This document shows positions 1 to 64,000 of a DNA stretch of 64,000 bases, in pieces. The stretch covers positions 6,790 to 70,789 of the forward strand of contig CAYNML010000024.1 in NCBI GenBank assembly GCA_964398185.1, in the 5' to 3' direction. The notes under the pieces were generated by a model, which saw only the letters and a program-made list of their open reading frames with translations, ran no database searches and was not told the origin of the DNA. The stretch's first letter is position 1. The number at the start of each line of letters is the position of its first letter. The translations under genes were made by a program, and so were the position numbers. Origin of the DNA: an uncultured Anaerolineae bacterium. GTDB taxonomy: Bacteria > Chloroflexota > Anaerolineae > Fen-1058.

Positions 1-171
1 GAGCGCTTCGATCTGCTCTGCTTCGACCGACGATCCCGACGAGGCCAGCGTGGCGAGATAGCTGTCCAGATAATCACCGGGCGGCGCCTGGATCAAGACG
101 AAGACGATGATCGAAAACAGGAAGAGCAGCACGGGCAGCAAAATCAGCCGTTGGAGCGTGAAGCGCAGCAC
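1..171 (-). CDS. ABC transporter permease (DppB/OppB-like), N-terminal part only; runs off the window edge
   Basis: Manual translation from GTG at 171: MLRFTLQRLILLPVLLFLFSIIVFVLIQAPPGDYLDSY..., a typical family-5 permease N-terminus (hydrophobic helix then PGD). AGGAGG RBS upstream; lies directly downstream of the family-5 SBP. Confidence 0.85.
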   Translation of the reverse strand, partial: MLRFTLQRLILLPVLLFLFSIIVFVLIQAPPGDYLDSYLATLASSGSSVEAEQIEAL

Positions 172-298
172 TGGGTATCCTCCTGTCGATCGATGTCAGA
201 ATGCAGCCACGGCAGACCCGGGCCTCGGGAAGCCGGGCCTACGGACTTGCTGTTGTAGGGGCGAGGCGACCTCGCCCCTACAACTGGCTTACGTGCTG

Positions 299-2344
299 TT
301 ACTGCTTGAAGTACCAGGTTTCGGGCCGGGCATTGCCGGGCGTGCGCAGCGGCCAGTCATTGCCTAGCTGCTGCGGGACGTTCATCAAGTTGTTGTTGAC
401 GACGGCCACACCTTGCACCATGGGCGACAGGCCAATGATGCCGATCTCGTACATCTGCCGGGTCCAGTGATCGTACAGTTCCTTCGCCAGCTTAATCTGC
501 TCTTCGGGGCCAACCGTCTTGGCCTTGTCCATGATGTCCACAATCTTCTGAATCTCCGGCGTCGGCTCCACGCCTTCCTTGCCGCCCGTGGCGTACCACT
601 GGCGCATTAACGGCGCAAAGGCCAGGCCGGGGCTGGTGCGCGGATCGTACTTGGGCGCGCCGGTGAACGGGAAGCCGCCCGTGTCTTCGTTCCAGATTTC
701 GGTCTGGATGTCGTTGCTGTCGCGCATCTGGAAGTGCAGCGCGCGCTCGCGCACCTGCACGATGGTCTTGATGCCGACCTCTTCCCAGTTCTTGCCCACC
801 AGCTGCGCCACATCGGGCCACGGGCCAAAGGCGGGCACCACCGAAATCTCGATCGTCACCGGGATGTCGGTGCCCGGGTACAGGCGGTAGCCTTCGGCGT
901 TCTTCTTGTCCAGCCCGATCGCGTCCAGCATCGAATTGGCCTTGGCCTGATCGAATTCGATGTACCGCTGGGCAACTTCATCGCCCGGATAGTACGGATG
1001 CCACGGCGCGGCCACAGCCTGGCGCGGCTCACCCAGCCCCAGGAAGGCCGATTCCTGAATCTGCCCGCGATCGATCGCGTGGGACATGGCGATGCGGAAG
1101 TCGCGGTTCTGCATCAACTTGGCCAGATTCTCGTCTTTGTTGTAGGTCTGGTTGAACATGATCACGGCGTCGGCGCCGCCGAAGCTGGGCCACGTGATGA
1201 TCTTGTACTTGCCCGCCTGCTCGTTTTCCTTGAGCACCGGGTAATTCATCATGTTGATGTGCCGGTCCTGTTGATCCAGCTCGCCGGCGATGGCGGCCAG
1301 GTTCAACGCCTGCGTATCGGCGAAGAAGGTGAAGCGCACTTCGTCGATGTAGGGCAGTTGATTGCCGGCGGTGTCTACCCCAACATAGTACGGGTTGCGC
1401 TTGATCGAGAAGACCTGATCGCTGATGCGGGTGGCGGGCGTCCAGGCGGCCATGGTGGGCCGCTCGGGGTTTTCAAACGGCGCGTTCTTGCTGGCGAAGA
1501 GCTCGGTCCAGGTCTTGAACTTGGCATCGGCCACCATCTTGTCGATTGCAGCCTGATCGCCGTACTTGGGATGGAACTGCTTCAGGTAATGGGCAGGCAG
1601 GAACGGCGCATAGGTGCGGTCGCCGCCGTCCTTGTTGGCCAGTTCGTACAGGAACAAGGTGTTGGGTTCATTGTACGTAAACTTCACGGCGTAATCGTTG
1701 AGTTTCTCCAGTTTGGCCACCGAACCATCGGCATTCCTCATCCACTTGGGCAGCGACGGCGTGATGTCCGTGTTCAGCAGCACATCGTCGTACCAGAACA
1801 GGATGTCATCGGCCGTCAGCGGCTGCCCGTCTGACCACTTGGCGCCTTCACGCAGGAAGACGGTCCACTCCTTGAAGTCGGCCGAATTCTCCCAGCCCTT
1901 CGCGATCTTGGGCTCGACCTTGGTGCCGTCAGGCGAGAAGCGGACGAGGCCGTCAAATACGACGCGGACATAGTTGTTGTAATCGGACGGGCCGGTGAAA
2001 CCGCGCCGCCACACGCCGCCGTACTGACCCACGCCTTCAGCGCCTTCAACCACCAGCGGTTCCTTGGGGAGGCGCTCGTCAACGGGCGGCAGGCTGCCCG
2101 CTTTCACCTGATCGGCCAGCATGGGGGCTTCGTTGAACTTGGCAGCCGGCGGGGCAGGCGGTTCGGTCGGCTTGACTTCAGCCGGTTTGGGTTCAGCGGG
2201 CTTTTCAGTCGGTTTGACCTCGGCGGGTTTTTGTTCTGCCGGGGCTTGCGTCGCCGGAGCCGGAGTGGGCGGCGGCGTGCAGGCGCCAACGAACAGGGCG
2301 ACAATCACGAGAACGGCAAACAATCGATACAGATTGTGTTTCAT
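299..2344 (-). CDS. ABC transporter substrate-binding lipoprotein, family 5 (peptide/nickel fold, probably oligosaccharide-binding)
   Basis: Lipobox FVGAC, Pro/Ala/Glu/Lys linker, LPPVDERLP, LREGAKWSDGQPLTADD and RNPYY..D..GNQLPYID motifs. Confidence 0.92.
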   Translation of the reverse strand: MKHNLYRLFAVLVIVALFVGACTPPPTPAPATQAPAEQKPAEVKPTEKPAEPKPAEVKPTEPPAPPAAKFNEAPMLADQVKAGSLPPVDERLPKEPLVVEGAEGVGQYGGVWRRGFTGPSDYNNYVRVVFDGLVRFSPDGTKVEPKIAKGWENSADFKEWTVFLREGAKWSDGQPLTADDILFWYDDVLLNTDITPSLPKWMRNADGSVAKLEKLNDYAVKFTYNEPNTLFLYELANKDGGDRTYAPFLPAHYLKQFHPKYGDQAAIDKMVADAKFKTWTELFASKNAPFENPERPTMAAWTPATRISDQVFSIKRNPYYVGVDTAGNQLPYIDEVRFTFFADTQALNLAAIAGELDQQDRHINMMNYPVLKENEQAGKYKIITWPSFGGADAVIMFNQTYNKDENLAKLMQNRDFRIAMSHAIDRGQIQESAFLGLGEPRQAVAAPWHPYYPGDEVAQRYIEFDQAKANSMLDAIGLDKKNAEGYRLYPGTDIPVTIEISVVPAFGPWPDVAQLVGKNWEEVGIKTIVQVRERALHFQMRDSNDIQTEIWNEDTGGFPFTGAPKYDPRTSPGLAFAPLMRQWYATGGKEGVEPTPEIQKIVDIMDKAKTVGPEEQIKLAKELYDHWTRQMYEIGIIGLSPMVQGVAVVNNNLMNVPQQLGNDWPLRTPGNARPETWYFKQ

Positions 2345-2463
2345 CTCAGCGCTCCTTGTTGTGACATGGGTTCAAGCGATCGGGTCGATTCACTCGATGG
2401 GCGAACATCAACAAAACGATCGGGCGGTGGCGGCCTCCTTTCTCCTCTTTGTTTTTTCAGCGC

Positions 2464-2895
2464 TCAAGTTGTCAGCTTCACTTGCTGGATATCCCAACCA
2501 AAGCGATCGCACAGGGTCTTCACATGGCTGTCCCACGTAGGTTCGGCTGCCGGTTTCTCGCCGACGAAGGCATCGACGCTTAAGTAACGCAGCGTAGTGG
2601 CTCCCTCGCACTGGATGGAATGCAAGGTGTGCGGCGGAATGCGCACCACATCGCCGGGCTTCACGCTGAACGTCTGCGCCGGATCGCCGATGGTCAACGT
2701 GCCCGCGCCGGTCATGATGTAGAAGATCTGCTCGACGTCGTCGTGTTGATGCAGCGGCGGCGCTTCATCCGGTTCCAGCACGACGATGAAGACCTCCGTC
2801 GTCGTTGCCTCCGCCCGATCGAGCACCAGATCATTCACGTGCGTCGGATAGCGATAGCGAATGGTGTCGGTGGTGCTGAAGACGTAACGGGTCAT
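2464..2895 (-). CDS. Cupin-domain protein
   Basis: Cupin motifs PLHQHDDVEQIFYIMTG and PGDVVRIPPHTLH. Confidence 0.85.
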   Translation of the reverse strand: MTRYVFSTTDTIRYRYPTHVNDLVLDRAEATTTEVFIVVLEPDEAPPLHQHDDVEQIFYIMTGAGTLTIGDPAQTFSVKPGDVVRIPPHTLHSIQCEGATTLRYLSVDAFVGEKPAAEPTWDSHVKTLCDRFGWDIQQVKLTT

Positions 2896-2911
2896 TGGCT
2901 CTCCGGTCGCT

Positions 2912-3034
2912 CGTCATTGCGAGCGTTTTTTGCGAAGCAATCTCAATTCCAGTCGACGGGAGATTGCTTCGTCGCACGCCCTATCCGCGCTTTGCGCGGG
3001 GGCGCGCATGGCGACAGCGCTCCTCGCAATGACG
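2912..3034. repeat. Palindromic REP/RPE-like element (CGTCATTGCGAG...GAAGCAATCTC...GAGATTGCTTCG...CTCGCAATGACG)
   Basis: Nested inverted repeats read directly. Three more copies lie inside addA and addB. Confidence 0.85.
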
Positions 3035-4054
3035 CTAAAATCGCGAAATCGCCCCTACCAACGCATCGATCATTTGCGGCGGCGTATCCGGGCTGACGCC
3101 TCCGCCTGCCGATAGGATCAACCCGCGCCCCCCGGTTTTCTCAATACACGATCGGGCCCAGCTGCTCACCTGATCCGGTGTGCCGCGCACCAGCACGTCG
3201 AGCGGCGGCACGTTGCCCATCAAGACGATGCCGGGCATCTGCGCCTGCACTTCGGCGATGTCGGTGGTGTGGCTGAAATTGAAAACGTCAAAGCCGAGAG
3301 ATGCCATCGGCTGCAATAGGTGCGGACAAGGCGTATCGTTGTGATAGACCTTGATCAGGCCGTCGAACGCGGCGAACAGGCGCGTTATCAACGGTCGCGC
3401 ATATTGCTCGAACAACTTCGGCGACAACATCCCCACGATGTCGTCCAGCACGAGTACACCTTCGGGCGCGCGCAGCACGTCGAGTTGGGCGCGCAGCCAG
3501 CGGATGATGGTGGTGGTCAACGTGTCGAGCAAACGCTGCGCGGCTTCCGGTTCTTTCTTCATGGCGATCAGCAAGTCGGTGATGCCCAGCAGCCAGCCTG
3601 CCACGGCGAACGGTCCGCGTGCGGCGACCATTTTGATCGACTCGCCTTCTGGCAGCAAGCGTTTCTCGGCGTCGAGATAGCGCTGCAAGACCAGCGGCAT
3701 CAGGCCGTGCTGCTGCGGATCGGGCGGCTCAATGTCGGCCAGCACTTTCAGCCCGCCGCGCACCGGCTCGATCGACGGCGGTTGATCGCGATGCCACATG
3801 ATGCGCGCGCCAAACGCCGATGGCTCCGCTGCCATGCCGTATTCGATCCAATAACCGGGAATCCAGGCCACTTCCGGAAAGCGCGCGTTCAAGCCCAGAT
3901 AGATACGCAGCCATTCATCTTCGCGCAAAAAGAAATCGAGCGTGTTGATGCCGGCATAGCCGGGCAGCCACGGGCTATCGACGATGAGCGCCACGGGGAT
4001 CCGATCGGCTTGTCCGCCCCGCGCGACGGTGGCAAAGCGTTCCCAGGGATTCAT
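3035..4054 (-). CDS. Uroporphyrinogen decarboxylase / MtaA-CmuA superfamily protein, divergent active site
   Basis: C-terminal LMGNVPPLDVLVRGTPDQV...ILSAGGGVSPDTP and central D(D)IVGMLSPKLFEQY patterns of the URO-D TIM-barrel family. Confidence 0.8.
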   Translation of the reverse strand: MNPWERFATVARGGQADRIPVALIVDSPWLPGYAGINTLDFFLREDEWLRIYLGLNARFPEVAWIPGYWIEYGMAAEPSAFGARIMWHRDQPPSIEPVRGGLKVLADIEPPDPQQHGLMPLVLQRYLDAEKRLLPEGESIKMVAARGPFAVAGWLLGITDLLIAMKKEPEAAQRLLDTLTTTIIRWLRAQLDVLRAPEGVLVLDDIVGMLSPKLFEQYARPLITRLFAAFDGLIKVYHNDTPCPHLLQPMASLGFDVFNFSHTTDIAEVQAQMPGIVLMGNVPPLDVLVRGTPDQVSSWARSCIEKTGGRGLILSAGGGVSPDTPPQMIDALVGAISRF

Positions 4055-5109
4055 GCGTGTGATCCGTTCGAGTTGTTCGCTGGAGCCGGGCCGGTCGATT
4101 CGCGCACAATGAGCGGGCTTTCCATCAAGGTGTAACCGTCTTCGGGCGGCGGCTGGCCCTTGATCATTTGCCGCAGGATGCGCATCGCCACACGGCCCAT
4201 GCGATACTTGGGCTGCGCGATGGTGGTCAACGGCGGATTGGTGTGCGCGGCCATCGAGATGTCGTCGATGCCGATGACCGAGATGTCTTCGGGCACGTGC
4301 AGGCGGTGCGTGCGAATGGCGTGCAGCGCACCCAGCGCCATGAGATCGTTGTAAGCCACCACGGCAGTCGGACGCTCAGCGGCCGGCAGCGCGAGCAGTG
4401 CGCTCATCGCCTGAAAGCCGCCATCGACACCAGGGAAACTCACCGGGCACAGTTCCGGCGGGAAGTGCAGACCTGCTTCCGACAACGCCCGCTCAACACC
4501 GCGCCGCCGGGCCAGCGATGCTTCCGATTGCGACGGGCCAGCCAGATACGCGATGCGCGTATGGTTCAAACTGAGCAAATGGCACGTGGCGCGATACGTG
4601 GCAATTTCAAAATCGACCATCAAACAGGCGACGTGGGGAAAGCGTACCGGGCGATTGAGCACCACCATCGGTATCTTCTGGTGGCTGATCGCCGCCGCCA
4701 GTTCCTCGGCCGCAATGCGCGATCCGCCGACGATGACGCCGCACACGGGCTGCGTCGCCAGCAGGCGAAAATATTGCTTCTCGCGCTGCAAGTCTTCCGC
4801 GGTGTCCAGCAACAGCGGCATGTACTCGTCGGCGCTTTCGTCCTGCACGCCGCGCACGATCTCGGCAAAGAACGGATTGAGAATATCGGGGATCAACAGG
4901 GCAATGGAACTGATCGGCTGGGCTTTCACCGAGCGGTGCGGCACGTGCCGGTAGCCCAGCTCTTCGGAAGCGCGCATGACTTGCTTACGCACATCTTCGC
5001 TGACAGGGGCGGTATTGTTCAGCACGCGCGAGACGGTGGAAGGAGAAACACCGGCTCGTCGTGCCACTTCAACGAGACTGGGGTGAGCCTGCTTGATGCT
5101 CATAGTCAC
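4051..5109 (-). CDS. LacI-family transcriptional regulator
   Basis: SLVEVARRAGVSPSTVSRVLN HTH; AYNDLMALGA and VPEDISVIGIDD...PPLTTI sugar-binding domain motifs. Confidence 0.95.
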   Translation of the reverse strand: MTMSIKQAHPSLVEVARRAGVSPSTVSRVLNNTAPVSEDVRKQVMRASEELGYRHVPHRSVKAQPISSIALLIPDILNPFFAEIVRGVQDESADEYMPLLLDTAEDLQREKQYFRLLATQPVCGVIVGGSRIAAEELAAAISHQKIPMVVLNRPVRFPHVACLMVDFEIATYRATCHLLSLNHTRIAYLAGPSQSEASLARRRGVERALSEAGLHFPPELCPVSFPGVDGGFQAMSALLALPAAERPTAVVAYNDLMALGALHAIRTHRLHVPEDISVIGIDDISMAAHTNPPLTTIAQPKYRMGRVAMRILRQMIKGQPPPEDGYTLMESPLIVRESTGPAPANNSNGSHA

Positions 5110-5205
5110 GTCTTTCTGGCGGTCTTACTGAAATTTGCGTAAGTTTTCATGAAACAGTATACTTACTTTCAGAAAAAAGTCAATAACTTTGTGATGGATG
5201 TCACT

Positions 5206-6222
5206 ATGAAGAGGTTACACTTCGGGATTGTAGGGGTAGGGAACATCGCGCCGCTCCATGCGCTGGCGATTCAGGCGCTGCCGGAAGCCGAGTTGGTGGC
5301 AGTGGCGACTCAGAATGCCGAGCGTGGGCAGGCGTTTGTGGAGAAATTCGGCGGCCAGTGGCATGCCGATTATGCTGAGCTGCTCCAACGGCCCGATGTG
5401 GATGTCGTGACGATCTGCACGCCGCACGATCTCCACGCCCCGATGACGATCGCCGCGGCGCAGGCAGGCAAGCACGTGCTGTGCGAGAAGCCCCTGGCGC
5501 GCACCACCGCCGAGTGTGAGGCGATGATCGCGGCCTGCGAACGGGCTGGGGTGACGCTGGGCGTGGTCTTTCAATCACGTTTCGAGCCACTGTCGCTGCA
5601 CCTCAAACGCTTGATTGATGAGGGAACATTGGGCCGCATCGTATGGAACAGCGCCAACACGATCTGGTATCGCAGTGACGACTACTATCGCAGCGGGCCG
5701 TGGCGCGGCACGTGGGAGCATGAAGGCGGCGGCGTGCTGATCAATCAAGCCATTCACGCCATCGATCTGCTGCTGTGGTTGACAGGGATGCCCGATCGGG
5801 TTACGGCACAAACGCGGACGCTAAATCATTCCATCGAAGTGGAAGACGGAGCAATCGCTACTTTAGAATATGCCGACAATCGGTTGGGCTTGATTCAAGC
5901 GACGACGGCAGCGTATCCCGGTTATGCCGAACGGCTGGAAGTGTACGGCACGCGCGGCAGCGCGATCTATCACAAGGGCGAAGGGCGGCTGGAATGGCAT
6001 CTGCTCGATCCGCGCGAGGATCACGTGCTGGAGGCCAACATCAGCAGCGGCGCGGCTAACCCCATGGACATTAGCACGGCGGGGCATGTCGCCGTGTTTC
6101 AAGATTTTGCAGAAGCGGTGCGCGAGGGACGCCGACCCGCGATCGATGGAACAGAAGGCCGCCGTAGTGTTGCGGTGGTGGAGGCGATCTATCGAGCGGC
6201 GCGCGCCAGAGATCAATCCTGA
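5206..6222 (+). CDS. Gfo/Idh/MocA family NAD(P)-dependent oxidoreductase
   Basis: GIVGVGNIA Rossmann motif, HVLCEKPLA, GGGVLINQAIHAID. Start moved from 5149 to the ATG at 5206, just before the Rossmann strand. Confidence 0.92.
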   Translation: MKRLHFGIVGVGNIAPLHALAIQALPEAELVAVATQNAERGQAFVEKFGGQWHADYAELLQRPDVDVVTICTPHDLHAPMTIAAAQAGKHVLCEKPLARTTAECEAMIAACERAGVTLGVVFQSRFEPLSLHLKRLIDEGTLGRIVWNSANTIWYRSDDYYRSGPWRGTWEHEGGGVLINQAIHAIDLLLWLTGMPDRVTAQTRTLNHSIEVEDGAIATLEYADNRLGLIQATTAAYPGYAERLEVYGTRGSAIYHKGEGRLEWHLLDPREDHVLEANISSGAANPMDISTAGHVAVFQDFAEAVREGRRPAIDGTEGRRSVAVVEAIYRAARARDQS

Positions 6223-6279
6223 TCGGCCTCCGGGTGAACGGCTGTTGCTCAAACGCAGCACTGAAGGTATCATGATTGC

Positions 6280-9200
6280 GTGCTCAATCCTGTTCAGGCA
6301 GATTTGGTTGTGACGGACACTCCCTCTTCTCCGGCGCGGCAGCGCACCACCATTGGGTTCTTAACTGCCAACATCCATCTTGGATCGGGCCGCGCCCTGT
6401 GGCCCGGCGTGGCCGACGCCGCCGAGCAGCACGACTTGAACTACATCTGCTTCCCAGGCGGCGGGCTGCGCGTAAGCGAAGGGTTTGAAGCCCAGCGCAA
6501 CGTCATTTACGATCTGATCGATCCGCAGCGGCTCGACGGGTTGATCACGTGGTCGTCGGCCATCGGCGGGGCGCTCGCTCCCACCGAAGTCGCCGAGTTC
6601 CATCAGCGCTATCAGCCGCTGCCCATGATCAGTCTCGCGCAGATCGTCGAGGGTGTGCCCACTGTGGCGATCGATAGTTACACCGGAATGCGCGAAGCGG
6701 TGGTGCATTTGATCGAAGTGCACGGCTTCCGCAAACTGGCCTTCATGCGCGGCCCGGCCAATCACTTCTTTGCGCAAGAGCGCTATCGCGCTTACACCGA
6801 CGTTCTGAAAGAATATGGCATCCCCTTTGTGCCGGAGCTGGTGACGCAGCCGTTGACGTGGGGCGAGGGCACGGAGGCGGCGCTGCTGTTACTGGACGAA
6901 GCTCACCTGCGGCCCGGTATTGATTTTGAAGCAGTGGTGGCCGTGAGCGATCTGATGGCGTTGAGTGCGATGCGCGTCTTCCAGGCGCGCGGCATTCACA
7001 TCCCGCACGATGTGGCCTTTGTGGGCTTTAACGATTCGCTGGAAGGACGCCTCGTCACGCCGCCCTTGACTTCGGTGGTGATGCCGTTCTACGAACAGAG
7101 CAGGCGCGCCGTGGCCGAACTGCTGATGCGCTTGTCCGGCGCCCCCCTGCCCGATCAGGTCACGCTGCCCTCGCAGCTGATCGTGCGCCAGTCGTGCGGC
7201 TGCCCGTCAGACGCGGTGGTGCAGGCGGCGCTGGGATCCTTCACGCCGAGCGCCGCTAATTTCGCGCAGGCCAGCGCGCCGCTCAAGACGAGATTCATGG
7301 CCGGATTGGCGCAGCCCGATCAGGCGGCGCGCGCCGCGAAACTTTTCGACGCCTTACAGGCCGACTTACTCGCCGGGCCGCCGCAGCGTTTCCTCACGGA
7401 ACTCGCCGCCGTGCTGGAAGAGGCGGCACGGCATGGCACGGATGTGTCAGACTGGCAGGACGCGATCTCACTGCTGCGCCGCTGCGTGCTGCCGGCGTTG
7501 AATCCCGCGCAGCACGCTCGGGCTGAGGACCTCTTCGGGCAGGCGCGTGTTTTGATCGGGGAAGCGGCCCAGCGCACGCAGGCCTATCGCCAATTGCAGG
7601 CGGAGCGACAGGCCGACATGCTGCGCGACATTGGACAGGCGCTGATTACGGCGTTCAACGTCGAGAAGCTTGCCGATGTACTGGCCGAGCGTCTGCCCGC
7701 GTTGGGCATCGCCAGCGGCTATGTGGCGCTGTACGAGAACCCGGCGTTGTCGTTGGAGCGCGCGCGCCTGGTGTTGGCTTACACCGAGCAAGGGCGCGTG
7801 CTGCTGGAGCCGGGCGGGCGATCATTCACGGCGCGCGAATTGGCCCCGGCGGACGTGCTGCCCGCCGAGCGGCGGTACAGCTTCATGCTGGAACCACTGT
7901 ATTTCCGGGAAGAACAGATCGGCTTCGCCCTGTTCGAGATCGGCCCGCGCGACAGCGACATCTACGAAGTGCTGCGCGGCCACATCAGCAGCGCGCTCAA
8001 AGGCGCCTTGCTGTTTCAAGAAGCGCTGCAGGCGCGCCTCGTCGCCGAGAAAGCCGATCAGATCAAAACGCGCCTGTTGACCAATGTCAGCCACGAACTG
8101 CGCACGCCGCTGAACATCATTCTGGGCTATACGCGCAATGCGCTGCTGGCCTCGCAGCCCGACGGCTTGCTGCTGCCCCCCGCCGTGCTGAACGATCTGC
8201 GCCACATTCACAACAGCGCCGAGCACCAGCTGCGCGTCATCAACGACCTGCTCGATCTGTCGCGCGCGGAGATCGACGAGCTCGATCTCTATCTGGAACT
8301 GATCGATCCCCGCCCGCTGCTGGCAGAGGCCTTCCACAGTCTGGCCGATGTGGCCGATCCGGCGCGCGGGATTGCGTGGAAGTTGCAGCTGCCCGATCGG
8401 CTGCCGTGGCTCAACGCCGACGCCGTGCGGCTGCGGCAGACGCTGCTCAACCTGCTGAGCAACGCGCGCAAGTTCACCGCGCGCGGCTCCATCACGCTGG
8501 GCGCCGATGTTGCGCCGCCGTATCTGCACATCTGGGTGGCTGACACCGGCGTCGGCATTGCGAGCGATCAGCTGGACCACATCTTCGAGCCGTTCATCAC
8601 GGCCGAGCACGATCGGCAGGCGGGCGTCCCCCCTCTGGTGGGCGGCATTGGGCTGGGGTTAACCATCACGCGCCATCTGGTGATCCTGCACGGCGGCTCG
8701 ATCAGCGTGGAGAGCGAGCCAGGACGCGGCAGCACGTTCCACGTGTATCTGCCGCTGCCGCACTTGAACGATCAGGCCGCTCCCTCAGCCGCGACAGGGC
8801 ATCCCGTGTTGCTGTTGATCTCGAAAGCCGCGCAGCCCGCACCGGAGATTGTGAAGTTTGCGCGGCAGCAGCACCTGACGATCAAGCGTCTGCACACCGC
8901 CGATGACGTAGAAGCCGTGCTGGCCATCTGCCAGCCGCTGACGGTAGCCTGGGATCTGGTCGACGCCAATCCCAGCGATTGGAACATCGTGCGGCGGCTG
9001 CGCAATCATCCGCGCCTGTCACAGACACCCTTCCTGTTGTATGGCCAGGCGCCGTCGGCGGAAGCCGGCGAAGCGGCGTTGACGATCGGGTTGACGAGTT
9101 TCGTGGGCAAACCGGCGGCCGATCAATCACTGCTCAACGCGCTGCACGCGGCCAGCGCGATCCCGTCGTCTGGCCCGCTGCTGATCGTGGATGATGATCA

Positions 9201-9888
9201 GCAGGCGTGCGCGGCTTATCAAGCCCTGCTGGCGCGCCAGCTGCCGGCGTATGTGGTGCAGACGGCCAACGACGGCGCCAGCGCGCTGGAGATGATGGCG
9301 CATGAAGCGCCGAGCCTCGTGATCCTCGATCTGGTGATGCCGGGGCTGGGCGGGGCGGAGGTGCTCGATCGGATGCGCGCCGATCCGCGTCTGCGGCAAG
9401 TGCCGGTGATAATCCTCAGCAGCAAGCTGTTGACGCTGGACGATGTGAAGCGCATCGAACGACATGCGCGCGTGACGCTGCACAGCAAAGGGGTGCTGTC
9501 GGAAGAGGAAACCAGCGCGGCCCTGAACCGGGCGCTGTTCGGCGCAGAAGCACTGCCGCCGCACACCAGCGCGCTGGTGAAACGAGCCCTGGCGTATTTC
9601 CATCAAAACTATGCGCGGCCGCTGGCCCGCTGGGAAATCGCCGAAGCGGTGGGCGTCAGCGAAGACTATCTGTCGCGCGTGTTCAACCGCGAATTGGGCT
9701 TGTCGCCGTGGGATTATCTCACGCGCTATCGCATTCAACGCGCCAAAGACCTGCTGCACCGCACCAACGACAGCATCCGCGCGATCGCCCATCAGGTCGG
9801 CTTCAAGGATCAGGCGTATTTCAGCCGGGTCTTCCGCAAGCAGACCGGCTTGGCGCCGAATGAATTTCGAGGGACACCGGGAACGTAA
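6280..9888 (+). CDS. Soluble hybrid sensor-regulator: LacI-type sugar-binding domain + GAF-like + HisKA + HATPase + degenerate REC + REC + AraC HTH
   Basis: VAFVGFNDS..PPLTSV (LacI sensor); SHELRTPLN (His at 8092); N, G1, F and G2 boxes; IVDDD...LDLVMP REC (Asp at 9328); C-terminal EIAEAVGVSEDYLSRVF...IAHQVGFKDQAYFSRVFRK. No transmembrane helix visible. Confidence 0.9.
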   Translation: MLNPVQADLVVTDTPSSPARQRTTIGFLTANIHLGSGRALWPGVADAAEQHDLNYICFPGGGLRVSEGFEAQRNVIYDLIDPQRLDGLITWSSAIGGALAPTEVAEFHQRYQPLPMISLAQIVEGVPTVAIDSYTGMREAVVHLIEVHGFRKLAFMRGPANHFFAQERYRAYTDVLKEYGIPFVPELVTQPLTWGEGTEAALLLLDEAHLRPGIDFEAVVAVSDLMALSAMRVFQARGIHIPHDVAFVGFNDSLEGRLVTPPLTSVVMPFYEQSRRAVAELLMRLSGAPLPDQVTLPSQLIVRQSCGCPSDAVVQAALGSFTPSAANFAQASAPLKTRFMAGLAQPDQAARAAKLFDALQADLLAGPPQRFLTELAAVLEEAARHGTDVSDWQDAISLLRRCVLPALNPAQHARAEDLFGQARVLIGEAAQRTQAYRQLQAERQADMLRDIGQALITAFNVEKLADVLAERLPALGIASGYVALYENPALSLERARLVLAYTEQGRVLLEPGGRSFTARELAPADVLPAERRYSFMLEPLYFREEQIGFALFEIGPRDSDIYEVLRGHISSALKGALLFQEALQARLVAEKADQIKTRLLTNVSHELRTPLNIILGYTRNALLASQPDGLLLPPAVLNDLRHIHNSAEHQLRVINDLLDLSRAEIDELDLYLELIDPRPLLAEAFHSLADVADPARGIAWKLQLPDRLPWLNADAVRLRQTLLNLLSNARKFTARGSITLGADVAPPYLHIWVADTGVGIASDQLDHIFEPFITAEHDRQAGVPPLVGGIGLGLTITRHLVILHGGSISVESEPGRGSTFHVYLPLPHLNDQAAPSAATGHPVLLLISKAAQPAPEIVKFARQQHLTIKRLHTADDVEAVLAICQPLTVAWDLVDANPSDWNIVRRLRNHPRLSQTPFLLYGQAPSAEAGEAALTIGLTSFVGKPAADQSLLNALHAASAIPSSGPLLIVDDDQQACAAYQALLARQLPAYVVQTANDGASALEMMAHEAPSLVILDLVMPGLGGAEVLDRMRADPRLRQVPVIILSSKLLTLDDVKRIERHARVTLHSKGVLSEEETSAALNRALFGAEALPPHTSALVKRALAYFHQNYARPLARWEIAEAVGVSEDYLSRVFNRELGLSPWDYLTRYRIQRAKDLLHRTNDSIRAIAHQVGFKDQAYFSRVFRKQTGLAPNEFRGTPGT

Positions 9889-9920
9889 GTTGATTCGTCG
9901 AGGGTGAACCTGCCTACACA

Positions 9921-9961
9921 AAACACGGAGCGCAGCGTGCTGCGCTCCGTGTTTATATTTT
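9921..9961 (+). terminator. Intrinsic terminator after the hybrid regulator
   Basis: Perfect 16-bp stem AAACACGGAGCGCAGC / GCTGCGCTCCGTGTTT followed by ATATTTT. Confidence 0.7.
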
Positions 9962-10192
9962 GCGCGGAGCGATCGCCCGCGGAGGCGCCGCCGGCCAGTC
10001 GGACGTGGCGAAAGCGCCCCGGTGCGCGGGTATCTATGACGGTTTTCTCCTCAGGCAGCGCGCCAAAGTCCATCCTCCCCTCGGTACAATGAAAACAATA
10101 CTCAGACTTGGAGTGGCGCGAAGCCGGAGTTTTTGAGAAGATGGGGGCGGCGGCTGGCCCGGCCAGTCGATCCCATTTAAGGTAAGCCAATC

Positions 10193-11182
10193 ATGGAAAC
10201 CATCGGCAACACTCTTCCTCCCCCCGTCAGCACCAGTCCGGCAGCCACTTTGGCGCCGGCCGCGTGGCGTCTGCGGCTGCGCGGTCTGCGCCGCGCCATC
10301 TGGAAGCACCGCACCATTTACGTGTTGATGGCCTTGCCGCTGTTGTACTTCCTTGTGTTCAAGTACTGGCCGTTGTGGAATACGCAAATCGCATTTAAAG
10401 ACTTTAAGCCCTTGCTGGGCGTCGAGGCCAGCCCCTTCGTCGGCTTCAAGCATTTCGAGGCCTTCTTCAAGTCATTCTACTTCAGCCAATTGTTGATCAA
10501 CACGCTGATCTTCAGCCTGGCCAAGTTGATCCTGGGTATGCCGCTGGCCATCATTCTGGCGCTGGCGATCTACGAGAGTTCGTTCCGCTTCCTGCGCAAG
10601 ATCACGCAGACCATGGCCTACCTGCCGCACTTCCTGTCGTGGGTGATTATCTACGGCGTGCTGCTGGCGCTGTTGTCGCCGGGCAGCGGCCTGGTCAACG
10701 AGATCATCAAGGCGGCCGGCAACAACCCGATCGCGTTTCTCACCTCGCCGCAATATTTCCGCTGGGTCGTCATCGGATCGGACATCTGGAAAGAGACGGG
10801 CTGGAGCACCATCATTTATCTGGCCGCGCTCCTGTCGATCGATCCGGTGCTGTTCGAAGCCGCCGCGGTGGACGGCGCCTCGCGCCTGCAGCGCATTCGG
10901 CACATCTCGCTGCCGGGCATCGCCAGTGTCATCGTGGTGGTGACGCTGCTGCGGCTGGGCAATATTCTGGACGCGGGCTTCGGCCAGATCTTTGTGTTGT
11001 ACTCGCTGCCGGTGTACAGCGTCGGCGACATCATCGATACGTGGGTCTACCGCCAGGGCATTCTGGAATTCCAGTTTAGTCTGGCCACGGCCGTCGGCCT
11101 GTTCAAGGGGTTGATCGGGTTGGGGTTGATCTTCTTCTCCAACAAGATCGCCAGGCGGTTGGCCGGCACAGGGCTGTACTAA
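10193..11182 (+). CDS. Carbohydrate ABC permease, LplB/YteP-like
   Basis: YLPHFLSWV, SDIWKETGWSTIIYLAAL..ID..LFEAAAVDGASR (EAA loop), DIIDTWVYR. Confidence 0.92.
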   Translation: METIGNTLPPPVSTSPAATLAPAAWRLRLRGLRRAIWKHRTIYVLMALPLLYFLVFKYWPLWNTQIAFKDFKPLLGVEASPFVGFKHFEAFFKSFYFSQLLINTLIFSLAKLILGMPLAIILALAIYESSFRFLRKITQTMAYLPHFLSWVIIYGVLLALLSPGSGLVNEIIKAAGNNPIAFLTSPQYFRWVVIGSDIWKETGWSTIIYLAALLSIDPVLFEAAAVDGASRLQRIRHISLPGIASVIVVVTLLRLGNILDAGFGQIFVLYSLPVYSVGDIIDTWVYRQGILEFQFSLATAVGLFKGLIGLGLIFFSNKIARRLAGTGLY

Positions 11183-11195
11183 CCGGGGGCGCGTC

Positions 11196-12074
11196 ATGAC
11201 TCGCTTTAGATCGTGGGACGAAATCGGCTTTCAGTTTCTGGTCAACGCCTTCCTGTTGGGTGTGCTGCTCGTGGTGATCATCCCGTTGTGGCGGGTGATC
11301 ATGATGTCGGTCACACCCATTGGCAACATGGACAACGGCACGTTCGGCATGTGGATCAATCCGGCCCAGTGGTCATTTGAGGCTTTCTCGCAGCTGCTGA
11401 CGCATCCCAACTTTCTGCGCTCGCTGGGCAATAGCGTGTTCATCACTGTTGTTGGAACGGCTTTCAACCTGCTGATGACCATTCCGCTGGCTTACGCGTT
11501 GTCGGTCCCCACGCTGCCGGGGCGCCGGCTGTTCATCGGCTTCATCCTGTTCACCTTCCTGTTCAATCCGGGTCTGGTGCCGACCTATCTGGTCGTGACC
11601 AGGCTGGGCCTGCGCGACAGCTTTGCCGCCGTGATTCTGCCCACGGCGATCAGTGTTTACAACACGCTGGTCATGAAGAGTTTCTTTGAGGGGCTGCCGG
11701 AGGATTTGAAAGAAGCGGCGCGCATCGACGGCGCGAGCGAATTGCAGGTGCTGGCGCAGGTCATCCTGCCGCTGTCGCGGCCCATCATCCTGACCATCGG
11801 CATGTTCTACGCCGTCTCACACTGGAACGAATTCTTTGCGCCCATTCTGTATCTGGATAACGCCGACCTGATGCCGCTGCCGGTGCTGCTGCGCAACATC
11901 CTGCTGTCGGCAGGCGTCAACGAATATATTGAGTACGACGCCTTCAGTTCGGCGCCTGTGGAAGCGATCAAAGCCGCCGGTGTCATGCTGACCATGCTGC
12001 CGATGATCTTCCTGTACCCGTGGATTCAGCGCTACTTCACCAAGGGTACGCTGAGCGGGGCTGTTAAGCAATAA
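11196..12074 (+). CDS. Carbohydrate ABC permease, LplC/YtcP-like
   Basis: FNPGLVPTYLVV..LGL, EDLKEAARIDGASE, YPWIQRYFTKGTLSGAVK. Confidence 0.92.
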   Translation: MTRFRSWDEIGFQFLVNAFLLGVLLVVIIPLWRVIMMSVTPIGNMDNGTFGMWINPAQWSFEAFSQLLTHPNFLRSLGNSVFITVVGTAFNLLMTIPLAYALSVPTLPGRRLFIGFILFTFLFNPGLVPTYLVVTRLGLRDSFAAVILPTAISVYNTLVMKSFFEGLPEDLKEAARIDGASELQVLAQVILPLSRPIILTIGMFYAVSHWNEFFAPILYLDNADLMPLPVLLRNILLSAGVNEYIEYDAFSSAPVEAIKAAGVMLTMLPMIFLYPWIQRYFTKGTLSGAVKQ

Positions 12075-12193
12075 CCGTGTTGCTTCTCTGTCACCACAGC
12101 GCGAGGAGGTGGAGCACGCCGGACAGACTTAACCCCATACGCCAGGTAATCGATTTCGTCTCTGATCCAACAACCTTTCTCTGGAGGAGTAAG

Positions 12194-13885
12194 ATGACCA
12201 AGCAGCTGTACAAACTCACGTTGTTCGTTGTGTTGTTGTCCCTGTTGCTGGCCGCCTGCCAACCGGCCGCCGCTCCGGCGCCGGCGCAGCCCACGGCGGC
12301 GGCGACCAAGGAAGTTGCGCCCCCCACGGCTGAGCCGGTGAAGCCCACCGAACCACCCGCGGCGCCGCCGCCCACCGAACCGCCCGCGCCGGCAGAGCCT
12401 GTTGATCTGGAAATCTGGGTCGGCGCGGCCGTCAGCGAAGCCGGGCCGCCGCCCGATGACTGGGTGGTGTATGACATCGTGCGCGACAAGCTGGGCATTA
12501 ACCTGAAGGTCGTGCTGCTGCCCACCGCGCAAAGCGATGCCGACGCCAAGATCAACGCCGCCGGCGCAGCCAATTCGCTGCCCGATCTGGTGCAGGTTAA
12601 CCGCGAGCCGTGGTACCGTCTGGTGCAGAATGGCCTGGTGGCGCCCGTCGACGACATGCTGCCCCTGATGCCAAACCGCACCAAGGTTCTTTACACTGAC
12701 GAAATCCGCAACAAGCTGGTGACGCTGGACGGCAAGATGTACGGCCTGCCCCAGCCCGGCGCCCTGCCGCGCACCGACGCGCTGGTCATCCGCAAGGACT
12801 GGCTGGACAAGCTGGGTCTGGAAATGCCCAAGACGCTGGAAGACTTCATGGCGGTCGCCAAAGCCTTCACCGAGCAAGACCCGGACGGCAACGGCAAGCA
12901 GGATACCTATGGTCTGTGCGCCTACATGGAGTCTGAAGGCGCTGGCGCCCTGTCCGGTCTGGGCAAACGCTTTGAATGGGTCTTCGGCGCGTACGGCATG
13001 AATGGCGGCTGGAATTTATCCAGCGCGGATAACTTTGCCATGAACGTGCGCAATCCCAACTTCATGAAAGCGTTGGAGTACCTCAAGTCCTTGAACGATG
13101 CCGGCGTGATCGATCCGGACTGGCCGACCCTGAAGAAGGACGAGTACCGCGCTCGCTGGAAGCAAGGCAAGTGCGGCATCATGAACGAGAACTTTGCCGC
13201 GCTCTCAACCAAGGCGAACTACGCCGACTTCGACAAGAACTTCCCTGACGGCGAGTGGGTCGTGCTGCCGCCGCCAACCGGCCCCGAAGGCAAGAGCTCG
13301 GTGGGCGTTGACATGCAGAACGCCCGCATCTACGCCGTGTCGCAGAAGGCTGTCGATGAGGGCAAGCAAGAAGCCATCGCCAGACTGTTGGAGTGGATGT
13401 CCAGCGACGAAGGCTACTATCTGTTAGGCTTCGGGCAGGAAGGCATCAATTACAAGAAGGACGACCAGGGCTTTGTGACCACCAAGGGCATCGAGCCGCC
13501 CGAGAACGCCTACTCGCACAAGTCGCAGCAGCCGTTGACTCAGCTGCGCAATATGGTGTTCAACAACAACGAGATCGAACTGAAGGCCCGCTACGTCGAC
13601 TACAAGACTCAGAACGGTCGCACCATGAGCCCGCTGAAGTTTCTGGCTGAGTATCGCGCACTGCCCTGGATGGAAGGCACTGGCACAGCCATCATCAACC
13701 CGCCACCCGGCGGCGCCGACTTCACCCGCTTCTACAACGAGAACCTGGTGAAGTTCGTGCTCGGCCAGCTGCCGTTGAACGAACAGACCTGGGCTGAGTT
13801 CATCGCCGGGCTGGACGGCCTGGGCGCCAAAGAGTACGAAGCGCAGGCCAAGGAAACCCTGCAAAACAGCGGTTTCCTGCCGTAA
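12194..13885 (+). CDS. Extracellular solute-binding lipoprotein, LplA/YtcQ-like (oligogalacturonide/rhamnogalacturonide candidate)
   Basis: GGAGG RBS then ATG at 12194; lipobox LLAAC; Pro-rich linker; IRKDWLDKLGLEMPKTLEDF and DPDGNGKQDTYG motifs. Confidence 0.9.
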   Translation: MTKQLYKLTLFVVLLSLLLAACQPAAAPAPAQPTAAATKEVAPPTAEPVKPTEPPAAPPPTEPPAPAEPVDLEIWVGAAVSEAGPPPDDWVVYDIVRDKLGINLKVVLLPTAQSDADAKINAAGAANSLPDLVQVNREPWYRLVQNGLVAPVDDMLPLMPNRTKVLYTDEIRNKLVTLDGKMYGLPQPGALPRTDALVIRKDWLDKLGLEMPKTLEDFMAVAKAFTEQDPDGNGKQDTYGLCAYMESEGAGALSGLGKRFEWVFGAYGMNGGWNLSSADNFAMNVRNPNFMKALEYLKSLNDAGVIDPDWPTLKKDEYRARWKQGKCGIMNENFAALSTKANYADFDKNFPDGEWVVLPPPTGPEGKSSVGVDMQNARIYAVSQKAVDEGKQEAIARLLEWMSSDEGYYLLGFGQEGINYKKDDQGFVTTKGIEPPENAYSHKSQQPLTQLRNMVFNNNEIELKARYVDYKTQNGRTMSPLKFLAEYRALPWMEGTGTAIINPPPGGADFTRFYNENLVKFVLGQLPLNEQTWAEFIAGLDGLGAKEYEAQAKETLQNSGFLP

Positions 13886-13911
13886 GTCTGAAAGCACCAG
13901 ACAGCGCAACC

Positions 13912-13943
13912 AGTATCGGGCGGCCCCTCAGCCGCCCGATACT
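13912..13943 (+). terminator. Stem-loop (terminator or mRNA stabiliser) after the SBP gene
   Basis: Perfect 13-bp stem AGTATCGGGCGGC / GCCGCCCGATACT with a 6-nt loop; no U-tract. Confidence 0.6.
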
Positions 13944-13970
13944 CTAACCATAGCGCACAGGGCAGCTGAC

Positions 13971-14501
13971 GTGGAATCTCGCCCGATAATCTCAGAACTC
14001 AAGATTGCCTATCTCGGCGGCGGCAGCCGCGAGTGGGCGCGCCAGCTGATGATCGATCTGGCGCTGTGCCCCGAGCTCGGCGGACACGTGGCGCTCTATG
14101 ACATCGATCGAGAAGCAGCCGCTCTCAACGAGCAGTTGGGCAACTGGCTGCAAGAGCAGCCAGGGGTAGTGTCGCGCTGGCGGTATGAAGTCGCGCCCGT
14201 GCTGGAAGAGGCTGTGCGCGGCCTGCGGTCAGCCACCCTCTATGCAGAATTTGCACGCGTCCTCGCGGCGATCTGTCCGCGAGCGTGGATCATCAACTAC
14301 ACTAATCCGCTGACAATTTGCCCGCGCACGCTGACGCGCGTGGCGCCGGCGCTCAAAGTCTTCGGCTGCTGCCATGAAGTGTACGCCACGCAGCGGATGC
14401 TGGCTGGCGTCGTCAAGCAATCTCTCGACGTCACCCCGACCCGCGCCCAGATCAAAGTAAACGTGCTGGGCCTCAATCATTTTACGTGGAATGTCAACTA
14501 A
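13971..14501 (+). pseudogene. GH4 alpha-galacturonidase (LplD-like) remnant with internal deletion and C-terminal truncation
   Basis: KIAYLGGGS, LYDID, INYTNP, GCCHEV and GLNHFTW motifs of GH4 are present. The ADFV...GDT.GPGG segment is missing, and the ORF stops at 176 aa. Confidence 0.85.
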
Positions 14502-14516
14502 TCTTTCGAGGACAGC

Positions 14517-15662
14517 ATGCAGACCGATCTCCCCACTCTACCCGCGACGCTGATCGATCAAGCGTGGTCGGTGCGCATGGCCGATTCGGCCATCGCACGC
14601 TATTCGCCCGATCAGGCCAAGTGGCACTACGAACACGGCCTGCTGCTGAAGTCGATCGAGGCGGTGTGGCGCGCGACCGGCGCGGTGAAGTACTGGCACT
14701 TCATTCACGACATACTCGATCTGTTTATCGACGCCGACGGCGACATCCGCACGTATCAACTTGAAGAATACAACCTCGATCAGATCAATCCCGGCAAAGT
14801 CTTGTTTCCACTCTGGCACTCGACCGGCGATCACCGTTACGTCATGGCGCTGCACCGGCTGCGCCGGCAATTGGCCAACCAGCCGCGCACGCAATCGGGC
14901 GGCTTCTGGCACAAGCAGATCTACCCGAATCAAATGTGGTTGGACGGCATCTTTATGGCCGCGCCGTTCTACGCCGAGTACGCCCTCACCTTCAACGAAC
15001 CGTCAGGCTTTGACGACGTGACACACCAGATTGTCCTGCTCGCCGAGCACGCGCGCGATCCGCAGACCGGTCTGCTGTATCATGCCTGGGATGAAAGCAA
15101 ACAGCAGCAGTGGGCCAATCCTCTCACCGGTTGTTCGCCGCATTTCTGGGGCCGCGCCCTGGGCTGGTATGCGATGGCGCTGGTCGATGTGCTGGACTAC
15201 CTGCCGCGCGACCACGCCGCCCGATCGACCCTCATTGCGATCTTGAACCAGCTGGTCGAAGCCGTCGCGCAGGTACAAGATCAGACGACGGGGCTGTGGT
15301 ATCAAGTGCTCGACCAGGGATCGCGCGCCGGCAACTATCTGGAAGCTTCCGCCTCGTGCATGTTCGTGTATGCGATTGCGAAAGCCGTGCGGAAGGTTTA
15401 CGTGCCGATCGAGCAGCTGGCGATCGCGCAGCGCGGTTATCAAGGGATCATTACTCAATTGGTGTCGATCGACGATCGGGGCGGCGTGAATCTTGCCGGC
15501 GTGTGCAGTGTGGCCGGCCTGGGCGGCGATCCGTATCGTGATGGATCGTATGAGTACTACGTCAAAGAGCCGGTCAGAACCAATGATCTCAAAGGCGTCG
15601 GCCCGTTCATGCTGGCTGCCGTCGAAATGGAAGACGCGCACCAGAACGGACGGATTAAATGA
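14517..15662 (+). CDS. GH105 unsaturated rhamnogalacturonyl/galacturonyl hydrolase (YteR-like)
   Basis: WHYEHG, GGFWHKQIYPNQMWLDG, GLLYHAWDE, FWGRALGW, LEASAS, NDLKGVGPF. Confidence 0.93.
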   Translation: MQTDLPTLPATLIDQAWSVRMADSAIARYSPDQAKWHYEHGLLLKSIEAVWRATGAVKYWHFIHDILDLFIDADGDIRTYQLEEYNLDQINPGKVLFPLWHSTGDHRYVMALHRLRRQLANQPRTQSGGFWHKQIYPNQMWLDGIFMAAPFYAEYALTFNEPSGFDDVTHQIVLLAEHARDPQTGLLYHAWDESKQQQWANPLTGCSPHFWGRALGWYAMALVDVLDYLPRDHAARSTLIAILNQLVEAVAQVQDQTTGLWYQVLDQGSRAGNYLEASASCMFVYAIAKAVRKVYVPIEQLAIAQRGYQGIITQLVSIDDRGGVNLAGVCSVAGLGGDPYRDGSYEYYVKEPVRTNDLKGVGPFMLAAVEMEDAHQNGRIK

Positions 15663-17170
15663 TCGATGTGCGCGCCTACGGCGCAGCCGGTAATGGCTGC
15701 ACACTCGACACACCCGCCCTGCAAGCGGCCATCGACGCGTGCCACACGCAGGGCGGCGGCACGGTCAACGTGCCGGCCGGCCGCTACGTCACCGGCGCGA
15801 TCTTTCTGCGCGACGACATCACGCTGCACCTGGAAGCAGGCGCGATCTTGTTGGGCAGCGAAGACCTCGCCGACTATCCCATCATCAACGGCCGGTGGGA
15901 AGGCGCAGAGCAGTCCACGTATGCCTCGTTGATCACGGGCGCGAATCTGCGCAATATTGCCGTCACCGGGCGCGGCGCCATCGACGGGCGCGGCGCGCAC
16001 TGGTGGCGGCGCTTTACGGACAAGACTCTGGCGCATCCGCGCCCGCGCCTCATCGCCTTTGCCAATTGCGACAATGTTCTCATTGAAGGCATCACCGCGA
16101 TCAATTCACCCAGTTGGACGATCAACCCGGTGCGCTGCGAGAACGTCACCATTCACGGCGTCTCAATCATCAACCCGGCGGACTCCCCCAACACCGATGG
16201 CATCAATCCCGATTCATGCCGCCTGGTGCACATCTCCGACTGCTACGTCAGCGTTGGCGACGATTGCGTCACGATCAAATCCGGCGTCGAAACGGAAGAC
16301 GCCGACCAGCGCGCGCCGTGCGAAAACGTCACCATCACCAACTGCACCATGGCGCACGGGCACGGCGGCGTGGTCATCGGCAGCGAGATGAGCGGCGGCG
16401 TGCGCAACGTCGTCATCTCCAACTGCGTGTTCATCGGCACCGATCGCGGCCTGCGTTTCAAATCGCGGCGCGGACGCGGCGGCGTGGTGGAAGATATTCG
16501 CATCAGCAACATCGTCATGACCGACGTGTTGTGCCCCATCACGCTGAATCTGTACTACGCCTGCGGCGCGTGGGGCGACACCGTCGTTTCCGACAAGCAG
16601 CCGCATCCGGTCACGGCCGACACGCCGCAGTTCCGCCGCATTCATTTCAGTCACATCACGGCGCGCGACGCGAAATATGCGGCCGCCTTCCTGTATGGTC
16701 TGGCCGAGATGCCGGTCGAAGACATCACGTTAAGCGATATTACAATCTCGTTGTCGCCTGACGCCGCGCCGGGTTATCCGGAAATGGCCGACGATATGGA
16801 CTTGATGCAGCGCGCCGGGTTCTTCGTGCGCAACGCGCGCGGGCTGCGCCTGCACCAGGTCGAAATCAGCGGGCAGACGGGCGCGGCCTTTCACGTGATC
16901 GATTCGTCGGAGGTGGAACTGAGCGGCTGCGCGACGCGCACGCCGGATCTCAAACACCCGATCGTTCAACTCGATAATGTCGATCATGCCTTTGTGCATG
17001 GCTGCCGCGCCAATTCCGGCGCGCCGGTTTTCCTGCAGGTGGACGGCGAGCGTTCGGCTGACATCGTGCTGCGCGGTAATCGCCTGTCGTGTCCACAGCC
17101 CGTCGCGCTGGGCGCCGCTGTTCAAGCGGACACGGTGCAGTCCGATGAAATTCTGTGGAGGACTTCATGA
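15659..17170 (+). CDS. GH28 polygalacturonase (no signal peptide; probably a cytoplasmic exo-acting enzyme)
   Basis: NTDG, GDD, GHGG and RFKS catalytic motifs (PNTDGINPD, VGDDCVTIKSG, HGHGGVVIGSEMSGG, GLRFKS). Confidence 0.93.
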   Translation: MIDVRAYGAAGNGCTLDTPALQAAIDACHTQGGGTVNVPAGRYVTGAIFLRDDITLHLEAGAILLGSEDLADYPIINGRWEGAEQSTYASLITGANLRNIAVTGRGAIDGRGAHWWRRFTDKTLAHPRPRLIAFANCDNVLIEGITAINSPSWTINPVRCENVTIHGVSIINPADSPNTDGINPDSCRLVHISDCYVSVGDDCVTIKSGVETEDADQRAPCENVTITNCTMAHGHGGVVIGSEMSGGVRNVVISNCVFIGTDRGLRFKSRRGRGGVVEDIRISNIVMTDVLCPITLNLYYACGAWGDTVVSDKQPHPVTADTPQFRRIHFSHITARDAKYAAAFLYGLAEMPVEDITLSDITISLSPDAAPGYPEMADDMDLMQRAGFFVRNARGLRLHQVEISGQTGAAFHVIDSSEVELSGCATRTPDLKHPIVQLDNVDHAFVHGCRANSGAPVFLQVDGERSADIVLRGNRLSCPQPVALGAAVQADTVQSDEILWRTS

Positions 17171-18198
17171 AAGTGGTGACGTTTGGCGAAATCATGCTGC
17201 GGCTCGCGCCGCCGGGCTTTCAGCGCTTCACGCAGGCCCGATCGTTCGACATGCTCTATGGCGGCGGCGAGGCGAACGTGGCCGTGTCGCTGGCGAACTA
17301 TGGCGCAACAGCCGAGTTCGTGACGCGTCTGCCCAAGCATGAACTCGGTGAAGCGTGTCTCGCTTCACTGCGATCGTATGGCGTGCGTACCGAGCACATC
17401 GTGCGTGGCGGCGATCGGTTGGGCATCTACTTCCTCGAAACGGGTGCCGCGCAGCGCGCCAGCAAAGTGATCTACGACCGGGCCGGATCGAGTTTTGCGA
17501 CGATGCAGCCGGGCATGGTGGAGTGGAACTCGGTCTTCGACGGTGCGGACTGGTTTCATTGGACGGGCATCACGCCCGCCGTGTCACAGGGCGCGGCCGA
17601 AGCCTGCCGTGAAGCGATTGCGATTGCGCGGCAGAAAGGGCTGACCGTCTCGTGCGATATGAACTATCGCGCCAAATTGTGGAAGTGGGGCAAGTCCGCC
17701 GGTGAGGTGATGAGTGATCTCGTGGCGCAGTGCGACGTTGCCATCGGCAACGAAGAAGACGCCGAAAAGGTCTTCGGCATCACAGCGCCGGAGTCGGATG
17801 TGACGGCGGGCAAAGTGGATGCGGAACACTACCGCTTCGTGTGCGAAGAACTGGTGAAGCGTTTCCCGGCGCTGCATACTGTGGCGATCACATTGCGCGG
17901 ATCACTCTCGGCCAGTCACAATACGTGGTCGGGTGTGTTATGGGACAAGGGGCAGTTCTTCACCGCGCCCACCTATGACATCGCGCCGATTGTCGATCGC
18001 GTCGGCGGCGGTGATTCATTCATGGGCGGGTTGATCTACGGTCTGCGCAAATTTGCGGACGATCCGGGCAAGGCGCTGCGCTTTGCGGTGGCCGCCTCGT
18101 GCTTGAAGCACAGCATTCTGGGCGACTTCAACGCGGTGAGCGTGGCCGAAGTAGAGCAGCTCATGGCCGGTGATGCGTCGGGGCGTGTGTCAAGATAA
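17167..18198 (+). CDS. kdgK: 2-dehydro-3-deoxygluconokinase (PfkB family)
   Basis: VVTFGEIMLRL, GGGEANVAVSLA, DMNYRAKLW, DRVGGGDSFMGGLIYG. ATGA overlap with the GH28 gene. Confidence 0.92.
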   Translation: MKVVTFGEIMLRLAPPGFQRFTQARSFDMLYGGGEANVAVSLANYGATAEFVTRLPKHELGEACLASLRSYGVRTEHIVRGGDRLGIYFLETGAAQRASKVIYDRAGSSFATMQPGMVEWNSVFDGADWFHWTGITPAVSQGAAEACREAIAIARQKGLTVSCDMNYRAKLWKWGKSAGEVMSDLVAQCDVAIGNEEDAEKVFGITAPESDVTAGKVDAEHYRFVCEELVKRFPALHTVAITLRGSLSASHNTWSGVLWDKGQFFTAPTYDIAPIVDRVGGGDSFMGGLIYGLRKFADDPGKALRFAVAASCLKHSILGDFNAVSVAEVEQLMAGDASGRVSR

Positions 18199-18203
18199 AT
18201 CGT

Positions 18204-18268
18204 GAAGGATGAAGGATGAGGGATGAAGGTCGGTTTTCTTCATCCTTCCGCCTTCCTCTTTCATCCTT
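18204..18268. repeat. Heptamer-based inverted repeat (GGATGAA)n / (TTCATCC)n, intergenic
   Basis: GAAGGATGAAGGATGAGGGATGAAGG ... CTTCATCCTTCCGCCTTCCTCTTTCATCCTT read directly. Confidence 0.75.
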
Positions 18269-18279
18269 AAAGGAGTGGT

Positions 18280-18954
18280 ATGGCACGCTTTATGCGCTTG
18301 GATGTGACGAATACTTTATTGGACATCGGCCTCGTCCCGCTGTTTTATCACGGCGAAGTCGAGACGGCGCTTGACGTCATTGCAGCCTGTGCGCGGGGTG
18401 GTGCTCGTGTGCTCGAGTTCACCAATCGGGGCGAGCTGGCCTACCCGGTCTTCAGCGAACTGGTGAAGCACTTTGCCACAGCCGATCCATCGATCGTGCT
18501 GGGCATCGGCTCGATCATGGATGCGCCCACCGCGGCGTTGTATCTGGCCGCCGGGGCGAACTTCATCGTGGGGCCGAGCTTCAATCCCGAAGTGGCGAAG
18601 CTGTGCAATCGCCGCAAGGTGCTCTACATCCCCGGCACGGCGACGGCTACTGAGATCGTGACCGCCGAGGAATACGGCGCGGAAATCTGCAAGGTTTTTC
18701 CGGGTGACACGTTAGGCCCCGGCTTCATCAAGGCCGTGTTGGCGCCGTGCCCCTGGCATCGCTTGCTGCCGACGGGCGGCGTCGATGCGACGGAAGCCAG
18801 CATCGGCGAATGGATCAAAGCGGGCGCGGCGGCTGTGGGACTGGGCAGCAAGCTGATCACGGCGGAAGCCATCAAGGCGCGCGACTTCGACGGCATCGCC
18901 ACGAAAGTAGCGCAGTGTATCGGCTGGATTCAAAAGGCGCGCGGCACGCGGTAA
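18280..18954 (+). CDS. eda: KDPG / KHG aldolase
   Basis: LEFTNRG, GANFIVGP, PGTATATEI, KVFPG, LLPTGGV, AVGLGSKL; follows kdgK. Confidence 0.92.
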   Translation: MARFMRLDVTNTLLDIGLVPLFYHGEVETALDVIAACARGGARVLEFTNRGELAYPVFSELVKHFATADPSIVLGIGSIMDAPTAALYLAAGANFIVGPSFNPEVAKLCNRRKVLYIPGTATATEIVTAEEYGAEICKVFPGDTLGPGFIKAVLAPCPWHRLLPTGGVDATEASIGEWIKAGAAAVGLGSKLITAEAIKARDFDGIATKVAQCIGWIQKARGTR

Positions 18955-18995
18955 TTCCATATCAACTGTCGTGGCTGGCGAAGAAATAGAAGTCA

Positions 18996-19055
18996 ATCCA
19001 CGAAGGCCACGAAGGAACACTAAGGCTTTGGACATTCTTCGTGCTCTTCGTGGAT
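18996..19055. repeat. REP-like inverted repeat built on CACGAAG / CTTCGTG units
   Basis: ATCCACGAAGGCCACGAAG ... CTTCGTGCTCTTCGTGGAT. Confidence 0.7.
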
Positions 19056-19098
19056 CAAAATGTTGTTGTGCAGACCACTGTCTGAAGGAGATTGAGAG

Positions 19099-19917
19099 AT
19101 GAAATACCATTCGCTGTTGACGGCCAATGCCGGATTGAATCCCCTGCCCTTTAACGCCTGCAAGTTGCTGGACTTCTGCCTGCTCAAGTTGGCGGCCAGC
19201 GCAACCTACGCAGCCGCAACGCCCGATCGAGAAATCCTGGCAGTGATCCTGGGCGGCAAAGCCACGTTTGAGATCGACGGCCAGCGCTTCGAGAAAGTGG
19301 GCGGACGGCCCAATGTATTTTCCGGCAAGCCGCACGCAGTCTACATCCCGGCAGGCGCCAAGTTCAGCGTCCATGCAGAGAGCGCAGTGGAGATCGCTTT
19401 GCCCAGTGCGCCCAGCGATGCGGCCATCGAGCCATACGTGATCACACCGGCGCAAGTGGCGCACGGCGTGTGGGGCGCGGCCAACTTTAAGCGCAGCTAT
19501 CATCAAATTTTGACGCTGGCTTCGCAGCCTGAACTGCCCGCGCGCCGCTTGATCGTTGGCGAGACATTCACGCCCAGCGGCAATTGGAGCACCTATCCGC
19601 CGCACAAACATCAAGTGGACGATCTGCCGCGCGAGGCGTATCACGAAGAGATGTATTACTTCAAGGTCAATCCCGCGGACGGCTTCGGCCTCTGCCACTA
19701 TTACAACGAAGAAGGCGAAGAAGAAAACTTCACCGTGCGCGATAACAGCCTGCACATGCTGCCGCGCGGTTATCACACGGTCGTCAGCGCGCCGGGCTAC
19801 ACCACGTATTACCTATGGTTCCTGGCGGGCCATCAACGGGTGCAGGCCACGGTGGACGATGCCGCGTTGGGCTGGGTCAGCCGCACCGTCGCGATGTTGA
19901 AAGAGTTGGGACACTAA
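19099..19917 (+). CDS. IolB-type (KduI/IolB family) uronate isomerase; probably acts as 5-keto-4-deoxyuronate isomerase here
   Basis: GETFTPSGNWSTYPPHKH, EEMYYFK and PRGYHTVVSAPGY..YYLW motifs of IolB; sits between eda and kduD. Confidence 0.8.
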   Translation: MKYHSLLTANAGLNPLPFNACKLLDFCLLKLAASATYAAATPDREILAVILGGKATFEIDGQRFEKVGGRPNVFSGKPHAVYIPAGAKFSVHAESAVEIALPSAPSDAAIEPYVITPAQVAHGVWGAANFKRSYHQILTLASQPELPARRLIVGETFTPSGNWSTYPPHKHQVDDLPREAYHEEMYYFKVNPADGFGLCHYYNEEGEEENFTVRDNSLHMLPRGYHTVVSAPGYTTYYLWFLAGHQRVQATVDDAALGWVSRTVAMLKELGH

Positions 19918-20002
19918 GTTCAGGCATGGGGATGCTTGAACTACATTGACCATGTTGTGACGCATAGGGATGCGTCACCTGCATTGCTGAGGAGGTATCG
20001 AG

Positions 20003-20767
20003 ATGATTCTCGATCAATTTCGCCTGGATGGACGGGTGGCGTTGGTGACGGGTGCGGGTCAGGGCCTGGGGCAGGCCATGGCGATCGGGTTGGCCGAGGC
20101 CGGCGCAGACATCGTGGCGCTGGATCGCCGCGAGAGTGATCAAACCGGGCAGGCGGTCACAGCGCTCGGCCGCCGCTTCACAGCGATCACGTGCGATCTG
20201 TTGACGGCCTCGGTCACCGATTTGCAGCAGGTGGTGGCGCAGATCATGAGCGACCTGGGCCACATCGACGTGCTGGTGAACAATGCCGGCATCATCCGCC
20301 GCGCCCCCGCCCTTGACTTCAGCGAGGCTGATTGGGACGAAGTCTTGCAGATCAACCTGAAGGTGGTGTTCTTTCTGTCGCAGGCCGTCGCCCGTACACT
20401 GATCGGCAACGGCGGCGGCAAGATCATCAACGTCGCCTCCATGCTGTCGTATCAGGGCGGCATCATCGTGCCGTCGTACACCGCGTCCAAGAGCGCCGTG
20501 GCCGGCGTGACCCGCGCGCTGGCCAACGAGTGGGCGCGGCACGGCATCAACGTCAATGCGATCGCGCCCGGCTATATGGCGACGGACAACACGGCGGCGC
20601 TGCGCGCCGATCCCGATCGGTCTTCGACCATTCTCGATCGGATTCCGGCAGGCCGCTGGGGCACGCCGGAAGATCTCAAGGGAGCCGTCGTGTTTCTGGC
20701 CTCGCCCGCCGCGAATTATCTGCACGGCGCCATCCTGCCCGTCGACGGCGGCTGGTTGGCTCGGTAA
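20003..20767 (+). CDS. kduD: 2-dehydro-3-deoxy-D-gluconate 5-dehydrogenase
   Basis: SDR motifs TGAGQGLG, NNAGIIRR, ASMLSYQGGIIVPSYTASKSAVAG, NAIAPGYMATDNT, RIPAGRWG. Confidence 0.93.
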   Translation: MILDQFRLDGRVALVTGAGQGLGQAMAIGLAEAGADIVALDRRESDQTGQAVTALGRRFTAITCDLLTASVTDLQQVVAQIMSDLGHIDVLVNNAGIIRRAPALDFSEADWDEVLQINLKVVFFLSQAVARTLIGNGGGKIINVASMLSYQGGIIVPSYTASKSAVAGVTRALANEWARHGINVNAIAPGYMATDNTAALRADPDRSSTILDRIPAGRWGTPEDLKGAVVFLASPAANYLHGAILPVDGGWLAR

Positions 20768-20860
20768 GCAGCGGGGAATCACTCACGCGCGCAGCTCAGA
20801 TTGTCAAACGGCCCGGCACTGTCGCTGCGGCGCGCGTGACCCACACGAAAGGAATCTGGT

Positions 20861-23800
20861 ATGAACCGCTCGGCTTTGCGCATCGGCTCGGTGTTGGTGT
20901 TGGCTGTCTCCATGTTGGCCGTGTTGCTCGTGTTCCTGCCGGCGTTGGCCGTGCAGCTCCCGTTGGTCAGTGACGACTTTGAGAGCGGCGCGGGACTGTG
21001 GACCGTGCAGGCCGGCAACTGGTCGATCACAACTACCCCAGAGGGCGCGGCGTACAGCGTCATCTACAGCGGATCGCCCAGCACAGCGCGCGCCATTATC
21101 ACGGAGACGACGGTGCCGGGATCGACGGCGTGGACGGATTATCGGATTGAATCGCGCATCAAAGTCATCACCGGCACCGGCGGCTATTACGCCATGCTCA
21201 TGGCGCGCTACAAGGACGCCCGGAACTACTATTTCATGACCCTGCGCGGCGATAATGGCCGCGTGGAGATCAGGCGTTACTACAACAACTCCTCCAGCGG
21301 ACGCACCCTCACGTCGACCAATGCCAACATCGCAGTGGGAACCTGGTACACCGCGGCCTTTGAGTTGCAGGGCAACACGCTGCGCGCCTACATCGATGGA
21401 AATCTGGTGGCGACGGCCATCGATACCAACACCGTTGAATCTTTCTATACCGGCACGGCGGGACTCGCCACCGCAACCGGCTCGGCGCTGTTCGACGATG
21501 TGCTGATCACCGATCTGCGCGCCTACACCCTCACCGTGAGCAGCGCCGGCAGCGGCGCCGGATCGATCAGCAGCGATCCGGCGGGCATTAGCTGCGGCGC
21601 TACCTGCGCGGCAAGCTTCGATGCCAACAACGTGATCACGCTCACGGCGACACCCGACGCCGGATCGAGCTTTGCCGGTTGGCTGGGCGCATGTGTGGGC
21701 ACAGGTCCGTGTGTCGTCACGCTGGATGCAGCGAAGGCAGTGGTCGGCGTCTTCTCGCTGGACACGCAGCCGATGCTGGTGGTCAACAAGGGCAGCAACG
21801 GGTATGGCCTGGTCACGAGCGACCCGGCGGGCATCGAGTGCGGCATGACGTGCACGGCCAGCTTTGCGCACAGCACGGTAGTTACGCTGACCGCTGCGCC
21901 CGAAAGCGGATCGCTCTTCACCGGGTGGAGCGGTGAAGGCTGCACCGGCACTAGTCAATGCGTTGTTACCATGGATGCCGCGAAGAATGTGACGGCGAGT
22001 TTCACACTGCAAATCTTTGCGTTGAATGTCAGCCAGGCGGGCAACGGCACAGGCACCGTGACCAGCAATCCGGCCGGCATCAACTGCGGCGCGACATGTT
22101 CGGCCAACTACAACGCCGGTACAGTGGTGACGCTCACGGCGTCACCCGACACAGGTTCGACGTTCACGGGGTGGTCGGGGAGTTGCAGTGGATCGGGCAC
22201 GTGCGCTGTCACGATCAATGCGACGACGGGCGTCACCGCGACCTTCGATCTGATCACCTACACCTTGACAGCCCATCGGGCGGGCAACGGCCTAGGATCA
22301 ATCAACAGTACCCCGAGCGGCATCGATAACTGCACAGATGCTACATGCGCGGCGATCTTCAACTACGGCACAGTCGTCACGTTGGCGGCGACGGCGAATA
22401 CCGGCTCGCTCTTCGCCGGCTGGAGCGGCGAAGGGTGCAGCGGCACAGACCCGTGCGCGGTGACCATGACCGCGGCCAGGACGGTGACGGCGACGATGAG
22501 CCTGCTGACCTACACGTTGAGCGTCACCACCGCCGGCCATGGCACAGGCTCGGTCACCAGCGTTCCTGCCGGTATCGACTGCGGCGCGACATGCTCGGCT
22601 ATCATCGATCACGGCACGGTCGTCACGTTGACAGCTGCGGCTGATGGCGGCTCGGCGTTTGCGGGCTGGCAGGGCGCAAATTGCCTGGGGACAGGCGCTT
22701 GTGTCGTAACGCTGGATGCGGCTAAGTCTGTGACCGCGCTCTTCTCGTCGAATAGCAATCCGCTGCTAGTGGTTTATAAAGGCGGCACTGGATTGGGCAC
22801 TATCACCAGCGAACCGGTTGGCATCGATTGCGGCATGACGTGCACGGCCAGCTTCGCGCAGAATACCGTCGTGACGTTGACGGCCACGCCGGATGCCAGT
22901 TCACTCTTCGCGGGCTGGTGTGGCGCGTGCTTAGGCGCCGGGCCGTGCGTCCTCACCATGGACGAGACCCGGAACACGCGCGCGGTCTTTATCGACACGT
23001 CGGCCATTCTGGCCCTGGACGATTTCGAAAGCGGTGCAGGGCAGTGGACGGTTGAATCGGGTGCGTGGACGATCAGCATGGCTGATTCGCAAGTCTACAG
23101 CACCAGCCAGACGGTGGGCGTTAGTTTTGCGCGTTCGGTGATTTCGAATGCGCACACCTCCGGCTGGACCGACTATGTTTTCCGCGCCAGAGTGAAACCG
23201 CTCGTGGGCCAGTATGCCATGTTAATGGTGCGCTATCAGAATGCCAACAACCACTACTTCATGGACTTGCGCACCGACAACGGCAAGATCGAAATCAAGA
23301 AAATGGTGAACGGTTCATCGGGCAGCGCGCTCAAGAGCGTCAGTGCCGGCATCACCGCCGGGACGTGGTACACCGCCGAACTCGAAGTGGTGGGCGCGCA
23401 GCTGCGCGGTTATCTCAACGGCGTGCTGGTGATCACAGCCACCGATCCGCTGGTGAATCCGCCCTTTATGACGGGCGGCGTCGGCGTGGGCACGCTCAAC
23501 AACAGCGCCGAGTTTGACGATGTGCAAGTCGCCTCACTGGCTCCGATCTACACGCTGACCGTCCAGCGCGCCGGCAGCGGTTCCGGCGCAGTGAGCAGCA
23601 CACCGTTCGGGTTGGATTGCGATCTCAACTGCGTCGCGGGCTTCAACGGCGGCGCGGTGGTGGCGCTCGTCGCTGCGCCTGATCCCGGATCGACATTTGC
23701 CGGCTGGCTGGGCGGCGGGTGCAGCGGCACAGGATCGTGCACCATCACGCTGAATGCCAACAAGTCGGTCACCGCCGTGTTTTCGTCGGTCAGTGAGCCG

Positions 23801-25519
23801 ATGCTGGTGGTCAACAAGGATGGCAATGGCGCCGGCGTCGTGACGAGTGTGCCCGCCGGTATCGATTGCGGTGCGATGTGTGCTGCCGGTTTTACGCAAA
23901 ACACGATCGTCACCCTCACCGCAACGGCCACCAACTACTCCACGTTCATGGGCTGGAGCGGTGAAGGTTGCAGCGGCACAGGATCGTGCACAGTGACCAT
24001 GGATGCGGCTAAGTCTGTCACCGCCACCTTTACGTACTTCACCTACCCGCTCACGGTGTCCACTGCCGGCAGTGGACAGGGCACGGTGACCAGCAATCCG
24101 GCAGGGATCCACTGCGGTGTAACGTGCACGGTGAGCTTCGGCGGCGTGGTCACGCTTACCGCTGCGCCTGATCCGGCGACACACTTCGACGGTTGGAGCG
24201 GCGCCTGCAGCGGCGCGGGCCGGTGTGTCATCACAATGGAGGCCGCCAGGAGCGTGACGGCGACCTTCACGCAGTACAACACGTATCTGCCGCTCATTCG
24301 CAACTACATCGCGCCGGTCACGGTCGCGCCGGTGTACGTCGCGCCGAATGGCCTGGATACCAATCCTGGCACCATCACGCAGCCGTTCAAGACATTGAAC
24401 AAAGCGATCGCGCAGACGACGCCCGGCCAAACGATCTTCCTGCGCGGCGGCGTTTACTCGCACACCGACACGATCACGTTGAGTCAGAGCGCCAACAATG
24501 TAAACATGTACAAGATCTGGGCTTATGCCGCTGAAAAGCCGGCGCTGGATTTCGCGGGCGCACCGTTTGGGGCGCGTGGCTTCAACATCACGGGCAACTT
24601 CTGGCATCTGAAAGGTCTGGAGATCCGGTACGCGCCGGACAACGCCATCAAGATCGAGGGCAGCTACAACATCGTCGAAAACTGTGTGCTGCACCACAAT
24701 CAGGACACGGGCCTGCAAATCGGCCTGGCGACAGAATCGGTCAATCCCGGCGGAACGCTGGCCGCTTACAATCAGGTGATCAACTGCGACTCGTATCGCA
24801 ACTATGACGCGGCCACCAACGGTTCCAATGCCGATGGCTTTGCGGCCAAACTGCACCCCGGCCCCGGCAATCTCTTCAAGAGCAGCCGGGCCTGGGAGAA
24901 CGCCGACGACGGTTGGGACTTGTTTCTGACAGACTACCCGGTGATGATCGAAAATTCGTGGACGTGGCACAACGGCGATCCGGCGATCTTCAATCACGTC
25001 GGCCCGTGGGGCGGCAACGGCAACGGCTTCAAGGTGGGCGGCGGCAACAATCACGCGCCGCACATCTTGAAGAACTGTCTCGCCTTCGATCACAAATACG
25101 GTCCCGGTTCAGGCACCAAGGGCTTCGATCAGAATCACAATCTGAGCGGCATTACGATCTACAATTCGGTGGCGTGGGACAATGCGATCAATTATTCGTT
25201 CTACGAGCAGCCCACCGACGGCACGCATCATGTGTTGAAGAACAACGTCGGCTTCGCGTGGACCAGCAGCAACGTCAATCTGTCGGCGGATACCATTCAG
25301 GCGGCCAACAGCTGGACTCTCACGGTCACGACCAACATCAGCGATTTTCTTAGTCTGGATGCGCTGCTGGCCAGCGCACCGCGCCAGCCCGATGGCGCTC
25401 TGCCGCTCAACGACTTTGCGCGGTTGACGAATGACAGCGATCTGATCGACGTGGGGGTGGATGTGGGCCTCCCCTTCCTGGGACTGGCGCCGGACTTGGG
25501 CGCGTTTGAAAAGCGATAA
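20861..25519 (+). CDS. Secreted modular PL9 pectate lyase: signal peptide, 2 ConA-like (DUF1080/CBM66-like) domains, 9 Cys-containing InlB-B-like repeats, C-terminal PL9 beta-helix
   Basis: PL9 (PelL-type) motifs NADGFAAK, GNLF...AWENADDGWDLF, GNGNGFKVGG and terminal APDLGAFE; repeated GTVTSxPAGIxCGxTC...FxGWxGxC modules. Confidence 0.88.
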   Translation: MNRSALRIGSVLVLAVSMLAVLLVFLPALAVQLPLVSDDFESGAGLWTVQAGNWSITTTPEGAAYSVIYSGSPSTARAIITETTVPGSTAWTDYRIESRIKVITGTGGYYAMLMARYKDARNYYFMTLRGDNGRVEIRRYYNNSSSGRTLTSTNANIAVGTWYTAAFELQGNTLRAYIDGNLVATAIDTNTVESFYTGTAGLATATGSALFDDVLITDLRAYTLTVSSAGSGAGSISSDPAGISCGATCAASFDANNVITLTATPDAGSSFAGWLGACVGTGPCVVTLDAAKAVVGVFSLDTQPMLVVNKGSNGYGLVTSDPAGIECGMTCTASFAHSTVVTLTAAPESGSLFTGWSGEGCTGTSQCVVTMDAAKNVTASFTLQIFALNVSQAGNGTGTVTSNPAGINCGATCSANYNAGTVVTLTASPDTGSTFTGWSGSCSGSGTCAVTINATTGVTATFDLITYTLTAHRAGNGLGSINSTPSGIDNCTDATCAAIFNYGTVVTLAATANTGSLFAGWSGEGCSGTDPCAVTMTAARTVTATMSLLTYTLSVTTAGHGTGSVTSVPAGIDCGATCSAIIDHGTVVTLTAAADGGSAFAGWQGANCLGTGACVVTLDAAKSVTALFSSNSNPLLVVYKGGTGLGTITSEPVGIDCGMTCTASFAQNTVVTLTATPDASSLFAGWCGACLGAGPCVLTMDETRNTRAVFIDTSAILALDDFESGAGQWTVESGAWTISMADSQVYSTSQTVGVSFARSVISNAHTSGWTDYVFRARVKPLVGQYAMLMVRYQNANNHYFMDLRTDNGKIEIKKMVNGSSGSALKSVSAGITAGTWYTAELEVVGAQLRGYLNGVLVITATDPLVNPPFMTGGVGVGTLNNSAEFDDVQVASLAPIYTLTVQRAGSGSGAVSSTPFGLDCDLNCVAGFNGGAVVALVAAPDPGSTFAGWLGGGCSGTGSCTITLNANKSVTAVFSSVSEPMLVVNKDGNGAGVVTSVPAGIDCGAMCAAGFTQNTIVTLTATATNYSTFMGWSGEGCSGTGSCTVTMDAAKSVTATFTYFTYPLTVSTAGSGQGTVTSNPAGIHCGVTCTVSFGGVVTLTAAPDPATHFDGWSGACSGAGRCVITMEAARSVTATFTQYNTYLPLIRNYIAPVTVAPVYVAPNGLDTNPGTITQPFKTLNKAIAQTTPGQTIFLRGGVYSHTDTITLSQSANNVNMYKIWAYAAEKPALDFAGAPFGARGFNITGNFWHLKGLEIRYAPDNAIKIEGSYNIVENCVLHHNQDTGLQIGLATESVNPGGTLAAYNQVINCDSYRNYDAATNGSNADGFAAKLHPGPGNLFKSSRAWENADDGWDLFLTDYPVMIENSWTWHNGDPAIFNHVGPWGGNGNGFKVGGGNNHAPHILKNCLAFDHKYGPGSGTKGFDQNHNLSGITIYNSVAWDNAINYSFYEQPTDGTHHVLKNNVGFAWTSSNVNLSADTIQAANSWTLTVTTNISDFLSLDALLASAPRQPDGALPLNDFARLTNDSDLIDVGVDVGLPFLGLAPDLGAFEKR

Positions 25520-25582
25520 GGGTAATTCCCCCGATCGGATCCGGTGAAAGCCGCCAGTCCGATCGGCTGCCGGTGAGCGCTT

Positions 25583-26815
25583 ATGGCTAAGATCAAATTC
25601 ACCATCTACGGCGATCAGCCTTCGCCCCTGGAAAATCTGGATTTCCTGCTGCAGGAGTTTCAGAAACAGGAGCGTGTCCAGGTTTCCGTGGAGCGGCTGG
25701 CATGGGAAGCCGCCTGGCCCAAGCTGCTGAATTATGCGCTGTATGGCGGCGGCCCGCATGTGTCGCAAATCGGCTCCATTTGGACGAGCACGTTGGTGTC
25801 GATGAACGCCCTGCGGCCGTTCACACCACAAGAGATCTCGCTGGCGGGCGGCAAGGAAGCATTCCTGGAACCGGCCTGGCAGACGGCGGTGCTGCCCAGC
25901 CAGTCTGTAGCGTGGGGCATCCCGTTTACGGGATTCACCTATGTCGTGCTTTACCGGCGCGATCTGCTGCAACAGGCGGGGGTCGCCGAGGAGACCGCGT
26001 TCGTTTCGAGCGAAGCCGTGTTGGAGACGCTGCGGCGCTTGCAGGCGGCCGGTGTTGCTGCGCCCGTGGTGCTGCCCGCTGGTCAGCCGTTTCGCGCGCG
26101 GGTGCACATTGCGGCCAGTTGGCTCTGGGGAACAGGCGGCCACTTTGTCACCGACGATGAACGGCAGGCGCAGTTTGATCAGCCCGCGGCGCGCGCCGGG
26201 TTGAGATCCTTTTTCCAGCTGTACTCCTATCTGGCGCCGCACGATCACAATCTGACCTATAATGAATGCCTGCAGCGTTTTGTGACAGGCCAGGCAGCGG
26301 TCGTCATCGCCAGCACAACGATACTCCCCATGCTGCGACAGGCCGGTGTGCCGCAAGTGCTGGAGAGTCTCGGCTCAGCCATTTTGCCCGGCGTGCCGTG
26401 GATCGGCGGATCGAACCTGGTGGTGTGGCGCGAGGCACAAATGTATCCCGATCTCGATCGGGCGGCGTTGGCGCTGGTCAAGTTCTTGACGAGTCACGCC
26501 GCGCAGTGAAAATATGCGGTGGCGGCCAACGCCATCCCGGCGCGGCAGTCGGCGCTGGCCGAGTTGTGCTTTGAACCGGCGGCCTTGAATGAGACCTTCA
26601 AACATTCCCTGCAGATGGGCCGTAGTTACCGCCCGGTGTTGATCTGGGTGCGCATGATCAACGATTTGAGCGATACCTTCGACGCCATAACGGCCGAGGT
26701 GTTGGCGCAGCAGGACATCGACGAAGTGTTGAGCAAACACCTGACACCGCTGGCGCAGCGGTATAATCGGATGTTGTCTCTCGACCAACTGGCGCAGCTT
26801 GATCGACGCGGCTGA
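25583..26815 (+). pseudogene. Signal-peptide-less solute-binding protein (family 1-like) interrupted by an in-frame TGA at 26507-26509
   Basis: ORFs 25583-26509 and 26519-26815 are in the same frame, joined by CAG TGA AAA TAT GCG GTG. The read-through gives FLTSHAAQ*KYAVAANAIPAR, a standard SBP C-terminal pattern. Confidence 0.75.
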
Positions 26816-26849
26816 CGTGCTCGCCTGACTGCTAGAAAGGAACCGACTC

Positions 26850-28319
26850 TTGAATCTGACAACCCTCTCACGCCTGAAGTTCTCACCGCGTTCGCTGGTC
26901 AGCCACGAGGTAGCCGAGTTCGGCCTGGCCGAGACAGAGAACGGCCCGCGTCTGGCAATTTTGACGGCCACTGCCGACGCTCCGCTCTTGCAGCCATTCG
27001 AGGGGAAACGCTCTGAGCACGACGGGCATACGCTGATTCTAGGCCTGCTCAGTCCGCGCAATGCCGCGGCGCTGCGCGAGCAACTTCCCTGGCTCAAGCC
27101 GCGCCCGCTGGGCCTGAAAACATCGGCCGGGCTGGGCGATCGCATGGGGTTGGCGACACCCGGTCATGTGCGCGCCATTCGCGCCGCGGGTAACATCGCG
27201 CCCATTTTCGCGCAGCAGTCCATCCGCGAGATGACGCGCACCGGCCGCACCCCGCAGCAAGTCATGGACGACGCCACGTGGGGCATCTTTCAAGAAGGCT
27301 GGCAGCGCGGCATGGGCGCCGATGCCGATCACTTGAAAACCACCGCCGATATCGATCGCTGTGCCGCGGCGGGTTTCACCTTCTTCACGATCGATCCCGG
27401 CGAGCATGTCGATAACTCAGCGGAGACGGCGTCACTGTCGGATCTGCGGGCGCTGGCGGAACAGCTGCCGCCCGATCGGCACGCGGCGGCCACCGGGCTG
27501 TTAAATCAAACCTTCGATCTGGAAGGCCACGCCGTCCACTTTGACGAGCACACCCTGCTCAAAGCCATGGTGAAGTATGGCCGCGCAGTGGGACACGTCG
27601 CGCGCCTGTATCAGCATTTGATCTCCGTGATCGATCCAGCGCAGTGCGAGTTGGAGGTGTCGGTAGATGAAACCGAACAGCCCACGTCACATGCCGAACA
27701 CATTTACATCGCCAGCGAACTCAAACGGCTGGGCGTAAAGTGGGTCAGCCTGGCCCCACGTTACATCGGGCGCTTTGAAAAGGGCGTCGACTATATTGGG
27801 GATGTGGCCGCCTTTGAGCAAGATGTTGCCGTGCATGCGGCCATCGCGCGCCGGTTCGGCCCCTACAAATTAAGCCTGCATTCCGGCTCCGACAAGTTCA
27901 GCATCTACCCGGCGGCCATGCGGCAGACGCGCGGGCTGGTACACCTGAAGACGGCGGGCACCAGTTATCTGGAAGCGCTGCGCACCATTGCGGCACTCGA
28001 CATACCGTTCTTCCGCAAGATTTACGCCTTTGCGCGCGAGCGCTACGAAACGGACAAAGCCAGCTATCACGTTTCGGCGGAACTATCACGCACGCGTGCC
28101 CCGGAAGATCTCTCGGACGCTGAACTGCCGCACCTGCTGGAACAGTTCGATGCGCGCGAAGTGCTGCACGTCACGTTTGGATCGGTATTGACCGAGCGCA
28201 ACGCCGACGGCTCGCGCCGCTTCTACGATCGGTTGGTGGACCTCTTGCGCGCGAATCCTGAGGACTATGCGGCCAATCTGGAGAGACACTTCATCCGACA
28301 CTTGCAGCCGTTTGCCTAA
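26850..28319 (+). CDS. uxaE: Tagaturonate/fructuronate epimerase
   Basis: GLGDRMGLATPGH, AQQSIREM.RT, GADADHLK, FEKGVDY.GD, KLSLHSGSDKFSIY, HLKTAGTSYLEALR. Confidence 0.9.
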   Translation: MNLTTLSRLKFSPRSLVSHEVAEFGLAETENGPRLAILTATADAPLLQPFEGKRSEHDGHTLILGLLSPRNAAALREQLPWLKPRPLGLKTSAGLGDRMGLATPGHVRAIRAAGNIAPIFAQQSIREMTRTGRTPQQVMDDATWGIFQEGWQRGMGADADHLKTTADIDRCAAAGFTFFTIDPGEHVDNSAETASLSDLRALAEQLPPDRHAAATGLLNQTFDLEGHAVHFDEHTLLKAMVKYGRAVGHVARLYQHLISVIDPAQCELEVSVDETEQPTSHAEHIYIASELKRLGVKWVSLAPRYIGRFEKGVDYIGDVAAFEQDVAVHAAIARRFGPYKLSLHSGSDKFSIYPAAMRQTRGLVHLKTAGTSYLEALRTIAALDIPFFRKIYAFARERYETDKASYHVSAELSRTRAPEDLSDAELPHLLEQFDAREVLHVTFGSVLTERNADGSRRFYDRLVDLLRANPEDYAANLERHFIRHLQPFA

Positions 28320-28433
28320 CTTCGCGGCAGCAGCGGCGGGTCAGCATGGCCCTTGCCGGGCAGACACCGGCGATATCGGCGTCAAGCGCTGCCCGCCACC
28401 GATTCCCCTGCTCTGGCCCAATGTCAGCAGCGA

Positions 28434-28573
28434 CCCGCTTGCAGTAAGCGGGGTGTGCATGCAAAAAGTGTCAGGAGGCTCACCGTCCGCGTCCCCGTCC
28501 GCTACGCTCACCAACCGCGTGGACGCGGTTGGTGAGCGCGAATCTAGCTGACACGCGCAGCGGTTGCATGCAC
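28434..28573. other. Nested inverted-repeat structure of unknown function
   Basis: Perfect 16-bp stem 28505-28538, enclosed by GTGTCAG/CTGACAC and GTGCATGCAA/TTGCATGCAC pairs; an extra hairpin at 28434-28452. Confidence 0.6.
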
Positions 28574-28635
28574 ATGCGAGGTCGGCCCAACAAACCAAAA
28601 GTGATCACACTGATCACAAATTAATCACCAATAAA

Positions 28636-28676
28636 AGGCGACGATGGGATTTGAACCCATACTGAGGGTTTTGCAG
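28636..28676 (-). other. 3' half of tRNA-Cys(GCA); probable att site (not an intact tRNA)
   Basis: Minus strand reads CTGCAAA ACCCT CAGT ATGGG TTCAAAT CCCAT CGTCGCC T: anticodon loop, perfect T-arm, acceptor 3' strand and U73. The upstream sequence cannot form the D-arm or acceptor 5' strand. Confidence 0.8.
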
Positions 28677-28895
28677 TTTCTCACCGCGCCAATCTCAGCC
28701 ACTGAACAACTGATCGATCTCAGATTACCTCGCCGCGAAGTGTTCCTGAAGAACAAGCCTGAATTCAGGCGGGCAGGCTTCTTCGCAAACCCGGCGATCG
28801 GTTCACCGAGATTCGCTTCAGTCTTCAACCAAACCACGACACGCTTCCAACCAAAAGCATACGACCAAAGCACTACTGAAAATCGGGCGTGGCTT

Positions 28896-28904
28896 TGTTA
28901 TAAT
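28896..28904 (+). promoter_or_regulatory. Extended -10 sigma70-type promoter for the giant RHS gene
   Basis: Consensus TGTTATAAT about 150 nt upstream of the GGAGG RBS and the GTG start at 29056. Confidence 0.6.
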
Positions 28905-29055
28905 CGTGGCGATCTTCATGGATTAACCCCGGATTAAAACGGAGCACGCACATCCAGCTGCATAGCTTAACCCACCCGGTTGGCGCAACACAAACGAACT
29001 GCAAGTTGGCCGGAGTATCTCTGGCCGTTCCCGATTTTGAACGGAGGATATCGCT

Positions 29056-32000
29056 GTGAAACGCACCTTTATCCAAACGTGTCTCATTTCCTGCTTGAGC
29101 TTGGCCGGTGTATGGTTCCTGATCATGACGCCCGGCGCGCTGTCCGCCTCGGCCAATCAGGCCCTGGCGCCGCAACCGCGCAGGGCAGCGGCTCCGCTCG
29201 TTGTCCCAGTGTTGTATACCTATACCACCGGGGGACCTTACTCCCCCGACGATCAAACCTTGCTGCTGCTGCACTTTGACGGCGATGTCAGCGGGGCGCA
29301 GGGTGAAGTCGGCGTTGAAAACGGCGCCACGTTCACAACCGCCGGTCAGTATGGGGACGGGGTGATCATCGACGATGCCGACACGCTGACCTATACAATC
29401 GAAGACAATCTCGATCGGACGCGCGGCGCGATCGAGTTCTGGATCCGGCCGGCGTGGAACGGTAATGACGGACAGTCCTATACGTTCTTTGAAGCCGGCA
29501 GCGGCGACTGGTTCAATCGCCTGCGCATCATGAAAGACGGAGCCAACAACCTGCGCTTCATGGTCTGGAACGGCCATCTTGAAACGGGTGTCGGCTACAA
29601 CATCGAACACTGGGTGGCGGGCGAATGGCATCACGTGGCGGTGGCGTGGGAGGGCACGGACATCGTCCTGTTCACCGACGGCGAACGACGGCAAAGTCTG
29701 GGCGCCGCCTATTTGCCGGATGATTTAGCGGGCGCGATCTACATCGGCTCGAATCAAGCGCAGACCGAGCAAGCCCAGGCCACTCTGGATGAACTGCGGA
29801 TTAGTTCCGCTCCGCGTGTTGGTCTGGACTGGCCGCCGGCTGCACCGCGTATGCACGTGCTCAGCGGCGTCGTGCGCGATGCCGCGACCGGTTGGCCGTT
29901 GTACGCCAGCCTCACGCTTAACGGGTTGGGCTACACCCGCACTACCTTTTGGAACGATCCTGTTACCGGCTATTACAGTGTCACGTTGCCCGAAGGCCGC
30001 GATTATACACTGGCGGCGACTGCGTGGATCACGGGGTATCAACCCACCGTGCAGTTTGTGGAAGAGCTGATCGCCGATCGGGTTCAGGATGCGGCGCTGG
30101 CCGCCGATCCCGGGCTATGCACCGCGCCAGGCTATGTCCTGACCGACACGTTGCACTTCGCAGATTTTGAAACCGGCAGCGACGGTTACTTCACGCGGAC
30201 CATCAGCGCCAATTCCTGGGCCTGGGGTGAACCGGCGGCCACACCCGGCCCCGGCAGCGCGCACTCAGGCAGCCAGGTCTGGGCGACCAATCTCACCGGC
30301 AACTACAACGATTGGGAATACGGTGTGCTGACTGCTCCCGAGATTGATTTGAGTAGTTACGCCGGCGAAGATTTGACGTTGAGTTGGTGGCAATGGCTGT
30401 TCACAGAACCCAATTACGATCTGGCTCGAGTTGATGTGAGCAACGATGGCGGTAATACCTGGACTACCGCGTATGGACCGGTGATGGGGGAAACCAGTTC
30501 CAGCTGGACACCCATCACGGTAACATTGGATTCCAGTTACGCTGTCGAAAATTTCCGGTTACGCTTCTGGCTGAGCGCCGATGATACGATTCAGTTTCCC
30601 GGCTGGTACATCGACGACATTCAGTTGCGCACCGTCAGTGATCCGGAAACGCTCATCTATGCCGAGTCCTTCGAGAGTGATCCGGGCGGCTACACACCCG
30701 ACATCAGCGGCGTGACATCATGGCAGCGGGGCGAACCGGCCACCGGGCCTGGGGCAGCGCATTCCGGGCAATATGTCTGGGCCACCAACCCTGCTGGAGA
30801 CTACCTTGCCAGCGAGGATGGTCTGCTAGTTTCCCCGCCGATCAATCTTGGCAGCTACAGCGGCCAACGCCCCGTGCTGCGCTGGTGGCAATGGCTGGCA
30901 ACCGAAGCTGACCACGACTACGTCAGTGTCGATGTCAGCAGCAGCGGCGGGCAAGGGTGGGGGCGAATTTATGGCGAAGTGAGCGGCAACCTCGACACAA
31001 CAGGCTGGCGGGAGCAACGCGTTGCGCTCAATACCTGGGACGCCGTCAACGATTTTCGCTTGCGTTTCCGGCTGCGCTCTGACCATACAAACGAATATCC
31101 CGGCTGGTATATCGACGACGTGATGATCTCGGCGTGTCAACCGCAAGCAGGCGGCCTGGTCGTCGGCAATGTCTATGACGCGCACACCGGCCAAGCAGTC
31201 TCCGGAGCTGTCGTCACCAACACTCACGGCCAATCCTTTACGGCCACGGCCACACTCGATCCCGCGGTGCCGGACGCCTTCTACACGCTGTTCGCACCGG
31301 CCGGCCTTCAGCAATTCCAGGCGCAGGGTGACAGCGCAACCTATCAAGCACCGGATGCGCGCACCGTGAACGTAGTCAACGGCGGCGTCGTGCAGCAGGA
31401 CTTCACCCTCGTGCCATACCTGTTTGAGATTGACGGCTATGTGCGCGACGACCTCACCGGCTGGCCGTTGTACGCCCAGATCGACATCGGCAGCGACGCC
31501 GGACCGGTCACCACCACCTGGACCAATCCGTTCGACGGGTATTACGCGGTGGAGCTGTATCCGAACGTGACATATACCTTCACGATCTCCGCCTGGGTCA
31601 TGGGTTACCAGCCGCTCACCACCACGCTTGGCCCGTTAACGGCCAGCGGTTCTGAATCGTTTTATCTCAACGCCGATCTCGCCGCCTGCACGGCGCCCGG
31701 CTACTTTGATACCGGCGACTGCGAACCGCAGATCGGCGGCTTCTTGATTGGTCAGACTTATCACGCAGCCACCGGCGAACCGCTGCCCAACGTCATCGTC
31801 GCCAACAGCCAGGGCAACGTCTTCACCTCTGCACCAACCGCTGACCCCGACCTGGAAGATGCGTTCTACGTCCTCTTTGCGCCCGCAGGCCTTCAAACAT
31901 TCACTGCCACACATCCTGCGTATGGTCTGTCTGATGTCACATATCGTTACATCTATAACGCTAGTGTTCACTGGGGGGGCTTCTATCTCAGCGGGCAGCA

Positions 32001-35000
32001 GGTGATCTCCGGCTTCGTCACGGACGCAATGGCGGGCTGGCCGCTCTATGCCAGCGTGTCAATCAGCTCGACGGTCGATCAACAAACGATTTGGACCGAT
32101 CCGGTTACCGGGTTCTACAGCGTGACCCTGGATGCGGGCGTGACTTACACGCTGCAGGCCGAGGCGTGGAGCGCAGGATATCTACCCGTCACCCGATCGG
32201 TCTTTCTGCTGCCCGCCGGACACACTGAAAACTTTGCGCTGCACGCCGATCTGGACACCTGCTCTGCGCCGGGCTACACGCCGACAGACGGCTGCCACGT
32301 GCAGGCTGGCGGATTAATCGTGGGCGCCGTCACCGATGCGCGCAACAGCCAGCCGCTCCCCGGCGCAGTCATCCGCGGCGAGGCCGGTTACACCACCACT
32401 GCCGCCCTGACGCCGGGTGACAACATCGACGGCGCTTTCTACGCGCTCTTCTCACCGGTCGGCACGCAGTCCTTCACCGCCACTTACGCCAACGGCTACA
32501 CCATGAGTGCGGCGCACACGGCAACCATCATCCTGAGCAGCACCGTTCGGCGGGACTTTGATCTGGTGTTGGAAACGCAGGTCGTATCAGGCACGGTGAC
32601 AGATGCCGTCACCGGCTGGCCGCTCTACGCGCACCTGCAGATCAACAGCCCCGATGGCGCACGCACCGTCTGGACTGATCCGACCACCGGCGCCTATAGC
32701 GTAACCTTAGCCAGGGCTGTCAGCCATACTTTCACTCTCAGCGCCTGGGTCAACGGTTATATGCCGCGCACCTACAACAGCAGTGTACTCACCAGCGATC
32801 TCACCGTTCCGCTGACCTTGACGACCGATCTGACAGCGTGCGTTGCTCCCGGCTATCAGGGCAATTTCTACTTTGAAGGCTTTGAAGTGGATAACGGCGG
32901 CTATACGGTGCTGCCCGCCACCAAGACTTCGTGGCAGTGGGGCGTGCCTTACAACGGATTTGGCGCCGGTGTCGCCCACTCCGGCAGCCATGTCTGGGCC
33001 ACCGAACTGGACAACTTCTTCGATTTTTATGAAGACGGCTACCTTGTCTCACCCAACATCGATTTGAGCCTGCACGCCGGACAGCCCATCACCGTAACTT
33101 GGTGGCATTGGCTGCAGACTGGCAATAGCGGCGATCTGGTCAGCGCGCAGGTCAGCAACAACGGCGGCAGCACGTGGACGACCGTCTATGGTGAAACGTC
33201 CGTAGCCAGTCCGTATAGCTGGGCACAACAGCAGGTGAATCTCAGCGCGTCCTATGCGGTGTCCAACTTCCGGCTGCGTTTCCGCTTCCGTACAGACGGC
33301 GTCAACAATGCAGCTGGCTGGTACATTGACGACATCGCCATCTATGGAACAGCCCCTCGAACCTGCGTACCCCAAGCCGGCGGCCTGATTGTAGGCAATG
33401 CCTACGATGCCAATACCGGGGCGCCCCTGAACAACAGCCGCGTGACACCGGCCAACGGCGACAGCGCGCTCACCCGCGCGACCGCTGATCCTGCTATCGA
33501 CGATGCGCTTTACATTCTCTTCGCACCGGTCGGCACACAACCGCTCACCGTCACGCGCAGCAACTACGCAACGCAGATCGCCACGCCGACCATGACGGCC
33601 AATGCCGTGATCACGCAGCACTTCAACTTGCCGGCCGGGCGTGCCGTGCGCACACCCGCCACGCTGAGCGTGACCCAGGAACTGGGGGTGGCCGCCGCCG
33701 CCGCCCTGCTGGTCACCAACACCGGCAGTGCGCCGCTCAACTTCTCAGTGCTGGAGTATCTCAATCCCACCCCGGCCGCGACTGGCGCCCAGGGGTATAG
33801 CTGGTACACCACAACCTATCAATGGATCGATGCCACGGCAGGCATGACGTTGTCCCTGAGCGGCGAAGATGAAGCAAATCTCGATCTGCCATTCAATTTT
33901 CCGTTTTTCTACGCCGCGACCAATCGGATACGGATAGGCAACAACGGCGCGGCCGTTTTCTTTCAACCAGAAGGCGAGATCGCCGCGGCGAATGCCGCCT
34001 TGAACAGCCTCGCGACCAACTACTTCCTGGCGCCCTTCTGGGACGACCTGGGCAGCAACACAGCCGGCCGGCTGTACTGGCTGACAGGCGGCACGGCGCC
34101 CAACCGGTACGTCGTCATCGAATGGTACAACCGGCCACACGCGCTTGGCGGCGGCGGCGTCACGTTTGAGATGGTGCTCTATGAAAACGGCAACCTCCTG
34201 TTCCAATATCAGGATGTCGATTTCGGCCATGCGACTTACAACAACGGCGCCAGCGCCACCGTCGGTATTCGCGGCGGCGGAACACCCGAGATATTGCAGT
34301 ATTCGTACAATACGTCCTCACTCGCCAACGGCTTAGCCATCTGCTACCGGCGCGCGAATCAACTGCCCTGTGCCCCGATCGATGCAGCGTGGCTGGCGGC
34401 CACCCCCGTTTCAGCGCCGCTCGCGATCAGCGGCACCCAGCCGATTGCGCTGCTCATCGACGCCGCACCGCTTACCGCCACCGGATCATACACGGCCTGG
34501 CTGCGCTTCGATCACAACACGCCTTACGCCATCGATGATGTCCGCGTCAATTTACAGGTCCTCTCGCGCAGCTTGCAGCTGGAACCGGTCACCACTACCG
34601 TGTATGCCGATCCCGGCACAGTCGCTACCCACACCCTGCGCGTGCGTAACGTCGGCGCGATCTCCAAGACTTTTGAATTGACCGCCACCGGCGGCAGCTG
34701 GGCCATTCAATTCCCCTCGCAAACGACGCTTTTGCCGGGCAGCAGCAGCGATCTGATCGTGGGCGTCACCGTGCCGCCGGCCGCGCCGCTCTACATCACC
34801 GATGTGGTCACCCTGAGCGCCCGTTCGCTGGATGGCGCTTCGCGCTCCATGACTGCGCCGCTTACCACCATTCGCGCGGTACACAGCGCCACCGTGCAGT
34901 CACCCGCGACAGCGCAATTTGGCTGGCCGGGCAGCGTGGTCTCTTACTCATTGAATATACGCAACACCGGTAACGTGACCGAGGTGTTCACGTTGACACC

Positions 35001-38000
35001 TGCCGGCCAGGTGTGGACGACCACGCTCACGCCCGCGTCCGAGATGTTGCCGCCCGGTGCACAGAGCACGGTCTTGGCCACCGTTGAGATTCCCGTTGAC
35101 GCGCTGGGCGGACCGACGGCTGTGGCGACAGTCACCACAGCTTATCTGTCGGGCATGACGCCCATCGCTTTGAACACCACGGTGTTGAGCACCACGGCCA
35201 TCCATCATCAACCGGTGCTGGAACCGCCCGCACAAATGAAGGAAAATCCGGCGGGCAGCGTGTGGTCGATCACGTACACCCTGAGCCTCAGCAATGCGGG
35301 CAATCAGACTGACACCTTCGCGCTCACAACCGCCAGCGATTGGGCTGTCGATGCTCCGACGATGCTCGGTCCCCTGGCGCCCTTGTCTGCAACGAACTTC
35401 AGTGTGACAGTCACTGTGCCCATGACGGCTCCGCATGGTACCAGCCACACGGCCATCGTCACGGCCACTTCGCAGGGCGACAGCAGCCGATCGGATGCCG
35501 CTGAGCTAATCGGGGTGGCGCACACCGATTGGATCATCACCAACACCCTGCTCCTGCCCGCGGGCAGCTATCACTTCAACACGCTAACCGTCATGCCTGG
35601 CGGCGATTTGCGCTTACAGAGCAATCCCACTTCAGGCGCAGGCGTCACCATTACCGCGCAGAATGTCACCATCCATCCCGGCGGATCGATCACGGCCAAC
35701 GGTCTGGGCTATCCCAGTCAACAAGGACCGGGGGCGGGCAACTCGGCTGGTTGGACTCACGGTCCAGGCGGCGGAGCTTACGGCGGCTGGGCGGGAAGCG
35801 GCAACGCGGCGGCAGGTGGCTCGCCATACGGTTCAGTGAAGAATCCCCATCAAGCAGGCAGCGGCGGCGGCGCAGGCAACGGTCTGGCGGGTGGCGCCGG
35901 TGGTGGCGCTATTCATCTGATCGTTGGTGAGGCGCTGGTGATCAGCGGGACACTCTCCGCCAATGGTAATTCTGGATCATCTTCAACCTTCGATGCCAGC
36001 GGCGGCGGCTCAGGCGGCAGCCTGTGGATTGAAGCGAACACGTTAAGGGGAGATGGACTGCTGCGTGCCAACGGCGGAAATGGCGGGGCGACAGGCTCCT
36101 ATGCACGCGCAGGCGGCGGATCCGGTGGACGCATTGCTGTTCATTATCAAACTTCAACTTTCAACGGCAGCTATCAGGCGCTGGGCGGAAGCTCGAGTTC
36201 ACAGTATGGCGGGCCGGGGACCGTGTATCTGCACGGATCCAGCGGCAACGGCCAATTGCAGATCGACAATGGCGGCGTCAACTCACTCAGCGCCGGACTG
36301 CTGCCGGACGCATACGAATTTGAGCGCATCATCCAGACACGTTTCGGCCATGGACGCGTCTTGAGCACAACCTCAGTTGTGACAATCAGCAATGAAACCC
36401 TGCAAGGCGATGGAACCTCGACCCTGACCAGTGAAGGCGTGATCGTTGCGCCGACAGAATTCAGCATCAGCGGCACGCTGCTGGCCGTGCAAGGCGACTT
36501 GCGTGGAGTGCAAGCGATCACCACCACCGGCAGTGGCGGACTGGAACTGTATGCGCACACCCCCTGGCGTACGGGGGAGTACACTTTCACGAACATGAGT
36601 GTAGGCGCCGGGACAGTTCTGCGTCTGGTCTCAGCCGATAATGGCAATGCCAACTATAGCGACGATTACGGCGTGACCCTGTATGCCGCTCACGTTTCCA
36701 TTGCACACGGCGGTCAAGTAACAGCCGACGCGCGCGGTTATGCGCAGGCCAGTGGGCCGGGTGCAGGCAGCAGCGCCGCGTGGACCCATGGACCGGGTGG
36801 CGGGGCCTATGGCGGCTGGGCCGGAAATGGCAATACTGCCCCAGGCGGATCGCCATACGGCGGAGTTCTCCAGCCTGCGCGGTTAGGGAGCGGCGGCGGC
36901 AGTGGCAACGGCACAGCCGGCGGCGCAGGCGGTGGCGCCATACACCTGAGCATCAGCGATACCTTGATCGTCAATGGCACATTGGCGGCTGATGGCGGCG
37001 CGGGAGCCACATCCACTTTTGATGCCGGCGGCGGCGGCTCAGGCGGCAGCCTGTGGATTGAAGCCGGAAGGGTGCAAGGCCAGGGCATTATCCGCGCGAA
37101 TGGGGGCAGCGGCGGCGCCACAGGTTCTTATGCGCGCGCCGGAGGTGGATCAGGCGGACGGATTGGCCTCTACTATCAAACCTCCATCTTTACGGGTTCG
37201 CTCCAGGCCCGAGGCGGTGCTTCGGCGGCGCAATACGGTGGCCCTGGAACAATCTATTTGAAGGGGCCAACGGGAGCAGGGGTACTCCAAGTCGACAATG
37301 CCGGCACAAATGGTCAGAGCGCCGCACTGCTCCCCGGCGCGTACCAATTCGATCAAGTGCAGCTCACCAACTACGGCCATCTCACCGTGCAGGGCGATCT
37401 CACTTTGACGGCGAATGTCTTGCAAGGCCACAGTAACTCGCGCTTGACGGTGACGGGCACCCTCACCGCCACGGAAGCCAGCACCTTCCAGAACGCGGCC
37501 ATTGTTGTTCCAGGTCTTCTGGTCGTGTCTGACACCTTGCGCGTCTACACCACCACGGTCGATGTGCCCGGCCAGCTAATCGGAGCCAGCGATCTCCTCA
37601 TCGATCAGCGTGGGCGCGTGCTGCTATATGCTCAATCCTATCCCAGCGGCACGCTGGCGCTGGATGCCGTCGATGTTAGCAGCGGTACGCTGACGTTGAT
37701 CGCCCACGACAACGGCAATACCACTTACACCGACGATACCGGTTTCACGCTGGCTGCCCGCACGATCAGTGTGGGCGTGAACAGCCTGATCGAAGCGAAC
37801 GGTCAAGGCTATGGCACGCAGCGCGGCCCCGGTGCGCACCACAACGGATCGAGTCACGGCGGTTATGGCGGCGGTGCGGCGCCAACCTATGGGTTGGTCT
37901 ATTCTCCGACGATGTTGGGCTCGAGCGGCGATAACGGACGTGGCGGCGGCGCACTGCATGCGATCGTCACCGAGACGTTGACGCTGAACGGTCAACTGCA

Positions 38001-41000
38001 GGCCAACGGCCTGGCCGACGGCAGCGGCGGCTCGATCTGGATCGAAACGCCGGTGTTGACCGGCACAGCGAGTGGTCGCGTGCAAGCCAACGGCGGCAGT
38101 GAAGCCGGCGGCGGCGGCCGTATCGCTTTGTATGCCACCGACTTCAACGGCTTTGCGGGCAGTCTGGCAGCCAGCTTCGGCGGCGGTGTGTGTCCGCTGA
38201 ATCCCGTCACATACTGCGACGGCACGATCTATCTCAACAGCGTCGATCCCTTCGCCTCCACCGTTGAAGCTCAGCCCACCTCGGTGGTTGCGAATGGCGT
38301 TGGGGCCAGCATCATCACGGTGACCTTAAAGAATGTCACCGGTTATCCGGTGGCCAATCAAGCAGTGCAGCTGCTGGTGTTACCGGCCGCCGGGACGCAG
38401 ATCGGCGGACAACCAGCCACTGGCAGTTACCTGACCATCGGCACGTCCAATCTCAGCGGCACGGTGACCACGACGCTGACGGCTACCACGGCCGGACTGC
38501 GCGGCATCGGCGCGCGCGCTGCCAACGGCGCCACAATCTATCAAACCGCGCTGGTGACGTTCACCAACGGCACGGTCAGCCCCGCCCAATCGCGCATCGA
38601 CCTCATCGGCAACGCTACCGCCGCCGCCGATGGATCGGCGGCAGTCAATGTGCGCATCACCGCGCGCGATGCGTTCAGCAACCCTGTCAGCGGCGCGATC
38701 GTGATCCTGACCTCTACCGCCCCGATCAATCTCAATCACCCCGTCGCTCCGACTGATCTCAACGGCCAGACGACGGGCAGCGTTACCAGCACGGTCAGCG
38801 GCCCGGCCGTCGTCGGGGCCATCATCGACGGCGTACTGATCAGCAATACGATCACCGCTAACTTCATCGGCGCCGATCTGGCCGTCACCAAGGTTGGCCC
38901 GGCAGAAGCCACCCCGGGCTTCACCGTCACCTATGAGTTGAATGTCAGCAATCAAGGCCAACTCGCAGCCACGAACGTTGTGCTGACGGATACGCTGTCG
39001 CCCTATCTCAGTTTCATCACGCAGACCAGTCCCTATTCCTTCACGCAGCTGGGCCATGCTGTGATCTGGCAGGTCGGCGTCCTGTCGCCGGGCCAACAAA
39101 GCGCGCTGCAACTGCAAGCGTTGGTCATCACCAGTACGCCCCACTACACGCCCGTTGCCAATCTGGCGGCAGTCCACACGGCGACGACGGAACACAACCT
39201 GGCGAATAACACCGCACAGACCACGGCTTCGACCATTCCACCGACGCCGCGCCTGACCGTCTCGCCTGCCGCGCCGACGCTCATCGTGGATCGCGGCAGC
39301 ACGACGACATTGACGGTGACCATTCGCAATGCTGGCACCGCACCGCTGACCAACGTCGTCGTCAATCCGCCACCGCACATCAACTGGGTCACCGTGGCCG
39401 ATGGAGTAGTCGGCGATATGCCGCCCGGCCAGGTGATCACGGTTGTGCTGCAAGCCGATGCCACCGCTCTGCCGCCCGCCGGTTACTACCGCGACTTCGT
39501 GCGCGTTACCAGCGATAACGGCGGACAACGGCCTATCGCGCTGACGGTGCTGGTGAGTGAGGCCAGCCGCGAGGTCGTGATCACCGTGGTCAACAACGGC
39601 GCGCAGCGTGTGCCTCACGCCGCGGCCCTCATCGATCGTCCGATTCTCGTTGTGACGGAAGGCGTCAGCGGCGTGGAACATGAGTATCAGCGCACGGCGG
39701 CTAATGAGACCGGCGTATTCACGCTGACCCAGCAGCAAGCGGGGTCGTTCGACTACACGCTCACCGCACCCGGCCACCAAACCGCGAATGGCTCAGTGAC
39801 GGTGGTCGAGGGATCAGGCCCGCAGCAGGTCACGTTGATCATGACGGCCACCCCATCGGTGATCTTTACACCGGCCGAGCCGCAGTTGAACGTCGCGCCG
39901 GGCGAGGCCGCGCAGTTGGAAGTGCGCGCGCAAAACGCCGGGGTGCTGCCGTTGACCAACGTTGTCCTGACGTCGACCGGTTCGATCACATGGACGTATC
40001 TGGGCCAGGCCGGTGACGCCGTCTCGCTCGCACCCGGCCAATCCTTCACGCTCACCATCAACGCCACCCCGCCGGAAGACGCCACCCCGGCCATCTACCA
40101 GGACGTGATCGGCCTCAGCGCCGACGGCGGCTTCACCAGGCTGTTGCCGTACGCGGTGCGCGTGTCGCACAGCGCCGTGCGCGCGCTGGAAGTCACCGTC
40201 GTCGATGTGGAAGGCAATCCGGTCCGGCAGGCCGACGTGCAGCTGGTGGCGCAGCAGAGCACGTTGATCATCAGCGGCGCCAACACCAGCACACAGCGCG
40301 AGAGCTATCTCGGCCTGACGGATAACAACGGTCAGCACGTCTTCCCCAACCTGCCGCTGGGCGACTATCACTACGATGTCGGCGTGCAGGGTTATCAAGC
40401 GGCCACCGGCGCGCTCGAGGTGATCGCCGGGACGGGCGTGCAGACGCACACCATCCACGTCCCGCAGCCTGCGTTGTCGATCAACTGGTCCGTGGAGCCG
40501 ACGCCGTTCGAGGATGTGTACACGGCCACGCTCAGCCTGGTCTTCGATCCGAACATCGTCAAGCCCAACCTGGGCTGTGCGCCGCTGGAAGCATGTTTCA
40601 GTCATACGAATAACATCCTGGAAATCCACAACTTCTATCCGGTCACCATCACCAACGCCGAGATTGAGATCACCTTCGACTGCGAAGTGTTCTACAACCC
40701 CATTCTGGGCGACATTCCGCCGAACGCGACGGTGCCCGTGACGCTGACTTTTGGCACAGGCTGCTGCACCGGCACGGTGCCCTGCTCGGAACCGGCCAAG
40801 CGGCACGCCGGACAAGTACATCTGACCGGCGAATATAACCACTTGATGCGCGCGTCCATGTACAACATCAGCGCGGTGCAGCCGCCCAGCCAGATGACGC
40901 CCGGCAGCCTGTACACCGTGCCGCTGCATCTGGTGAACGAAGGCTTCCCGGCTGATGGCAATCTGTTGGGCGATCCGCTGCCGATCGAGAATATTCACCT

Positions 41001-44000
41001 GAACCAGCCGCCGGTGCTGACCTTCATCACCGTCTCGCCCACGCACATCTCAAGCCTGGCCGTCGGCGCGGAAGCCGACATCGAACTGCAGGTGGAAGTG
41101 CCGCAGTGGCTGCCGCAGGGCGTGTACGCCGACGCGATCGTGATCACTTCGACCGACGGCATCTCGACGGTGCTCGAAATTCTGGCCGAGATGTCCGCCG
41201 ACGGCCTGACGATCGAGACGCAGTTTGTCACACCGCTCCGTCCGGGTGAAGAACCGCCGGGCGGCGGCCACCCCGGCGGCGGACAACCACTCGTTCCGCC
41301 GTGGTGGCAGCCGCCGCAATACCCGGAAGAGAACGAGCCGATCGAGATGACGTTCAACTTCTCGCGGGTCTGCTGTCGCGATTGCCCGAAGGATCCGGTC
41401 TACACGTGGGGGCGCGTCGGCGGCACGCTGGTCGTGCAAGCCTACGGCGGCGGCTGGCATTACACGCCGCACTTCAAAGGCGGGCTGGTCTATCTGGAGA
41501 TCGTGCAGCGCATCTCGCTGGAACGGGAAGCCTTCACGGCCAAGATGATGTTGTCCCACGCCGGCGGCTTGCCGGTGGAAGACATCAACGTAGACATTCT
41601 TGTCACCGACGACGACGGGCTGTCGTGGATCGTCGAGCCGGGGCAAGGCGTGGGCGGCTTCCTGATCACGCCGACGATTCCCACAACCCTCACGAACATG
41701 GTGTCCGGCACTCAGCAAGCCGCCATGTGGACCCTGGTGCCTGACGGCCTGAACATCACCGAACCCCAGGGGCGCAAGTTCTACGTGCAAGCGTTCATGA
41801 GCTACAAGGTAAACGGCGTCACCTACAACTTCGAGACGCAGCGCGAGACGATCACGGTGATGCCGCAGCCCTTCGTCTTGATCGACTACTTCATCCCGCG
41901 CTACGTCTGGGCCAACGAGCCGTTCAAGATCTGGATCATGGCCACCAACCTCGGCTGGGGAGCGGCCAAGAATTTGAAAGTTGACAGCGCGCAACCCCGC
42001 ATCGTGCGCAACGACTCCGGCCTGCCGATCAATTTCGAGATCATCAGCGATCTGCTCGTCAACTTCGGCACGCTGGCGCCGGGCCAGACCGAGACGCGCT
42101 TCTGGTCGGTGGTCGCCAATCACGATGGGACCTTCATCGACTTCAAGGTCGCCTGTACGCACGCCAACTATCGCGGCCTGCCGCTGTCCGATCTGATCTG
42201 GTGCAACCCGCGCGGCAACTACCTGGAAAATCCGCCGCCCAACTGGGCCAAGGAAGATCAATGCCTGGTCAGCAATACGCAGGGCTACAGTGAAGATCCG
42301 GTCAGCACGCTGAGCGGCAACTTCACCTACAACACCACCGATGTGTCCATTCCCACCTGGGGCGATCCGCTAATGCTGGAGCGTTCGTACAATGCGCTCG
42401 ACGTCGGCGATGGACCGTTCGGGCCGGGCTGGACGCACAACTACAACTCCTCTCTCACCTACCGCAGCTTCATGCCCATCAGCGGCGGGGCGCCGGTCAC
42501 GACGCCGCTGAATACCATGCAGATGAAGGCCCCGCGCGGTTCGCTGCTGTTCTTCAAACTGAACCCCGACGATTCCTTCACCGCCATGCCGGGCGTCAAA
42601 GGCACACTGACGCGCACGCTGGGCACCTATACCGTGACGCTGCCCGATCAGCGCAAGTTCGTCTACAACGCCGATCAGTGGCTGACCCAACAGATCGATC
42701 CCAACGGCAATGCCCTGACCTTGACGTACGATGGGCAGGAACGATTGACGCACATTACCGATCCAGCCGGGCGGTCGTTGAGCTTCGTCTACGACGATAA
42801 CGATCACATCGTGCAGATGACGGATCCGCTCAATCGGGTCACGCAGTACGGTTACGATGCGGCGGGCTACCTCACCACCGTCACCGACACGCTGGGCCTG
42901 GTGACGCGCATGACGTACGTCAGCAGCTACGGCATGCGCCGCCTGCAAAACATCATCGATCCCAACGGCCACCTCGTCGTCACCAACCACTACGACACGC
43001 GCGGGCGCGTCGTGCGCCAGCTGGACGGCGCGGGTCACGAAACGCGCTTCACCTACGGCAACCAGGTCACCACCATGATCGGCCCGCGCGGCGACGCCAC
43101 GCAGGACTACTACGACAACGAAGGCCGCCTGATCAAGCGCGTCGATGCGCTGGGCTACACCGAGCTGTACGAATACGACAGCAACAACAACCGCACCGCC
43201 TACACCGACAAGAACGGCCGCCGCTCGCAGTTTGTGTGGGACGGTCCCGGCTGCAACATGAGCGCCGTGATCGATCCGGCGGGCAACACCACGCAGTTCA
43301 CCTACGATGAGCGCAACCGGCCCACCAGCCAGATCGATGCCTTGGGCCACACCCTGCGCTTCACCTACGGCCCCTACCTGGACCCGATCGCCGTAACCGA
43401 TCCGCTGAGCCGCACCACAGTGCGCGCCTACGGCGGCCACGGTGAACTGCTGAGTGAGACCGATGCGGCCAATCGCAGCACGGCGTATGGCTACGATCTC
43501 TACGGCAACCAGACCGTGATCACCAATCCGTTGGGGTATGCGCGGCGCATGGACTACGATGCCGGCGGGCGCGTGCTGCACACCACCGATGAGCTGGGCC
43601 GCGTCACCACGTTGGTCTATGACGCCGCCGATCGGTTATTGCAAGCCACCGGGCCAACCGGCCTGAGCGTCTTCTATGAATACGACGGTGTGGGCCAGCA
43701 GACGGTCGTCACCGACACGCTGGGCCGCGTCACACGCTTCGGCTACGATGTGCTCAATCGGCCGGTAACCATCACGGCCAGCTACCAGGACGGCGTCTTC
43801 GATCCGGCGCGACCCGACGAGGACCTCATCACCCTCAAGCGCTTCGACGCGGCCGGTAACCTGATCGCCGAAACCGACGAACTGGGCCGCGTGACGCGCT
43901 ACGGCTACGACCTGCTCAACCGCCTGATCACCACCACCAATCCGCTGGGCTACACGCAGATCTACACCTACGACGGCGTGGGCAACCGCCTGGCCGCAAC

Positions 44001-47000
44001 GGATGCCGCCGGGCACACCACACACTACGGCTACGATCTGCTCAATCGCAAGATTGCGATCACAGACACCCAGGGCCACGTGACGCGCTACGCTTACGAT
44101 CAACTGGGCAACTTGATCACGACGACGAATGCGCTCTCGCAGACCACCGTCACGTGGTACGACGCCCTCAAGCGCCCGCTGACGGTGACGCTGAACTACG
44201 TCGATGGCGTGTACGATCCCGCCCGACCCGCTGAAGACGTCACGACCGTGCAGCGGTATGATCTCGCCGGCGACCTGGTCGAACAGATCGATGCGCTGGG
44301 CCGCGTCACACGCCTCACTTACGACGCGCTCGGTCAAGTGCTGACCGCCACCGATCCGTTGTCCCACACCGTCAGCAAGACCTACGATGCCATCGGGAAT
44401 CTACTGACTTCAACGGACGCCAACGGCCACGTCACACAATACGCTTACGACGCGCTCGATCGCGTGAGCACGCTGACTGATGCCTTGAGTGGCACCGTCC
44501 GTTACGGTTACGATGCCGCCGGGCACGTCATCAGCACCACCGATGAACTGGGCCGCACGACCCTCACGCAATACGATGCGGTCTATCGGCCTGTGACGAC
44601 GACGTACAACTTTGTCGATGGGGTCTTCGATCCGGCGCGGCCCGACGAAGACGTGATCACCGTCAAACGCTATGACGCCGCCGGCAACGTCGTCGCGGCG
44701 ATCGATCCGCTGGGTTACGTGACGCACTACGCCTACGACGCCCGCGATCTGGTCATCACCACGACCAACGCCCTCTCCGGCACGTCACGCTTCACCTACG
44801 ATCGGGTGGGCAACCGCCTGACCGACAGCGATGCCGCCGGGCATGTCATCACCTACGGCTACGACTCGCTGTATCACGTCGTCGCCATCACCGATCACCT
44901 GGGTTACGCCACCACCTTCGGCTTCGATGCGCTCGGCAATCGCACGATTGTCACCGATGCGCTGGGCCGCGTCAAGCGGATCGAATTCGATCGCCTGAAC
45001 CGCCCGGTGACGACGACGTTCAACTATCACGACGGGGTCTTCGATCCCGCCCAGCCCGATCGGGACGTGGCGACGATTACGCGCTACGACGGCGCGGGCA
45101 ACGTCGTCGCCGAGATCGATCCGTTGGGGTATGAGACGCACTACGCCTACGACGCGCTGAACCGCCTCATCACCACCACCAACCCGTTGTCGGGCACCAT
45201 CGTGCGCGGCTACGATGCGGTGGGCAATCAGATCGTCGTGACCAATGCCAACGGCTTCGCCGCGCACTTCACCTACGATGCGTTGCGGCGCAATACGCAG
45301 ATCGTCAATGCGCTGGGCGAGGTCACCACCTTTGCCTATGATGCCGCGGGCAATCAGATCACCATCACCGATGCGCTCAGCCGCACCACGCACTACGCCT
45401 ACGATGGACTGGATCGCCCCATCACCGTCACCAATCCATTGACGGGCACCACCGTCTATGTCTGGGATGCGGCCAGCAACCAGCTCGCCGTGATCGACGC
45501 GGCAGGGCGGATCACGCGATCGGGTTATGATGCGCTCCAGCGGCTGATCGCCCTGACCGACACGCTGGGGAACGTGACGCGCTTCGGCTACGATGCGGTC
45601 GGCAATCAAACCGTCATCACCGACGCCAACGGTCACGTCACGTCCTTCGGCTACGACGAATTGAACCGGCAGGTGGTCATCACCGATCCGTTAAACGGCA
45701 CGACCACCTTCGGCTACGATGCCGTGGGCAATTCCGTGCTGACCATCGACCCCGAAGGCCGCGCCACAGCTTTTGGTTACGACGAACTGGATCGCAACGT
45801 CGTCATCACCGATGCGTTGGGCAGCGTGGCGTATCACGTCTACGACGCGCGCGGCAGCGAACTGCAGCAGATCGATCCGGAAGGCCACATCACGCGCACG
45901 GACTATGACGCGCTGGGCCGCGTGGTCACCGTGACCGACGCGTTGAGCGGCACGACGGCGTTCACCTACGATCCGCTCGGCAACGTGATCCGCCAGATCG
46001 ATGCCGCAGGGCGCGTGAGCACCATTACGTATGACGCGCTCAATCGTCCGCTGACCGTGACCGATCCGTTGACGGGAACGACCCTTTATCGCTACGACGC
46101 CGTCGGCAACCTCATCACCACCAGCGACGCGGAAGGCCGATCACGCTGGATGGAGTACGACGCGCTCAACCGGCCGATCAAGCTCACCGATCCGTTGAGC
46201 GGCACCACGACCTTCGGCTACGACGCCGTGGGCAACCTGCTGCGCACGACCGATGCCGAAGGCCACACCACGCACACCGCTTACGACGGACTGAATCGGC
46301 CGATCGTGATCACCGATGCGCTGCAGCACAGCACGCGCACCACGTACGATCCGGTTGGCAACCGCCTCAGTCTCGTCGATGCGCGCGGTCACACCACCAC
46401 CTTCGCGTACGATGCGCTCGATCGGCTGGTGCAGACGACCGATCCGGTGAGCGGCACCACCGCCTTCGGTTACGATCGCGTGGGCAACCAGACCGTCATC
46501 ACCGACGCCACCGGCCGCGCCGTCCACCTGACCTACGACGCCGTCTATCGCTTGAGCGCGCAACGCGATGCGCTGGGTCACACCACGCGCTACGCCTACG
46601 ACCGCATCGGCAACACCGTCTTGATCACCGACGCCGCCGGCATCGTGGTGCGCCACGAATACGACGCGCTGAGCCGCCTCGCCGCCGTGATCGAAAACTA
46701 CCGCCCCGCACTGCCGGCGAGCGCCGACACCAACGTGCGCACGGCCTACGGCTACGATCGCGTCGGCAACCGTACTGTCGTCACCGATGCCAACGGCCAT
46801 GCCACACGCTACACCTACGACGCCCTCGATCGTCAGACCGACATCGTCGATCCGCTCAATCACGCCTATCACTTCACTTACGATCAGGTCGATAACCTGA
46901 TCGCGCGGCGCGATCCCAACGGCCAGACGATCACCGTCACCTACGACGCCCTCAACCGCCCGATCGTGCTGCGCTATCCCGATCAGCTGGTGGCGCTGGC

Positions 47001-50000
47001 CTACAACCGCGTGGGCAGCCGCGTGGCCATGACAGACAGCCTGGGCGCCACGCACTACCACTACGACGCCCTACAGCGGCTCACGGCCACGCTCGATCAA
47101 AATGGCCGTGCGGTCACGCACGCCTACGATGCCGTCAGCAATCGCGTGGGCCTGGGTTATCCCGGCGGGCAGGTGGTGACCTACACCTACGATCTGGCCG
47201 ATCACATGATCGGCGTCACCGACTGGGACAACCAGACGGCGGCCTATCAATACGACGCCGCCGGACGTCCACTCACGGCGACGCTGCCCAACGGCGTGCT
47301 GAGCGTGTTCACCTACGACGCCGCCGGACGCCTGATCCAGATCGAGCACCGCACCACCGATCGGGTGTTGGCGCGTTACGAGTACGAACTCGATGCGTTG
47401 GGCTATCGCGTGGCCGTCACCGAAACGGTGAATCCACCGCAGCCGCCGCGCGCCGGGTTCTATGCTTTGCCGTTGGCAGGCGTCACACCGCTCACGGTCA
47501 CGTTTGCCAACACGTCCACCGGCAGCATCACCACCCAAACGTGGAACTTTGGCGACGGCTTCACCAGCACGCTCGCCAATCCGGTGCATCGTTACGATGT
47601 GGCCGGAACCTACACCGTCACGCTCAGCGTCAGCGGCGCCGGTGGCAGCGATGTGATCACGCGGCCCGCTTACATCAACGTGTTTAGCAGCACCACCGGG
47701 CCGGTGCTGTTCTTCGACGACGCCGAGTCCGGCAGCAGCAAGTGGATAGCCGAAGGGAGTTGGGCCGTCTCCAACGAGGCCGCACACTCCGGCACGTTTG
47801 CGTTCTCGGATTCGCCGGGCGGCAGCTATGCGCACGAGTCCAACGCATCACTCACCTCTGCTTATGCCATCGCGCTGGCGCATGAGGCGCCCGCCCGCCT
47901 GGAATTCTGGGACCCGATCGAGCTGGGCGCCGGCGATCACGCCCTGGTCGAAGTCTCAACCGACAACGGCCAGAACTGGACGCCGTTGATCGATCGCGTC
48001 GCTGTGAGCAACGTCAGCTGGACGCGGCACACGGCCGATCTCTCCGCGTACCAGGGTCAATCCATCCGGCTGCGCTTCCGCCTGGACGCGCGGCAAGATC
48101 CGGCGGTGGGCGACGGTTGGCACATCGACGATGTGTTGATCACCACTGCGCCGGAACCGATCTACGCCCTGCCCTTCAACGATCCGGCTGAGACGTTGAC
48201 GAACTGGATCGCGGAGGGCAGCTGGGGCTTGAGCACGGCGCAGCCGTACACCGGCGCCGCGGCGTTCGCAGACAGCCCGATCGGATCTTATGGAGCTCAA
48301 TCGAGCGCGGCGCTGGAACTGAACGGGCCGCTGAATCTGGCGGGCGCGACGACGCCACAGCTCACCTTTGTCGATCAGATCGATCTCGCGGCCGGGGATG
48401 CCGCCTTCGTCGAGGTCTCAACGAATAACGGCCAGACGTGGACCGCCGTCTTCACACATACCTCCGGTACACAAGCAAGTTGGACCCCGCGCACGATCGA
48501 TCTACGCAGCTACGGCGGCCAGCTGATCCGGCTGCGCTTCCGCCTCGCCTCAGCCGCCGATCTGCAAGTGGCCGACGGCTGGCGCATCGATGCGATCTCG
48601 ATCACGAACACGGCGCCGTCATATCACATCTATCTGCCCCTGGTGCAGCGTACAGCCGCAGCGGCGAGCGCCGCGCCGCAGCCAGCTTCACGCGCGCCCG
48701 TCGCGCCGTTCGATCCGGCGACGTTGCTGCTGGCCCCGGCGGCCCTGGCCGCCGTCATCGGGCGCAGGTCGCGCCGCTGGGCAGGCTTCATTGGCCTCCT
48801 CGCATTGATCCTGGTGGCTGTGGGCCTGAGCTCCAGCCTGGCCAGCGCGACGCCGCTGGCGCTGCCGGGCCGCTCGAGCGCGGTGAGCCGATCGGATGTG
48901 CCGACCAACGCGCAGCCGCAAGCTTCCTACACGCGCGTAACGCGTTACACCTACGACGGGCTGCATCGCCTGATCGGCGCGACCGATTCTATGGGCGGCG
49001 TATATACCTACACCTACGACGCCGTGGGCAATCGCTTGAGCGCCAACGAAGCAGGCGTGAGTACCGTCTATACCTACGATGCCGCCAATCAACTCACCTC
49101 CGTCAACGGTGTGCCTTACACGTGGGACGCCAACGGCAATCTGTTGAATGACGGGCGACGTACGTTCACGTATGACGCGGGCAATCGCCTGACGCAAGTC
49201 ATCACCGGCGCGTTGACGATCGGTCAACGTTACAGCGGCGATGGCGTGCGCAAGGAACAACTGATCAACGGCGTGCCGATCCGTTACACGCTGGACGAAG
49301 CAACCGAGCTGCCCAATGTGCTGGAGGAGCAAGGCACACAGGGCGATGTGCAGTATCTGTACGGGCTGGGACAGCTCGCCGTGCACACGGCGGCGGGTTG
49401 GGTGTATCAGCTGGGCGACGGGCTGGGCAGCGTGCGCCAGCAAGTGGATGCGGCGGGCGAGGTGGCGACGACGCGGCAGTATGCGCCGTTCGGCCAGATC
49501 GAAGCGCAGGCCGGAGCGGGACAAGGTTCGTTCGGGTATGCGGGCGAGCAGCTGGATACGGCCAGCGGGTTGATCTTCCTCCGTGCGCGTTACTACGATC
49601 CGGCGACCGGGCGCTTCATCACCCGCGATCCGTATCCGGCGCAGGCCGCCGTGCCCGGCACGCTGCATCGTTACGCCTATGTCGGCAACGATCCGATCAA
49701 TCAGATCGATCCGTCGGGGTTGTACAGTCAACTAACGCGATCGTCCGGTTATTCTGATGGCCGCCTGCACCGCGCGAGCAGCCGATCAAGCGGCGTGCGC
49801 GGCGGCCTGTATGCGCGCACACGCGGTATCTACGCGGGCATGTACAGCCAGGCGTATGGCATCGGCGACAGCATGTCGATCTCGGCGGGCGGACGCACTT
49901 ACCGGCCGCCCAGCGCGGGCCGTCCTTACAATCAGCGGCAGGTGGCTGAAGATCGCGGGCGCGCGATCGATCAGATGAACCAGGAAGCGCGCGACGGATC

Positions 50001-54155: not shown

Positions 54156-57100
54156 TTACACGTCTTCTACCTGCACTTCGTTTTTCACGCGCAGAAACAC
54201 CAATTGCCCACGCGGGCGTTGGCCGATCTGCGGCGCGATCGCTTCGATGTAGCGCTGCACTTGCTCAGCATATTTCTCGTGCTCGATTGTAGCACGCATC
54301 TCTTCGATCGATCTTACTTCGTCCGTCTTGAAATCGACGATCGTCCAGCCATCGCCCGATCGATAGAGCAGATCGATCACGCCCGTATCGCCGGGCAGAG
54401 CATAGGGAACTTTGTGCAGCCGATCGGCCTTCTCAACTTCTTCGTACAACGGGTGCGCCTGAAACCGTCGCAGCATCCGGCGCACTTCGTTAATCGTCGC
54501 CTGAATCTCGGCGTGATCGGTCAAGCCCGCTTCCAAAGCGAAGGGCAGCAGAAAGGCGTCGAAGTTGTCGGAGTCGGGAAAGCGCCAGCGGCGCAGCGCT
54601 TCGTGTGTCAACCGCCCGACGACCCACGCCGGCCCGACGGGCCGTTGGGCCTTTGGCACAACGCGCCAAACCTTCGATTGCGGATTTTGGATTTTGGATT
54701 GCGGATCAAGGTGGAGCGCTGCAACGACCAGTTCAGGCGGTTGCAGGATGCTGGCCGATCCGCTTACCGTCTCGGCATTAGTTCGAATCGCTCCAACTTC
54801 CTCTGGCGGATACAACACACACCCAAGCGGTTGACTGAGTTCCACGCGACGCGGCGCGGTGAGCTCGCCATCAATCGTGATGGCATCCAGCCCGACGACT
54901 TCACCCAATCGTCTTAACCAACCACTCAACGTCAGCATATGCTTGGAACTGATCTTGGCGTGTCCGCTGACGATCAATTTTTCTTTGGCGCGCGTGGCGG
55001 CGACGTAGAGCAGGCGTTTATCTTCGGCGTCGTCTTTGGCTTGCTCGTTCAGCCGGGCCAGGCGATAGGCCACCGGATGTGCGCCGTCCGCGTCGGTCAG
55101 ATCGATCTGCAAGCCGAGGTGATCGTCGAGCAGCACTTTGCTGGCACGATTGGGCATTTCGTGCGCGGCGTCGGCGATGACGACGACGGGAAATTCCAGA
55201 CCTTTCGCTTTGTGGACCGTCATCAACTGCACCGCGCCCTCGGCGGCGACGGGCGCTTCGCCTTCACGCACGCCGGTATCTTCCAGCGTCTGCACGTATT
55301 CCAGAAATTCGCCGAGGCTGATCAAGCGGCTGGCGTGCGCGTCGACCAACAGCTTATCGACGTTGCGGCGCAGGCGATGGCCCTGCGGCACAGCGCTCAA
55401 CAGCGTGCGATAGTGCGTCGCGTCGAGGAAGCGCTTCAGCACCTCGGCCACCGACACGCGCCCGGCGAGATCGTGCAGTTCGGCAATGAGGTGATAGGCG
55501 TCACTGCGAGCGCTTCCCAGCGAAGCAGTCTCAGTGTGCCCTGATGAGATTGCTTCGCGCTCCGCGCTCGCAATGACGGACAGATTTTCCCACAATGAAC
55601 GCGGCTGATCATCGTTGGCGAAACGCAACCGATACAGATCAGCATCACTCAGGCCAATGGCTGGCGAGCGCAATAAACCCGCGAGGGCCAGATCGTCGGT
55701 GGGATCGTGGATGGCCGCCAACGCATTGAGCACATCACGGATCTCCGGTCGATCGTAGAAGCCGCGTCCGGCGATGGTCACGAAGGGAATGCCCGCCCGT
55801 TCGAGGGCGTCTTCGTACACGCTAAAGCCGCTGCTGGCGCGGAACAGCAGCGCCATGTCACTCCACGCAAATTCCTCGGCGCGGTGCAAAGCGTGCAAGC
55901 GCTGGGCCAGAGCGGTCGCGGTGGCTTCACGTCCAGTGGCGGCATCCTCGCCCACGCCGAGATGAAATTCCACAAAGGGTGCGCACACGGCTTGTTTTTC
56001 AGGCTGTTTGCGCTGGGCGCGCAATTCGGCAAAGGGCACTTCGTAGGGCTGCGTCAGATCAGCGGCTTCGCCCAGCACGGGACGCAGCAGATCGTTGAGA
56101 TTCTGCACCAGCGGTTGATGCGCGCGGAAAGTGAGATCGAGATCGACGGTAAGGCCATTGGCGGCTTGAATATCCGCCTGCACTTGCCGGAAAACGCTCA
56201 CGTCCGCGCCGCGAAACTTATAGATGCTCTGTTTGGCGTCGCCGACGATGAAGAGTTCGCCCGCCGAGGATGCCGTCATTGCGAGGAGCGCTTTTTGCGA
56301 CAAAGCAATCTCCTGCGGTTGGAACTGGGATTGCTTCGCAGACAGCGCTCGCAATGACGGAGCGGGCGCGAAACCCGTCAACGCATACACGATGTCGCGC
56401 TGGCGGGCATTGGTGTCTTGAAATTCGTCGACCAGCACCGCCTGCACATCATGTTGCCAACGTTCGCGTACCGCGGGCTGTGTCGTCAGCAGCTGGGCGG
56501 CGCGGCCTTCCAGATCGTCAAAGTCGAGCGCGTGCTGTGCGTCCTTCAATTGATCGTATTCCTGCAAGACGCGAGCGTGCAGTTGTTGCAGCGCGGGCAG
56601 AGCATCGGCCAGTTGTCGATCGAGCGCAACATTCAACGAGCCTTCCGCGCCGATCAACGGCTTGAGTTCCTCGTCGTAGTGATCGCGCAAGACGCGCATG
56701 GCTTCACGTGCGGTTTCCAGATCGGCGGCGTCCCAGTTGGCTTTTTGTCCCTGTGTGGAAGTTGCCTTGCGAAGTTGCGACAGGCCGTTGAAGAGCGTGG
56801 TCCAATCGGATGCAGTACGAGCCGCCGAGACTTCGCGCCAGCGATCGAGCACGGCGCGGCGCGCGGTCTCCAGTTTGTCGTCGGCGCTGCGCGATCGAAG
56901 TTCGGTCAGCGTGTTTAAAGCGTCGCGCCATTGATCGGTCAGGTGTTCGTCCAGCCAGCGAGTCAGTGCGTCTGCGAGGTGTGTTGAGGTTGACCACACC
57001 GCCGCCACATCGAGCCGCTTTTCGATCAGCGTGCCGAGAATGTCACGCAGGCCGCCTTCGGTGAAGAGGCCGATGAGGGGCGCGAGGTCCGATCGGGTGG

Positions 57101-57590
57101 CCGCCCACGCCAGCGCGGCTTCGATCGCCTGCGCCTGCCACGCGGCCGCCTGGCCTTCTTCCAACACAGCGAAGTTGGGATCGAGTCCGGCTTCGGCGGG
57201 ATGCGTCCTGAGGACCTCGGCGCACAGGCTGTGGATGGTGCTGATGCGCGCCGCGTCGAGCTCGGTGAAGGCGCGCTGCCATATTTGCTCGGCGACCGCG
57301 TCTTCGCGGTCGGCCCCACCCGCGAGGACGCGGGCAGGGAGCATCAAGCGGCGTTGAATCTCGATACGGATGCGCGTCCGCATTTCACGCGCAGCCTTGT
57401 CGGTGAACGTGATGGCGACCAGCGAGCGCAGCGGATGGCCCTGTTCCAGCAGATGCAGGTAGCGCCCGACGAGCACGCGCGTCTTGCCGGAGCCGGCGCC
57501 CGCCGTCACCGCAATGGCGCGGCTGCGGCGCGTGGCGGCCTGCTTTTGATCGGGTGTGAATGTGAATTGAGTGAGGATGCTGCTATGCAT
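54156..57590 (-). CDS. addA: AddA/UvrD-like SF1 helicase with C-terminal RecB-family nuclease
   Basis: AGAGSGKT, AITFTDKAAREM, STIHSLC, VLVDEFQDTN, IVGDAKQSIYKFRGAD, MTVHKAKGLEFP, RLLYVAATRA and GVIDLL...VDFKT. Confidence 0.85.
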   Translation of the reverse strand: MHSSILTQFTFTPDQKQAATRRSRAIAVTAGAGSGKTRVLVGRYLHLLEQGHPLRSLVAITFTDKAAREMRTRIRIEIQRRLMLPARVLAGGADREDAVAEQIWQRAFTELDAARISTIHSLCAEVLRTHPAEAGLDPNFAVLEEGQAAAWQAQAIEAALAWAATRSDLAPLIGLFTEGGLRDILGTLIEKRLDVAAVWSTSTHLADALTRWLDEHLTDQWRDALNTLTELRSRSADDKLETARRAVLDRWREVSAARTASDWTTLFNGLSQLRKATSTQGQKANWDAADLETAREAMRVLRDHYDEELKPLIGAEGSLNVALDRQLADALPALQQLHARVLQEYDQLKDAQHALDFDDLEGRAAQLLTTQPAVRERWQHDVQAVLVDEFQDTNARQRDIVYALTGFAPAPSLRALSAKQSQFQPQEIALSQKALLAMTASSAGELFIVGDAKQSIYKFRGADVSVFRQVQADIQAANGLTVDLDLTFRAHQPLVQNLNDLLRPVLGEAADLTQPYEVPFAELRAQRKQPEKQAVCAPFVEFHLGVGEDAATGREATATALAQRLHALHRAEEFAWSDMALLFRASSGFSVYEDALERAGIPFVTIAGRGFYDRPEIRDVLNALAAIHDPTDDLALAGLLRSPAIGLSDADLYRLRFANDDQPRSLWENLSVIASAEREAISSGHTETASLGSARSDAYHLIAELHDLAGRVSVAEVLKRFLDATHYRTLLSAVPQGHRLRRNVDKLLVDAHASRLISLGEFLEYVQTLEDTGVREGEAPVAAEGAVQLMTVHKAKGLEFPVVVIADAAHEMPNRASKVLLDDHLGLQIDLTDADGAHPVAYRLARLNEQAKDDAEDKRLLYVAATRAKEKLIVSGHAKISSKHMLTLSGWLRRLGEVVGLDAITIDGELTAPRRVELSQPLGCVLYPPEEVGAIRTNAETVSGSASILQPPELVVAALHLDPQSKIQNPQSKVWRVVPKAQRPVGPAWVVGRLTHEALRRWRFPDSDNFDAFLLPFALEAGLTDHAEIQATINEVRRMLRRFQAHPLYEEVEKADRLHKVPYALPGDTGVIDLLYRSGDGWTIVDFKTDEVRSIEEMRATIEHEKYAEQVQRYIEAIAPQIGQRPRGQLVFLRVKNEVQVEDV
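54675..54707. repeat. In-frame heptamer repeat (GATTTTG/GATTGCG units) encoding PQSKIQNPQSK in addA
   Basis: CGATTGCGGATTTTGGATTTTGGATTGCGGATC. Confidence 0.75.
55499..55578. repeat. Palindromic element copy, in frame within addA
   Basis: CGTCACTGCGAG...GAAGCAGTCTC...GAGATTGCTTCG...CTCGCAATGACG; encodes VIASAEREAISSGHTETASLGSARSDA. Confidence 0.85.
56274..56359. repeat. Palindromic element copy, in frame within addA
   Basis: CGTCATTGCGAG...AAGCAATCTCC...GGGATTGCTTCG...CTCGCAATGACG; encodes SLRALSAKQSQFQPQEIALSQKALLAMT. Confidence 0.85.
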
Positions 57591-57658
57591 GCGTGGCCGC
57601 GTCTATCCTTGTAGAATCGGTGTATAATTTTCATAGACCGATAGTAAGGCGGACAATC

Positions 57659-57991
57659 ATGAGCGACTTAACGACTCGCACTACGGCAAAACGACTCAAT
57701 ACCCTGGCGCAGCTCTACGAGCGTGGTCAGACCAGTCCATTGTTGGATCGGGCGCTGGCTAAAGCGCTGACGTATGAGGCTGCCGTGTCACGCCAGCAGC
57801 TGGAGCAATTGCAGGCCGATCTGGCCGAACTGGAACAACGCTATGGACTATCGTCGGCCGAGTTTTACCAGCAATATCAAGCCGGCCAGACAGATGATCA
57901 ACTTGATTATACGGAATGGGCCGCGCTGCTCCAGATGGCGAATAACTTGCAAGAACGGCTGCGGTTGCTGGCCGACGCCGAACGTCCATGA
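57659..57991 (+). CDS. Probable antitoxin of a type II TA pair
   Basis: LEQRYGLSSAEFYQQYQAGQTDDQLDYTEWA pattern; ATGA overlap with the downstream toxin; TATAAT at 57623. Confidence 0.7.
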   Translation: MSDLTTRTTAKRLNTLAQLYERGQTSPLLDRALAKALTYEAAVSRQQLEQLQADLAELEQRYGLSSAEFYQQYQAGQTDDQLDYTEWAALLQMANNLQERLRLLADAERP

Positions 57992-58371
57992 CTGCCGCCG
58001 ATTATTTGGAGTCGATCAAAGCCCGTCTGTTGAGCGACCCCCTCATCGCTGCGTTCCAGATCGTGCGTGAACGCAGCACTTCCTTTGACGGTTATCTGCG
58101 CGCCAGAGTGACGCTGTTGGACGACAGTCACCTTGAATTCGCCGAATACTTCACCGTTGCCACAGATGATCAGATTGCGGTGGTGACTTACAATTACCAC
58201 TGGGCTGCGCCGCATGGCGGCCTGATTCAGCGTTGGGATAATACTCCCCATTATCCCGGTCTGCCCAACTTTCCCGATCACACCCATCTGGCCGACACGG
58301 CTGAACCACTCCCGGCTGAACCACAGAATATCTTCGCTGTATTGGATGAAATTACCAAACGTTTGTCATAG
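57988..58371 (+). CDS. DUF6516/TumE-like toxin of a type II TA pair
   Basis: YNYHW...IQRWDNTPHYPGLPNFPDHTH motif. Confidence 0.7.
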   Translation: MTAADYLESIKARLLSDPLIAAFQIVRERSTSFDGYLRARVTLLDDSHLEFAEYFTVATDDQIAVVTYNYHWAAPHGGLIQRWDNTPHYPGLPNFPDHTHLADTAEPLPAEPQNIFAVLDEITKRLS

Positions 58372-58374
58372 CCG

Positions 58375-61300
58375 CTAGAAGGCTTGTGGCGTATATCTCC
58401 AGCAAAACGCGACGGCGGGACAATAGCTTGGACACCCGCCATCGGGTGGCATGGGGTGGAAATCGCCCGAGCGAATGTGCCGCACGTGATCGACGACGTG
58501 CTGCTTGACTTGATCAAAAGCGGCCCCTATGCCGTCGGGATATTTTTCCAACTTGAAGCTGCTGGCCTCGCCGCGCAAGATGTGCCAGTAGAAGCCCGAG
58601 GCAACTTTGCCAAGTCCCAGCGCCTCTTGCGCGGCCAGCGCGTACAACGGCAGTTGCAAGCGTTTGCCTTTCTCCAGATCCTTCGCGCTGATGGCTGAGC
58701 CGCTGGCCTTGTAATCGATCACGCGCAGACGACCCTGCTGATCCACATCCAGCCGATCGATGTAGCCGTGCAAGCGAATCTCTGCGCCATCGCCGGCGCG
58801 CACGATCAACGACGGCTGCCCCATGCCAAACCTCTGCTCGAAGTAACGCGGCGTAAATTCGGCTGAAACTTCGGCCAGTGCTTCAATCGTGAGGCGTAAC
58901 TTCTCTTCCAATTCACGCTGCTGCGCGTCCCACAATGCGCCCGGTCGGAAGCCGTAATCGATCGGAGCGGTAGCGAACACCGCGCGCGCGATAGCAGGCA
59001 GGGCGCTCAACGGATCGTCGTGTTGATACACGTCTTCCAGAATCTTGTGCAGCATCGAACCGAGGATGCGCGCATCGTAGCCTGCTTCCGGCGGCGTGCG
59101 CGGCTCCAGTTGCAGCGCGTGCGCGATGTAAAATGCAAACGGGCACGTGCCGTACATTTCCAAGCGGCTCGCGCTCCAGCCGTGCGCGGCGGAGTAGCGT
59201 TGCTGCAAGACGTCAGCCAAGTGCGGCAAGACGCCTTCATGCTCGCCGGTCGCTTCGTCGGCCAGTCGAGCCTGCAAGACTTCGAGGCGGTGCTGTAGGT
59301 GCTGATCAAATTGGCGCGCGGCCTGCACCCACTCGATCGGCGAAGCGGCTTCCTCAGGCGACAGATGATCTTCGGGGCGCACTTTGCGCACGATCGGGCC
59401 GCTCGTGCCGAGCGGTTGATCGAACAACTTCAGCACCTGCGACCAATACGGCGATGGTTCCCACGGCTGACCGTCGGGTGCGAGGTACGGTCGGGTGAGC
59501 AGCAACCGATCGGACGCGCGGGTGATTGCTTGATAGAAGAATGTGATCTCGTCGCCGCGCAGCTTGGGTTCGATCGCCAGGCCTCGATCGCGCAACACTG
59601 CCCGATCGGTTTCACGCAGCAGCACGGCTTCGCGCTCGGCCTGCGGGAATTCGCCTTCCGCTAAACCCAACAGCGCGACGGCGCGAAACGACAGGCCGCG
59701 CGCATCGAGCGCCGAGGCGGTGAACACCCCGGCCCCCACCCTTGATCCCTCCCCCGTTTCACCGGGGAGGGGATCATACGACATCGCTTCAAGCGCGCCA
59801 CGCAGTTCATTCACGAACGCGCGATAATCGATCGGTTGTGCTTCGCCGATCGTGGCGTCACTCAACACCAGGCCGCGCAGGGCATCTTTGCAAGCCCGCA
59901 GCGCCGCCACATCGCGCGCGGCGGTGATCGGGTTTTGCAGGACACGGGCCGCAACCCCGATGCCGGTCGTCTCGACTTCGCCAATCAAATCCTCGACGAA
60001 CGCGGCGTAGTCGCGGATGGTGGCCTGCGGCTCAGGCATGATGGCCGCCGTGAAGGCTTCGAACTTTGCCTGCAATTGCCGCACTTCTTCAGGCGCAAGC
60101 CATTCGGCGGAGGTATCCTCGTCGTCGATGAGCGCACCTTCGGCGCGCGGTTGGCCCAATGCCTCAAACGCTGCTTGCCATTGCTCCAACCCGCCGATCA
60201 CGCGCGCGGCGCGGGTGAGCGTGTCCAACTGCGCCGCATCGTGATCCGTAATGCCCTGCGCCGACCAGTCGAAGTACGGACTGCGCCACGCTTCCAACAC
60301 CTGACGGCGCGGCCAGTCGAGCACGGGCAGCGACAACAGCGACAACAGCGCGGCGATGGCGGGATTGTCGATCAGCGGTGCGCCGCCGATCAGTCGCAGC
60401 GGCACGCCAAACTCGGCGGCGACTTCGAGCAGGAACGGGCGGTAGGCTTCAAGGTTGCGCGCGAGGATGGCAACGTCGTCGATCGACATGCCGTCGATCA
60501 CGATCCGCTGTTTGATCCAGCGCAAGGCCGCGCGAGATTCTTCGGAACGGTTCTGGGCCTCGATGAATTCAACGGATTGCTGATTGCTGATTGCTGATTG
60601 CTGATTGCGAAGCGTTCCTGCGCGACTCTCAAACAGCGCACTTTCGAGCGCAGCTAATTCCGTGGAGCGCGTCGTTGCGAGGAGCGTTGTGTGCGACGAA
60701 GCAATCTCACCATCGGGCAGAAAGAGATTGCTTCGCAAACTGCGCTCGCAATGACGGGCGGTGGGCAGCGCTTCCGGTGTGATGTGCAGGTGATCTATCA
60801 ACGCTCGCCGCGCGCGATTGAAACGGCGATGCGCGAGACGCGAACGGGACAGATCGCCGGTGAGGGTGATGATCGTTTCCTGCGCGCGCTGCGCGAGAAT
60901 CGTCAGCACGCCCAACTGCGTGGGGTTGAATTCGTCGAAGCCGGTGACGATGAGCAGGCGCGTGTCAGTGCCGAGGTCAGGTTTGTTTTCCAGCGCAATG
61001 GCCGCCAGCCAGCCTTGCCCTTCGGCGTCGGCCCAGTCGTTGCGCTGGAGCCAGTCTTGATAGGCGGTGTAGATCGCAGCGAGTTCTTCCAGTCGCAGGC
61101 CAAGTCCGAACACCGCGCCGTGAAATGCAATCGGATAGACACGGGCCCGTTTGAGTTCTTCGATGGTATCGCGCAGCAAGGCGATGAAGCCCGGTTTGGC
61201 GCGCAGGGCGGCATAATACGGCAATTGCCCCGTGTCGCATAGTTGATCGATCACGCGGCGCAGCAGGCGAATCTGCAACGGATCGGTCAAGCGGGCGCGG

Positions 61301-61536
61301 CGCTGATCGACGCGGGTGAGCAGCTCGGCGTAGAGCATGTGGAAGGTGAGCAACTCCACACCGATCGCGCCGCCGGACCGCGCGAGGCGGCGGCGAAATT
61401 CGGCCAGCTGCAATTGATTGGGCAGGATGACCGTGACGGGCGCGAAGGGATCTGTGGCCTTGACTTCGCGCAGGCGATCGATCGCGTAGTGCGTTTTGCC
61501 GGAGGCGGCAGGGGCGAGGAGCAGGCGCACGGACAT
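58375..61536 (-). CDS. addB: AddB-like subunit: helicase-like domain + PD-(D/E)xK nuclease with 4Fe-4S staple
   Basis: N-terminal APAASGKT; SASRLEMYGTCPF; GYIDRLD...VIDYK; terminal CPSYCPAVAFC (four Cys in total). Confidence 0.82.
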   Translation of the reverse strand: MSVRLLLAPAASGKTHYAIDRLREVKATDPFAPVTVILPNQLQLAEFRRRLARSGGAIGVELLTFHMLYAELLTRVDQRRARLTDPLQIRLLRRVIDQLCDTGQLPYYAALRAKPGFIALLRDTIEELKRARVYPIAFHGAVFGLGLRLEELAAIYTAYQDWLQRNDWADAEGQGWLAAIALENKPDLGTDTRLLIVTGFDEFNPTQLGVLTILAQRAQETIITLTGDLSRSRLAHRRFNRARRALIDHLHITPEALPTARHCERSLRSNLFLPDGEIASSHTTLLATTRSTELAALESALFESRAGTLRNQQSAISNQQSVEFIEAQNRSEESRAALRWIKQRIVIDGMSIDDVAILARNLEAYRPFLLEVAAEFGVPLRLIGGAPLIDNPAIAALLSLLSLPVLDWPRRQVLEAWRSPYFDWSAQGITDHDAAQLDTLTRAARVIGGLEQWQAAFEALGQPRAEGALIDDEDTSAEWLAPEEVRQLQAKFEAFTAAIMPEPQATIRDYAAFVEDLIGEVETTGIGVAARVLQNPITAARDVAALRACKDALRGLVLSDATIGEAQPIDYRAFVNELRGALEAMSYDPLPGETGEGSRVGAGVFTASALDARGLSFRAVALLGLAEGEFPQAEREAVLLRETDRAVLRDRGLAIEPKLRGDEITFFYQAITRASDRLLLTRPYLAPDGQPWEPSPYWSQVLKLFDQPLGTSGPIVRKVRPEDHLSPEEAASPIEWVQAARQFDQHLQHRLEVLQARLADEATGEHEGVLPHLADVLQQRYSAAHGWSASRLEMYGTCPFAFYIAHALQLEPRTPPEAGYDARILGSMLHKILEDVYQHDDPLSALPAIARAVFATAPIDYGFRPGALWDAQQRELEEKLRLTIEALAEVSAEFTPRYFEQRFGMGQPSLIVRAGDGAEIRLHGYIDRLDVDQQGRLRVIDYKASGSAISAKDLEKGKRLQLPLYALAAQEALGLGKVASGFYWHILRGEASSFKLEKYPDGIGAAFDQVKQHVVDHVRHIRSGDFHPMPPDGGCPSYCPAVAFCWRYTPQAF
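60575..60609. repeat. In-frame heptamer tandem repeat (GATTGCT)x5 encoding NQQSAISNQQS in addB
   Basis: Read directly; the last unit is GATTGCG. Confidence 0.85.
60670..60756. repeat. Palindromic element copy, in frame within addB
   Basis: CGTCGTTGCGAG...GAAGCAATCTC...GAGATTGCTTCG...CTCGCAATGACG; encodes RHCERSLRSNLFLPDGEIASSHTTLLATT. Confidence 0.85.
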
Positions 61537-61562
61537 AGTAACGCCTAGAACTTCAGCAAGCG

Positions 61563-61751
61563 CTATTCACTGGCCGCATTCATGATGACCTCGAATACAT
61601 TGAGGTCATCGTCGTTGGGATTGAAGTCTTTTTCCAATGCGCGCATGCGGCGCGTTGCAGCCGTGCGCGTCGTATATGCCTCAACCACCGCGATGATGCC
61701 GCGTTGCACGAATACAACGACCCAGACAGGTTGGGGGTTCTTCTCATTCAT
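61563..61751 (-). CDS. Small hypothetical protein (62 aa)
   Basis: GAGG RBS; fills the gap between the endonuclease and addB. Confidence 0.55.
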   Translation of the reverse strand: MNEKNPQPVWVVVFVQRGIIAVVEAYTTRTAATRRMRALEKDFNPNDDDLNVFEVIMNAASE

Positions 61752-61775
61752 GATCAGCGCCTCAGTGTGTGTAAA

Positions 61776-63062
61776 TTAGACAAGCTTGACTCGATCGACG
61801 TCAATTTCAAAACATTTCATTTGCTCTGCCAGCCACCTGGCCCAGGCCCAAATCGTCTGTCGTCGCCGTTGAATAGTAGAACTGGTGTAATGCTGACGTT
61901 CACCGTCACGTGTCGCCGATGCGATGACTTCATCGACATCCTGTGCTGTAAAGTAACGCTTGTGGCGGGCACGTCGGACAAGCTGCCGAAACACCCATGA
62001 ATTAACGATCAACTGAGCCATTAAGCGCTGTTGGGCGGTGGGCGGCGTTTGAACGAAAATGAAGCCGCGCTCCGTGAGATCAAACACGCCGCGTCGTCGC
62101 GTGATCAAGCCAAGATATTCAGCGGCTTCGCCGTAGTAGTTGCTTTGACGACGATCGAAGATGAAATAATCGCTGATTGTTTCGACGGTGTTTTGTCCTG
62201 AATTGATCACCGTCAGGAGTTCAAAGATCTTGTTCAAATCATCGGCTTGAGGCACAACTTGTGAGGGCGTCTCGAGGCGAGTGTCAAGCAGGTCATCAAC
62301 TCGCAAAGCGACGGGGCGTGTAAGAGCATAGACACAGCAACGTATTTGCTGCACCGAATTGAAGACGGCCTCTTCAGTAAATTCAAATTCACGGAATGTG
62401 TATGTCGCCTGACTGAGGTCATACTCGAACAAGAGAGGGCGCACACGCTTTTGTGGCACGAGGAGCCGGAAATGTCGATACGGGTAATAGAGTTGACGGA
62501 TGTTGAAGTTAGTGCGCGCCCCAATTTTGGCTTCGACCAGGATAATGTTGTGTTCACCTTCGTAACCCGCATCGACTTCAATTTGGACACCATCGACTGT
62601 AATGGCCTCATCGTTTCCGGTTATTTGGAACTCAAATGCGCGTGAACGCTCACGACCACGAATCGTTAAATAGAGTTTCTCATCTTGAACAAAGTGCCCA
62701 AGCATGCCCGTGTTGAAAGCATTATCGAGGTACTCTGCTTCGCCAGTGCCACGCCCAGCCGTCAACAAGGGAAATTCCGTCTGCGCCTGGAATTTGGCCT
62801 GTGTTCCACAGGCACTTACATTTGCAAAGATGTTGCCACGAAATAACAAGTAGCTGCCGTTTGTGATTGCCAATAACGCATAACCATTACGGCGGAAGAT
62901 TTTGGGCAACTGCTGGTAGTCATCAATTTTTGCCAGTAAACGCGGCTCACGTTCTGACACCGTTTTGAGATGATCCGCTTTGATCTCAAAGCGACGACCA
63001 TCCAGCTGCAAGCCTGTTACCGTCAGATATTTCTCCCAGGCTGCCTCGTTGGCAGTAGGCAT
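61776..63062 (-). CDS. Probable type II restriction endonuclease (PD-(D/E)xK core + C-terminal winged helix; DUF6997/6996/7226-like)
   Basis: REPRLLAKID N-terminal motif; QIEVDAGYEG...VEAK; RQLYYPYR; PQADD...FDRRQSNYYGEAAEYLGL; adjacent to the MTase. Confidence 0.72.
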   Translation of the reverse strand: MPTANEAAWEKYLTVTGLQLDGRRFEIKADHLKTVSEREPRLLAKIDDYQQLPKIFRRNGYALLAITNGSYLLFRGNIFANVSACGTQAKFQAQTEFPLLTAGRGTGEAEYLDNAFNTGMLGHFVQDEKLYLTIRGRERSRAFEFQITGNDEAITVDGVQIEVDAGYEGEHNIILVEAKIGARTNFNIRQLYYPYRHFRLLVPQKRVRPLLFEYDLSQATYTFREFEFTEEAVFNSVQQIRCCVYALTRPVALRVDDLLDTRLETPSQVVPQADDLNKIFELLTVINSGQNTVETISDYFIFDRRQSNYYGEAAEYLGLITRRRGVFDLTERGFIFVQTPPTAQQRLMAQLIVNSWVFRQLVRRARHKRYFTAQDVDEVIASATRDGERQHYTSSTIQRRRQTIWAWARWLAEQMKCFEIDVDRVKLV

Positions 63063-63078
63063 ACCGTTCTCCTCGGTA

Positions 63079-64000: not shown

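Follow-up and report, generated by a model that had tools for sequence, protein, structure and literature searches.

A soluble, single-chain sensor kinase with an AraC-type output as the probable activator of a pectin operon in a Chloroflexota bacterium

How bacteria control their use of glycans is known best from Bacteroides, whose hybrid two-component systems (HTCS) detect signals in the periplasm, and from Firmicutes, which sense outside the cell. In freshwater, sludge and sediments, Chloroflexota are degraders of high abundance, yet hardly anything is known of how this phylum regulates such genes. We analysed 64 kb of DNA (the window) from a freshwater Chloroflexota bacterium, in which the gene for a long regulator lies beside an operon for pectin products.

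Domain order and the membrane question

The open reading frame starts with GTG. It had been predicted to encode 1202 aa, with all of its domains in one chain, and both points held up in our searches with Pfam, NCBIfam and AF2/Foldseek. From the N-terminus, the chain contains a LacI-type effector domain without its helix-turn-helix (HTH), a helical bundle, a divergent GAF-like domain, HisKA/HATPase, a pseudo-receiver, a receiver and an AraC domain (Table 1). The same Pfam set is present in 120 full-length homologues. There are hundreds of orthologues; the protein is not unusual in its lineage and the design is widespread in Chloroflexota. In the source annotations, fragments of such proteins carry the name "YesN/AraC family two-component response regulator". 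Among sequencing runs, the regulator sequence is present in DNA metagenome runs only.

The original prediction also stated that there is no transmembrane helix, and our results agree. No 19-residue Kyte-Doolittle window of the regulator exceeded 1.6 and no hydrophobic segment was seen; the maximum, 1.51, falls inside the ATPase G2 box. As a comparison, the downstream permeases reach 2.3-2.6. A signal peptide or transmembrane segment hidden upstream is impossible because the frame opens just five codons before the start.

Table 1. Features of the regulator gene, its putative control region and the neighbouring operon (window positions).
Feature	Position	Strand	Basis
Gene, 1202-aa cytoplasmic hybrid sensor kinase / response regulator / AraC activator	6280..9888	+	ORF list, Pfam, NCBIfam
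LacI/GalR-type effector-binding core (aa 20-312; LacI HTH absent), putative ligand site	6337..7215	+	Pfam, PDB, Foldseek
RxSCGC motif (R303, S305, C306, G307, C308), junction of LacI core and helical region	7186..7203	+	conservation
Five-helix bundle, aa 326-457	7255..7650	+	AF2
Divergent GAF-like alpha/beta domain, aa 461-560	7660..7959	+	AF2, Foldseek
HisKA dimerisation / phospho-acceptor, aa 596-664; H605 (8092-8094) in SHELRTP	8065..8271	+	Pfam
HATPase_c, aa 714-827; N, G1, F, G2 boxes intact	8419..8760	+	Pfam
Pseudo-receiver REC1, aa 842-955	8803..9144	+	AF2 topology, alignment
Receiver REC2, aa 966-1088; D1017 (9328-9330) predicted phospho-acceptor	9175..9543	+	Pfam
AraC/XylS-type double-HTH DNA-binding domain, aa 1094-1198	9559..9873	+	Pfam HTH_18, HTH_AraC
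Intrinsic-terminator-like hairpin, 15-bp stem and T-rich tail, end of regulator transcript	9921..9964	+	terminator scan
Predicted regulator binding site, two 12-13 bp boxes, 21-bp period	10039..10072	+	conservation
-10 hexamer TACAAT, 12 nt 3' of proximal box; no good -35	10085..10090	+	conservation
BPD_transp_1 permease 1	10193-11182	+	Pfam, synteny
BPD_transp_1 permease 2	11196-12074	+	Pfam, synteny
SBP_bac_8 binding protein (true start probably 12194)	12077-13885	+	Pfam
Truncated GH4 remnant	13971-14501	+	Pfam
GH88-family unsaturated uronyl hydrolase	14517-15662	+	Pfam
GH28 polygalacturonase	15659-17170	+	Pfam
PfkB kinase, KDG pathway	17155-18198	+	Pfam
KDPG aldolase	18280-18954	+	Pfam
KduI	19099-19917	+	Pfam
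KduD-like SDR	20003-20767	+	Pfam
Pel9A-like lyase, 1552 aa, nine Flg_new_2 repeats	20861..25519	+	Pfam

Like the Bacteroides HTCS BT1754, BT4663 and BT4124, the regulator is a single polypeptide with HisKA, HATPase_c, REC and an AraC-type HTH (Pfam, alignment) and appears dedicated to a glycan-utilisation locus encoded alongside. HTCS, by contrast, sit in the inner membrane, sense with a periplasmic domain and are tied to SusC/SusD loci. The regulator lacks transmembrane segments flanking a periplasmic sensor, its sensor is a cytoplasmic LacI-type core followed by the helical/GAF-like region, and it carries an extra pseudo-receiver; its neighbours are ABC permeases, a binding protein and cytoplasmic GH and kdg genes rather than a SusC/SusD-type locus. 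According to a 2024 review, sensing by HTCS takes place in the periplasm or extracellularly. The description of their sensor as a periplasmic beta-propeller is incomplete: the periplasmic domain by which BT1754 senses monomeric fructose is a different one. It is plausible that the regulator was assembled independently of HTCS, that is, by convergence. In the literature collection searched, we found no description of an architecture with LacI-type sensor, kinase, receivers and AraC.

A LacI-type core within a larger sensor module

The first 290 residues share the effector-binding fold of LacI/GalR repressors such as LacI, CcpA and CelR. Pfam placed Peripla_BP_3/Peripla_BP_1 at aa 40-306 (E 1e-27), a PDB sequence search returned 9nt3 (E 6.6e-33), and Foldseek gave TM 0.8-0.87 against LacI-family cores, as expected for a type-I periplasmic-binding-protein effector core. 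Residues 20-311 correspond to positions 61-336 of the 358-position NCBIfam LacI profile. The match starts at position 61, so the LacI DNA-binding HTH is absent; in Pfam, the regulator has no match to PF00356 (LacI HTH). A neighbouring regulator gene (4051-5109) does match this family. The protein therefore differs from LacI/GalR repressors in lacking the N-terminal HTH and hinge helix, in having a phosphorelay and AraC output instead of direct operator binding, and in carrying the conserved RxSCGC motif after its core.

To judge the pocket we mapped residues onto E. coli LacI, using a manually entered LacI sequence and a BLASTP alignment at 24% identity, and all LacI numbers given here are to be read with that in mind. 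The arginine and aromatic contact residues are conserved, R168 aligning with R197 and F270 with F293. Conservation of R168 and D224 throughout the sensor-module family indicates only a generic sugar-type pocket. Eighteen residues are invariant solely in the orthogroup found at pectin loci; 16 of them are in the LacI-type domain, and S223, N251 and Q273 align with the inducer-contact residues N246, D274 and L296. The other two, R443 and A585, are in the middle region.

The region after the core is less familiar. PDB sequence matches stop at aa 313, and we found no Pfam or PDB relative of the five-helix bundle. The AF2 model of aa 325-600 (pLDDT 93.9) has this bundle followed by an alpha/beta domain, after which a long helix runs on into the kinase dimerisation helix. 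The alpha/beta domain had been called GAF-like. Its top Foldseek PDB matches were all GAF domains (3ci6 best, E 6e-4; TM 0.53-0.59), although these matches are weak (E 6e-4 to 1e-2, TM 0.5-0.6), and Pfam reported no GAF family even at E <= 1. At the junction before the bundle, each of the five RxSCGC residues is conserved in at least 95% of 149 cluster representatives that carry the module with any output; in 62 orthologues R303 is nearly invariant and the other four are fully so.

The CxC pair of this motif might contribute a metal or redox input. Another reading is that the primary signal (a nucleotide, metal or redox state) is not a sugar in the LacI cleft and is sensed by the helical/GAF-like region or by the CxC pair, with the LacI-type domain serving mainly as a dimerisation scaffold. 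Many GAF domains bind small molecules, and the whole 570-residue module including RxSCGC is conserved irrespective of output domain. We nevertheless consider this improbable, because all orthogroup-specific invariants but R443 and A585 belong to the LacI-type domain, where they cluster at positions of inducer contact, and because what there is of a GAF-like domain is small and divergent (TM about 0.55). These data favor the LacI-type cleft as the predicted ligand site.

The same module is also fused to GGDEF, MCP, sigma-54, STAS and PAS/GAF outputs. It is conceivable, though we hold it only tentatively, that this N-terminal unit of about 570 residues is an undescribed, self-contained cytoplasmic carbohydrate-sensing input module that Chloroflexota and some Actinomycetota have joined to nearly all the major signalling outputs, namely histidine kinases, enzymes of c-di-GMP synthesis, soluble chemoreceptors, sigma-54 activators, STAS proteins and one-component regulators of AraC type. 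One member would then be the pectin regulator, with relatives that span the range from active phosphorelay to decayed scaffold still coupling the sensor to DNA binding.

Kinase, receivers and homologues with a decayed phosphorelay

The residues needed for a functional HisKA kinase, the H-box histidine and the N, G1, F and G2 boxes, are all present. H605, E606, R608, T609 and P610 are invariant in the alignment, with E606 and T609 forming the phosphatase motif, as are N724, N728, D755, G757, G759, F769, F772, G789, G791 and G793 of HATPase_c. Response_reg was best matched at aa 968-1050, with a second weak stretch, and all five active-site residues of REC2 (D971/D972, D1017, S1047, K1070) are invariant. 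REC1 has receiver-like beta/alpha topology in the AF2 model and retains D892 and K944. However, S848/K849 replace its acidic pair and no Thr/Ser follows beta4; it is therefore a pseudo-receiver. The kinase, the degenerate REC, the intact REC and the AraC HTH (HTH_18/HTH_AraC at aa 1120-1197) that had been predicted are thus all confirmed.

The best multidomain Foldseek match was ShkA of Caulobacter (PDB 6qrj; E 2e-17, 523 aligned columns). ShkA is a soluble hybrid histidine kinase of the order DHp-CA-pseudoREC-REC (PMC6969517), the order seen in the regulator, but it has no sugar sensor or DNA-binding domain and is activated by binding of c-di-GMP. [quoted passage not shown] In the YesM/YesN systems of Firmicutes, a REC-AraC regulator is paired with LplABC-type sugar ABC transporters, and the YesM kinases are separate membrane proteins that sense outside the cell. 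By contrast, kinase and regulator are here a single soluble chain. E. coli XylR (PDB 4fe4/4fe7) is similar in having a cytoplasmic sugar sensor of periplasmic-binding-protein fold, an AraC-type activator and a sugar ABC/catabolic operon. Its LacI-type domain drives the AraC domain directly, whereas about 780 residues (bundle, GAF-like domain, kinase, two receivers) separate the two in the regulator.

XylR lends some credit to a one-component allosteric regulator, in which the ligand signal passes mechanically through the kinase/receiver scaffold to AraC, phosphotransfer being a relic or not required. Some homologues in which the phosphorelay has decayed point the same way. P0172 and P0392, both at pectin loci, no longer have the acidic pair and Lys of REC2; P0451, P0454, P0463, P0467-P0469 and P0477 have lost the entire catalytic apparatus. 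In all of these the pocket signature, RxSCGC and the AraC domain are retained. Decayed forms that still sit at pectin loci, among them the proteins of Streptomyces and Actinophytocola with neither H-box His nor ATP-binding boxes, show that signalling without phosphotransfer is possible in this scaffold. We consider it unlikely for the regulator itself, as the catalytic residues of kinase and REC2 are invariant in 30 to 62 orthologues, and invariant or nearly so in the window protein and its 61 orthologues at 55% identity or more. This indicates that catalysis is under selection in this clade.

Pectin operon, promoter element and proposed mechanism

In Chloroflexota, synteny of regulator and pectin operon is kept down to 41% identity: two BPD_transp genes, a binding protein, GH88, GH28 and kdg/kdu genes lie beside homologues with 86, 71, 60, 55, 42 and 41% identity; some loci have the regulator co-directional with these genes and others have it divergent. 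A 55% homologue adjoins GH88 and a GH28 fragment, with permeases absent, and a Streptomyces (Actinomycetota) homologue with 33% identity adjoins a PL1 pectate lyase. The GH4 gene, a remnant in the window, is full-length at two related loci (L002, L004). The Pel9A-like lyase is on the same strand and possibly belongs to the transcription unit of the operon; a weight-matrix (PWM) scan of the window found no separate regulator site for it.

The terminator-like hairpin, which is partly conserved at the L001 locus, sets the regulator transcript apart from the operon. Between it and the first operon gene is a bipartite element, ACGGTTTTCTCC-N10-CGCCAAAGTCCA, whose proximal box covers the -35 region. 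The element is conserved in five orthologous promoters of which the intergenic regions have otherwise diverged, and it is unique within the window (PWM score 37, next best -7.9). In eight of nine pectin-linked loci, the top-scoring PWM site falls in the regulator-operon intergenic region. A metagenome scan for the element pattern gave 52 exact matches. Most (38) were about 130-430 nt upstream of permease-1 or GH88/GH28 homologues, and the regulator was on the contig in 32 of these 38. Twelve had no permease, GH88 or GH28 neighbour and mostly lacked the extra conserved positions (one, L124, retains a -10-like box), and in the remaining two the regulator alone was upstream. A cTAnnAT sequence occurs at a fixed distance from the element in 36 sites, and the CG-N7-TCCA direct repeat of the element also stands upstream of the Streptomyces pectate lyase. 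Because the -35 box is missing and the proximal box overlaps its position, the promoter is typical of the activator-dependent type.

Its T4/A4 tracts also allow the element to be taken for an inverted repeat, though an imperfect one, and a different factor could bind it. Other regulator genes do occur nearby, namely the LacI-HTH gene at 4051-5109 and an IclR gene at the related locus L140. Another transcription factor might therefore bind the element while the regulator acts elsewhere, or the sign of control might be reversed, the ligand switching an active protein off; the sign is not readable from sequence, and the E606/T609 phosphatase motif permits bifunctional behaviour. We judge this pair of alternatives very improbable. 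Against them stand the activator-type promoter, the company of element and regulator gene in 32 metagenome loci and in both gene orientations, and a 21-bp half-site spacing at odds with a palindromic operator of LacI type.

Together, these data support the idea, put forward in the original prediction, of a membrane-free, HTCS-like regulator of the downstream ABC/GH/kdg operon that senses an intracellular pectin product. The comparative support consists of synteny down to 41% identity, the conserved promoter element and the orthogroup-specific invariants at LacI inducer-contact positions. We think it fairly likely from these sequence comparisons that the regulator is a soluble, probably dimeric, single-chain two-component system and an inducer-responsive activator of the adjacent pectin-oligosaccharide operon; its ligand, phosphotransfer and DNA binding are what we infer. 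The ABC transporter would import a pectin product, perhaps an oligogalacturonide (saturated or unsaturated) or else a uronate or keto-deoxy sugar from further downstream, which would bind in the cleft of the LacI-type domain. Closure of the cleft may be transmitted, as the model suggests, through the RxSCGC junction, helical bundle, GAF-like domain and long helix to the kinase dimerisation domain. If the ligand turns the kinase on, a direction we assume, H605 would be autophosphorylated and the phosphoryl group passed to D1017 of REC2, a chemistry for which the catalytic residues are present and invariant. REC1, without canonical Mg2+ binding, is probably a scaffold or regulatory spacer, like Rec1 of ShkA. 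In Bacteroides HTCS, REC-DBD inhibition is lifted once REC is phosphorylated (PMC11253607). Phospho-REC2 may here free or orient the AraC domains of the dimer so that they occupy both boxes of the element. Placed over the missing -35, they would recruit RNA polymerase to the TACAAT promoter in a class-II arrangement of AraC/XylS type, and the transporter, GH88, GH28 and KduI/KduD/KdgK/KdgA would be expressed.

Beside the periplasmic sensing of Bacteroides and the extracellular sensing of Firmicutes, the regulator would represent a third solution, in which kinase-receiver-AraC logic is wholly intracellular and operates behind an ABC importer. With its soluble sensor, predicted operator and predicted regulon, it offers a test system for how a LacI-type cleft may drive a histidine kinase. 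A sensor module with many outputs, together with natural versions in which the phosphorelay has decayed, is relevant to the evolution of signalling domains and to soluble sugar biosensors.

Domain organisation and setting of the regulator

The reading frame and its Pfam and NCBIfam assignments agree with the original prediction of a single 1202-residue chain that joins a LacI-type domain, a HisKA/HATPase kinase, two receivers and an AraC HTH. The NCBIfam LacI-family profile aligns to aa 20–311 only over its positions 61–336 (of 358), which indicates that the LacI effector core is present and the LacI HTH missing. A PDB sequence search identified aa 19–313 as a LacI-family core (ancestral LacI 9nt3, E 6.6e-33; CelR 5ysz, 4e-21; CcpA, about 3e-19), and aa 314–590 had no match in this search. 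In a hydropathy scan with 19-residue windows, the maximum for the regulator was 1.51 (in the ATPase G2 box) and no window exceeded 1.6; the two downstream permeases reached maxima of 2.3–2.6. The reading frame opens merely five codons before the GTG start. Because hydropathy is low and the frame opens so late, there is no membrane helix and no space for a signal peptide, as had been claimed for the TM segment.

An AF2 model of aa 20–1202, built on 62 orthologues, had a mean pLDDT of 80.7. Its best PDB matches were the Caulobacter hybrid kinase ShkA (DHp-CA-pseudoreceiver-receiver, E 2e-17) and LacI-family cores (TM 0.8–0.87). A separate AF2 model of aa 325–600 (pLDDT 93.9) has a five-helix bundle (aa about 326–457) followed by an alpha/beta domain (aa about 461–560), the last helix of which continues unbroken into the kinase dimerisation helix. 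All top Foldseek matches of the alpha/beta domain are GAF domains, so the proposed name GAF-like is fair at the level of the fold, though the resemblance is weak (3ci6, E 6e-4; TM 0.5–0.6).

Features of the regulator, its promoter region and neighbouring genes
Feature	Position	Strand	Remark
Classical LacI repressor with HTH	4051–5109	minus	divergent from oxidoreductase gene
GFO/IDH/MocA oxidoreductase	5149–6222		upstream, ends 57 nt before regulator
Regulator	6280–9888	+	GTG start, 1202 codons
Peripla_BP_3 and Peripla_BP_1	regulator aa 40–306		Pfam
RxSCGC motif	aa 303–308 (7186–7203)		
HisKA	regulator aa 596–664		Pfam
HATPase_c	regulator aa 714–827		Pfam
Response_reg	regulator, best aa 968–1050		Pfam, plus second weak stretch
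HTH_18/HTH_AraC	regulator aa 1120–1197		Pfam
Terminator-like strong hairpin	9921–9954		with T-rich tail, 3' of regulator stop codon
Promoter element	10039–10072		
TACAAT	10085–10090		12 nt downstream of element
Leader block	10110–10150		
Two ABC permeases		+	downstream of regulator
Solute-binding protein	12077–13885	+	follows permeases
Truncated GH4	13971–14501	+	downstream
GH88-family unsaturated uronyl hydrolase		+	downstream
GH28 polygalacturonase		+	downstream
PfkB kinase, KDPG aldolase, KduI, KduD-like SDR		+	downstream
Pel9A-like lyase	20861–25519	+	downstream, 1552 aa

Together, the downstream genes form a locus for the uptake and catabolism of pectin oligosaccharides. The regulator gene may be cotranscribed with the GFO/IDH/MocA oxidoreductase gene, under the divergent LacI repressor. 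A GFO/IDH/MocA gene is also present at the homologous locus L141, within its pectin operon. The predicted ORF of the solute-binding protein starts with a GTG at 12077 (602 aa). A start at about 12194 would instead give about 563 aa and a lipoprotein-like N-terminus (MTKQLYKLTLF...), in line with the 537–562 aa of the orthologues. Of GH4, a remnant of only 176 aa is left, covering part of the N-terminal domain. At orthologous loci GH4 has 431–460 aa (L002 and L004), is likewise just a fragment (L003) or is missing (L001), and the gene appears to be decaying in the window's lineage. The 1552-aa protein contains nine Flg_new_2 (InlB B-repeat-like) repeats, Laminin_G/3-keto-disaccharide-hydrolase-like lectin domains and a Pel9A-like beta-helix, and is probably a large secreted pectate lyase. 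G+C content is 0.50 at 62001–64000 and 0.56 at 50001–52000, compared with a window average of about 0.61–0.62. The window sequence is present only in DNA metagenome runs, from freshwater and, faintly, from sludge, sediment and root.

A conserved promoter element and pectin-linked neighbourhoods

We took five loci with regulators that are 55–100% identical and aligned the DNA that precedes the first permease gene. One block is conserved in otherwise diverged DNA and reads ACGGTTTTCTCC-N10-CGCCAAAGTCCA in the window. No second site was found in the window by a 3-mismatch search (0.02 expected by chance) or by a PWM scan, in which the element scored 37 and the next best position –7.9. In the metagenome collection, the 19 specified bases were matched exactly at 52 sites. 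Of these, 38 lie about 130–430 nt upstream, in the correct orientation, of permease 1 homologues (34 loci) or GH88/GH28 homologues (L094, L095, L113 and L133); in 32 of these 38 cases the contig also carries the regulator. Two matches have the regulator alone, upstream. The 12 matches with no such neighbour behave like chance matches; in most of them neither the additional conserved positions nor the –10 box is present, although a –10-like box remains in one (L124). Thirty-six distinct sites give the consensus AGGACGGTTTTgTCCA-N8-CGcCAAAaTCCA-N12-cTAnnAT. With a PWM over twelve homologue loci, the top match fell between regulator and operon in eight of the nine that are pectin-linked. A Streptomyces locus carries CGCAATAGTCCA-N9-CGTCATCGTCCA upstream of a pectate lyase gene. 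The element is absent from L008, where a paralogue with 42% identity lies in a fucosidase/GH127/GH63-like locus; this is expected if the L008 regulator has a different DNA specificity.

The element consists of two boxes with CG-N7-TCCA in common and a 21-bp period, and the proximal box lies over a missing –35. In AraC, RhaS and XylS, such a layout goes with tandem binding of AraC-family proteins at an activator-dependent promoter. The T4/A4 tracts mean that the element could instead be an inverted repeat. We regard it as very doubtful that the sign of control is reversed or that a different factor acts at the element, and retain activation by the regulator's own AraC domains as the favoured reading. 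A leader block, GGAGTGGCGCGAAGCCGGAGTTTTTGAGAAGATG, lies downstream of the predicted –10 box and ahead of the permease gene. It is common to the loci of the 86% and 71% homologues and absent from more distant loci, and may be a leader element or just reflect recent common ancestry.

At least 770 proteins related to the regulator were retrieved by sequence search. The 120 best-scoring ones are all full-length proteins with an identical Pfam set and 54–87% identity; they come from metagenome genomes of Thermoflexales, Anaerolineae and Roseiflexaceae and carry generic names only. Among seven full-length homologues whose neighbourhoods we read, six (86, 71, 60, 55, 42 and 41% identity) adjoin two permeases, a solute-binding protein and GH88, usually also with GH28 and kdg/kdu/uxa genes, and the seventh (55%) adjoins GH88 and a GH28 fragment, with permeases absent. 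Regulator and operon are found both co-directional and divergent, and once with a GmrSD insertion between them. A Streptomyces harbinensis homologue (33% identity) is located after a PL1 pectate lyase gene. Because of these neighbourhoods, the kinase-receiver-receiver-AraC subfamily as a whole looks pectin-linked. Comparative genomics supports the original prediction that the regulator would act on the pectin operon.

In L002, the locus of the 71% orthologue, GmrSD (type IV restriction), DUF4160 and two small ORFs (13756–16521) lie between regulator and operon, and the promoter element remains with the operon. A profile search of genome contigs with the generic kinase motifs NVSHE[LM]RTP and NDLLDLSRA yielded mostly unrelated kinases of many phyla, only L006–L008 being relevant, and a search with REC2-AraC alone (REC2 being the second receiver) recovered almost exclusively fragmentary members of this family, located on short contigs. 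Apparently natural unfused kinase and response-regulator genes (L008, L138 and L139) were rejected as evidence and are probably assembly errors. The L138 assembly looks error-prone because adjacent genes are fragmented too, L139 comes from the same sample, and at L008 one frameshift in the linker restores the kinase/regulator junction.

Catalytic residues and the probable ligand site

Conservation was read from alignments of 30 and 62 orthologues. Among the kinase motifs, the H-box (SHELRTP, with H605) shows no variation in these alignments, and neither do the N, G1, F and G2 boxes. The original prediction of one degenerate and one intact receiver is matched by the residues found. REC2 has all five receiver residues in place (D971/D972, D1017, S1047 and K1070). 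The first receiver, REC1 (aa 842–955), is a pseudo-receiver: D892 and K944 are kept, but Ser-Lys replaces the acidic pair and the Thr/Ser is missing.

Proteins of the AraC-output subfamily differ in how much of the catalytic apparatus they retain. All catalytic residues are kept in the window protein and in the homologous proteins P0437, P0473 and P0485. In P0172 and P0392 the kinase is kept, but REC2 has lost its acidic pair and Lys. P0451, P0454, P0463, P0467–P0469 and P0477 have neither the H-box His nor the ATP-binding boxes nor the acidic pair, yet the pocket signature persists in all of them (IH.G, SD, FND), and RxSCGC in nearly all. Decayed homologues at pectin loci (L140 and L142 among them) keep the AraC domain, and some come from cultured Streptomyces and Actinophytocola. 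Judged by these residues, loss of the phosphorelay is stepwise, with REC2 lost first and then the H-box His and ATP-binding boxes. The decayed relatives suggest that coupling could be allosteric, without phosphotransfer, but the invariant catalytic residues in the regulator's own clade oppose this and we consider it unlikely here.

We defined orthogroup-specific positions as those at least 95% conserved in 62 pectin-linked orthologues and below 40% in 137 module proteins with other outputs. Of the 18 such positions, 16 are in the LacI-type domain, and only R443 and A585 are in the middle region. BLASTP against an E. coli LacI sequence entered by hand (24% identity) places S223, N251 and Q273 at LacI N246, D274 and L296, and H33/G35 at the 72–79 contact loop; R168, conserved family-wide, corresponds to R197, and F270, conserved in orthologues, to F293. 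From this distribution and mapping, the LacI cleft is probably where the ligand binds and specificity is set, and the helical/GAF-like part would be a conserved transducer. Position 251 is Asp in 104 of the 137 other-output members and invariant Asn in the pectin group, and we speculate that Asn would suit an anionic uronate ligand.

The RxSCGC motif sits where the LacI core meets the helical region. R303, S305, C306, G307 and C308 are each at least 95% conserved in 149 sensor-module cluster representatives with any output domain. As the protein is probably dimeric and each chain has two cysteines, the motif may point to a metal or redox site. A non-sugar signal received through the GAF-like region or this CxC pair seems quite improbable. 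The route that we think probable would begin with an imported pectin product binding in the LacI-type cleft. The helical/GAF-like unit would carry the signal to the kinase, the phosphoryl group would pass from H605 to D1017, and phosphorylated REC2 would enable the AraC domains to bind the tandem boxes and switch the operon on.

Known systems and the wider sensor family

By analogy, the regulator may work like the Bacteroides HTCS (hybrid two-component systems), but it lacks two features that define them, a membrane topology with a periplasmic sensor and a SusC/D context. HTCS sensing is periplasmic or extracellular (2024 review, PMC10766802), and in BT1754 fructose is sensed by a periplasmic domain (PMC3404733). 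The regulator and E. coli XylR have in common the logic of a LacI-type sensor with an AraC output, into which the regulator interposes a predicted phosphorelay. The soluble kinase-pseudoreceiver-receiver core is common to the regulator and ShkA (PMC6969517). Literature searches aimed at the regulator's architecture turned up no description of it.

A 50%-identity representative library was searched with the sensor module (aa 1–590), giving 2980 cluster representatives at E ≤ 1e-30. The 150 best are 444–1806 residues long, and nearly all of them span about aa 20–585 as one unit. By Pfam domain mapping, the outputs of this module of about 570 residues are kinases alone and PAS/GAF arrays with kinases, together with GGDEF, STAS, MCP signalling, a sigma-54 activator and a PAS-AraC one-component regulator; proteins of this kind include P0122, P0124, P0126, P0133, P0150, P0154 and P0185. 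The regulator type is common in Chloroflexota, and the regulator belongs to a wider, undescribed family whose members share a cytoplasmic LacI-type sensor module.

Follow-up and report, generated by a model that had tools for sequence, protein, structure and literature searches.

A 41-nt piece of a tRNA-Cys gene stands alone in a 64,000-nt stretch of an uncultured Chloroflexota genome (the window, meaning the whole stretch of DNA analysed here), between uxaE and a very large predicted toxin gene. Does it mark the end of a mobile island? A regenerated tDNA and a displaced tDNA fragment mark the ends of such islands, and crossover in the anticodon loop defines their largest class (PMC4383910). 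An earlier note on this DNA placed the left end of an island of more than 35 kb at the fragment, with the toxin gene, addAB, a toxin-antitoxin (TA) pair and restriction-modification (R-M) genes as cargo and with the intact tRNA-Cys and the integrase beyond position 64000. The features of the locus are as follows.

26850–28319, plus strand: uxaE (tagaturonate epimerase), last gene of a conserved pectin/galacturonate cluster
28451–28545, no strand: short dispersed repeats in the interval that separates uxaE from the fragment, among them the hairpin ACCAACCGCGTGGACGCGGTTGGT; they break Logan contigs
28636–28676, minus strand: orphan 3′ half of a tRNA-Cys(GCA), from the anticodon loop to discriminator U73, with the 5′ half absent
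28677–28698, minus strand: the 22 nt directly 5′ of the fragment (sense CTGAGATTGGCGCGGTGAGAAA), with an AGAAA junction common to the relic in the relative L208
29056–51657, plus strand: predicted gene for a 7,533-aa secreted RHS/YD-repeat polymorphic toxin with LamG, MAM, Ig-like and DUF6531 regions
51679–52599, plus strand: 306-aa ORF (DUF8367, precomputed Pfam), candidate immunity gene, GC3 0.56
52650–52690, no strand: GC-rich perfect palindrome where the 306-aa ORF and the recQ′ remnant converge, at the right edge of the variable segment
52700–52881, minus strand: truncated recQ-like gene (recQ′), about 60 N-terminal codons, DEAD profile positions 2–38 of 167
52895–61536, minus strand: conserved block 223aa-197aa-addA-(TA)-addB, 84–89% identical in nucleotides to the relative L207 and colinear with it
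57593–58371, plus strand: TumE-type TA pair (PDC-M44A/B) between addA and addB, GC3 0.58–0.59
61776–63963, minus strand: type II restriction enzyme and Dam-like methyltransferase, absent from L207 and L208, GC 0.50, GC3 0.53–0.56

Read on the minus strand, the fragment parses into the anticodon loop CTGCAAA (anticodon GCA), the 3′ strand of the anticodon stem (ACCCT), a 4-nt variable loop (CAGT), a perfect T arm (ATGGG-TTCAAAT-CCCAT), the 3′ strand of the acceptor stem (CGTCGCC) and U73 (T). A reference set of tRNA-Cys genes was assembled by a degenerate pattern search, which retrieved 80 metagenome loci and one IMG/VR locus with the consensus GGCGACGTGGCCAAGTGGCAAGGCAAGGGT followed by CTGCAAAACCCTCATCATGGGTTCAAATCCCATCGTCGCCT. 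The fragment is identical to the consensus of intact genes at 39 of 41 positions (consensus positions 31–71, E=5.5e-14), both mismatches falling within the variable loop; tRNA identity begins at C32 and the span corresponds to tRNA-Cys positions 32–73. The 41-mer occurs once in the window, and shuffled sequences gave 0 expected matches at three or fewer mismatches. Elsewhere in the window the consensus meets only chance 8–12-mers, and the sequence 5′ of the fragment (GGCGCGGTGAGAAA) does not match the 5′ strand of the anticodon stem. The earlier description of a minus-strand 3′ fragment that starts in the anticodon loop, keeps its T arm, acceptor strand and U73 and has no 5′ half is thus borne out. 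A complete cloverleaf, with both acceptor strands, a D arm and an anticodon stem, is absent, and the fragment is not a functional tRNA-Cys gene. ARAGORN found no tRNA gene in the 64-kb window, the Rfam tRNA model gave a sub-threshold 16.9 bits over 28636–28690 (gathering score 29), and no Rfam family reached its gathering score in the window. The exact 41-mer or 38-mer had no match in IMG/VR or in 241 M metagenome contigs, so that the fragment is identical to no tRNA-Cys or attP catalogued there. Readings of the fragment as part of a group I intron or of a split tRNA were dropped because the window holds no 5′ exon.

The locus is present in two freshwater metagenomes, X1 and X2, whose Logan contigs were examined. 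A 7,555-nt contig runs from 28474 into the toxin gene and crosses the fragment without a break in both assemblies, and an independent JGI contig (L213), 100% identical to the window over 44156–56466, confirms the segment to the right and its right junction; the fragment is therefore not an assembly artefact. Depth on the two sides of the fragment is 54 versus 51 in X1 and 20 versus 19 in X2, with no joints, and hence there is no sign of excision or heterogeneity at the level of contigs. The loose-end sequences of the Logan contigs found no match among the sequences compared. Logan contig breaks at 28470–28545 stem from the short dispersed repeats, which are not strain variation. These repeats (28451–28545), among them a perfect 24-nt hairpin, recur on other metagenome contigs of equal depth. 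Directly 3′ of the fragment, at 28601–28629, lie three GTGAT(C/T)A motifs (GTGATTAAT, GTGATCAGT and GTGATCACT).

The orientation of the fragment places any element on its 5′ side, toward higher window coordinates, a geometry on which the earlier note was right. An intact tRNA-Cys is missing both from the window and from the next 4.7 kb, which a JGI contig of the same organism (L001) covers; the window, L001 and the contigs L207–L215 contain no tRNA at all. A tblastn search of the window and L001 with three tRNA-Cys-linked integrases returned nothing, and no ORF to the right of the fragment had a Pfam integrase match. A scan of 60 uxaE loci from relatives revealed no tRNA-Cys near uxaE. Set against the features by which Islander recognizes an island, the replicon does contain a tDNA fragment, here as usually the 3′ part (28636–28676, minus strand); no intact cognate tDNA of like orientation closes the far end within the window or the 4.7 kb beyond, a tyrosine integrase inside the candidate island is missing from the window and L001, and the content of 52894–64000, far from being absent in relatives, is conserved and colinear in L207 and L208. 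Mobility left no trace in either assembly, in contig-level data to which rare excision is invisible. The tRNA-Cys and the integrase that had been predicted to the right of the window were thus not encountered in the 4.7 kb past 64000.

On its left side the window carries a pectin/galacturonate cluster (ABC transporter, GH88, GH28, KdgK, Eda, KduI, KduD and UxaE). The best relatives of UxaE are found in Thermoflexales/Anaerolineae MAGs (80% identity in L006 and 85% in L007), and the cluster is colinear with L006 over 14214–20763 and at uxaE, with an extra 5.6 kb at 20861–26509. That insert, compared with L006, encodes a 1,552-aa surface protein (InlB B-repeats, LamG and a Pel9A-like β-helix) and a solute-binding protein. 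Synteny with L006 and L007 ends at uxaE, and there is no likeness further right in DNA or protein; the genes downstream of uxaE in these relatives have no counterpart right of the fragment, and the empty site for which the earlier note had proposed to compare relatives was not found in L006 or L007.

A decayed copy of the fragment is present in L208, one of seven relatives that carry the addAB block (L207–L211, L214 and L215). Positions 14470–14511 of L208, on the addA strand, read AGAAA followed by CGGCAAAACCCTCACCACGGCTTCAATTCCCATCGTCGCCT and are identical to the window copy at 40 of 46 positions. The relic matches the tRNA consensus at E=4e-8, with a broken T arm and a mutated anticodon, and lies 84 nt past what is left of the 223-aa gene, a 29-nt piece of its 3′ end; no toxin gene intervenes. 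Both copies share the non-tRNA junction AGAAA (not AGGGT), the strand and the side of the block, which argues that they are homologous and old. About 370 nt downstream of the relic, a 91-aa ORF has a weak PHROG integrase match (phrog_1, E=8e-4) and no Pfam or PDB match, and a homologue search returned the ORF itself alone; judged by that profile match, it is possibly an integrase remnant. A search of IMG/VR with the junction pattern AGAAACKGCAAAACCCTCA gave one chance match, in AT-rich coding DNA.

The fragment is probably, though far from certainly, an old orphan att scar at a plasticity site, left there without its integrase or its partner tRNA. A tyrosine integrase would have recombined the attP of an element with a tRNA-Cys from the anticodon loop on, producing a displaced 3′ half, and the regenerated tRNA-Cys and the integrase would later have been lost or separated through deletions, duplications and rearrangements. 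The same-junction copy directly after the addA block in L208, with no toxin gene, makes it probable that the scar is old, and the toxin cassette may have arrived afterwards or be the final cargo of an element that has since decayed. We infer that an integrase was involved, that the scar is old and that events followed this order. Two points run counter to a single old event. The relic is missing from L207, L209–L211, L214 and L215 and so is kept in one of the seven relatives, L207 being the closest of them by AddA; independent insertions by one element family may explain this as well. Furthermore, the window copy is near pristine, with its perfect T arm, whereas the L208 copy is decayed and the flanking intergenic DNA cannot be aligned; were it a neutral relic dating back to the divergence from L208, much poorer preservation would be expected.

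Analogous loci on other contigs make the integrase origin claimed by the earlier note plausible. Several of the 81 retrieved loci carry the 3′ half of tRNA-Cys only. In L130/L142, a gene for a 320-aa Phage_integrase protein (E=4e-29) lies immediately 5′ of the fragment on the same strand, and a tyrosine-integrase gene (E=9e-29) has the same position and strand in L097; L152 holds an intact tRNA-Cys and its cognate fragment 8.5 kb apart. Williams, in 2002, reportedly described the displaced tDNA fragment (attR) of tyrosine-integrase islands and prophages, including a class with crossover in the anticodon loop. Like those, the window fragment runs from the anticodon loop to the discriminator with its orientation placing the element 5′, the same 41-nt span forms an exact direct repeat round a 13-kb contig in the same metagenomes, and similar fragments adjoin integrase genes elsewhere. 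Unlike those, the window locus has no cognate tRNA-Cys, integrase or second att within reach; the fragment departs by 3 nt from the 41-nt repeat of the population and has a decayed homologue in a relative. On this reading it is a scar and not the end of a current island.

The 41-nt repeat was recognized in the source community. In the Logan contigs of X1 and X2, no second copy shares at least 31 nt with the fragment. A 41-nt unitig covers the span of 28636–28676 at 85% likeness with 3 mismatches, and its depth is about twice that of the organism (115.5 versus 51 in X1 and 35.5 versus 19 in X2). Both ends of a 13,018-nt contig (depth 48.9) lie in the unitig: the contig opens with the unitig's last ~27 nt and TTT and closes with the unitig's first ~28 nt. 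For a graph built at k=31, the doubled depth and these contig ends indicate a ~13-kb segment flanked by 41-nt direct repeats of exactly the tRNA-Cys part that makes up the fragment; a circle together with an empty site is the alternative for this contig. An organism of equal abundance, most simply that of the window, would thus carry a tRNA-Cys-integrated element whose repeat boundaries are those of the fragment, the link between contig and organism being equal depth in the two samples. These data suggest an integrase system specific for tRNA-Cys at another locus in the population, and the community's apparent tRNA-Cys-targeting element with its 41-nt core is a lead for integrase discovery. 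In the same metagenomes, a 945-nt contig (depth 27 in X1 and 15 in X2) matches 28651–28698 with 5 mismatches and then diverges; the different relative depth indicates that the 22 nt 5′ of the fragment (28677–28698) recur, about 86% alike, in another population, and the likeness stops beyond these 22 nt.

The segment between the fragment and the addAB block (28677–~52700) is dominated by the giant toxin gene, preceded by non-coding DNA (28677–29055). The predicted protein has a signal peptide, 40 RHS-repeat stretches (PF05593, E=3e-260) and DUF6531; its C-terminal ~600 residues match nothing in Pfam. When the first 1000 residues served as a query for homologues, the best hit had 46% identity over half of the query, and no close homologue appeared. 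Rhs/YD-repeat polymorphic toxin cassettes combine a swappable C-terminal tip with a downstream immunity gene. All three elements, an RHS array, a C-terminal tip and a small downstream gene, are found here, toxicity and immunity being predictions only. The likeness extends to the low-GC3 tip, the small low-GC3 ORF that follows and the placement of the gene in a variable region between conserved blocks; a lower GC3 is usual for Rhs tips. In contrast to the usual cassettes, the gene is very large (7,533 aa) and encodes long N-terminal LamG/MAM/Ig arrays, and its link to the scar is positional only.

Could this 24-kb segment itself be a degenerate tRNA-Cys island, with the fragment as its attR, the integrase and the attL tRNA deleted and another tRNA-Cys having taken over? 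We regard this as unlikely. In keeping with the geometry, the segment is 5′ of the fragment; L207 and L208 have the flanking block but not the segment, although no clean empty site was found. The tip of the toxin gene (GC3 0.63) and the 306-aa ORF are low in GC3, a truncated gene and a palindrome stand at the right edge, and the population appears to hold a second tRNA-Cys locus with the 41-nt repeat. Against this, the segment contains no integrase or integrase remnant and no second att, its two ends share no repeat of 11 nt or more, and the body of the toxin gene is host-like in GC3 (0.73–0.83) and in tetranucleotide usage (r=0.92–0.96 against the left block). The truncated gene is better explained by local gene order: recQ′ after the 223-aa gene is best read as the leftover of a ...19x-RecQ-DprA arrangement, through tandem duplication and then deletions, and not as imported DNA. 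In L208 the relic lies beside the block with no cassette, and the junction likeness stops 22 nt from the fragment, which together suggest that the cassette replaced older element DNA. At most, then, 28677–~52700 could belong to an element, one that ends on the right where a deletion has cut a local gene short. Of the earlier claim that the toxin gene is cargo, its place on the element side and its absence from L207 and L208 stand; the second att and the integrase are missing.

A tRNA-Cys pseudogene that owes nothing to an integrase, with positions ~10–31 lost by internal deletion or decay, is a distinctly improbable origin. Like tRNA pseudogenes and truncated tDNAs, the fragment is a partial tRNA sequence with no tRNA function. 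Five nucleotides upstream of it, GGCGCGGTG resembles tRNA positions 1–9 at 7 of 9, and the Rfam tRNA model pairs 5 of 7 of these as the 5′ acceptor strand; the 14 nt upstream of the L208 relic (GGCAGGGCAAGAAA) match tRNA positions 18–31 at 10 of 14. We estimate, however, the chance of a 7/9 match within 40 nt of GC-rich sequence at roughly 5–10%, and no relative has an intact tRNA-Cys beside uxaE or the addA block. Moreover, unlike in pseudogenes, the cut falls where integrases are known to cross over and at the boundary of the community repeat: identity starts at C32, the left end of the 41-nt metagenome repeat and of several integrase-linked fragments. As a long shot, the scar might be a long-lived, usable secondary attB, a site with the 3′ half only, at which tRNA-Cys-specific integrases of this population repeatedly load and unload DNA beside addAB, the 22.6-kb RHS cassette having been delivered in this way; if so, repeated use would keep the window copy pristine.

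The island of more than 35 kb, reaching from 28677 past 64000 to a tRNA-Cys and an integrase with the toxin gene, addAB, TA and R-M genes all as cargo, is very improbable. The strand and orientation of the fragment would fit it, the L208 relic is likewise 3′ of the addA block on the same strand, block order is circularly permuted among relatives, and the sequence right of the window is covered for 4.7 kb, up to a 123-nt tandem array. The block itself speaks against it. Its full order is 223aa-197aa-AddA-AddB-SNF2-DprA from 52894 through 64000 and the 4.7 kb beyond, where L001 encodes a 119-aa protein, SNF2 and a DprA-like protein, the latter two 92% identical in nucleotides to L207. The alignment with L207 covers 52894–61528 and ends precisely on the stop codon of the 223-aa gene. 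In L207 and L208 (AddA 83% and 79% identical), the order is RecQ, DprA-like, SNF2, small variable genes and AddB, followed by a small gene pair, AddA and genes for 26x/121, 197/194 and 209 aa, after which unrelated genes begin. The core SNF2-AddB-AddA-19x is kept in all seven relatives with unrelated flanks, and two further contigs, for which no DNA was available, also keep it with other flanks; no tRNA-Cys lies in the flanks of the seven, over up to 10 kb per side. The relatives of AddA (54156–57590) are graded smoothly (83, 81, 81, 79 and 78% identity and below), and its 72–83% identity across the seven is in line with the 80–85% of the housekeeping-like UxaE.

The block has a host-like composition (GC3 0.71–0.83), and its two low-GC3 modules differ among relatives independently. 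The TumE pair stands where relatives carry a 131+126-aa pair, and the R-M pair, a methyltransferase and a DUF6996/6997 protein (type II MTase and REase in PADLOC), is absent from L207 and L208; absence or replacement in relatives together with low GC3 marks them as separate small indels and not as joint cargo. The permutation of the block, SNF2-AddB-AddA-27x-19x-RecQ-DprA (seen in L211 and the P0009 contig) versus RecQ-DprA-SNF2-AddB-AddA-..., is explained by the recQ′ remnant through tandem duplication and deletion. The block is thus conserved and colinear, with several independent small indels, and addAB and its neighbours are not the cargo of one island: 84–92% identical in nucleotides and of the same gene order in relatives with different flanks, they are, as far as such comparisons tell, ordinary conserved chromosome, vertically inherited right of 52894. 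The claim of a large island with addAB, R-M and TA genes as its joint cargo therefore falls. As hot spots, the intergenic slots SNF2|AddB and AddB|AddA take up small accessory modules; the slots of L207 (4625–6051) hold RelB/ParE, a C39 peptidase and the 131+126-aa pair, and the first slot of L208 is empty.

That the fragment was kept by function, as a secondary attB that serves tRNA-Cys-specific integrases as landing pad or decoy, or as a tRNA-like RNA element, is just as improbable as the large island: the perfect T arm and 39/41 identity persist despite a decayed L208 copy and unalignable intergenic flanks, and a third copy, an R′-type sequence with the same 22-nt arm, occurs in another population, but the decay in L208 shows that constraint is not general, the 63 nt formed by fragment and arm have an unremarkable predicted fold (z=-2.2) that is not tRNA-like, and the contigs show neither joints nor a change of depth at the site.

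An old orphan att scar next to an inherited block would mean that the fragment marks a long-lived plasticity or breakpoint site and not a current island edge. The locus would then be a plasticity site in an uncultured Thermoflexales-like genome (Chloroflexota), with a conserved block that carries small defence and TA indels and with a lineage-specific giant RHS toxin cassette adjoining the scar. An island cannot be delimited by a tRNA fragment alone: by that rule, addAB, the main double-strand-break repair genes, and the conserved helicase/DprA block would here have been mislabelled as cargo. The feature is real and of an ordinary kind, and leaves current understanding unchanged.

Several minor observations were made along the way. 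In L132, L152, L088 and L125, four unrelated contigs, a conserved sequence of ~150 nt (containing GAAGACGGTCAAGGGTCTGGGTC, GCGAGCAAGGGTC and GGTCGGGT) is fused to the tRNA-Cys 3′ half on its 5′ side; no Rfam family matched it at gathering score, and it could represent a structured RNA that has escaped recognition, or else the conserved arm of an attP. The viral contig L086 (IMG/VR UViG 3300022177_000076) has at 6867–6938 a near-complete tRNA-Cys copy whose first four acceptor bases are unpaired (CGTAACG instead of GGCGACG), and which looks like an attP holding almost the whole tRNA. Upstream of the DprA-like gene, ~4.3–4.7 kb past the window (L001:1–398), stand at least three tandem copies of a 123-nt unit with a hairpin and a T-run; L207 and L208 have RecQ there, and the JGI contig ends within the array. 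A nested palindromic element of ~90 nt (CGTCATTGCGAGGAGCG...AAGCAATCTC...GAGATTGCTTCG...GCGCTCGCAATGACGG) has three copies in the window, at 2908–2976, at 56274–56365 inside addA and at 60662–60766 inside addB, two of them thus in coding sequence. It has the look of a small mobile element, palindromic and inserting in frame, reminiscent of the Rickettsia palindromic elements. The addB copy is missing from L207 (25 nt versus 103) and present in L208.

Follow-up and report, generated by a model that had tools for sequence, protein, structure and literature searches.

How an RHS shell that is exported through the Sec pathway stays attached to a cell that has no outer membrane, and how it encloses and frees its toxin, is the question raised by a giant gene of an uncultured Anaerolineae bacterium. 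The gene lies in a stretch of 64,000 nucleotides (the window; contig CAYNML010000024.1 of assembly GCA_964398185.1), and its open reading frame (29056-51657, on the plus strand like all features described below) encodes an RHS protein of 7533 amino acids from a Chloroflexota bacterium; an alternative gene call (P0127) is 15 codons shorter. The shell of this protein is interrupted by an insert that ends in two hydrophobic segments separated by a basic loop, and this hairpin resembles the tail anchor of an exported protein run together with the signal peptide of a following one. It probably fastens the shell to the cell membrane and may divide it into two chains. We infer this topology, and likewise the cleavage, a two-chain shell held only by strand complementation, as the sequence-only reading had it, and any step of release or shell opening.

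By its YD repeats (Pfam PF05593, 82.9 bits; TIGR01643, 59.3 bits) and by a core that ends in DPSGL, the giant protein can be classed as an RHS / YD-repeat polymorphic toxin. It starts with a Sec-type signal peptide (29056-29154), in which the KR, the hydrophobic core and an ALSASA ending can be read directly and which is presumably cleaved, followed by LamG and MAM domains. The shell begins at a DUF6531 domain, the usual start domain of RHS shells (42295-42465; Pfam PF20148, 51.7 bits), and continues as an N-side YD-repeat shell of ~1650 residues (42466-47430; pLDDT ~97 in the modelled part), the final strand of which is ALGYRVAVTETV (aa 6114-6125; 47395-47430). On the other side of the insert, the strand YTRVTRYTYD (48928-48957, in the frame of the ORF) opens the C-side YD shell and RHS-associated core (48928-49722; pLDDT 91-98 as means of 10-residue blocks). 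The core proper (49480-49722; TIGR03696, 78.3 bits against a cutoff of 32.5) closes with DPSGL (49708-49722; aa 6885-6889), a putative DPxGL autoproteolysis motif. Strict YD motifs number 12 upstream of the insert and 3 downstream, and in alignments with the solved structures 9pt5, 7q97 and 8h8a the fragment on the C-side corresponds, without being broken up, to the terminal ~270 shell residues. Its top PDB sequence match is the TLP structure 9pt5/9ifo.

The C-terminal toxin region (644 aa; 49723-51654) consists of Gly/Ala-rich hydrophobic stretches and a low-GC terminal domain, with GC down to ~50% from 50750 on, and has no match in Pfam or the PDB. Directly 3' of the RHS gene lies a candidate immunity gene (306 aa; 51679-52599), proposed as such from its position and lowered GC. 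No PAAR match was obtained in aa 1-4500 or 6019-7533 of the giant protein, and no chaperone gene was found near its gene. In addition, the features of metazoan teneurins (an N-terminal type II TM helix, EGF repeats and an NHL propeller) are absent from the domain matches, and only the YD shell matches teneurin. Besides the hairpin, the domain search revealed no further anchor domain in the giant protein.

The insert itself spans ~499 residues (47431-48927). In a 52-sequence alignment (A2), the columns occupied by 480 residues of the window protein contain 0-2 in about 40 canonical RHS proteins, which means that the flanks of the insert are, by homology, consecutive YD repeats of one shell, as the sequence-only reading had proposed. 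The anatomy that it had described for the insert also proved correct to the base and in frame. A PKD domain (47485-47679; Pfam PF18911, 52.8 bits; PF00801, 34 bits; PKD matches in the PDB) is followed by a first MAM-like or choice-of-anchor J domain (47731-48141; NF038128, 52.5 bits in two stretches; InhA-like MAM) and by a second MAM-like domain, which extends over ~48190-48620 and has a matched core at 48403-48603 (Reelin_subrepeat-B, 45.9 bits in two stretches; second stretch of NF038128). Next come the YLP-box IYLPLVQR (48628-48651; aa 6525-6532) and an Ala/Pro-rich linker (48652-48720) with a conserved F-D-P cap at its end; in most relatives, segment 1 is immediately preceded by the Asp of this cap. 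The hairpin is then made up of segment 1, TLLLAPAALAAVIG (48721-48762), a short Pro-kinked hydrophobic stretch proposed to be a stop-transfer or sorting-domain-like anchor; the basic loop RRSRRW (48763-48780), proposed to face the cytoplasm; and segment 2 (48781-48840), the hydrophobic core of a proposed internal signal peptide. A-S-A (48841-48849) is a candidate signal peptidase I site, statistically weak, at which the cut would precede TPLALPGR, and a polar linker of 26 residues (48850-48927) leads back into the shell.

Counting distinct proteins or loci, about 32 RHS cases carry the same hairpin in the same loop, a recurrence beyond chance. The survey of homologues that had been suggested for this loop showed the hairpin to be conserved. 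All relatives from named genomes belong to the Chloroflexota (Thermoflexales, Anaerolineae, Anaerolineaceae, Ardenticatenaceae and unclassified members), and at least four hairpin-bearing relatives have N-terminal signal peptides. The expectation that the hairpin obeys the positive-inside rule was likewise supported, the loop of ~8 residues containing 4.6 Lys/Arg on average, compared with 0.9 and 0.8 for the 15 residues on either side. The closest comparison is provided by L001, a collinear, gap-free ortholog from an independent MAG. It is 77% identical overall, 94% in segment 1 and 56% in segment 2, and reads A-V-A at the A-S-A position; the difference between the segments fits a recognised anchor next to a signal-peptide core that is constrained only in its chemistry. 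A search of 5.8 billion proteins with a hairpin-only profile (A3) returned nothing at E <= 10, known members being missed as well.

Segment 1 is the less obvious half of the hairpin. It comprises 14-16 residues with a central Pro that is invariant in alignments A1 and A3, stays below 1.6 on the Kyte-Doolittle scale in a 19-residue window, and scores as marginal by two measures of hydrophobicity. The proposal that the hairpin stops and restarts transfer gains from the conservation of the module and the signal-peptide-like character of segment 2; segment 1 on its own makes a marginal TM segment. Together with the Arg cluster, segment 1 resembles C-terminal sorting domains: CTERM domains (Synerg-CTERM TIGR04564, MYXO-CTERM and PEP-CTERM) likewise combine a short Gly/Pro-containing hydrophobic stretch with an Arg cluster. 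The corresponding stretches of L086 and L110 exceed the cutoff of TIGR04564 (25.9 and 24.5 bits vs 22.5), whereas those of others match CTERM domains below threshold, and segment 1 of the window protein reaches 14.4 bits with MYXO-CTERM (cutoff 20) and misses every other cutoff too.

The YLP-box passes the cutoffs of two models (NF053834, 17.4 bits against 10; NF050076, 16.6 against 15), and so does that of L001. The motif is catalogued as a putative sorting signal and is usually found at the extreme C-terminus (model name 'ultrashort_CTERM'), as exemplified by P0105, and our literature search found no paper on it. Both kinds of sorting motif are normally terminal, but here they lie ~960-1000 residues from the C-terminus, segment 1 ending ~960 residues before it. 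The sequence-only reading had missed that YLPLVQR is a catalogued sorting motif, that segment 1 with its Arg cluster is CTERM-like, and that this RHS lineage uses the shell loop as a general hot-spot for insertions. The window holds no sortase, exosortase, rhomboid or signal peptidase gene, and the flanking genes concern sugar metabolism, AddAB-like helicase-nucleases and a methyltransferase. In ~1 Mb of related Chloroflexota loci, no free-standing C-terminal anchor like segment 1 was detected. L006 gave the sole match of that scan, a normal LPNTG signal.

Segment 2 has the character of a signal peptide. It is the most hydrophobic 19-residue window of the entire 7533-residue protein and has a type I layout, with RRSRRW as n-region, a hydrophobic core of 16-20 residues and SSSLASA as c-region. 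The window protein lacks a lipobox ([LVI][ASTVI][GAS]C) in segment 2, while in 12 of the ~32 relatives, which represent about four sequence groups and not 12 independent events, segment 2 ends in a canonical lipobox Cys that is preceded by a hydrophobic stretch of 15-20 residues and followed by a Pro/Thr-rich tether. Such endings are hard to explain unless segment 2 is processed. In a shuffle control on the first 22 hairpins, 6 lipoboxes were observed versus 0.54 expected, and none of 2000 shuffles reached 6. The A-x-A motif after segment 2 is not significantly enriched (14 observed vs 10.2 expected, p ~0.06, in an Ala-rich context), and it was therefore dropped as evidence. For the window protein, whose own A-S-A is a weak indication, cleavage is thus argued by analogy with the lipobox clade.

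The AlphaFold2 model of the shell contains two helices at the hairpin (aa 6556-6570 and 6576-6587) with a confident YD sheet on either side; the hairpin itself is modelled with a pLDDT of ~30. The top global superpositions of the model are the Tc cocoons (TcdB2-TccC3 and YenB/YenC), with TMq values of 0.41-0.44, the Foldseek scores being kept low by the incompleteness of the modelled shell and the presence of the insert.

The best reading of this module, on the comparisons made here, is a lineage-specific device for membrane tethering and processing in an RHS shell loop. The full form of this reading, a stop-transfer/restart hairpin that tethers the shell to the producer membrane and is cleaved by signal peptidase to give a two-chain shell, has in our estimate about an even chance of being right. 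The Sec machinery would export the giant protein from N- to C-terminus by means of the N-terminal signal peptide, until after ~6550 residues segment 1 and the Arg cluster would halt transfer. In its build, segment 1 is sorting-domain-like: the hydrophobic stretch, short and kinked by Pro, lies between an Asp/Pro cap and RRSRR. Acting as an internal signal peptide, segment 2 would enter the translocon anew, and the last 935 residues would be exported in turn. The result would be a two-helix hairpin in the cytoplasmic membrane of the producer, joined to the adjacent shell strands by two linkers of ~25 residues. Signal peptidase I would then probably cut after A-S-A; in a sister clade, lipidation by Lgt and cleavage by Lsp would take place at the lipobox. 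Two chains would be formed in this way, a large membrane-anchored body and a closing piece of ~290 residues with the aspartyl-protease core, which would hold the toxin until autoproteolysis. The hydrophobic stretches of the toxin region would complicate its export by Sec.

Closest to this scheme is a permanent, uncleaved hairpin anchor in a single-chain shell, with an incidental A-S-A. It draws on the same topology evidence as the cleaved hairpin, it agrees with an A-x-A frequency not above composition, and it would account for P0058, P0149 and the L058/L127/L148 group, which have no clear cleavage motif. Nevertheless, we regard it as rather unlikely, since diverged members of one clade have kept a lipobox Cys and a Pro/Thr tether that a mere anchor would not need, and a plain anchor does not require the 15-20-residue stretch before the Cys either. 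A more distant, improbable origin would be a junction scar, that is, a gene end and a gene start fused by toxin-cassette recombination, which would matter only when the C-terminal cassette is expressed alone and led by segment 2 as signal peptide. In related genomes, orphan cassettes in tandem, each with a short stretch of YD repeats, an RHS core and a toxin, indeed start near the same loop (L012, L047, L003 and L041); L058 contains a hairpin cassette without an upstream shell gene, L047 a remnant, and other inserts occupy the same loop elsewhere. However, none of the ~32 relatives has a stop codon inside the hairpin loop, no two-gene version with a stop between segments 1 and 2 was present in 142 junctions or 80 metagenome loci, and in the window no in-frame ATG precedes segment 2, where the TTG and GTG candidates lack an obvious Shine-Dalgarno sequence. 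Moreover, conservation is higher in segment 1 than around it, yet a cassette standing alone would have no use for this segment.

Rhs effectors are known to use attached hydrophobic helices for delivery, and the hairpin might by the same token be spared from the producer membrane and insert into that of the victim, where it would aid toxin delivery like the N-terminal TM domains of prePAAR Rhs effectors; the Gly/Ala-rich hydrophobic stretches of the toxin region would suit such a device. We consider this very improbable, because a strongly hydrophobic hairpin in a protein with an N-terminal Sec signal peptide would partition into the producer membrane during export, neither PAAR nor a chaperone gene was found in the searches described above, and the lipobox variants implicate the producer's own lipoprotein machinery. 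An assembly or frameshift artefact that fused two unrelated genes, for which the unusual size of the ORF alone speaks, has next to no likelihood: it is ruled out by the ortholog in an independent MAG and by the relatives with the hairpin, which show the same architecture on about 32 independent contigs, and GC and composition are continuous across the insert, with the break lying further downstream in the toxin region.

The tethered and cleaved hairpin can be compared with several known systems. The TcB-TcC cocoon (TcdB2-TccC3, PDB 4O9X; YenB/YenC, 4IGL) is an RHS shell of two polypeptides that are joined by a continued β-sheet, with the aspartyl-protease core and the toxin located on the C-terminal chain, both as proposed here. 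The Tc proteins are, however, encoded by two genes or are artificial fusions and involve neither a membrane anchor nor signal peptidase, in contrast to the single ORF of the window. Furthermore, the Tc shell is split ~680 residues before the cleavage site, whereas the proposed chain would start ~290 residues before it.

The Rhs effectors of the T6SS (RhsA, 7Q97; Rhs1, 7PQ5; RhsP, 8H8A; Tse5, 8CP6) match the window shell by sequence and fold and have the same shell, core and DPxGL cleavage. They fold in the cytoplasm, cut themselves at an N-terminal plug and at the C-terminal core, with the fragments remaining associated after this double autoproteolysis, and are carried by VgrG/PAAR; the additional cut proposed for the window protein would lie in a loop of the shell and be the work of the general secretory peptidases. 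PrePAAR effectors also differ in their N-terminus, which has PAAR and TM domains, while the window protein is without PAAR and starts with a Sec signal peptide. More akin in their export are the Sec-exported surface RHS proteins of monoderms and the bacterial teneurin-like proteins, such as WapA and the TLPs (PMC13018210) and the WapA of S. suis (PMC12704120), which combine an SPI or SPII signal peptide with a surface-anchored shell and a C-terminal toxin. [quoted passage not shown] Similarly, a 2012 survey of polymorphic toxins describes no such hairpin, and a limited literature search found no paper on internal signal peptides in Rhs proteins or on hairpins in Chloroflexi Rhs proteins.

The order of signals has a parallel in the glycoprotein polyproteins of bunyaviruses and pestiviruses, in which host signal peptidase cuts at internal signal peptides (PMC7926653, PMC3113308). 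A stop-transfer sequence followed by an internal signal sequence yields two ectodomains from one precursor there, as proposed here, but this takes place in the eukaryotic ER, not inside a single folded domain, without a lipobox variant and not in a bacterial toxin. A bolder extension, which we hold to be doubtful, would see the whole RHS cocoon as a bacterial secretory polyprotein, processed by the general export enzymes of the cell: signal peptidase I or II would act on segment 2, and a sorting enzyme perhaps on segment 1 or on the YLP-box. The cocoon would consist of a membrane- or wall-anchored body and a separately tethered lid with the protease core and the toxin, and the toxin would be freed by dissociation of the lid and not through a channel.

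To conclude, the module sets the YLP-box and a CTERM-like anchor, two poorly understood sorting motifs of the Chloroflexota, in a defined structural context. If the processing holds true, it would to our knowledge be the first case in which an internal lipoprotein-type signal peptide processes a bacterial polyprotein, our limited searches having found no other. A body and a lid cut apart by the cell's own signal peptidases would then give a concrete mechanism for the opening of an RHS shell.

The giant RHS protein is encoded by an ORF on the + strand (29056-51657; 7533 aa). Its N-terminal Sec-type signal peptide consists of KR, a hydrophobic core and ALSASA. Behind it come ~4400 aa with domains of the LamG, MAM, carboxypeptidase-regulatory-like, Ig-like and DUF11 types, and the RHS shell starts with DUF6531 (aa 4414-4470). 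DPSGL (aa 6885-6889) closes the RHS-associated core (TIGR03696, 78.3 bits), and the last 644 aa have no match in Pfam or PDB. Cell-wall, S-layer, LPXTG and PAAR domains were all absent from the domain matches of the protein. Three long Gly-rich repeats in the N-terminal stalk (35400-38200, aa ~2150-3050; e.g. GGGGSGGSLWIEA.. and NGGNGGATGSYARAGGGSGGRI), for which no Pfam match is reported, look like a beta-helix or filament module. In the N-side shell, four copies of DGV[FY]DPA[RQ]P.[ER]D lie exactly 138 aa apart (aa 4912, 5050, 5188 and 5326; region 43789-45072, aa 4912-5339), which indicates a 414-nt tandem super-repeat that makes the shell longer; without the insert, the shell is ~1975 aa, far above the length of ordinary Rhs shells.

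In the toxin region (49723-51654), hydrophobic stretches rich in Gly and Ala (aa 7012-7047 and 7087-7105) are reminiscent of membrane-active Rhs toxins. GC content falls from ~63% to ~50% across 50750-51650 and is still low in the downstream 306-aa gene (51679-52599), as expected for a candidate acquired toxin/immunity pair. Further downstream, an AddA/AddB-like helicase-nuclease pair, a DUF6996/DUF6997/DUF7226 protein and a D12-class adenine methyltransferase (54156-63963, - strand) may form a restriction or defence neighbourhood.

All elements that the sequence-only reading had named in the insert were located at the positions given, in the frame of the ORF, which confirms that observation as a whole. 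The last N-side YD strand, ALGYRVAVTETV (aa 6114-6125), is followed by a PKD domain (Pfam PF18911, 52.8 bits), two MAM-like domains (two stretches each of NCBIfam choice-of-anchor J and Pfam Reelin subrepeat-B, and InhA-like MAM), the YLP-box IYLPLVQR (48628-48651), segment 1 TLLLAPAALAAVIG (48721-48762), the basic loop RRSRRW (48763-48780), segment 2 (48781-48840) and ASA (48841-48849), and the first C-side strand, YTRVTRYTYD, starts from 48928. Segment 1 is 14-16 aa long and marginally hydrophobic, with a proline in its centre, while segment 2 is the top 19-residue hydrophobicity window of the entire protein, above even the N-terminal signal peptide.

The proposal that the insert lies between consecutive YD strands was borne out by an alignment of aa 5700-6893 with 51 RHS proteins. 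The insert flanks match the consecutive repeats '..YxLDxxGNRxxxxE' and 'xxxYxYDxLxRLTxA', and are contiguous in ~40 canonical RHS proteins from many phyla, which have 0-2 residues in the columns that hold 480 in the window protein. As a single block, aa 6624-6891 (the C-side fragment) align to the last ~270 shell residues of solved structures, namely the teneurin-like protein 9pt5/9ifo (residues 1876-2145), RhsA 7q97 (980-1289) and RhsP 8h8a (880-1151). In an AlphaFold2 model, the YD sheet has a pLDDT of ~97 on either side of the insert, and two helices (aa 6556-6570 and 6576-6587) are modelled with low confidence; Foldseek matches of the model are RHS shells, with the best global superposition on TcdB2-TccC3. 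Homology thus suggests that the two flanking strands are adjacent in the shell.

The hairpin, i.e. the two segments and the basic loop, is conserved. In a separate Thermoflexales MAG (L001), a collinear ortholog is gap-free over the entire insert. Its overall identity of 77% rises to 94% in segment 1 and drops to 56% in segment 2, a pattern consistent with a sequence-specific anchor and, after it, a signal-peptide core conserved only in its chemistry. Surveys of proteins and contigs for this loop, as the sequence-only reading had proposed, yielded ~32 distinct hairpins, all at the same shell loop of RHS proteins; those with a named source come from Thermoflexales, Anaerolineae, Anaerolineaceae, Ardenticatenaceae and unclassified Chloroflexota. 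Segment 1 contains proline in all of them and is immediately preceded by Asp in most, and none has a stop codon inside the hairpin loop. The predicted positive-inside pattern holds among these relatives, with 4.6 K/R per ~8-residue loop vs 0.9 and 0.8 per flanking 15 residues. At least four relatives with intact N-termini also begin with a signal peptide. An assembly artefact, which the gap-free ortholog and the recurrence at one loop exclude, is barely conceivable.

In N- to C-terminal order, the insert resembles the C-terminal end of an exported surface protein to which the signal peptide of a following protein has been joined, based on the YLP-box, the CTERM-like segment 1, the choice-of-anchor family of the MAM-like domains that precede it and the signal-peptide-like segment 2. 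IYLPLVQR exceeds the cutoffs of both NCBIfam YLP-box putative sorting motif models (17.4 vs 10 and 16.6 vs 15 bits), one of which is named 'ultrashort_CTERM', and the L001 ortholog passes them too. The YLP-box of the protein P0105 lies at the true C-terminus, whereas that of the window is internal. Segment 1 with its Arg cluster gives sub-threshold MYXO-, PEF-, JDVT- and Synerg-CTERM matches, and in two relatives, L086 and L110, this stretch exceeds the Synerg-CTERM cutoff. A neighbouring 1552-aa secreted protein (20861-25519) with InlB B-repeat-like, LamG and pectate-lyase-like beta-helix domains carries the YLP-like 'VQLPLVSD' at the very start of its predicted mature chain (..FLPALA|VQLPLV..), a sequence that gave no score against the NCBIfam models of the YLP-box. 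In addition, a 307-aa Anaerolineales protein (L006, ORF from 3981, +) ends in LPNTG, a hydrophobic stretch and a basic tail, so sortase-type sorting is present in the lineage beside the YLP-box.

In 12 relatives, a canonical lipobox (LAAC, VAAC, VSAC or AAGC) closes the core of segment 2 and directly precedes a Pro/Thr-rich tether, like in ordinary lipoprotein precursors; these cases fall into about four sequence groups and therefore do not count as 12 independent events. Cysteine makes up 0.38% of the hairpin-bearing proteins, and the first 22 hairpins contained 6 lipoboxes vs 0.54 expected, a number reached in none of 2000 composition-preserving shuffles. The main lipobox group retains the lipobox while its basic loop varies freely. 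In the remaining relatives, segment 2 mostly ends A-x-A-like (TALA in several, also TAFA and AMASA; LASA in the window), which is not counted as evidence, since 14 observed vs 10.2 expected is not a significant enrichment in this Ala-rich context.

In the proposed mechanism, Sec export would begin at the N-terminus of the protein, be halted by segment 1 with its Arg cluster and be restarted by segment 2. The hairpin would remain in the membrane of the producer, holding the shell via two ~25-aa linkers, and signal peptidase would cut after segment 2, with the type I enzyme acting on the window protein and the type II enzyme, together with lipidation, on the sister clade. The earlier anchor-and-restart reading stands in part, as it is favoured by the conserved hairpin, the loop charge and the lipobox relatives, but not by the A-x-A sites. 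The topology is probable, while cleavage in the window protein is predicted with about equal chances for and against; tethering and cleavage together are judged the likeliest mechanism, with an even chance of being right. A hairpin that anchors without being cleaved would share the conserved segments and loop charge and agree with the unenriched A-x-A sites, but would leave the lipoboxes aside, and is rather unlikely.

The loop itself is an insertion hot-spot, where 126 of 142 junctions of this type have no hydrophobic segment. Many of the junctions hold something else at this point, such as YLP-like boxes with Pro/Thr linkers of 100-200 aa behind them (P0145, P0171, P0180 and P0201), PKD pairs (P0020, P0068 and L003), a MAM-like domain (L007) and a helical domain (L012). 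Tandem orphan cassettes begin near the same loop in L012 (Anaerolineaceae MAG, 4520-12572), L047 (Thermoflexales MAG, 3790-10052), L003 and L041, with two to three 'short YD + RHS core + toxin' units downstream of the main RHS gene, some of which carry a PT linker with a helical domain, or a hairpin remnant. Furthermore, L058 (Chloroflexota MAG Tumba.bins.32, 9488-11786) bears a hairpin cassette (PT linker, hairpin, short YD stretch and core, with an apparent frameshift between the YD part and the core), and no gene for an RHS shell lies in the preceding 9.4 kb. Orphan and shell-less cassettes with loop contents indicate that the insert travels with the exchangeable C-terminal cassette. That the insert is a recombination or cassette junction, its signal peptide relevant only to stand-alone cassettes, would suit this mobility but is improbable; a device acting on the membrane of the victim, built from the same two segments, is more improbable still.

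Open-access text, including a 2012 survey of polymorphic toxins, yielded no account of an RHS shell that contains a membrane hairpin or a second signal peptide. The nearest structural analogue is the TcB-TcC cocoon, which is encoded by two genes, followed by T6SS Rhs effectors, which remain assembled after two autoproteolytic cuts, and by Sec-exported surface RHS and teneurin-like proteins, whose anchors are an N-terminal lipid, the S-layer or the wall (PMC13018210). Viral polyproteins, which are cut at internal signal peptides (PMC7926653), resemble the window protein in their processing logic. With tethering and cleavage combined, the outcome would be a two-chain shell with the protease core and toxin on the small chain, and it may be speculated that the hairpin has a role in shell opening.

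Follow-up and report, generated by a model that had tools for sequence, protein, structure and literature searches.

The window, by which we mean the whole 64,000-nt stretch of Anaerolineae DNA analysed here, contains the addA and addB genes and four copies of a palindrome of 80-123 bp, of which one is intergenic, two are located in addA, and one is located in addB (Table 1). All four copies were found where the original prediction, which had been made from the sequence alone, had placed the members of a dispersed repeat.

Table 1. Host genes and palindromic dimers of the window, with positions counted from its first nucleotide
Feature	Position	Strand	Description	Fold
Intergenic dimer	2912..3034	no strand	123 bp; 30-nt-type arm, loop, and 36-type arm with a nested GC-rich hairpin	-42.1 kcal/mol, z -5.4
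addA	54156..57590	(-)	ATP-dependent helicase/nuclease subunit A, 1144 aa; open throughout, motifs intact	
addA site 2 dimer	55499..55578	(-)	80 bp; AddA aa 672-697, VIASAEREAISSGHTETASLGSARSD; helicase domain 2B	
addA site 1 dimer	56274..56359	(-)	86 bp; AddA aa 412-439, SLRALSAKQSQFQPQEIALSQKALLAMT; linker from helicase motif II (DEFQDTN) to motif III (VGDAKQSIY)	
addB	58375..61536	(-)	Helicase/deoxyribonuclease subunit B, 1053 aa; open throughout	
addB dimer	60670..60756	(-)	87 bp; AddB aa 261-289, RHCERSLRSNLFLPDGEIASSHTTLLATT; left terminus CGTCGTTGCGAG	

The repetition was evident from motif counts. The inner motif GAAGCAATCTC (one mismatch at most) was found nine times in the window versus 0.89 times expected, a count that was reached in none of 100 shuffles, and eight of the nine matches are the eight arms of the element. 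The 12-mer terminus at up to two mismatches was not significant alone (14 matches versus 11.8 expected), and at 0-1 mismatch the eight matches that it gives within the four elements coincide with their eight ends. A further match with a single mismatch was located at 8553, outside every element. The three strongest inverted repeats of the window are pairs formed by copies of the element, and every copy is predicted to fold into a long hairpin (-26 to -42 kcal/mol, z = -3.9 to -7.3). When the four copies were aligned, the mean column identity was 63%, and the 12-nt ends and inner motifs were common to all. The site 2 copy has variant termini on the plus strand, CGTCACTGCGAG, and the inner motif at its opposite end is altered to GAGACTGC. 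The intergenic copy is flanked by ORF 2464-2895(-) and ORF 3035-4054(-), adjoining the stop codon of the latter, and is longer than the others because its right arm encloses an extra small palindrome.

Each copy consists of two hairpin units in inverted orientation, of the form CGTC-ATTGC-(variable small hairpin)-GCAAT-CTC, with the CGTC tags at the outer ends. On the tag strand, an arm begins with CGTC and continues as a 5-bp stem, ATTGC/GCAAT, which encloses an internal loop and an apical hairpin that is short and variable; a 3-nt tail follows, CTC or CCC in the present copies and CCAG in those of Proteobacteria. CGTC starts all eight arms of the window and all four dimers are inverted; three of them join a short (30-nt) arm to a long (36-type) arm, and the site 2 copy joins arms of 30 and 31 nt. 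Because the 30-nt and 36-nt types differ by 3 + 3 nt, such a dimer is a heterodimer, foldable as one long or two small hairpins. Across phyla, the arm retains the 5-bp stem and an internal loop (TTC/CTC), has a variable apical stem of 2-9 bp, totals 24-63 nt, and ends in GCAATGAC, with the next base mostly G. Among 217 arms the conserved base was alike, and the apical stems differed yet were self-complementary. Pairs of 26- and 32-nt arms are common in other phyla.

The expectation that the genic copies are read in frame, in three different frames and within ORFs that remain open, was confirmed. The copies read VIASAEREAIS..ETASLGSARSD, SLRALSAKQS..EIALSQKALLAMT and RHCERSLRSNL..EIASSHTTLLATT; each of these frames is free of stops, and the TGA-containing frame is either not used or, as in addB (AATGACG to AACGACG), mutated. 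Both ORFs retain their catalytic motifs, including Walker A, DEFQDTN, VGDAKQSIY, and the nuclease/Fe-S cysteines. The segments had also been expected to be surface loops, which agrees with site 1, a linker of ~3 residues in PcrA for which the predicted pLDDT is below 50 (AddA aa 411-441), but not with site 2, which was modelled as a helix-loop-helix in domain 2B, in an AlphaFold model that is mediocre overall (pTM 0.49).

AddA and AddB were compared with proteins from Anaerolineae metagenomes that are 64-88% identical to them; the GTDB representatives (~50% identical) were too distant for deciding on an insertion at site 2, and a large protein collection was used instead. The site 1 linker is 38 aa in the window versus 8-12 aa in P0012, P0014, P0022, and P0030-36, a net gain of 24 to 30 aa. 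At site 2, relatives have either a different 12-aa palindrome-encoded segment (KTSEVFxNLxGL repeat) or an older ..TRARA.. sequence; the net gain is 18 aa, the other palindromic repeat having been replaced. In addB, the element is absent from five of six relatives, among them the closest, L081 (AddB 88% identical), and the net gain is 26 aa, with 27 nt replaced. Because the palindrome and its peptide are missing from close relatives at all three sites, the inserts are acquired segments and not ancestral protein. The same peptide in orthologues without the palindrome, which had been named beforehand as counter-evidence, was looked for, and orthologues without the palindrome were also without the peptide. 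The same copies are present in independent metagenome assemblies (L081, L083, L084, and L086).

The original prediction had envisaged three insertions of 27-30 aa in this lineage. The acquisition of the segments is borne out, but the insertions are not clean: the net gains vary from 18 to 30 aa, two of the three sites involve replacement, and two of the copies are old because relatives share them, the site 2 copy being common to P0001, P0002, P0003, P0006, and P0026, and the addB copy to L083. The addAB copies predate the divergence of relatives with differing flanking genes and therefore say nothing about how long a genomic island has resided here; the argument for long residence, made from copies on both sides of a supposed att site, is not supported. 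A scan of the window found no tRNA gene, hence no tRNA-linked att site, and a Pfam search of ten small window ORFs found no Y1/HUH transposase, other transposase or integrase, identifying instead a TumE toxin, a Dam methylase, and DUF6997/DUF7226.

The alleles of relatives across the three sites include empty sites, other palindromic repeats, nested copies, half copies, tandem expansions, and the same element with its arms reversed. Every one of the three sites has both filled and empty alleles, and two sites also have alleles that are nested or arm-reversed. In addB, the window and L083 have opposite arm orders between identical flanks. A plain inversion of the whole element would fit the arms, which match better as the reverse complement (72-74 versus 68-70 matches), but not the addB loop, which matches better directly. 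No target-site duplication was visible at the four window copies, whose flanks are unrelated (GCT/CTA, AGG/GAC, TGC/GAG, and GCG/GGC), or in the comparison with relatives, and no clean empty site was found among the relatives compared. Since the element takes the place of other sequence at two sites out of three, the data do not establish insertion by a simple cut-and-paste or copy-and-paste route.

The DNA of the arms is conserved beyond synonymous sites. At site 2, the window and L086 are 97.4% identical, with identical third codon positions (26/26), versus 82.6% and 68.8%, respectively, in the rest of addA. Between the window and L081, the arms are nearly identical and the 13-nt loop is unrelated. 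This high conservation of the arms could be due to gene conversion or recombination instead of selection.

The exact-arm pattern was found at 120 or more loci when genomes representing single species were searched, in more than 10 phyla, versus ~5 expected by chance, and exact arms were also found in viral contigs. The arms are mostly intergenic, with 9-13% in long open frames versus 56-66% of random positions; genic copies include those in addA, addB, a RecQ-ComF-like gene (L084), and, in other phyla, an AddB-like nuclease gene and uvrA. The element may be mobile, as had been proposed, but no mobiliser was found in the ten small window ORFs or at the 120 element-bearing loci. When the 2929 ORFs of these loci were clustered all-against-all, no transposase recurred beside the element, and the recurrent neighbours were only housekeeping genes (ABC-F, EF-G, ValRS, histidine kinase, and Pth). 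Rfam searches (gathering threshold for the whole window; E up to 10 for 55400-56500) gave only miRNA/snoRNA noise and no known RNA family. A full-text literature search for DNA and peptide strings (GTCATTGCGAG, LRFARNDG, and others) returned unrelated primer matches only. Ribozyme, attC, CRISPR-like, and Chi-site readings were rejected, as there was no conserved catalytic core, the spacing was wrong, and no motifs matched.

Taken as a whole, the explanation that we consider likely is that the four copies are REP-like inverted dimers of the CGTC type, which were added by a process acting in trans, were kept in tolerant linkers of AddAB, and are translated as near-neutral passengers. The trans-acting mechanism would probably be based on single-stranded DNA, and its landing sites would be linkers of AddA and AddB that were already variable. 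Retention of a copy would require a net length change divisible by 3 and a reading frame other than the only one that contains a stop (at the right end, ..TCG CAA TGA CG), and, judging from the open frames, the retained copies would be translated as segments of 26-29 aa. At the protein level the inserts are most likely near-neutral, because the proteins keep all catalytic motifs; the DNA palindrome, that is, its arms, would be maintained and the peptide would not.

Alternatively, there may have been no transposition, and the element may have spread and been homogenised by recombination, gene conversion or template switching among existing hairpin-forming sequences, with one palindrome overwriting another. 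This would agree with replacement in place of interruption (a NVEVGFRNS-type repeat lost 27 nt in addB, and the TSEV palindrome lost 33 nt at addA site 2), with the lack of target-site duplications, with arms that are nearly identical between lineages whose loops differ, with the reversed arm order at identical flanks in L083, and with sibling units (ATCCT..AGGAT for ATTGC..GCAAT) at the same site in L083, L085, and L086. However, insertion followed by deletion over ~15-25% divergence could equally give replacement, and the occurrence of exact arms across more than 10 phyla, as well as in viral contigs, requires copying and transfer on top of local conversion. We regard overwriting without transposition as unlikely; the two processes are mutually compatible.

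A wider possibility is that the ATTGCGAG/GAAGCAAT family and its siblings constitute one ancient, horizontally travelling CGTC group, whose structure-targeted copying machinery repeatedly hits, overwrites, and re-orients hairpin-forming linkers in DNA helicase/nuclease genes. This is speculative and distinctly unlikely. If it were true, the three recolonised AddAB loops would be a footprint of the insertion mechanism (for example, insertion at stalled or processed hairpins) and not of permissive selection alone, and the filled, empty, nested, and reversed Anaerolineae alleles would be a natural system for finding the mechanism, a question about CGTC repeats that dates from 2013.

The inserts might also be selected functional modules, either hairpins in addAB mRNA or DNA or extra helices in domains 1A and 2B, that tune AddAB expression or activity, for example to alter the rate of recombination or mutation, a modulation on which Di Nocera et al. 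speculated (PMC3733652). Such a role would explain the repeated hits on repair genes: three of the four window copies lie within 6.6 kb of addAB and none in ~31 kb of three other giant ORFs, more copies are present in the RecQ-ComF-like gene and, in other phyla, in the AddB-like gene and uvrA, and the same repair-gene bias is described in PMC3733652. Arm conservation above the synonymous expectation and the predicted ordered helix-loop-helix at site 2 are also consistent with a function. On the other hand, sites in close relatives that are empty or hold unrelated repeats, together with nested or half copies and tandem expansions, point to turnover in permissive linkers, the loop peptide is unconstrained, the two arm orders at one site argue against a strand-specific RNA role, and the count is biased, as the loci were picked through addA. 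The chance that the inserts are selected modules is therefore considered slim. That the segments are ancestral AddA/AddB loops or assembly artefacts with coincidental DNA similarity is extremely improbable, since only the variability of these regions in all homologues speaks for it, and against it stand the missing peptides in relatives, the alignment identity with shared ends and inner motifs, the motif excess, and the recurrence of the copies in independent assemblies.

With the copies interpreted as CGTC-type near-neutral passengers, part of these observations is already described, namely inverted CGTC dimers translated inside genes and a bias toward repair genes (PMC3733652), and the clustering in a repair enzyme that had been predicted fits this reported bias. 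New are the host phylum, by which CGTC-type repeats are extended to Chloroflexota, and a sequence family whose exact arms extend over more than 10 phyla and viral contigs; the three AddAB sites are also previously undescribed hot spots for palindromic repeats, and the conservation of the DNA arms above synonymous sites is likewise new. The locus is a well-documented case of a palindromic repeat becoming protein in a core repair enzyme, outside Proteobacteria and Rickettsia. It offers two leads on the propagation of CGTC repeats, in that the arms are preserved as DNA whereas the loop encoded between them drifts, and in that the insertion sites coincide with other hairpin-forming repeats. It also provides a warning for annotation, since VIAS../SLRA../RHCE..-type segments in helicases and nucleases are repeat-derived and are not domain features.

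Several known systems resemble the element. Bacterial MITEs such as Nezha, Correia/NEMIS, and ERIC, which can lie in frame in genes (reviewed in PMC10969869 and PMC3184786), are likewise small non-autonomous palindromic repeats that sometimes give peptide sequence inside ORFs, but they have terminal inverted repeats from a parent IS and target-site duplications, neither of which was seen here. REPINs consist of two inverted REP units that form one long hairpin and are thought to be mobile via single-stranded DNA (Bertels and Rainey 2011, PMC3116915). The present element shares the inverted units and the long hairpin; however, REPINs have a GTAG tag and a RAYT (Y1/HUH) gene flanked by REPs, whereas the present tag is CGTC, and neither ten small window ORFs nor the surroundings of 120 other copies yielded such a gene.

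Rickettsia palindromic elements are said to have been found by Ogata and colleagues in 2000 in frame in the ORFs of functional genes, adding peptide segments to them. RPE-1 is about 100-150 bp and is restricted to Rickettsia. Residence in frame in otherwise intact genes, with absence from orthologues, is common to these elements and to the present family, which differs in having another sequence, in its free-living Chloroflexi lineage, and in its occurrence in many phyla.

The closest system is the superfamily of CGTC-tagged REPs, families CGTC-1 to CGTC-4 (Di Nocera, De Gregorio and Rocco 2013, BMC Genomics 14:522; PMC3733652). According to that paper, the units have an unpaired CGTC (or TGTC/CCTC) tag, a stem of 8-9 bp starting with A/T pairs, a 4-5 nt loop, and a 3-nt CCA tail; they form mostly inverted dimers, often heterodimers, are mainly intergenic near gene 3' ends with a minority in ORFs, and have no dedicated transposase. 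Dimers inside genes encode 20-30 aa, intragenic units are over-represented in DNA replication/repair genes (UvrABCD, RecBCD, UvrD/Rep helicases, PolA, and DnaE2), and Coxiella AddB carries a dimer of sister GTAG-type REPs. The same paper names five phyla, Chloroflexi not among them, and identifies Rickettsia RPE-4 and RPE-6 as CGTC-4 and CGTC-1 units, which makes the originally proposed Rickettsia analogy better than supposed. The comparison was made by described features, and the peptides of the present family are absent from the intragenic list of that paper. The body here, ATTGC-GAG-(variable hairpin)-GAA-GCAAT, has a 5-bp stem and an internal loop where the published units have a continuous stem of 8-9 bp and a loop of 4-5 nt, and a short 3-nt tail is present but reads CTC (CCAG in Proteobacteria) instead of CCA. 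In both cases, however, CGTC stands at one end of the unit, and the stem opens with A-T and T-A (ATTGC...GCAAT closes every arm here); the inverted dimers, often heterodimers, have their tags outermost, are mostly intergenic near gene 3' ends with a genic minority, often in repair genes, and lack a flanking transposase. The peptides of the three frames are also parallel, with VIPAKAGI, SFPRKRES, and RHSREGGNP ... AGMT and RGND in the published repeats and VIAS.., SLRA.., and RHCE.. ... LAMT and ARND here, and therefore indicate the same CGTCATT head.

Four copies of an inverted-dimer palindromic repeat, each built of two arms, were located in the window exactly where the original prediction had placed them, and three of them lie inside ORFs. 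Structure homology identified the two host ORFs as AddA (PcrA 1pjr, E 1e-46; B. subtilis AddA 3u44_A, 2e-44) and AddB (3u44_B, 9e-20). Catalytic motifs are intact throughout in both proteins. The source is an uncultured member of the Anaerolineae (Chloroflexota), and its AddA shares only about 50% identity with that of the nearest species representatives. All four copies end in the inverted sequences CGTCATTGCGAG / CTCGCAATGACG and carry, further in, the inverted motifs GAAGCAATCTC / GAGATTGCTTC; this inner motif was counted 9 times in the window versus 0.89 expected, a count reached in 0 of 100 shuffles. The strongest inverted repeats of the 64-kb window are pairs of element copies, and each copy was predicted to fold into a long hairpin (-26 to -42 kcal/mol, z -3.9 to -7.3).

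Element copies, their host genes and neighbouring features in the window
Feature	Position	Strand	Description
Intergenic copy	2912-3034		123 bp, owing to an extra GC-rich hairpin nested within the right arm; between two minus-strand ORFs, abutting the stop codon of the upstream one
addA	54156-57590	-	AddA ORF
addA site 2	55499-55578	-	genic copy
addA site 1	56274-56359	-	genic copy
addB	58375-61536	-	AddB ORF
addB site	60670-60756	-	genic copy
7-nt array in addB	60575-60608		perfect tandem repeat, GATTGCT x 4.9, encoding NQQSAISNQQS
7-nt array in addA	54676-54706		weaker array
addB-addA spacer	57593-58371	+	toxin-antitoxin-like pair: 132-aa ORF with 4-bp overlap with a 127-aa ORF; TumE toxin domain in the latter (E 2e-18)
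Region directly upstream of addB	61776-63963	-	DUF6996/DUF6997/DUF7226 protein and D12-class Dam methyltransferase
7533-aa ORF	29056-51657	+	single ORF; dozens of repeats with 63/126-nt periodicity, ending ..TACGAC (YD/RHS-type); probable product a giant polymorphic toxin or an adhesin-like protein
1552-aa ORF	20861-25519	+	internal repeats of ~250 bp (families D10-D16); probable product a repetitive surface protein

On its tagged strand an arm consists of CGTC, ATTGC...GCAAT and the tail CTC, and the opposite strand reads GATTGC-TTC, a small variable hairpin, then CTC-GCAATGAC(G). Two arm types, 3+3 nt apart, were distinguished (30 and 36 nt in the window, 26 and 32 nt in Proteobacteria); both types are combined in three window dimers, and two short arms in the fourth, the addA site 2 copy. 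The sense frames of the left end give RHCE.., VIAS.. or SLRA.., and those of the right end give ..LAMT, ..ARND or ..SQ followed by a stop. The three genic copies combine length and frame in ways that avoid the stop frame, and in the addB copy the ATG of AATGACG is changed to ACG, as would be expected if translated insertions pass through a filter. Judging from the sequence, the genic copies are presumably translated, with predicted insert peptides VIASAEREAISSGHTETASLGSAR, SLRALSAKQSQFQPQEIALSQK and HCERSLRSNLFLPDGEIASSHTTLLATTR.

In order to distinguish acquired from ancestral segments, AddA relatives with 64-83% identity were taken from a large protein collection, and six of their contigs (L081-L086), addB included, were fetched. 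At addA site 1, located after helicase motif II and before motif III, the window reads ..GFAPAP-SLRALSAKQSQFQPQEIALSQKALLAMT-ASSAGELFIVGD. AddA relatives P0012, P0014, P0022 and P0030-36 have linkers of 8-12 residues without the palindrome, and others carry the element itself, half an element, nested copies (P0008, P0009, P0025), the sibling unit HPERSAAKSKD (P0003, P0007, P0010, and in five-fold tandem expansion P0016), or other simple repeats. The element at addA site 2 is present in the window, P0001, P0002, P0003, P0006 and P0026; most relatives have KTSEVFxNLxGL, encoded by a small double hairpin (AGACTTCCGAAGTCT..AGACTTCGGAAGTCT), and more distant ones ..ALVERGAREDVTRARA... The addB site is occupied in the window and L083; NVEVGFRNSEL-type sequence stands there in the remaining five relatives, among them the closest one, L081 (88% identical). 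Proteins without the DNA palindrome are thus also without the peptide, which favours the proposed in-frame insertion over an ancestral segment. The segments were acquired, but the events were not clean, since pre-existing sequence was lost at two sites, and net gains were +24 to +30, +18 and +26 aa compared with the ~27-30 aa originally predicted. No target-site duplication was visible at the element sites. Two of the copies are common to relatives and are therefore old. These comparisons are evidence that several families of palindromic repeats have repeatedly landed in, or turned over at, the three AddAB loops.

Site 1 corresponds to a ~3-residue linker in PcrA, between the post-motif-II helix and the motif III strand, and in an AlphaFold2 model of AddA (44-sequence alignment, mean pLDDT 73, pTM 0.49) residues 411-441 at this site have pLDDT below 50. 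Site 2 lies in domain 2B, after the GIG-type motif, and was modelled as a helix-loop-helix with pLDDT 59-81. The addB site belongs to a variable part of the N-terminal helicase-like region. The site 1 region of the AddA relative P0019 (1451 aa) contains another kind of selfish insert: helicase motif III is split between GDAKQ and SIYRFRG by an intein-like sequence (CLPPGT...VHN, Pfam PF14890), a few residues downstream of site 1. AddA and AddB hold further repeat-derived segments, noted at addA site 1 (L083:10001-13330, L085:10001-13303, L086:5913-9248) and at aa ~590-605 of the window AddB. They comprise a sibling CGTC-like unit with ATCCT..AGGAT for ATTGC..GCAAT (HPERSAAKSKD / HPSTSLRFAQD), the TSEV double hairpin, and PLSR/PLPGETGEGxGVG segments, which occupy two different AddB positions in different relatives.

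The site 2 element is 97.4% identical between the window and L086, with 26/26 third codon positions identical, versus 82.6% and 68.8%, respectively, for the rest of addA. Between the window and L081 the arms are nearly identical and the 13-nt loop is unrelated, indicating that the DNA arms are maintained and not the encoded peptide; either selection acting on the hairpin or homogenisation by further copies could account for this. The 30- and 36-nt arms stand in opposite order when the window is compared with L081 or L084 (addA site 1) and with L083 (addB site, identical flanks); inversion, independent insertion and arm conversion are candidate explanations.

The 7-mer GATTGCT of the addB array is identical to the start of the palindrome arm; a coding repeat whose unit is no multiple of 3 could switch frame by slippage. 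In relatives, the addB-addA slot is occupied by another two-gene pair, encoded on the addBA strand (L081-L083), or by a TumE pair (L084), or is empty (L085, L086), and it appears to be a hot spot of small cassettes. The slot upstream of addB is occupied in relatives by an SNF2 helicase gene, which a restriction or defence cassette may have replaced in the window.

An exact-match scan with one arm (21 specified bases, about 5 chance matches expected at equal base frequencies) found at least 120 loci in species-representative genomes. The matches listed include Alpha-, Gamma- and Deltaproteobacteria, with many Bradyrhizobium, as well as Chloroflexota, Bacteroidota, Cyanobacteria, Patescibacteria, Planctomycetota, Zixibacteria, Omnitrophota, Sporomusa and Helicobacter rodentium. 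Exact arms were also found in at least 120 predicted viral contigs of IMG/VR (L207-L286), some of which may include host flanks; several copies were seen in some contigs, such as 6 in L221. It is possible that these contigs are a vehicle for spread between phyla, or that the arms lie in host flanks of proviruses. Among 217 arms compared, the hairpin base is constant and the apical stem differs, remaining self-complementary in many (GCCGCC/GGCGGC, GGCAC/GTGCC, GACC/GGTC). Only 9-13% of arms fall in long open frames, versus 56-66% of random positions, so the arm family is mainly extragenic. Clearly genic arms include those in an AddB-like PD-(D/E)XK protein, UvrA and GMP synthase, and L084 has one arm in the gene of a RecQ-ComF-like protein, two genes upstream of addB, where it is read in frame within the linker. 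In a Chloroflexus sp. MAG (L093:1300-1960), up to 4 right arms of this family stand in tandem at ~46-50 bp spacing with full dimers adjoining, which shows that an individual arm can be amplified head-to-tail.

No Y1/HUH or other transposase was detected among the small ORFs of the window, and ORF clustering of the 120 element-bearing loci listed returned housekeeping genes only as recurrent neighbours; the RAYT/IS200-like mobiliser that had been envisaged was found in neither set. The suggestion that copies on both sides of an att site mark a long-resident island is unsupported, because the addAB copies were already present before relatives with differing neighbouring genes diverged; in addition, no tRNA gene was found in the window, and no integrase or transposase was present among the small ORFs checked.

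CGTC-tagged REPs are defined by their CGTC tag, by A/T pairs at the start of the stem and by a tail of 3 nt (Di Nocera, De Gregorio, Rocco 2013, PMC3733652). They are mostly inverted dimers, often heterodimers, are without an associated transposase, and were described in five phyla, Chloroflexi not among them (PMC3733652). Their intragenic dimers encode 20-30 aa and are strikingly over-represented in replication/repair genes (UvrA/B/C/D, RecB/C/D, PolA, DnaE2), and the same list includes a GTAG-type dimer in Coxiella AddB (PMC3733652). The clustering in one enzyme complex that was originally claimed is real in the window and fits this bias, with three of four copies within 6.6 kb and none in the 7533-, 1552- and 1202-aa ORFs of the window, although the relatives, having been chosen through addA, cannot test it.

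The element does not carry the GTAG tag of REPIN-RAYT systems, and no RAYT gene was found among the small ORFs of the window or beside the 120 loci listed; nor were the target-site duplication and parent IS of MITEs seen. It shares with CGTC-tagged REPs the tag, stem start, dimeric and heterodimeric structure, intragenic location and lack of a transposase, and on this basis was filed under that kind, but its stem and loop geometry and tail sequence deviate. Published intragenic peptides (VIPAKAGI..IPASAGMT, SFPRKRES..DSRLRGND, RHSREGGNP..) mirror its three-frame pattern and, when back-translated, imply the same CGTCATT head; the element's own peptides are absent from that list (PMC3733652). 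The element is therefore probably a further family of CGTC-tagged REPs. Like Rickettsia palindromic elements, of which RPE-4 and RPE-6 are CGTC-tagged REP members (PMC3733652), it contributes protein sequence. The original observation is confirmed and its interpretation largely holds, for a phenomenon already described; the host phylum, the DNA-level conservation of the arms, the pan-bacterial occurrence of one sequence family and the evidence for repeated landing or turnover at the three AddAB loops go beyond the literature.
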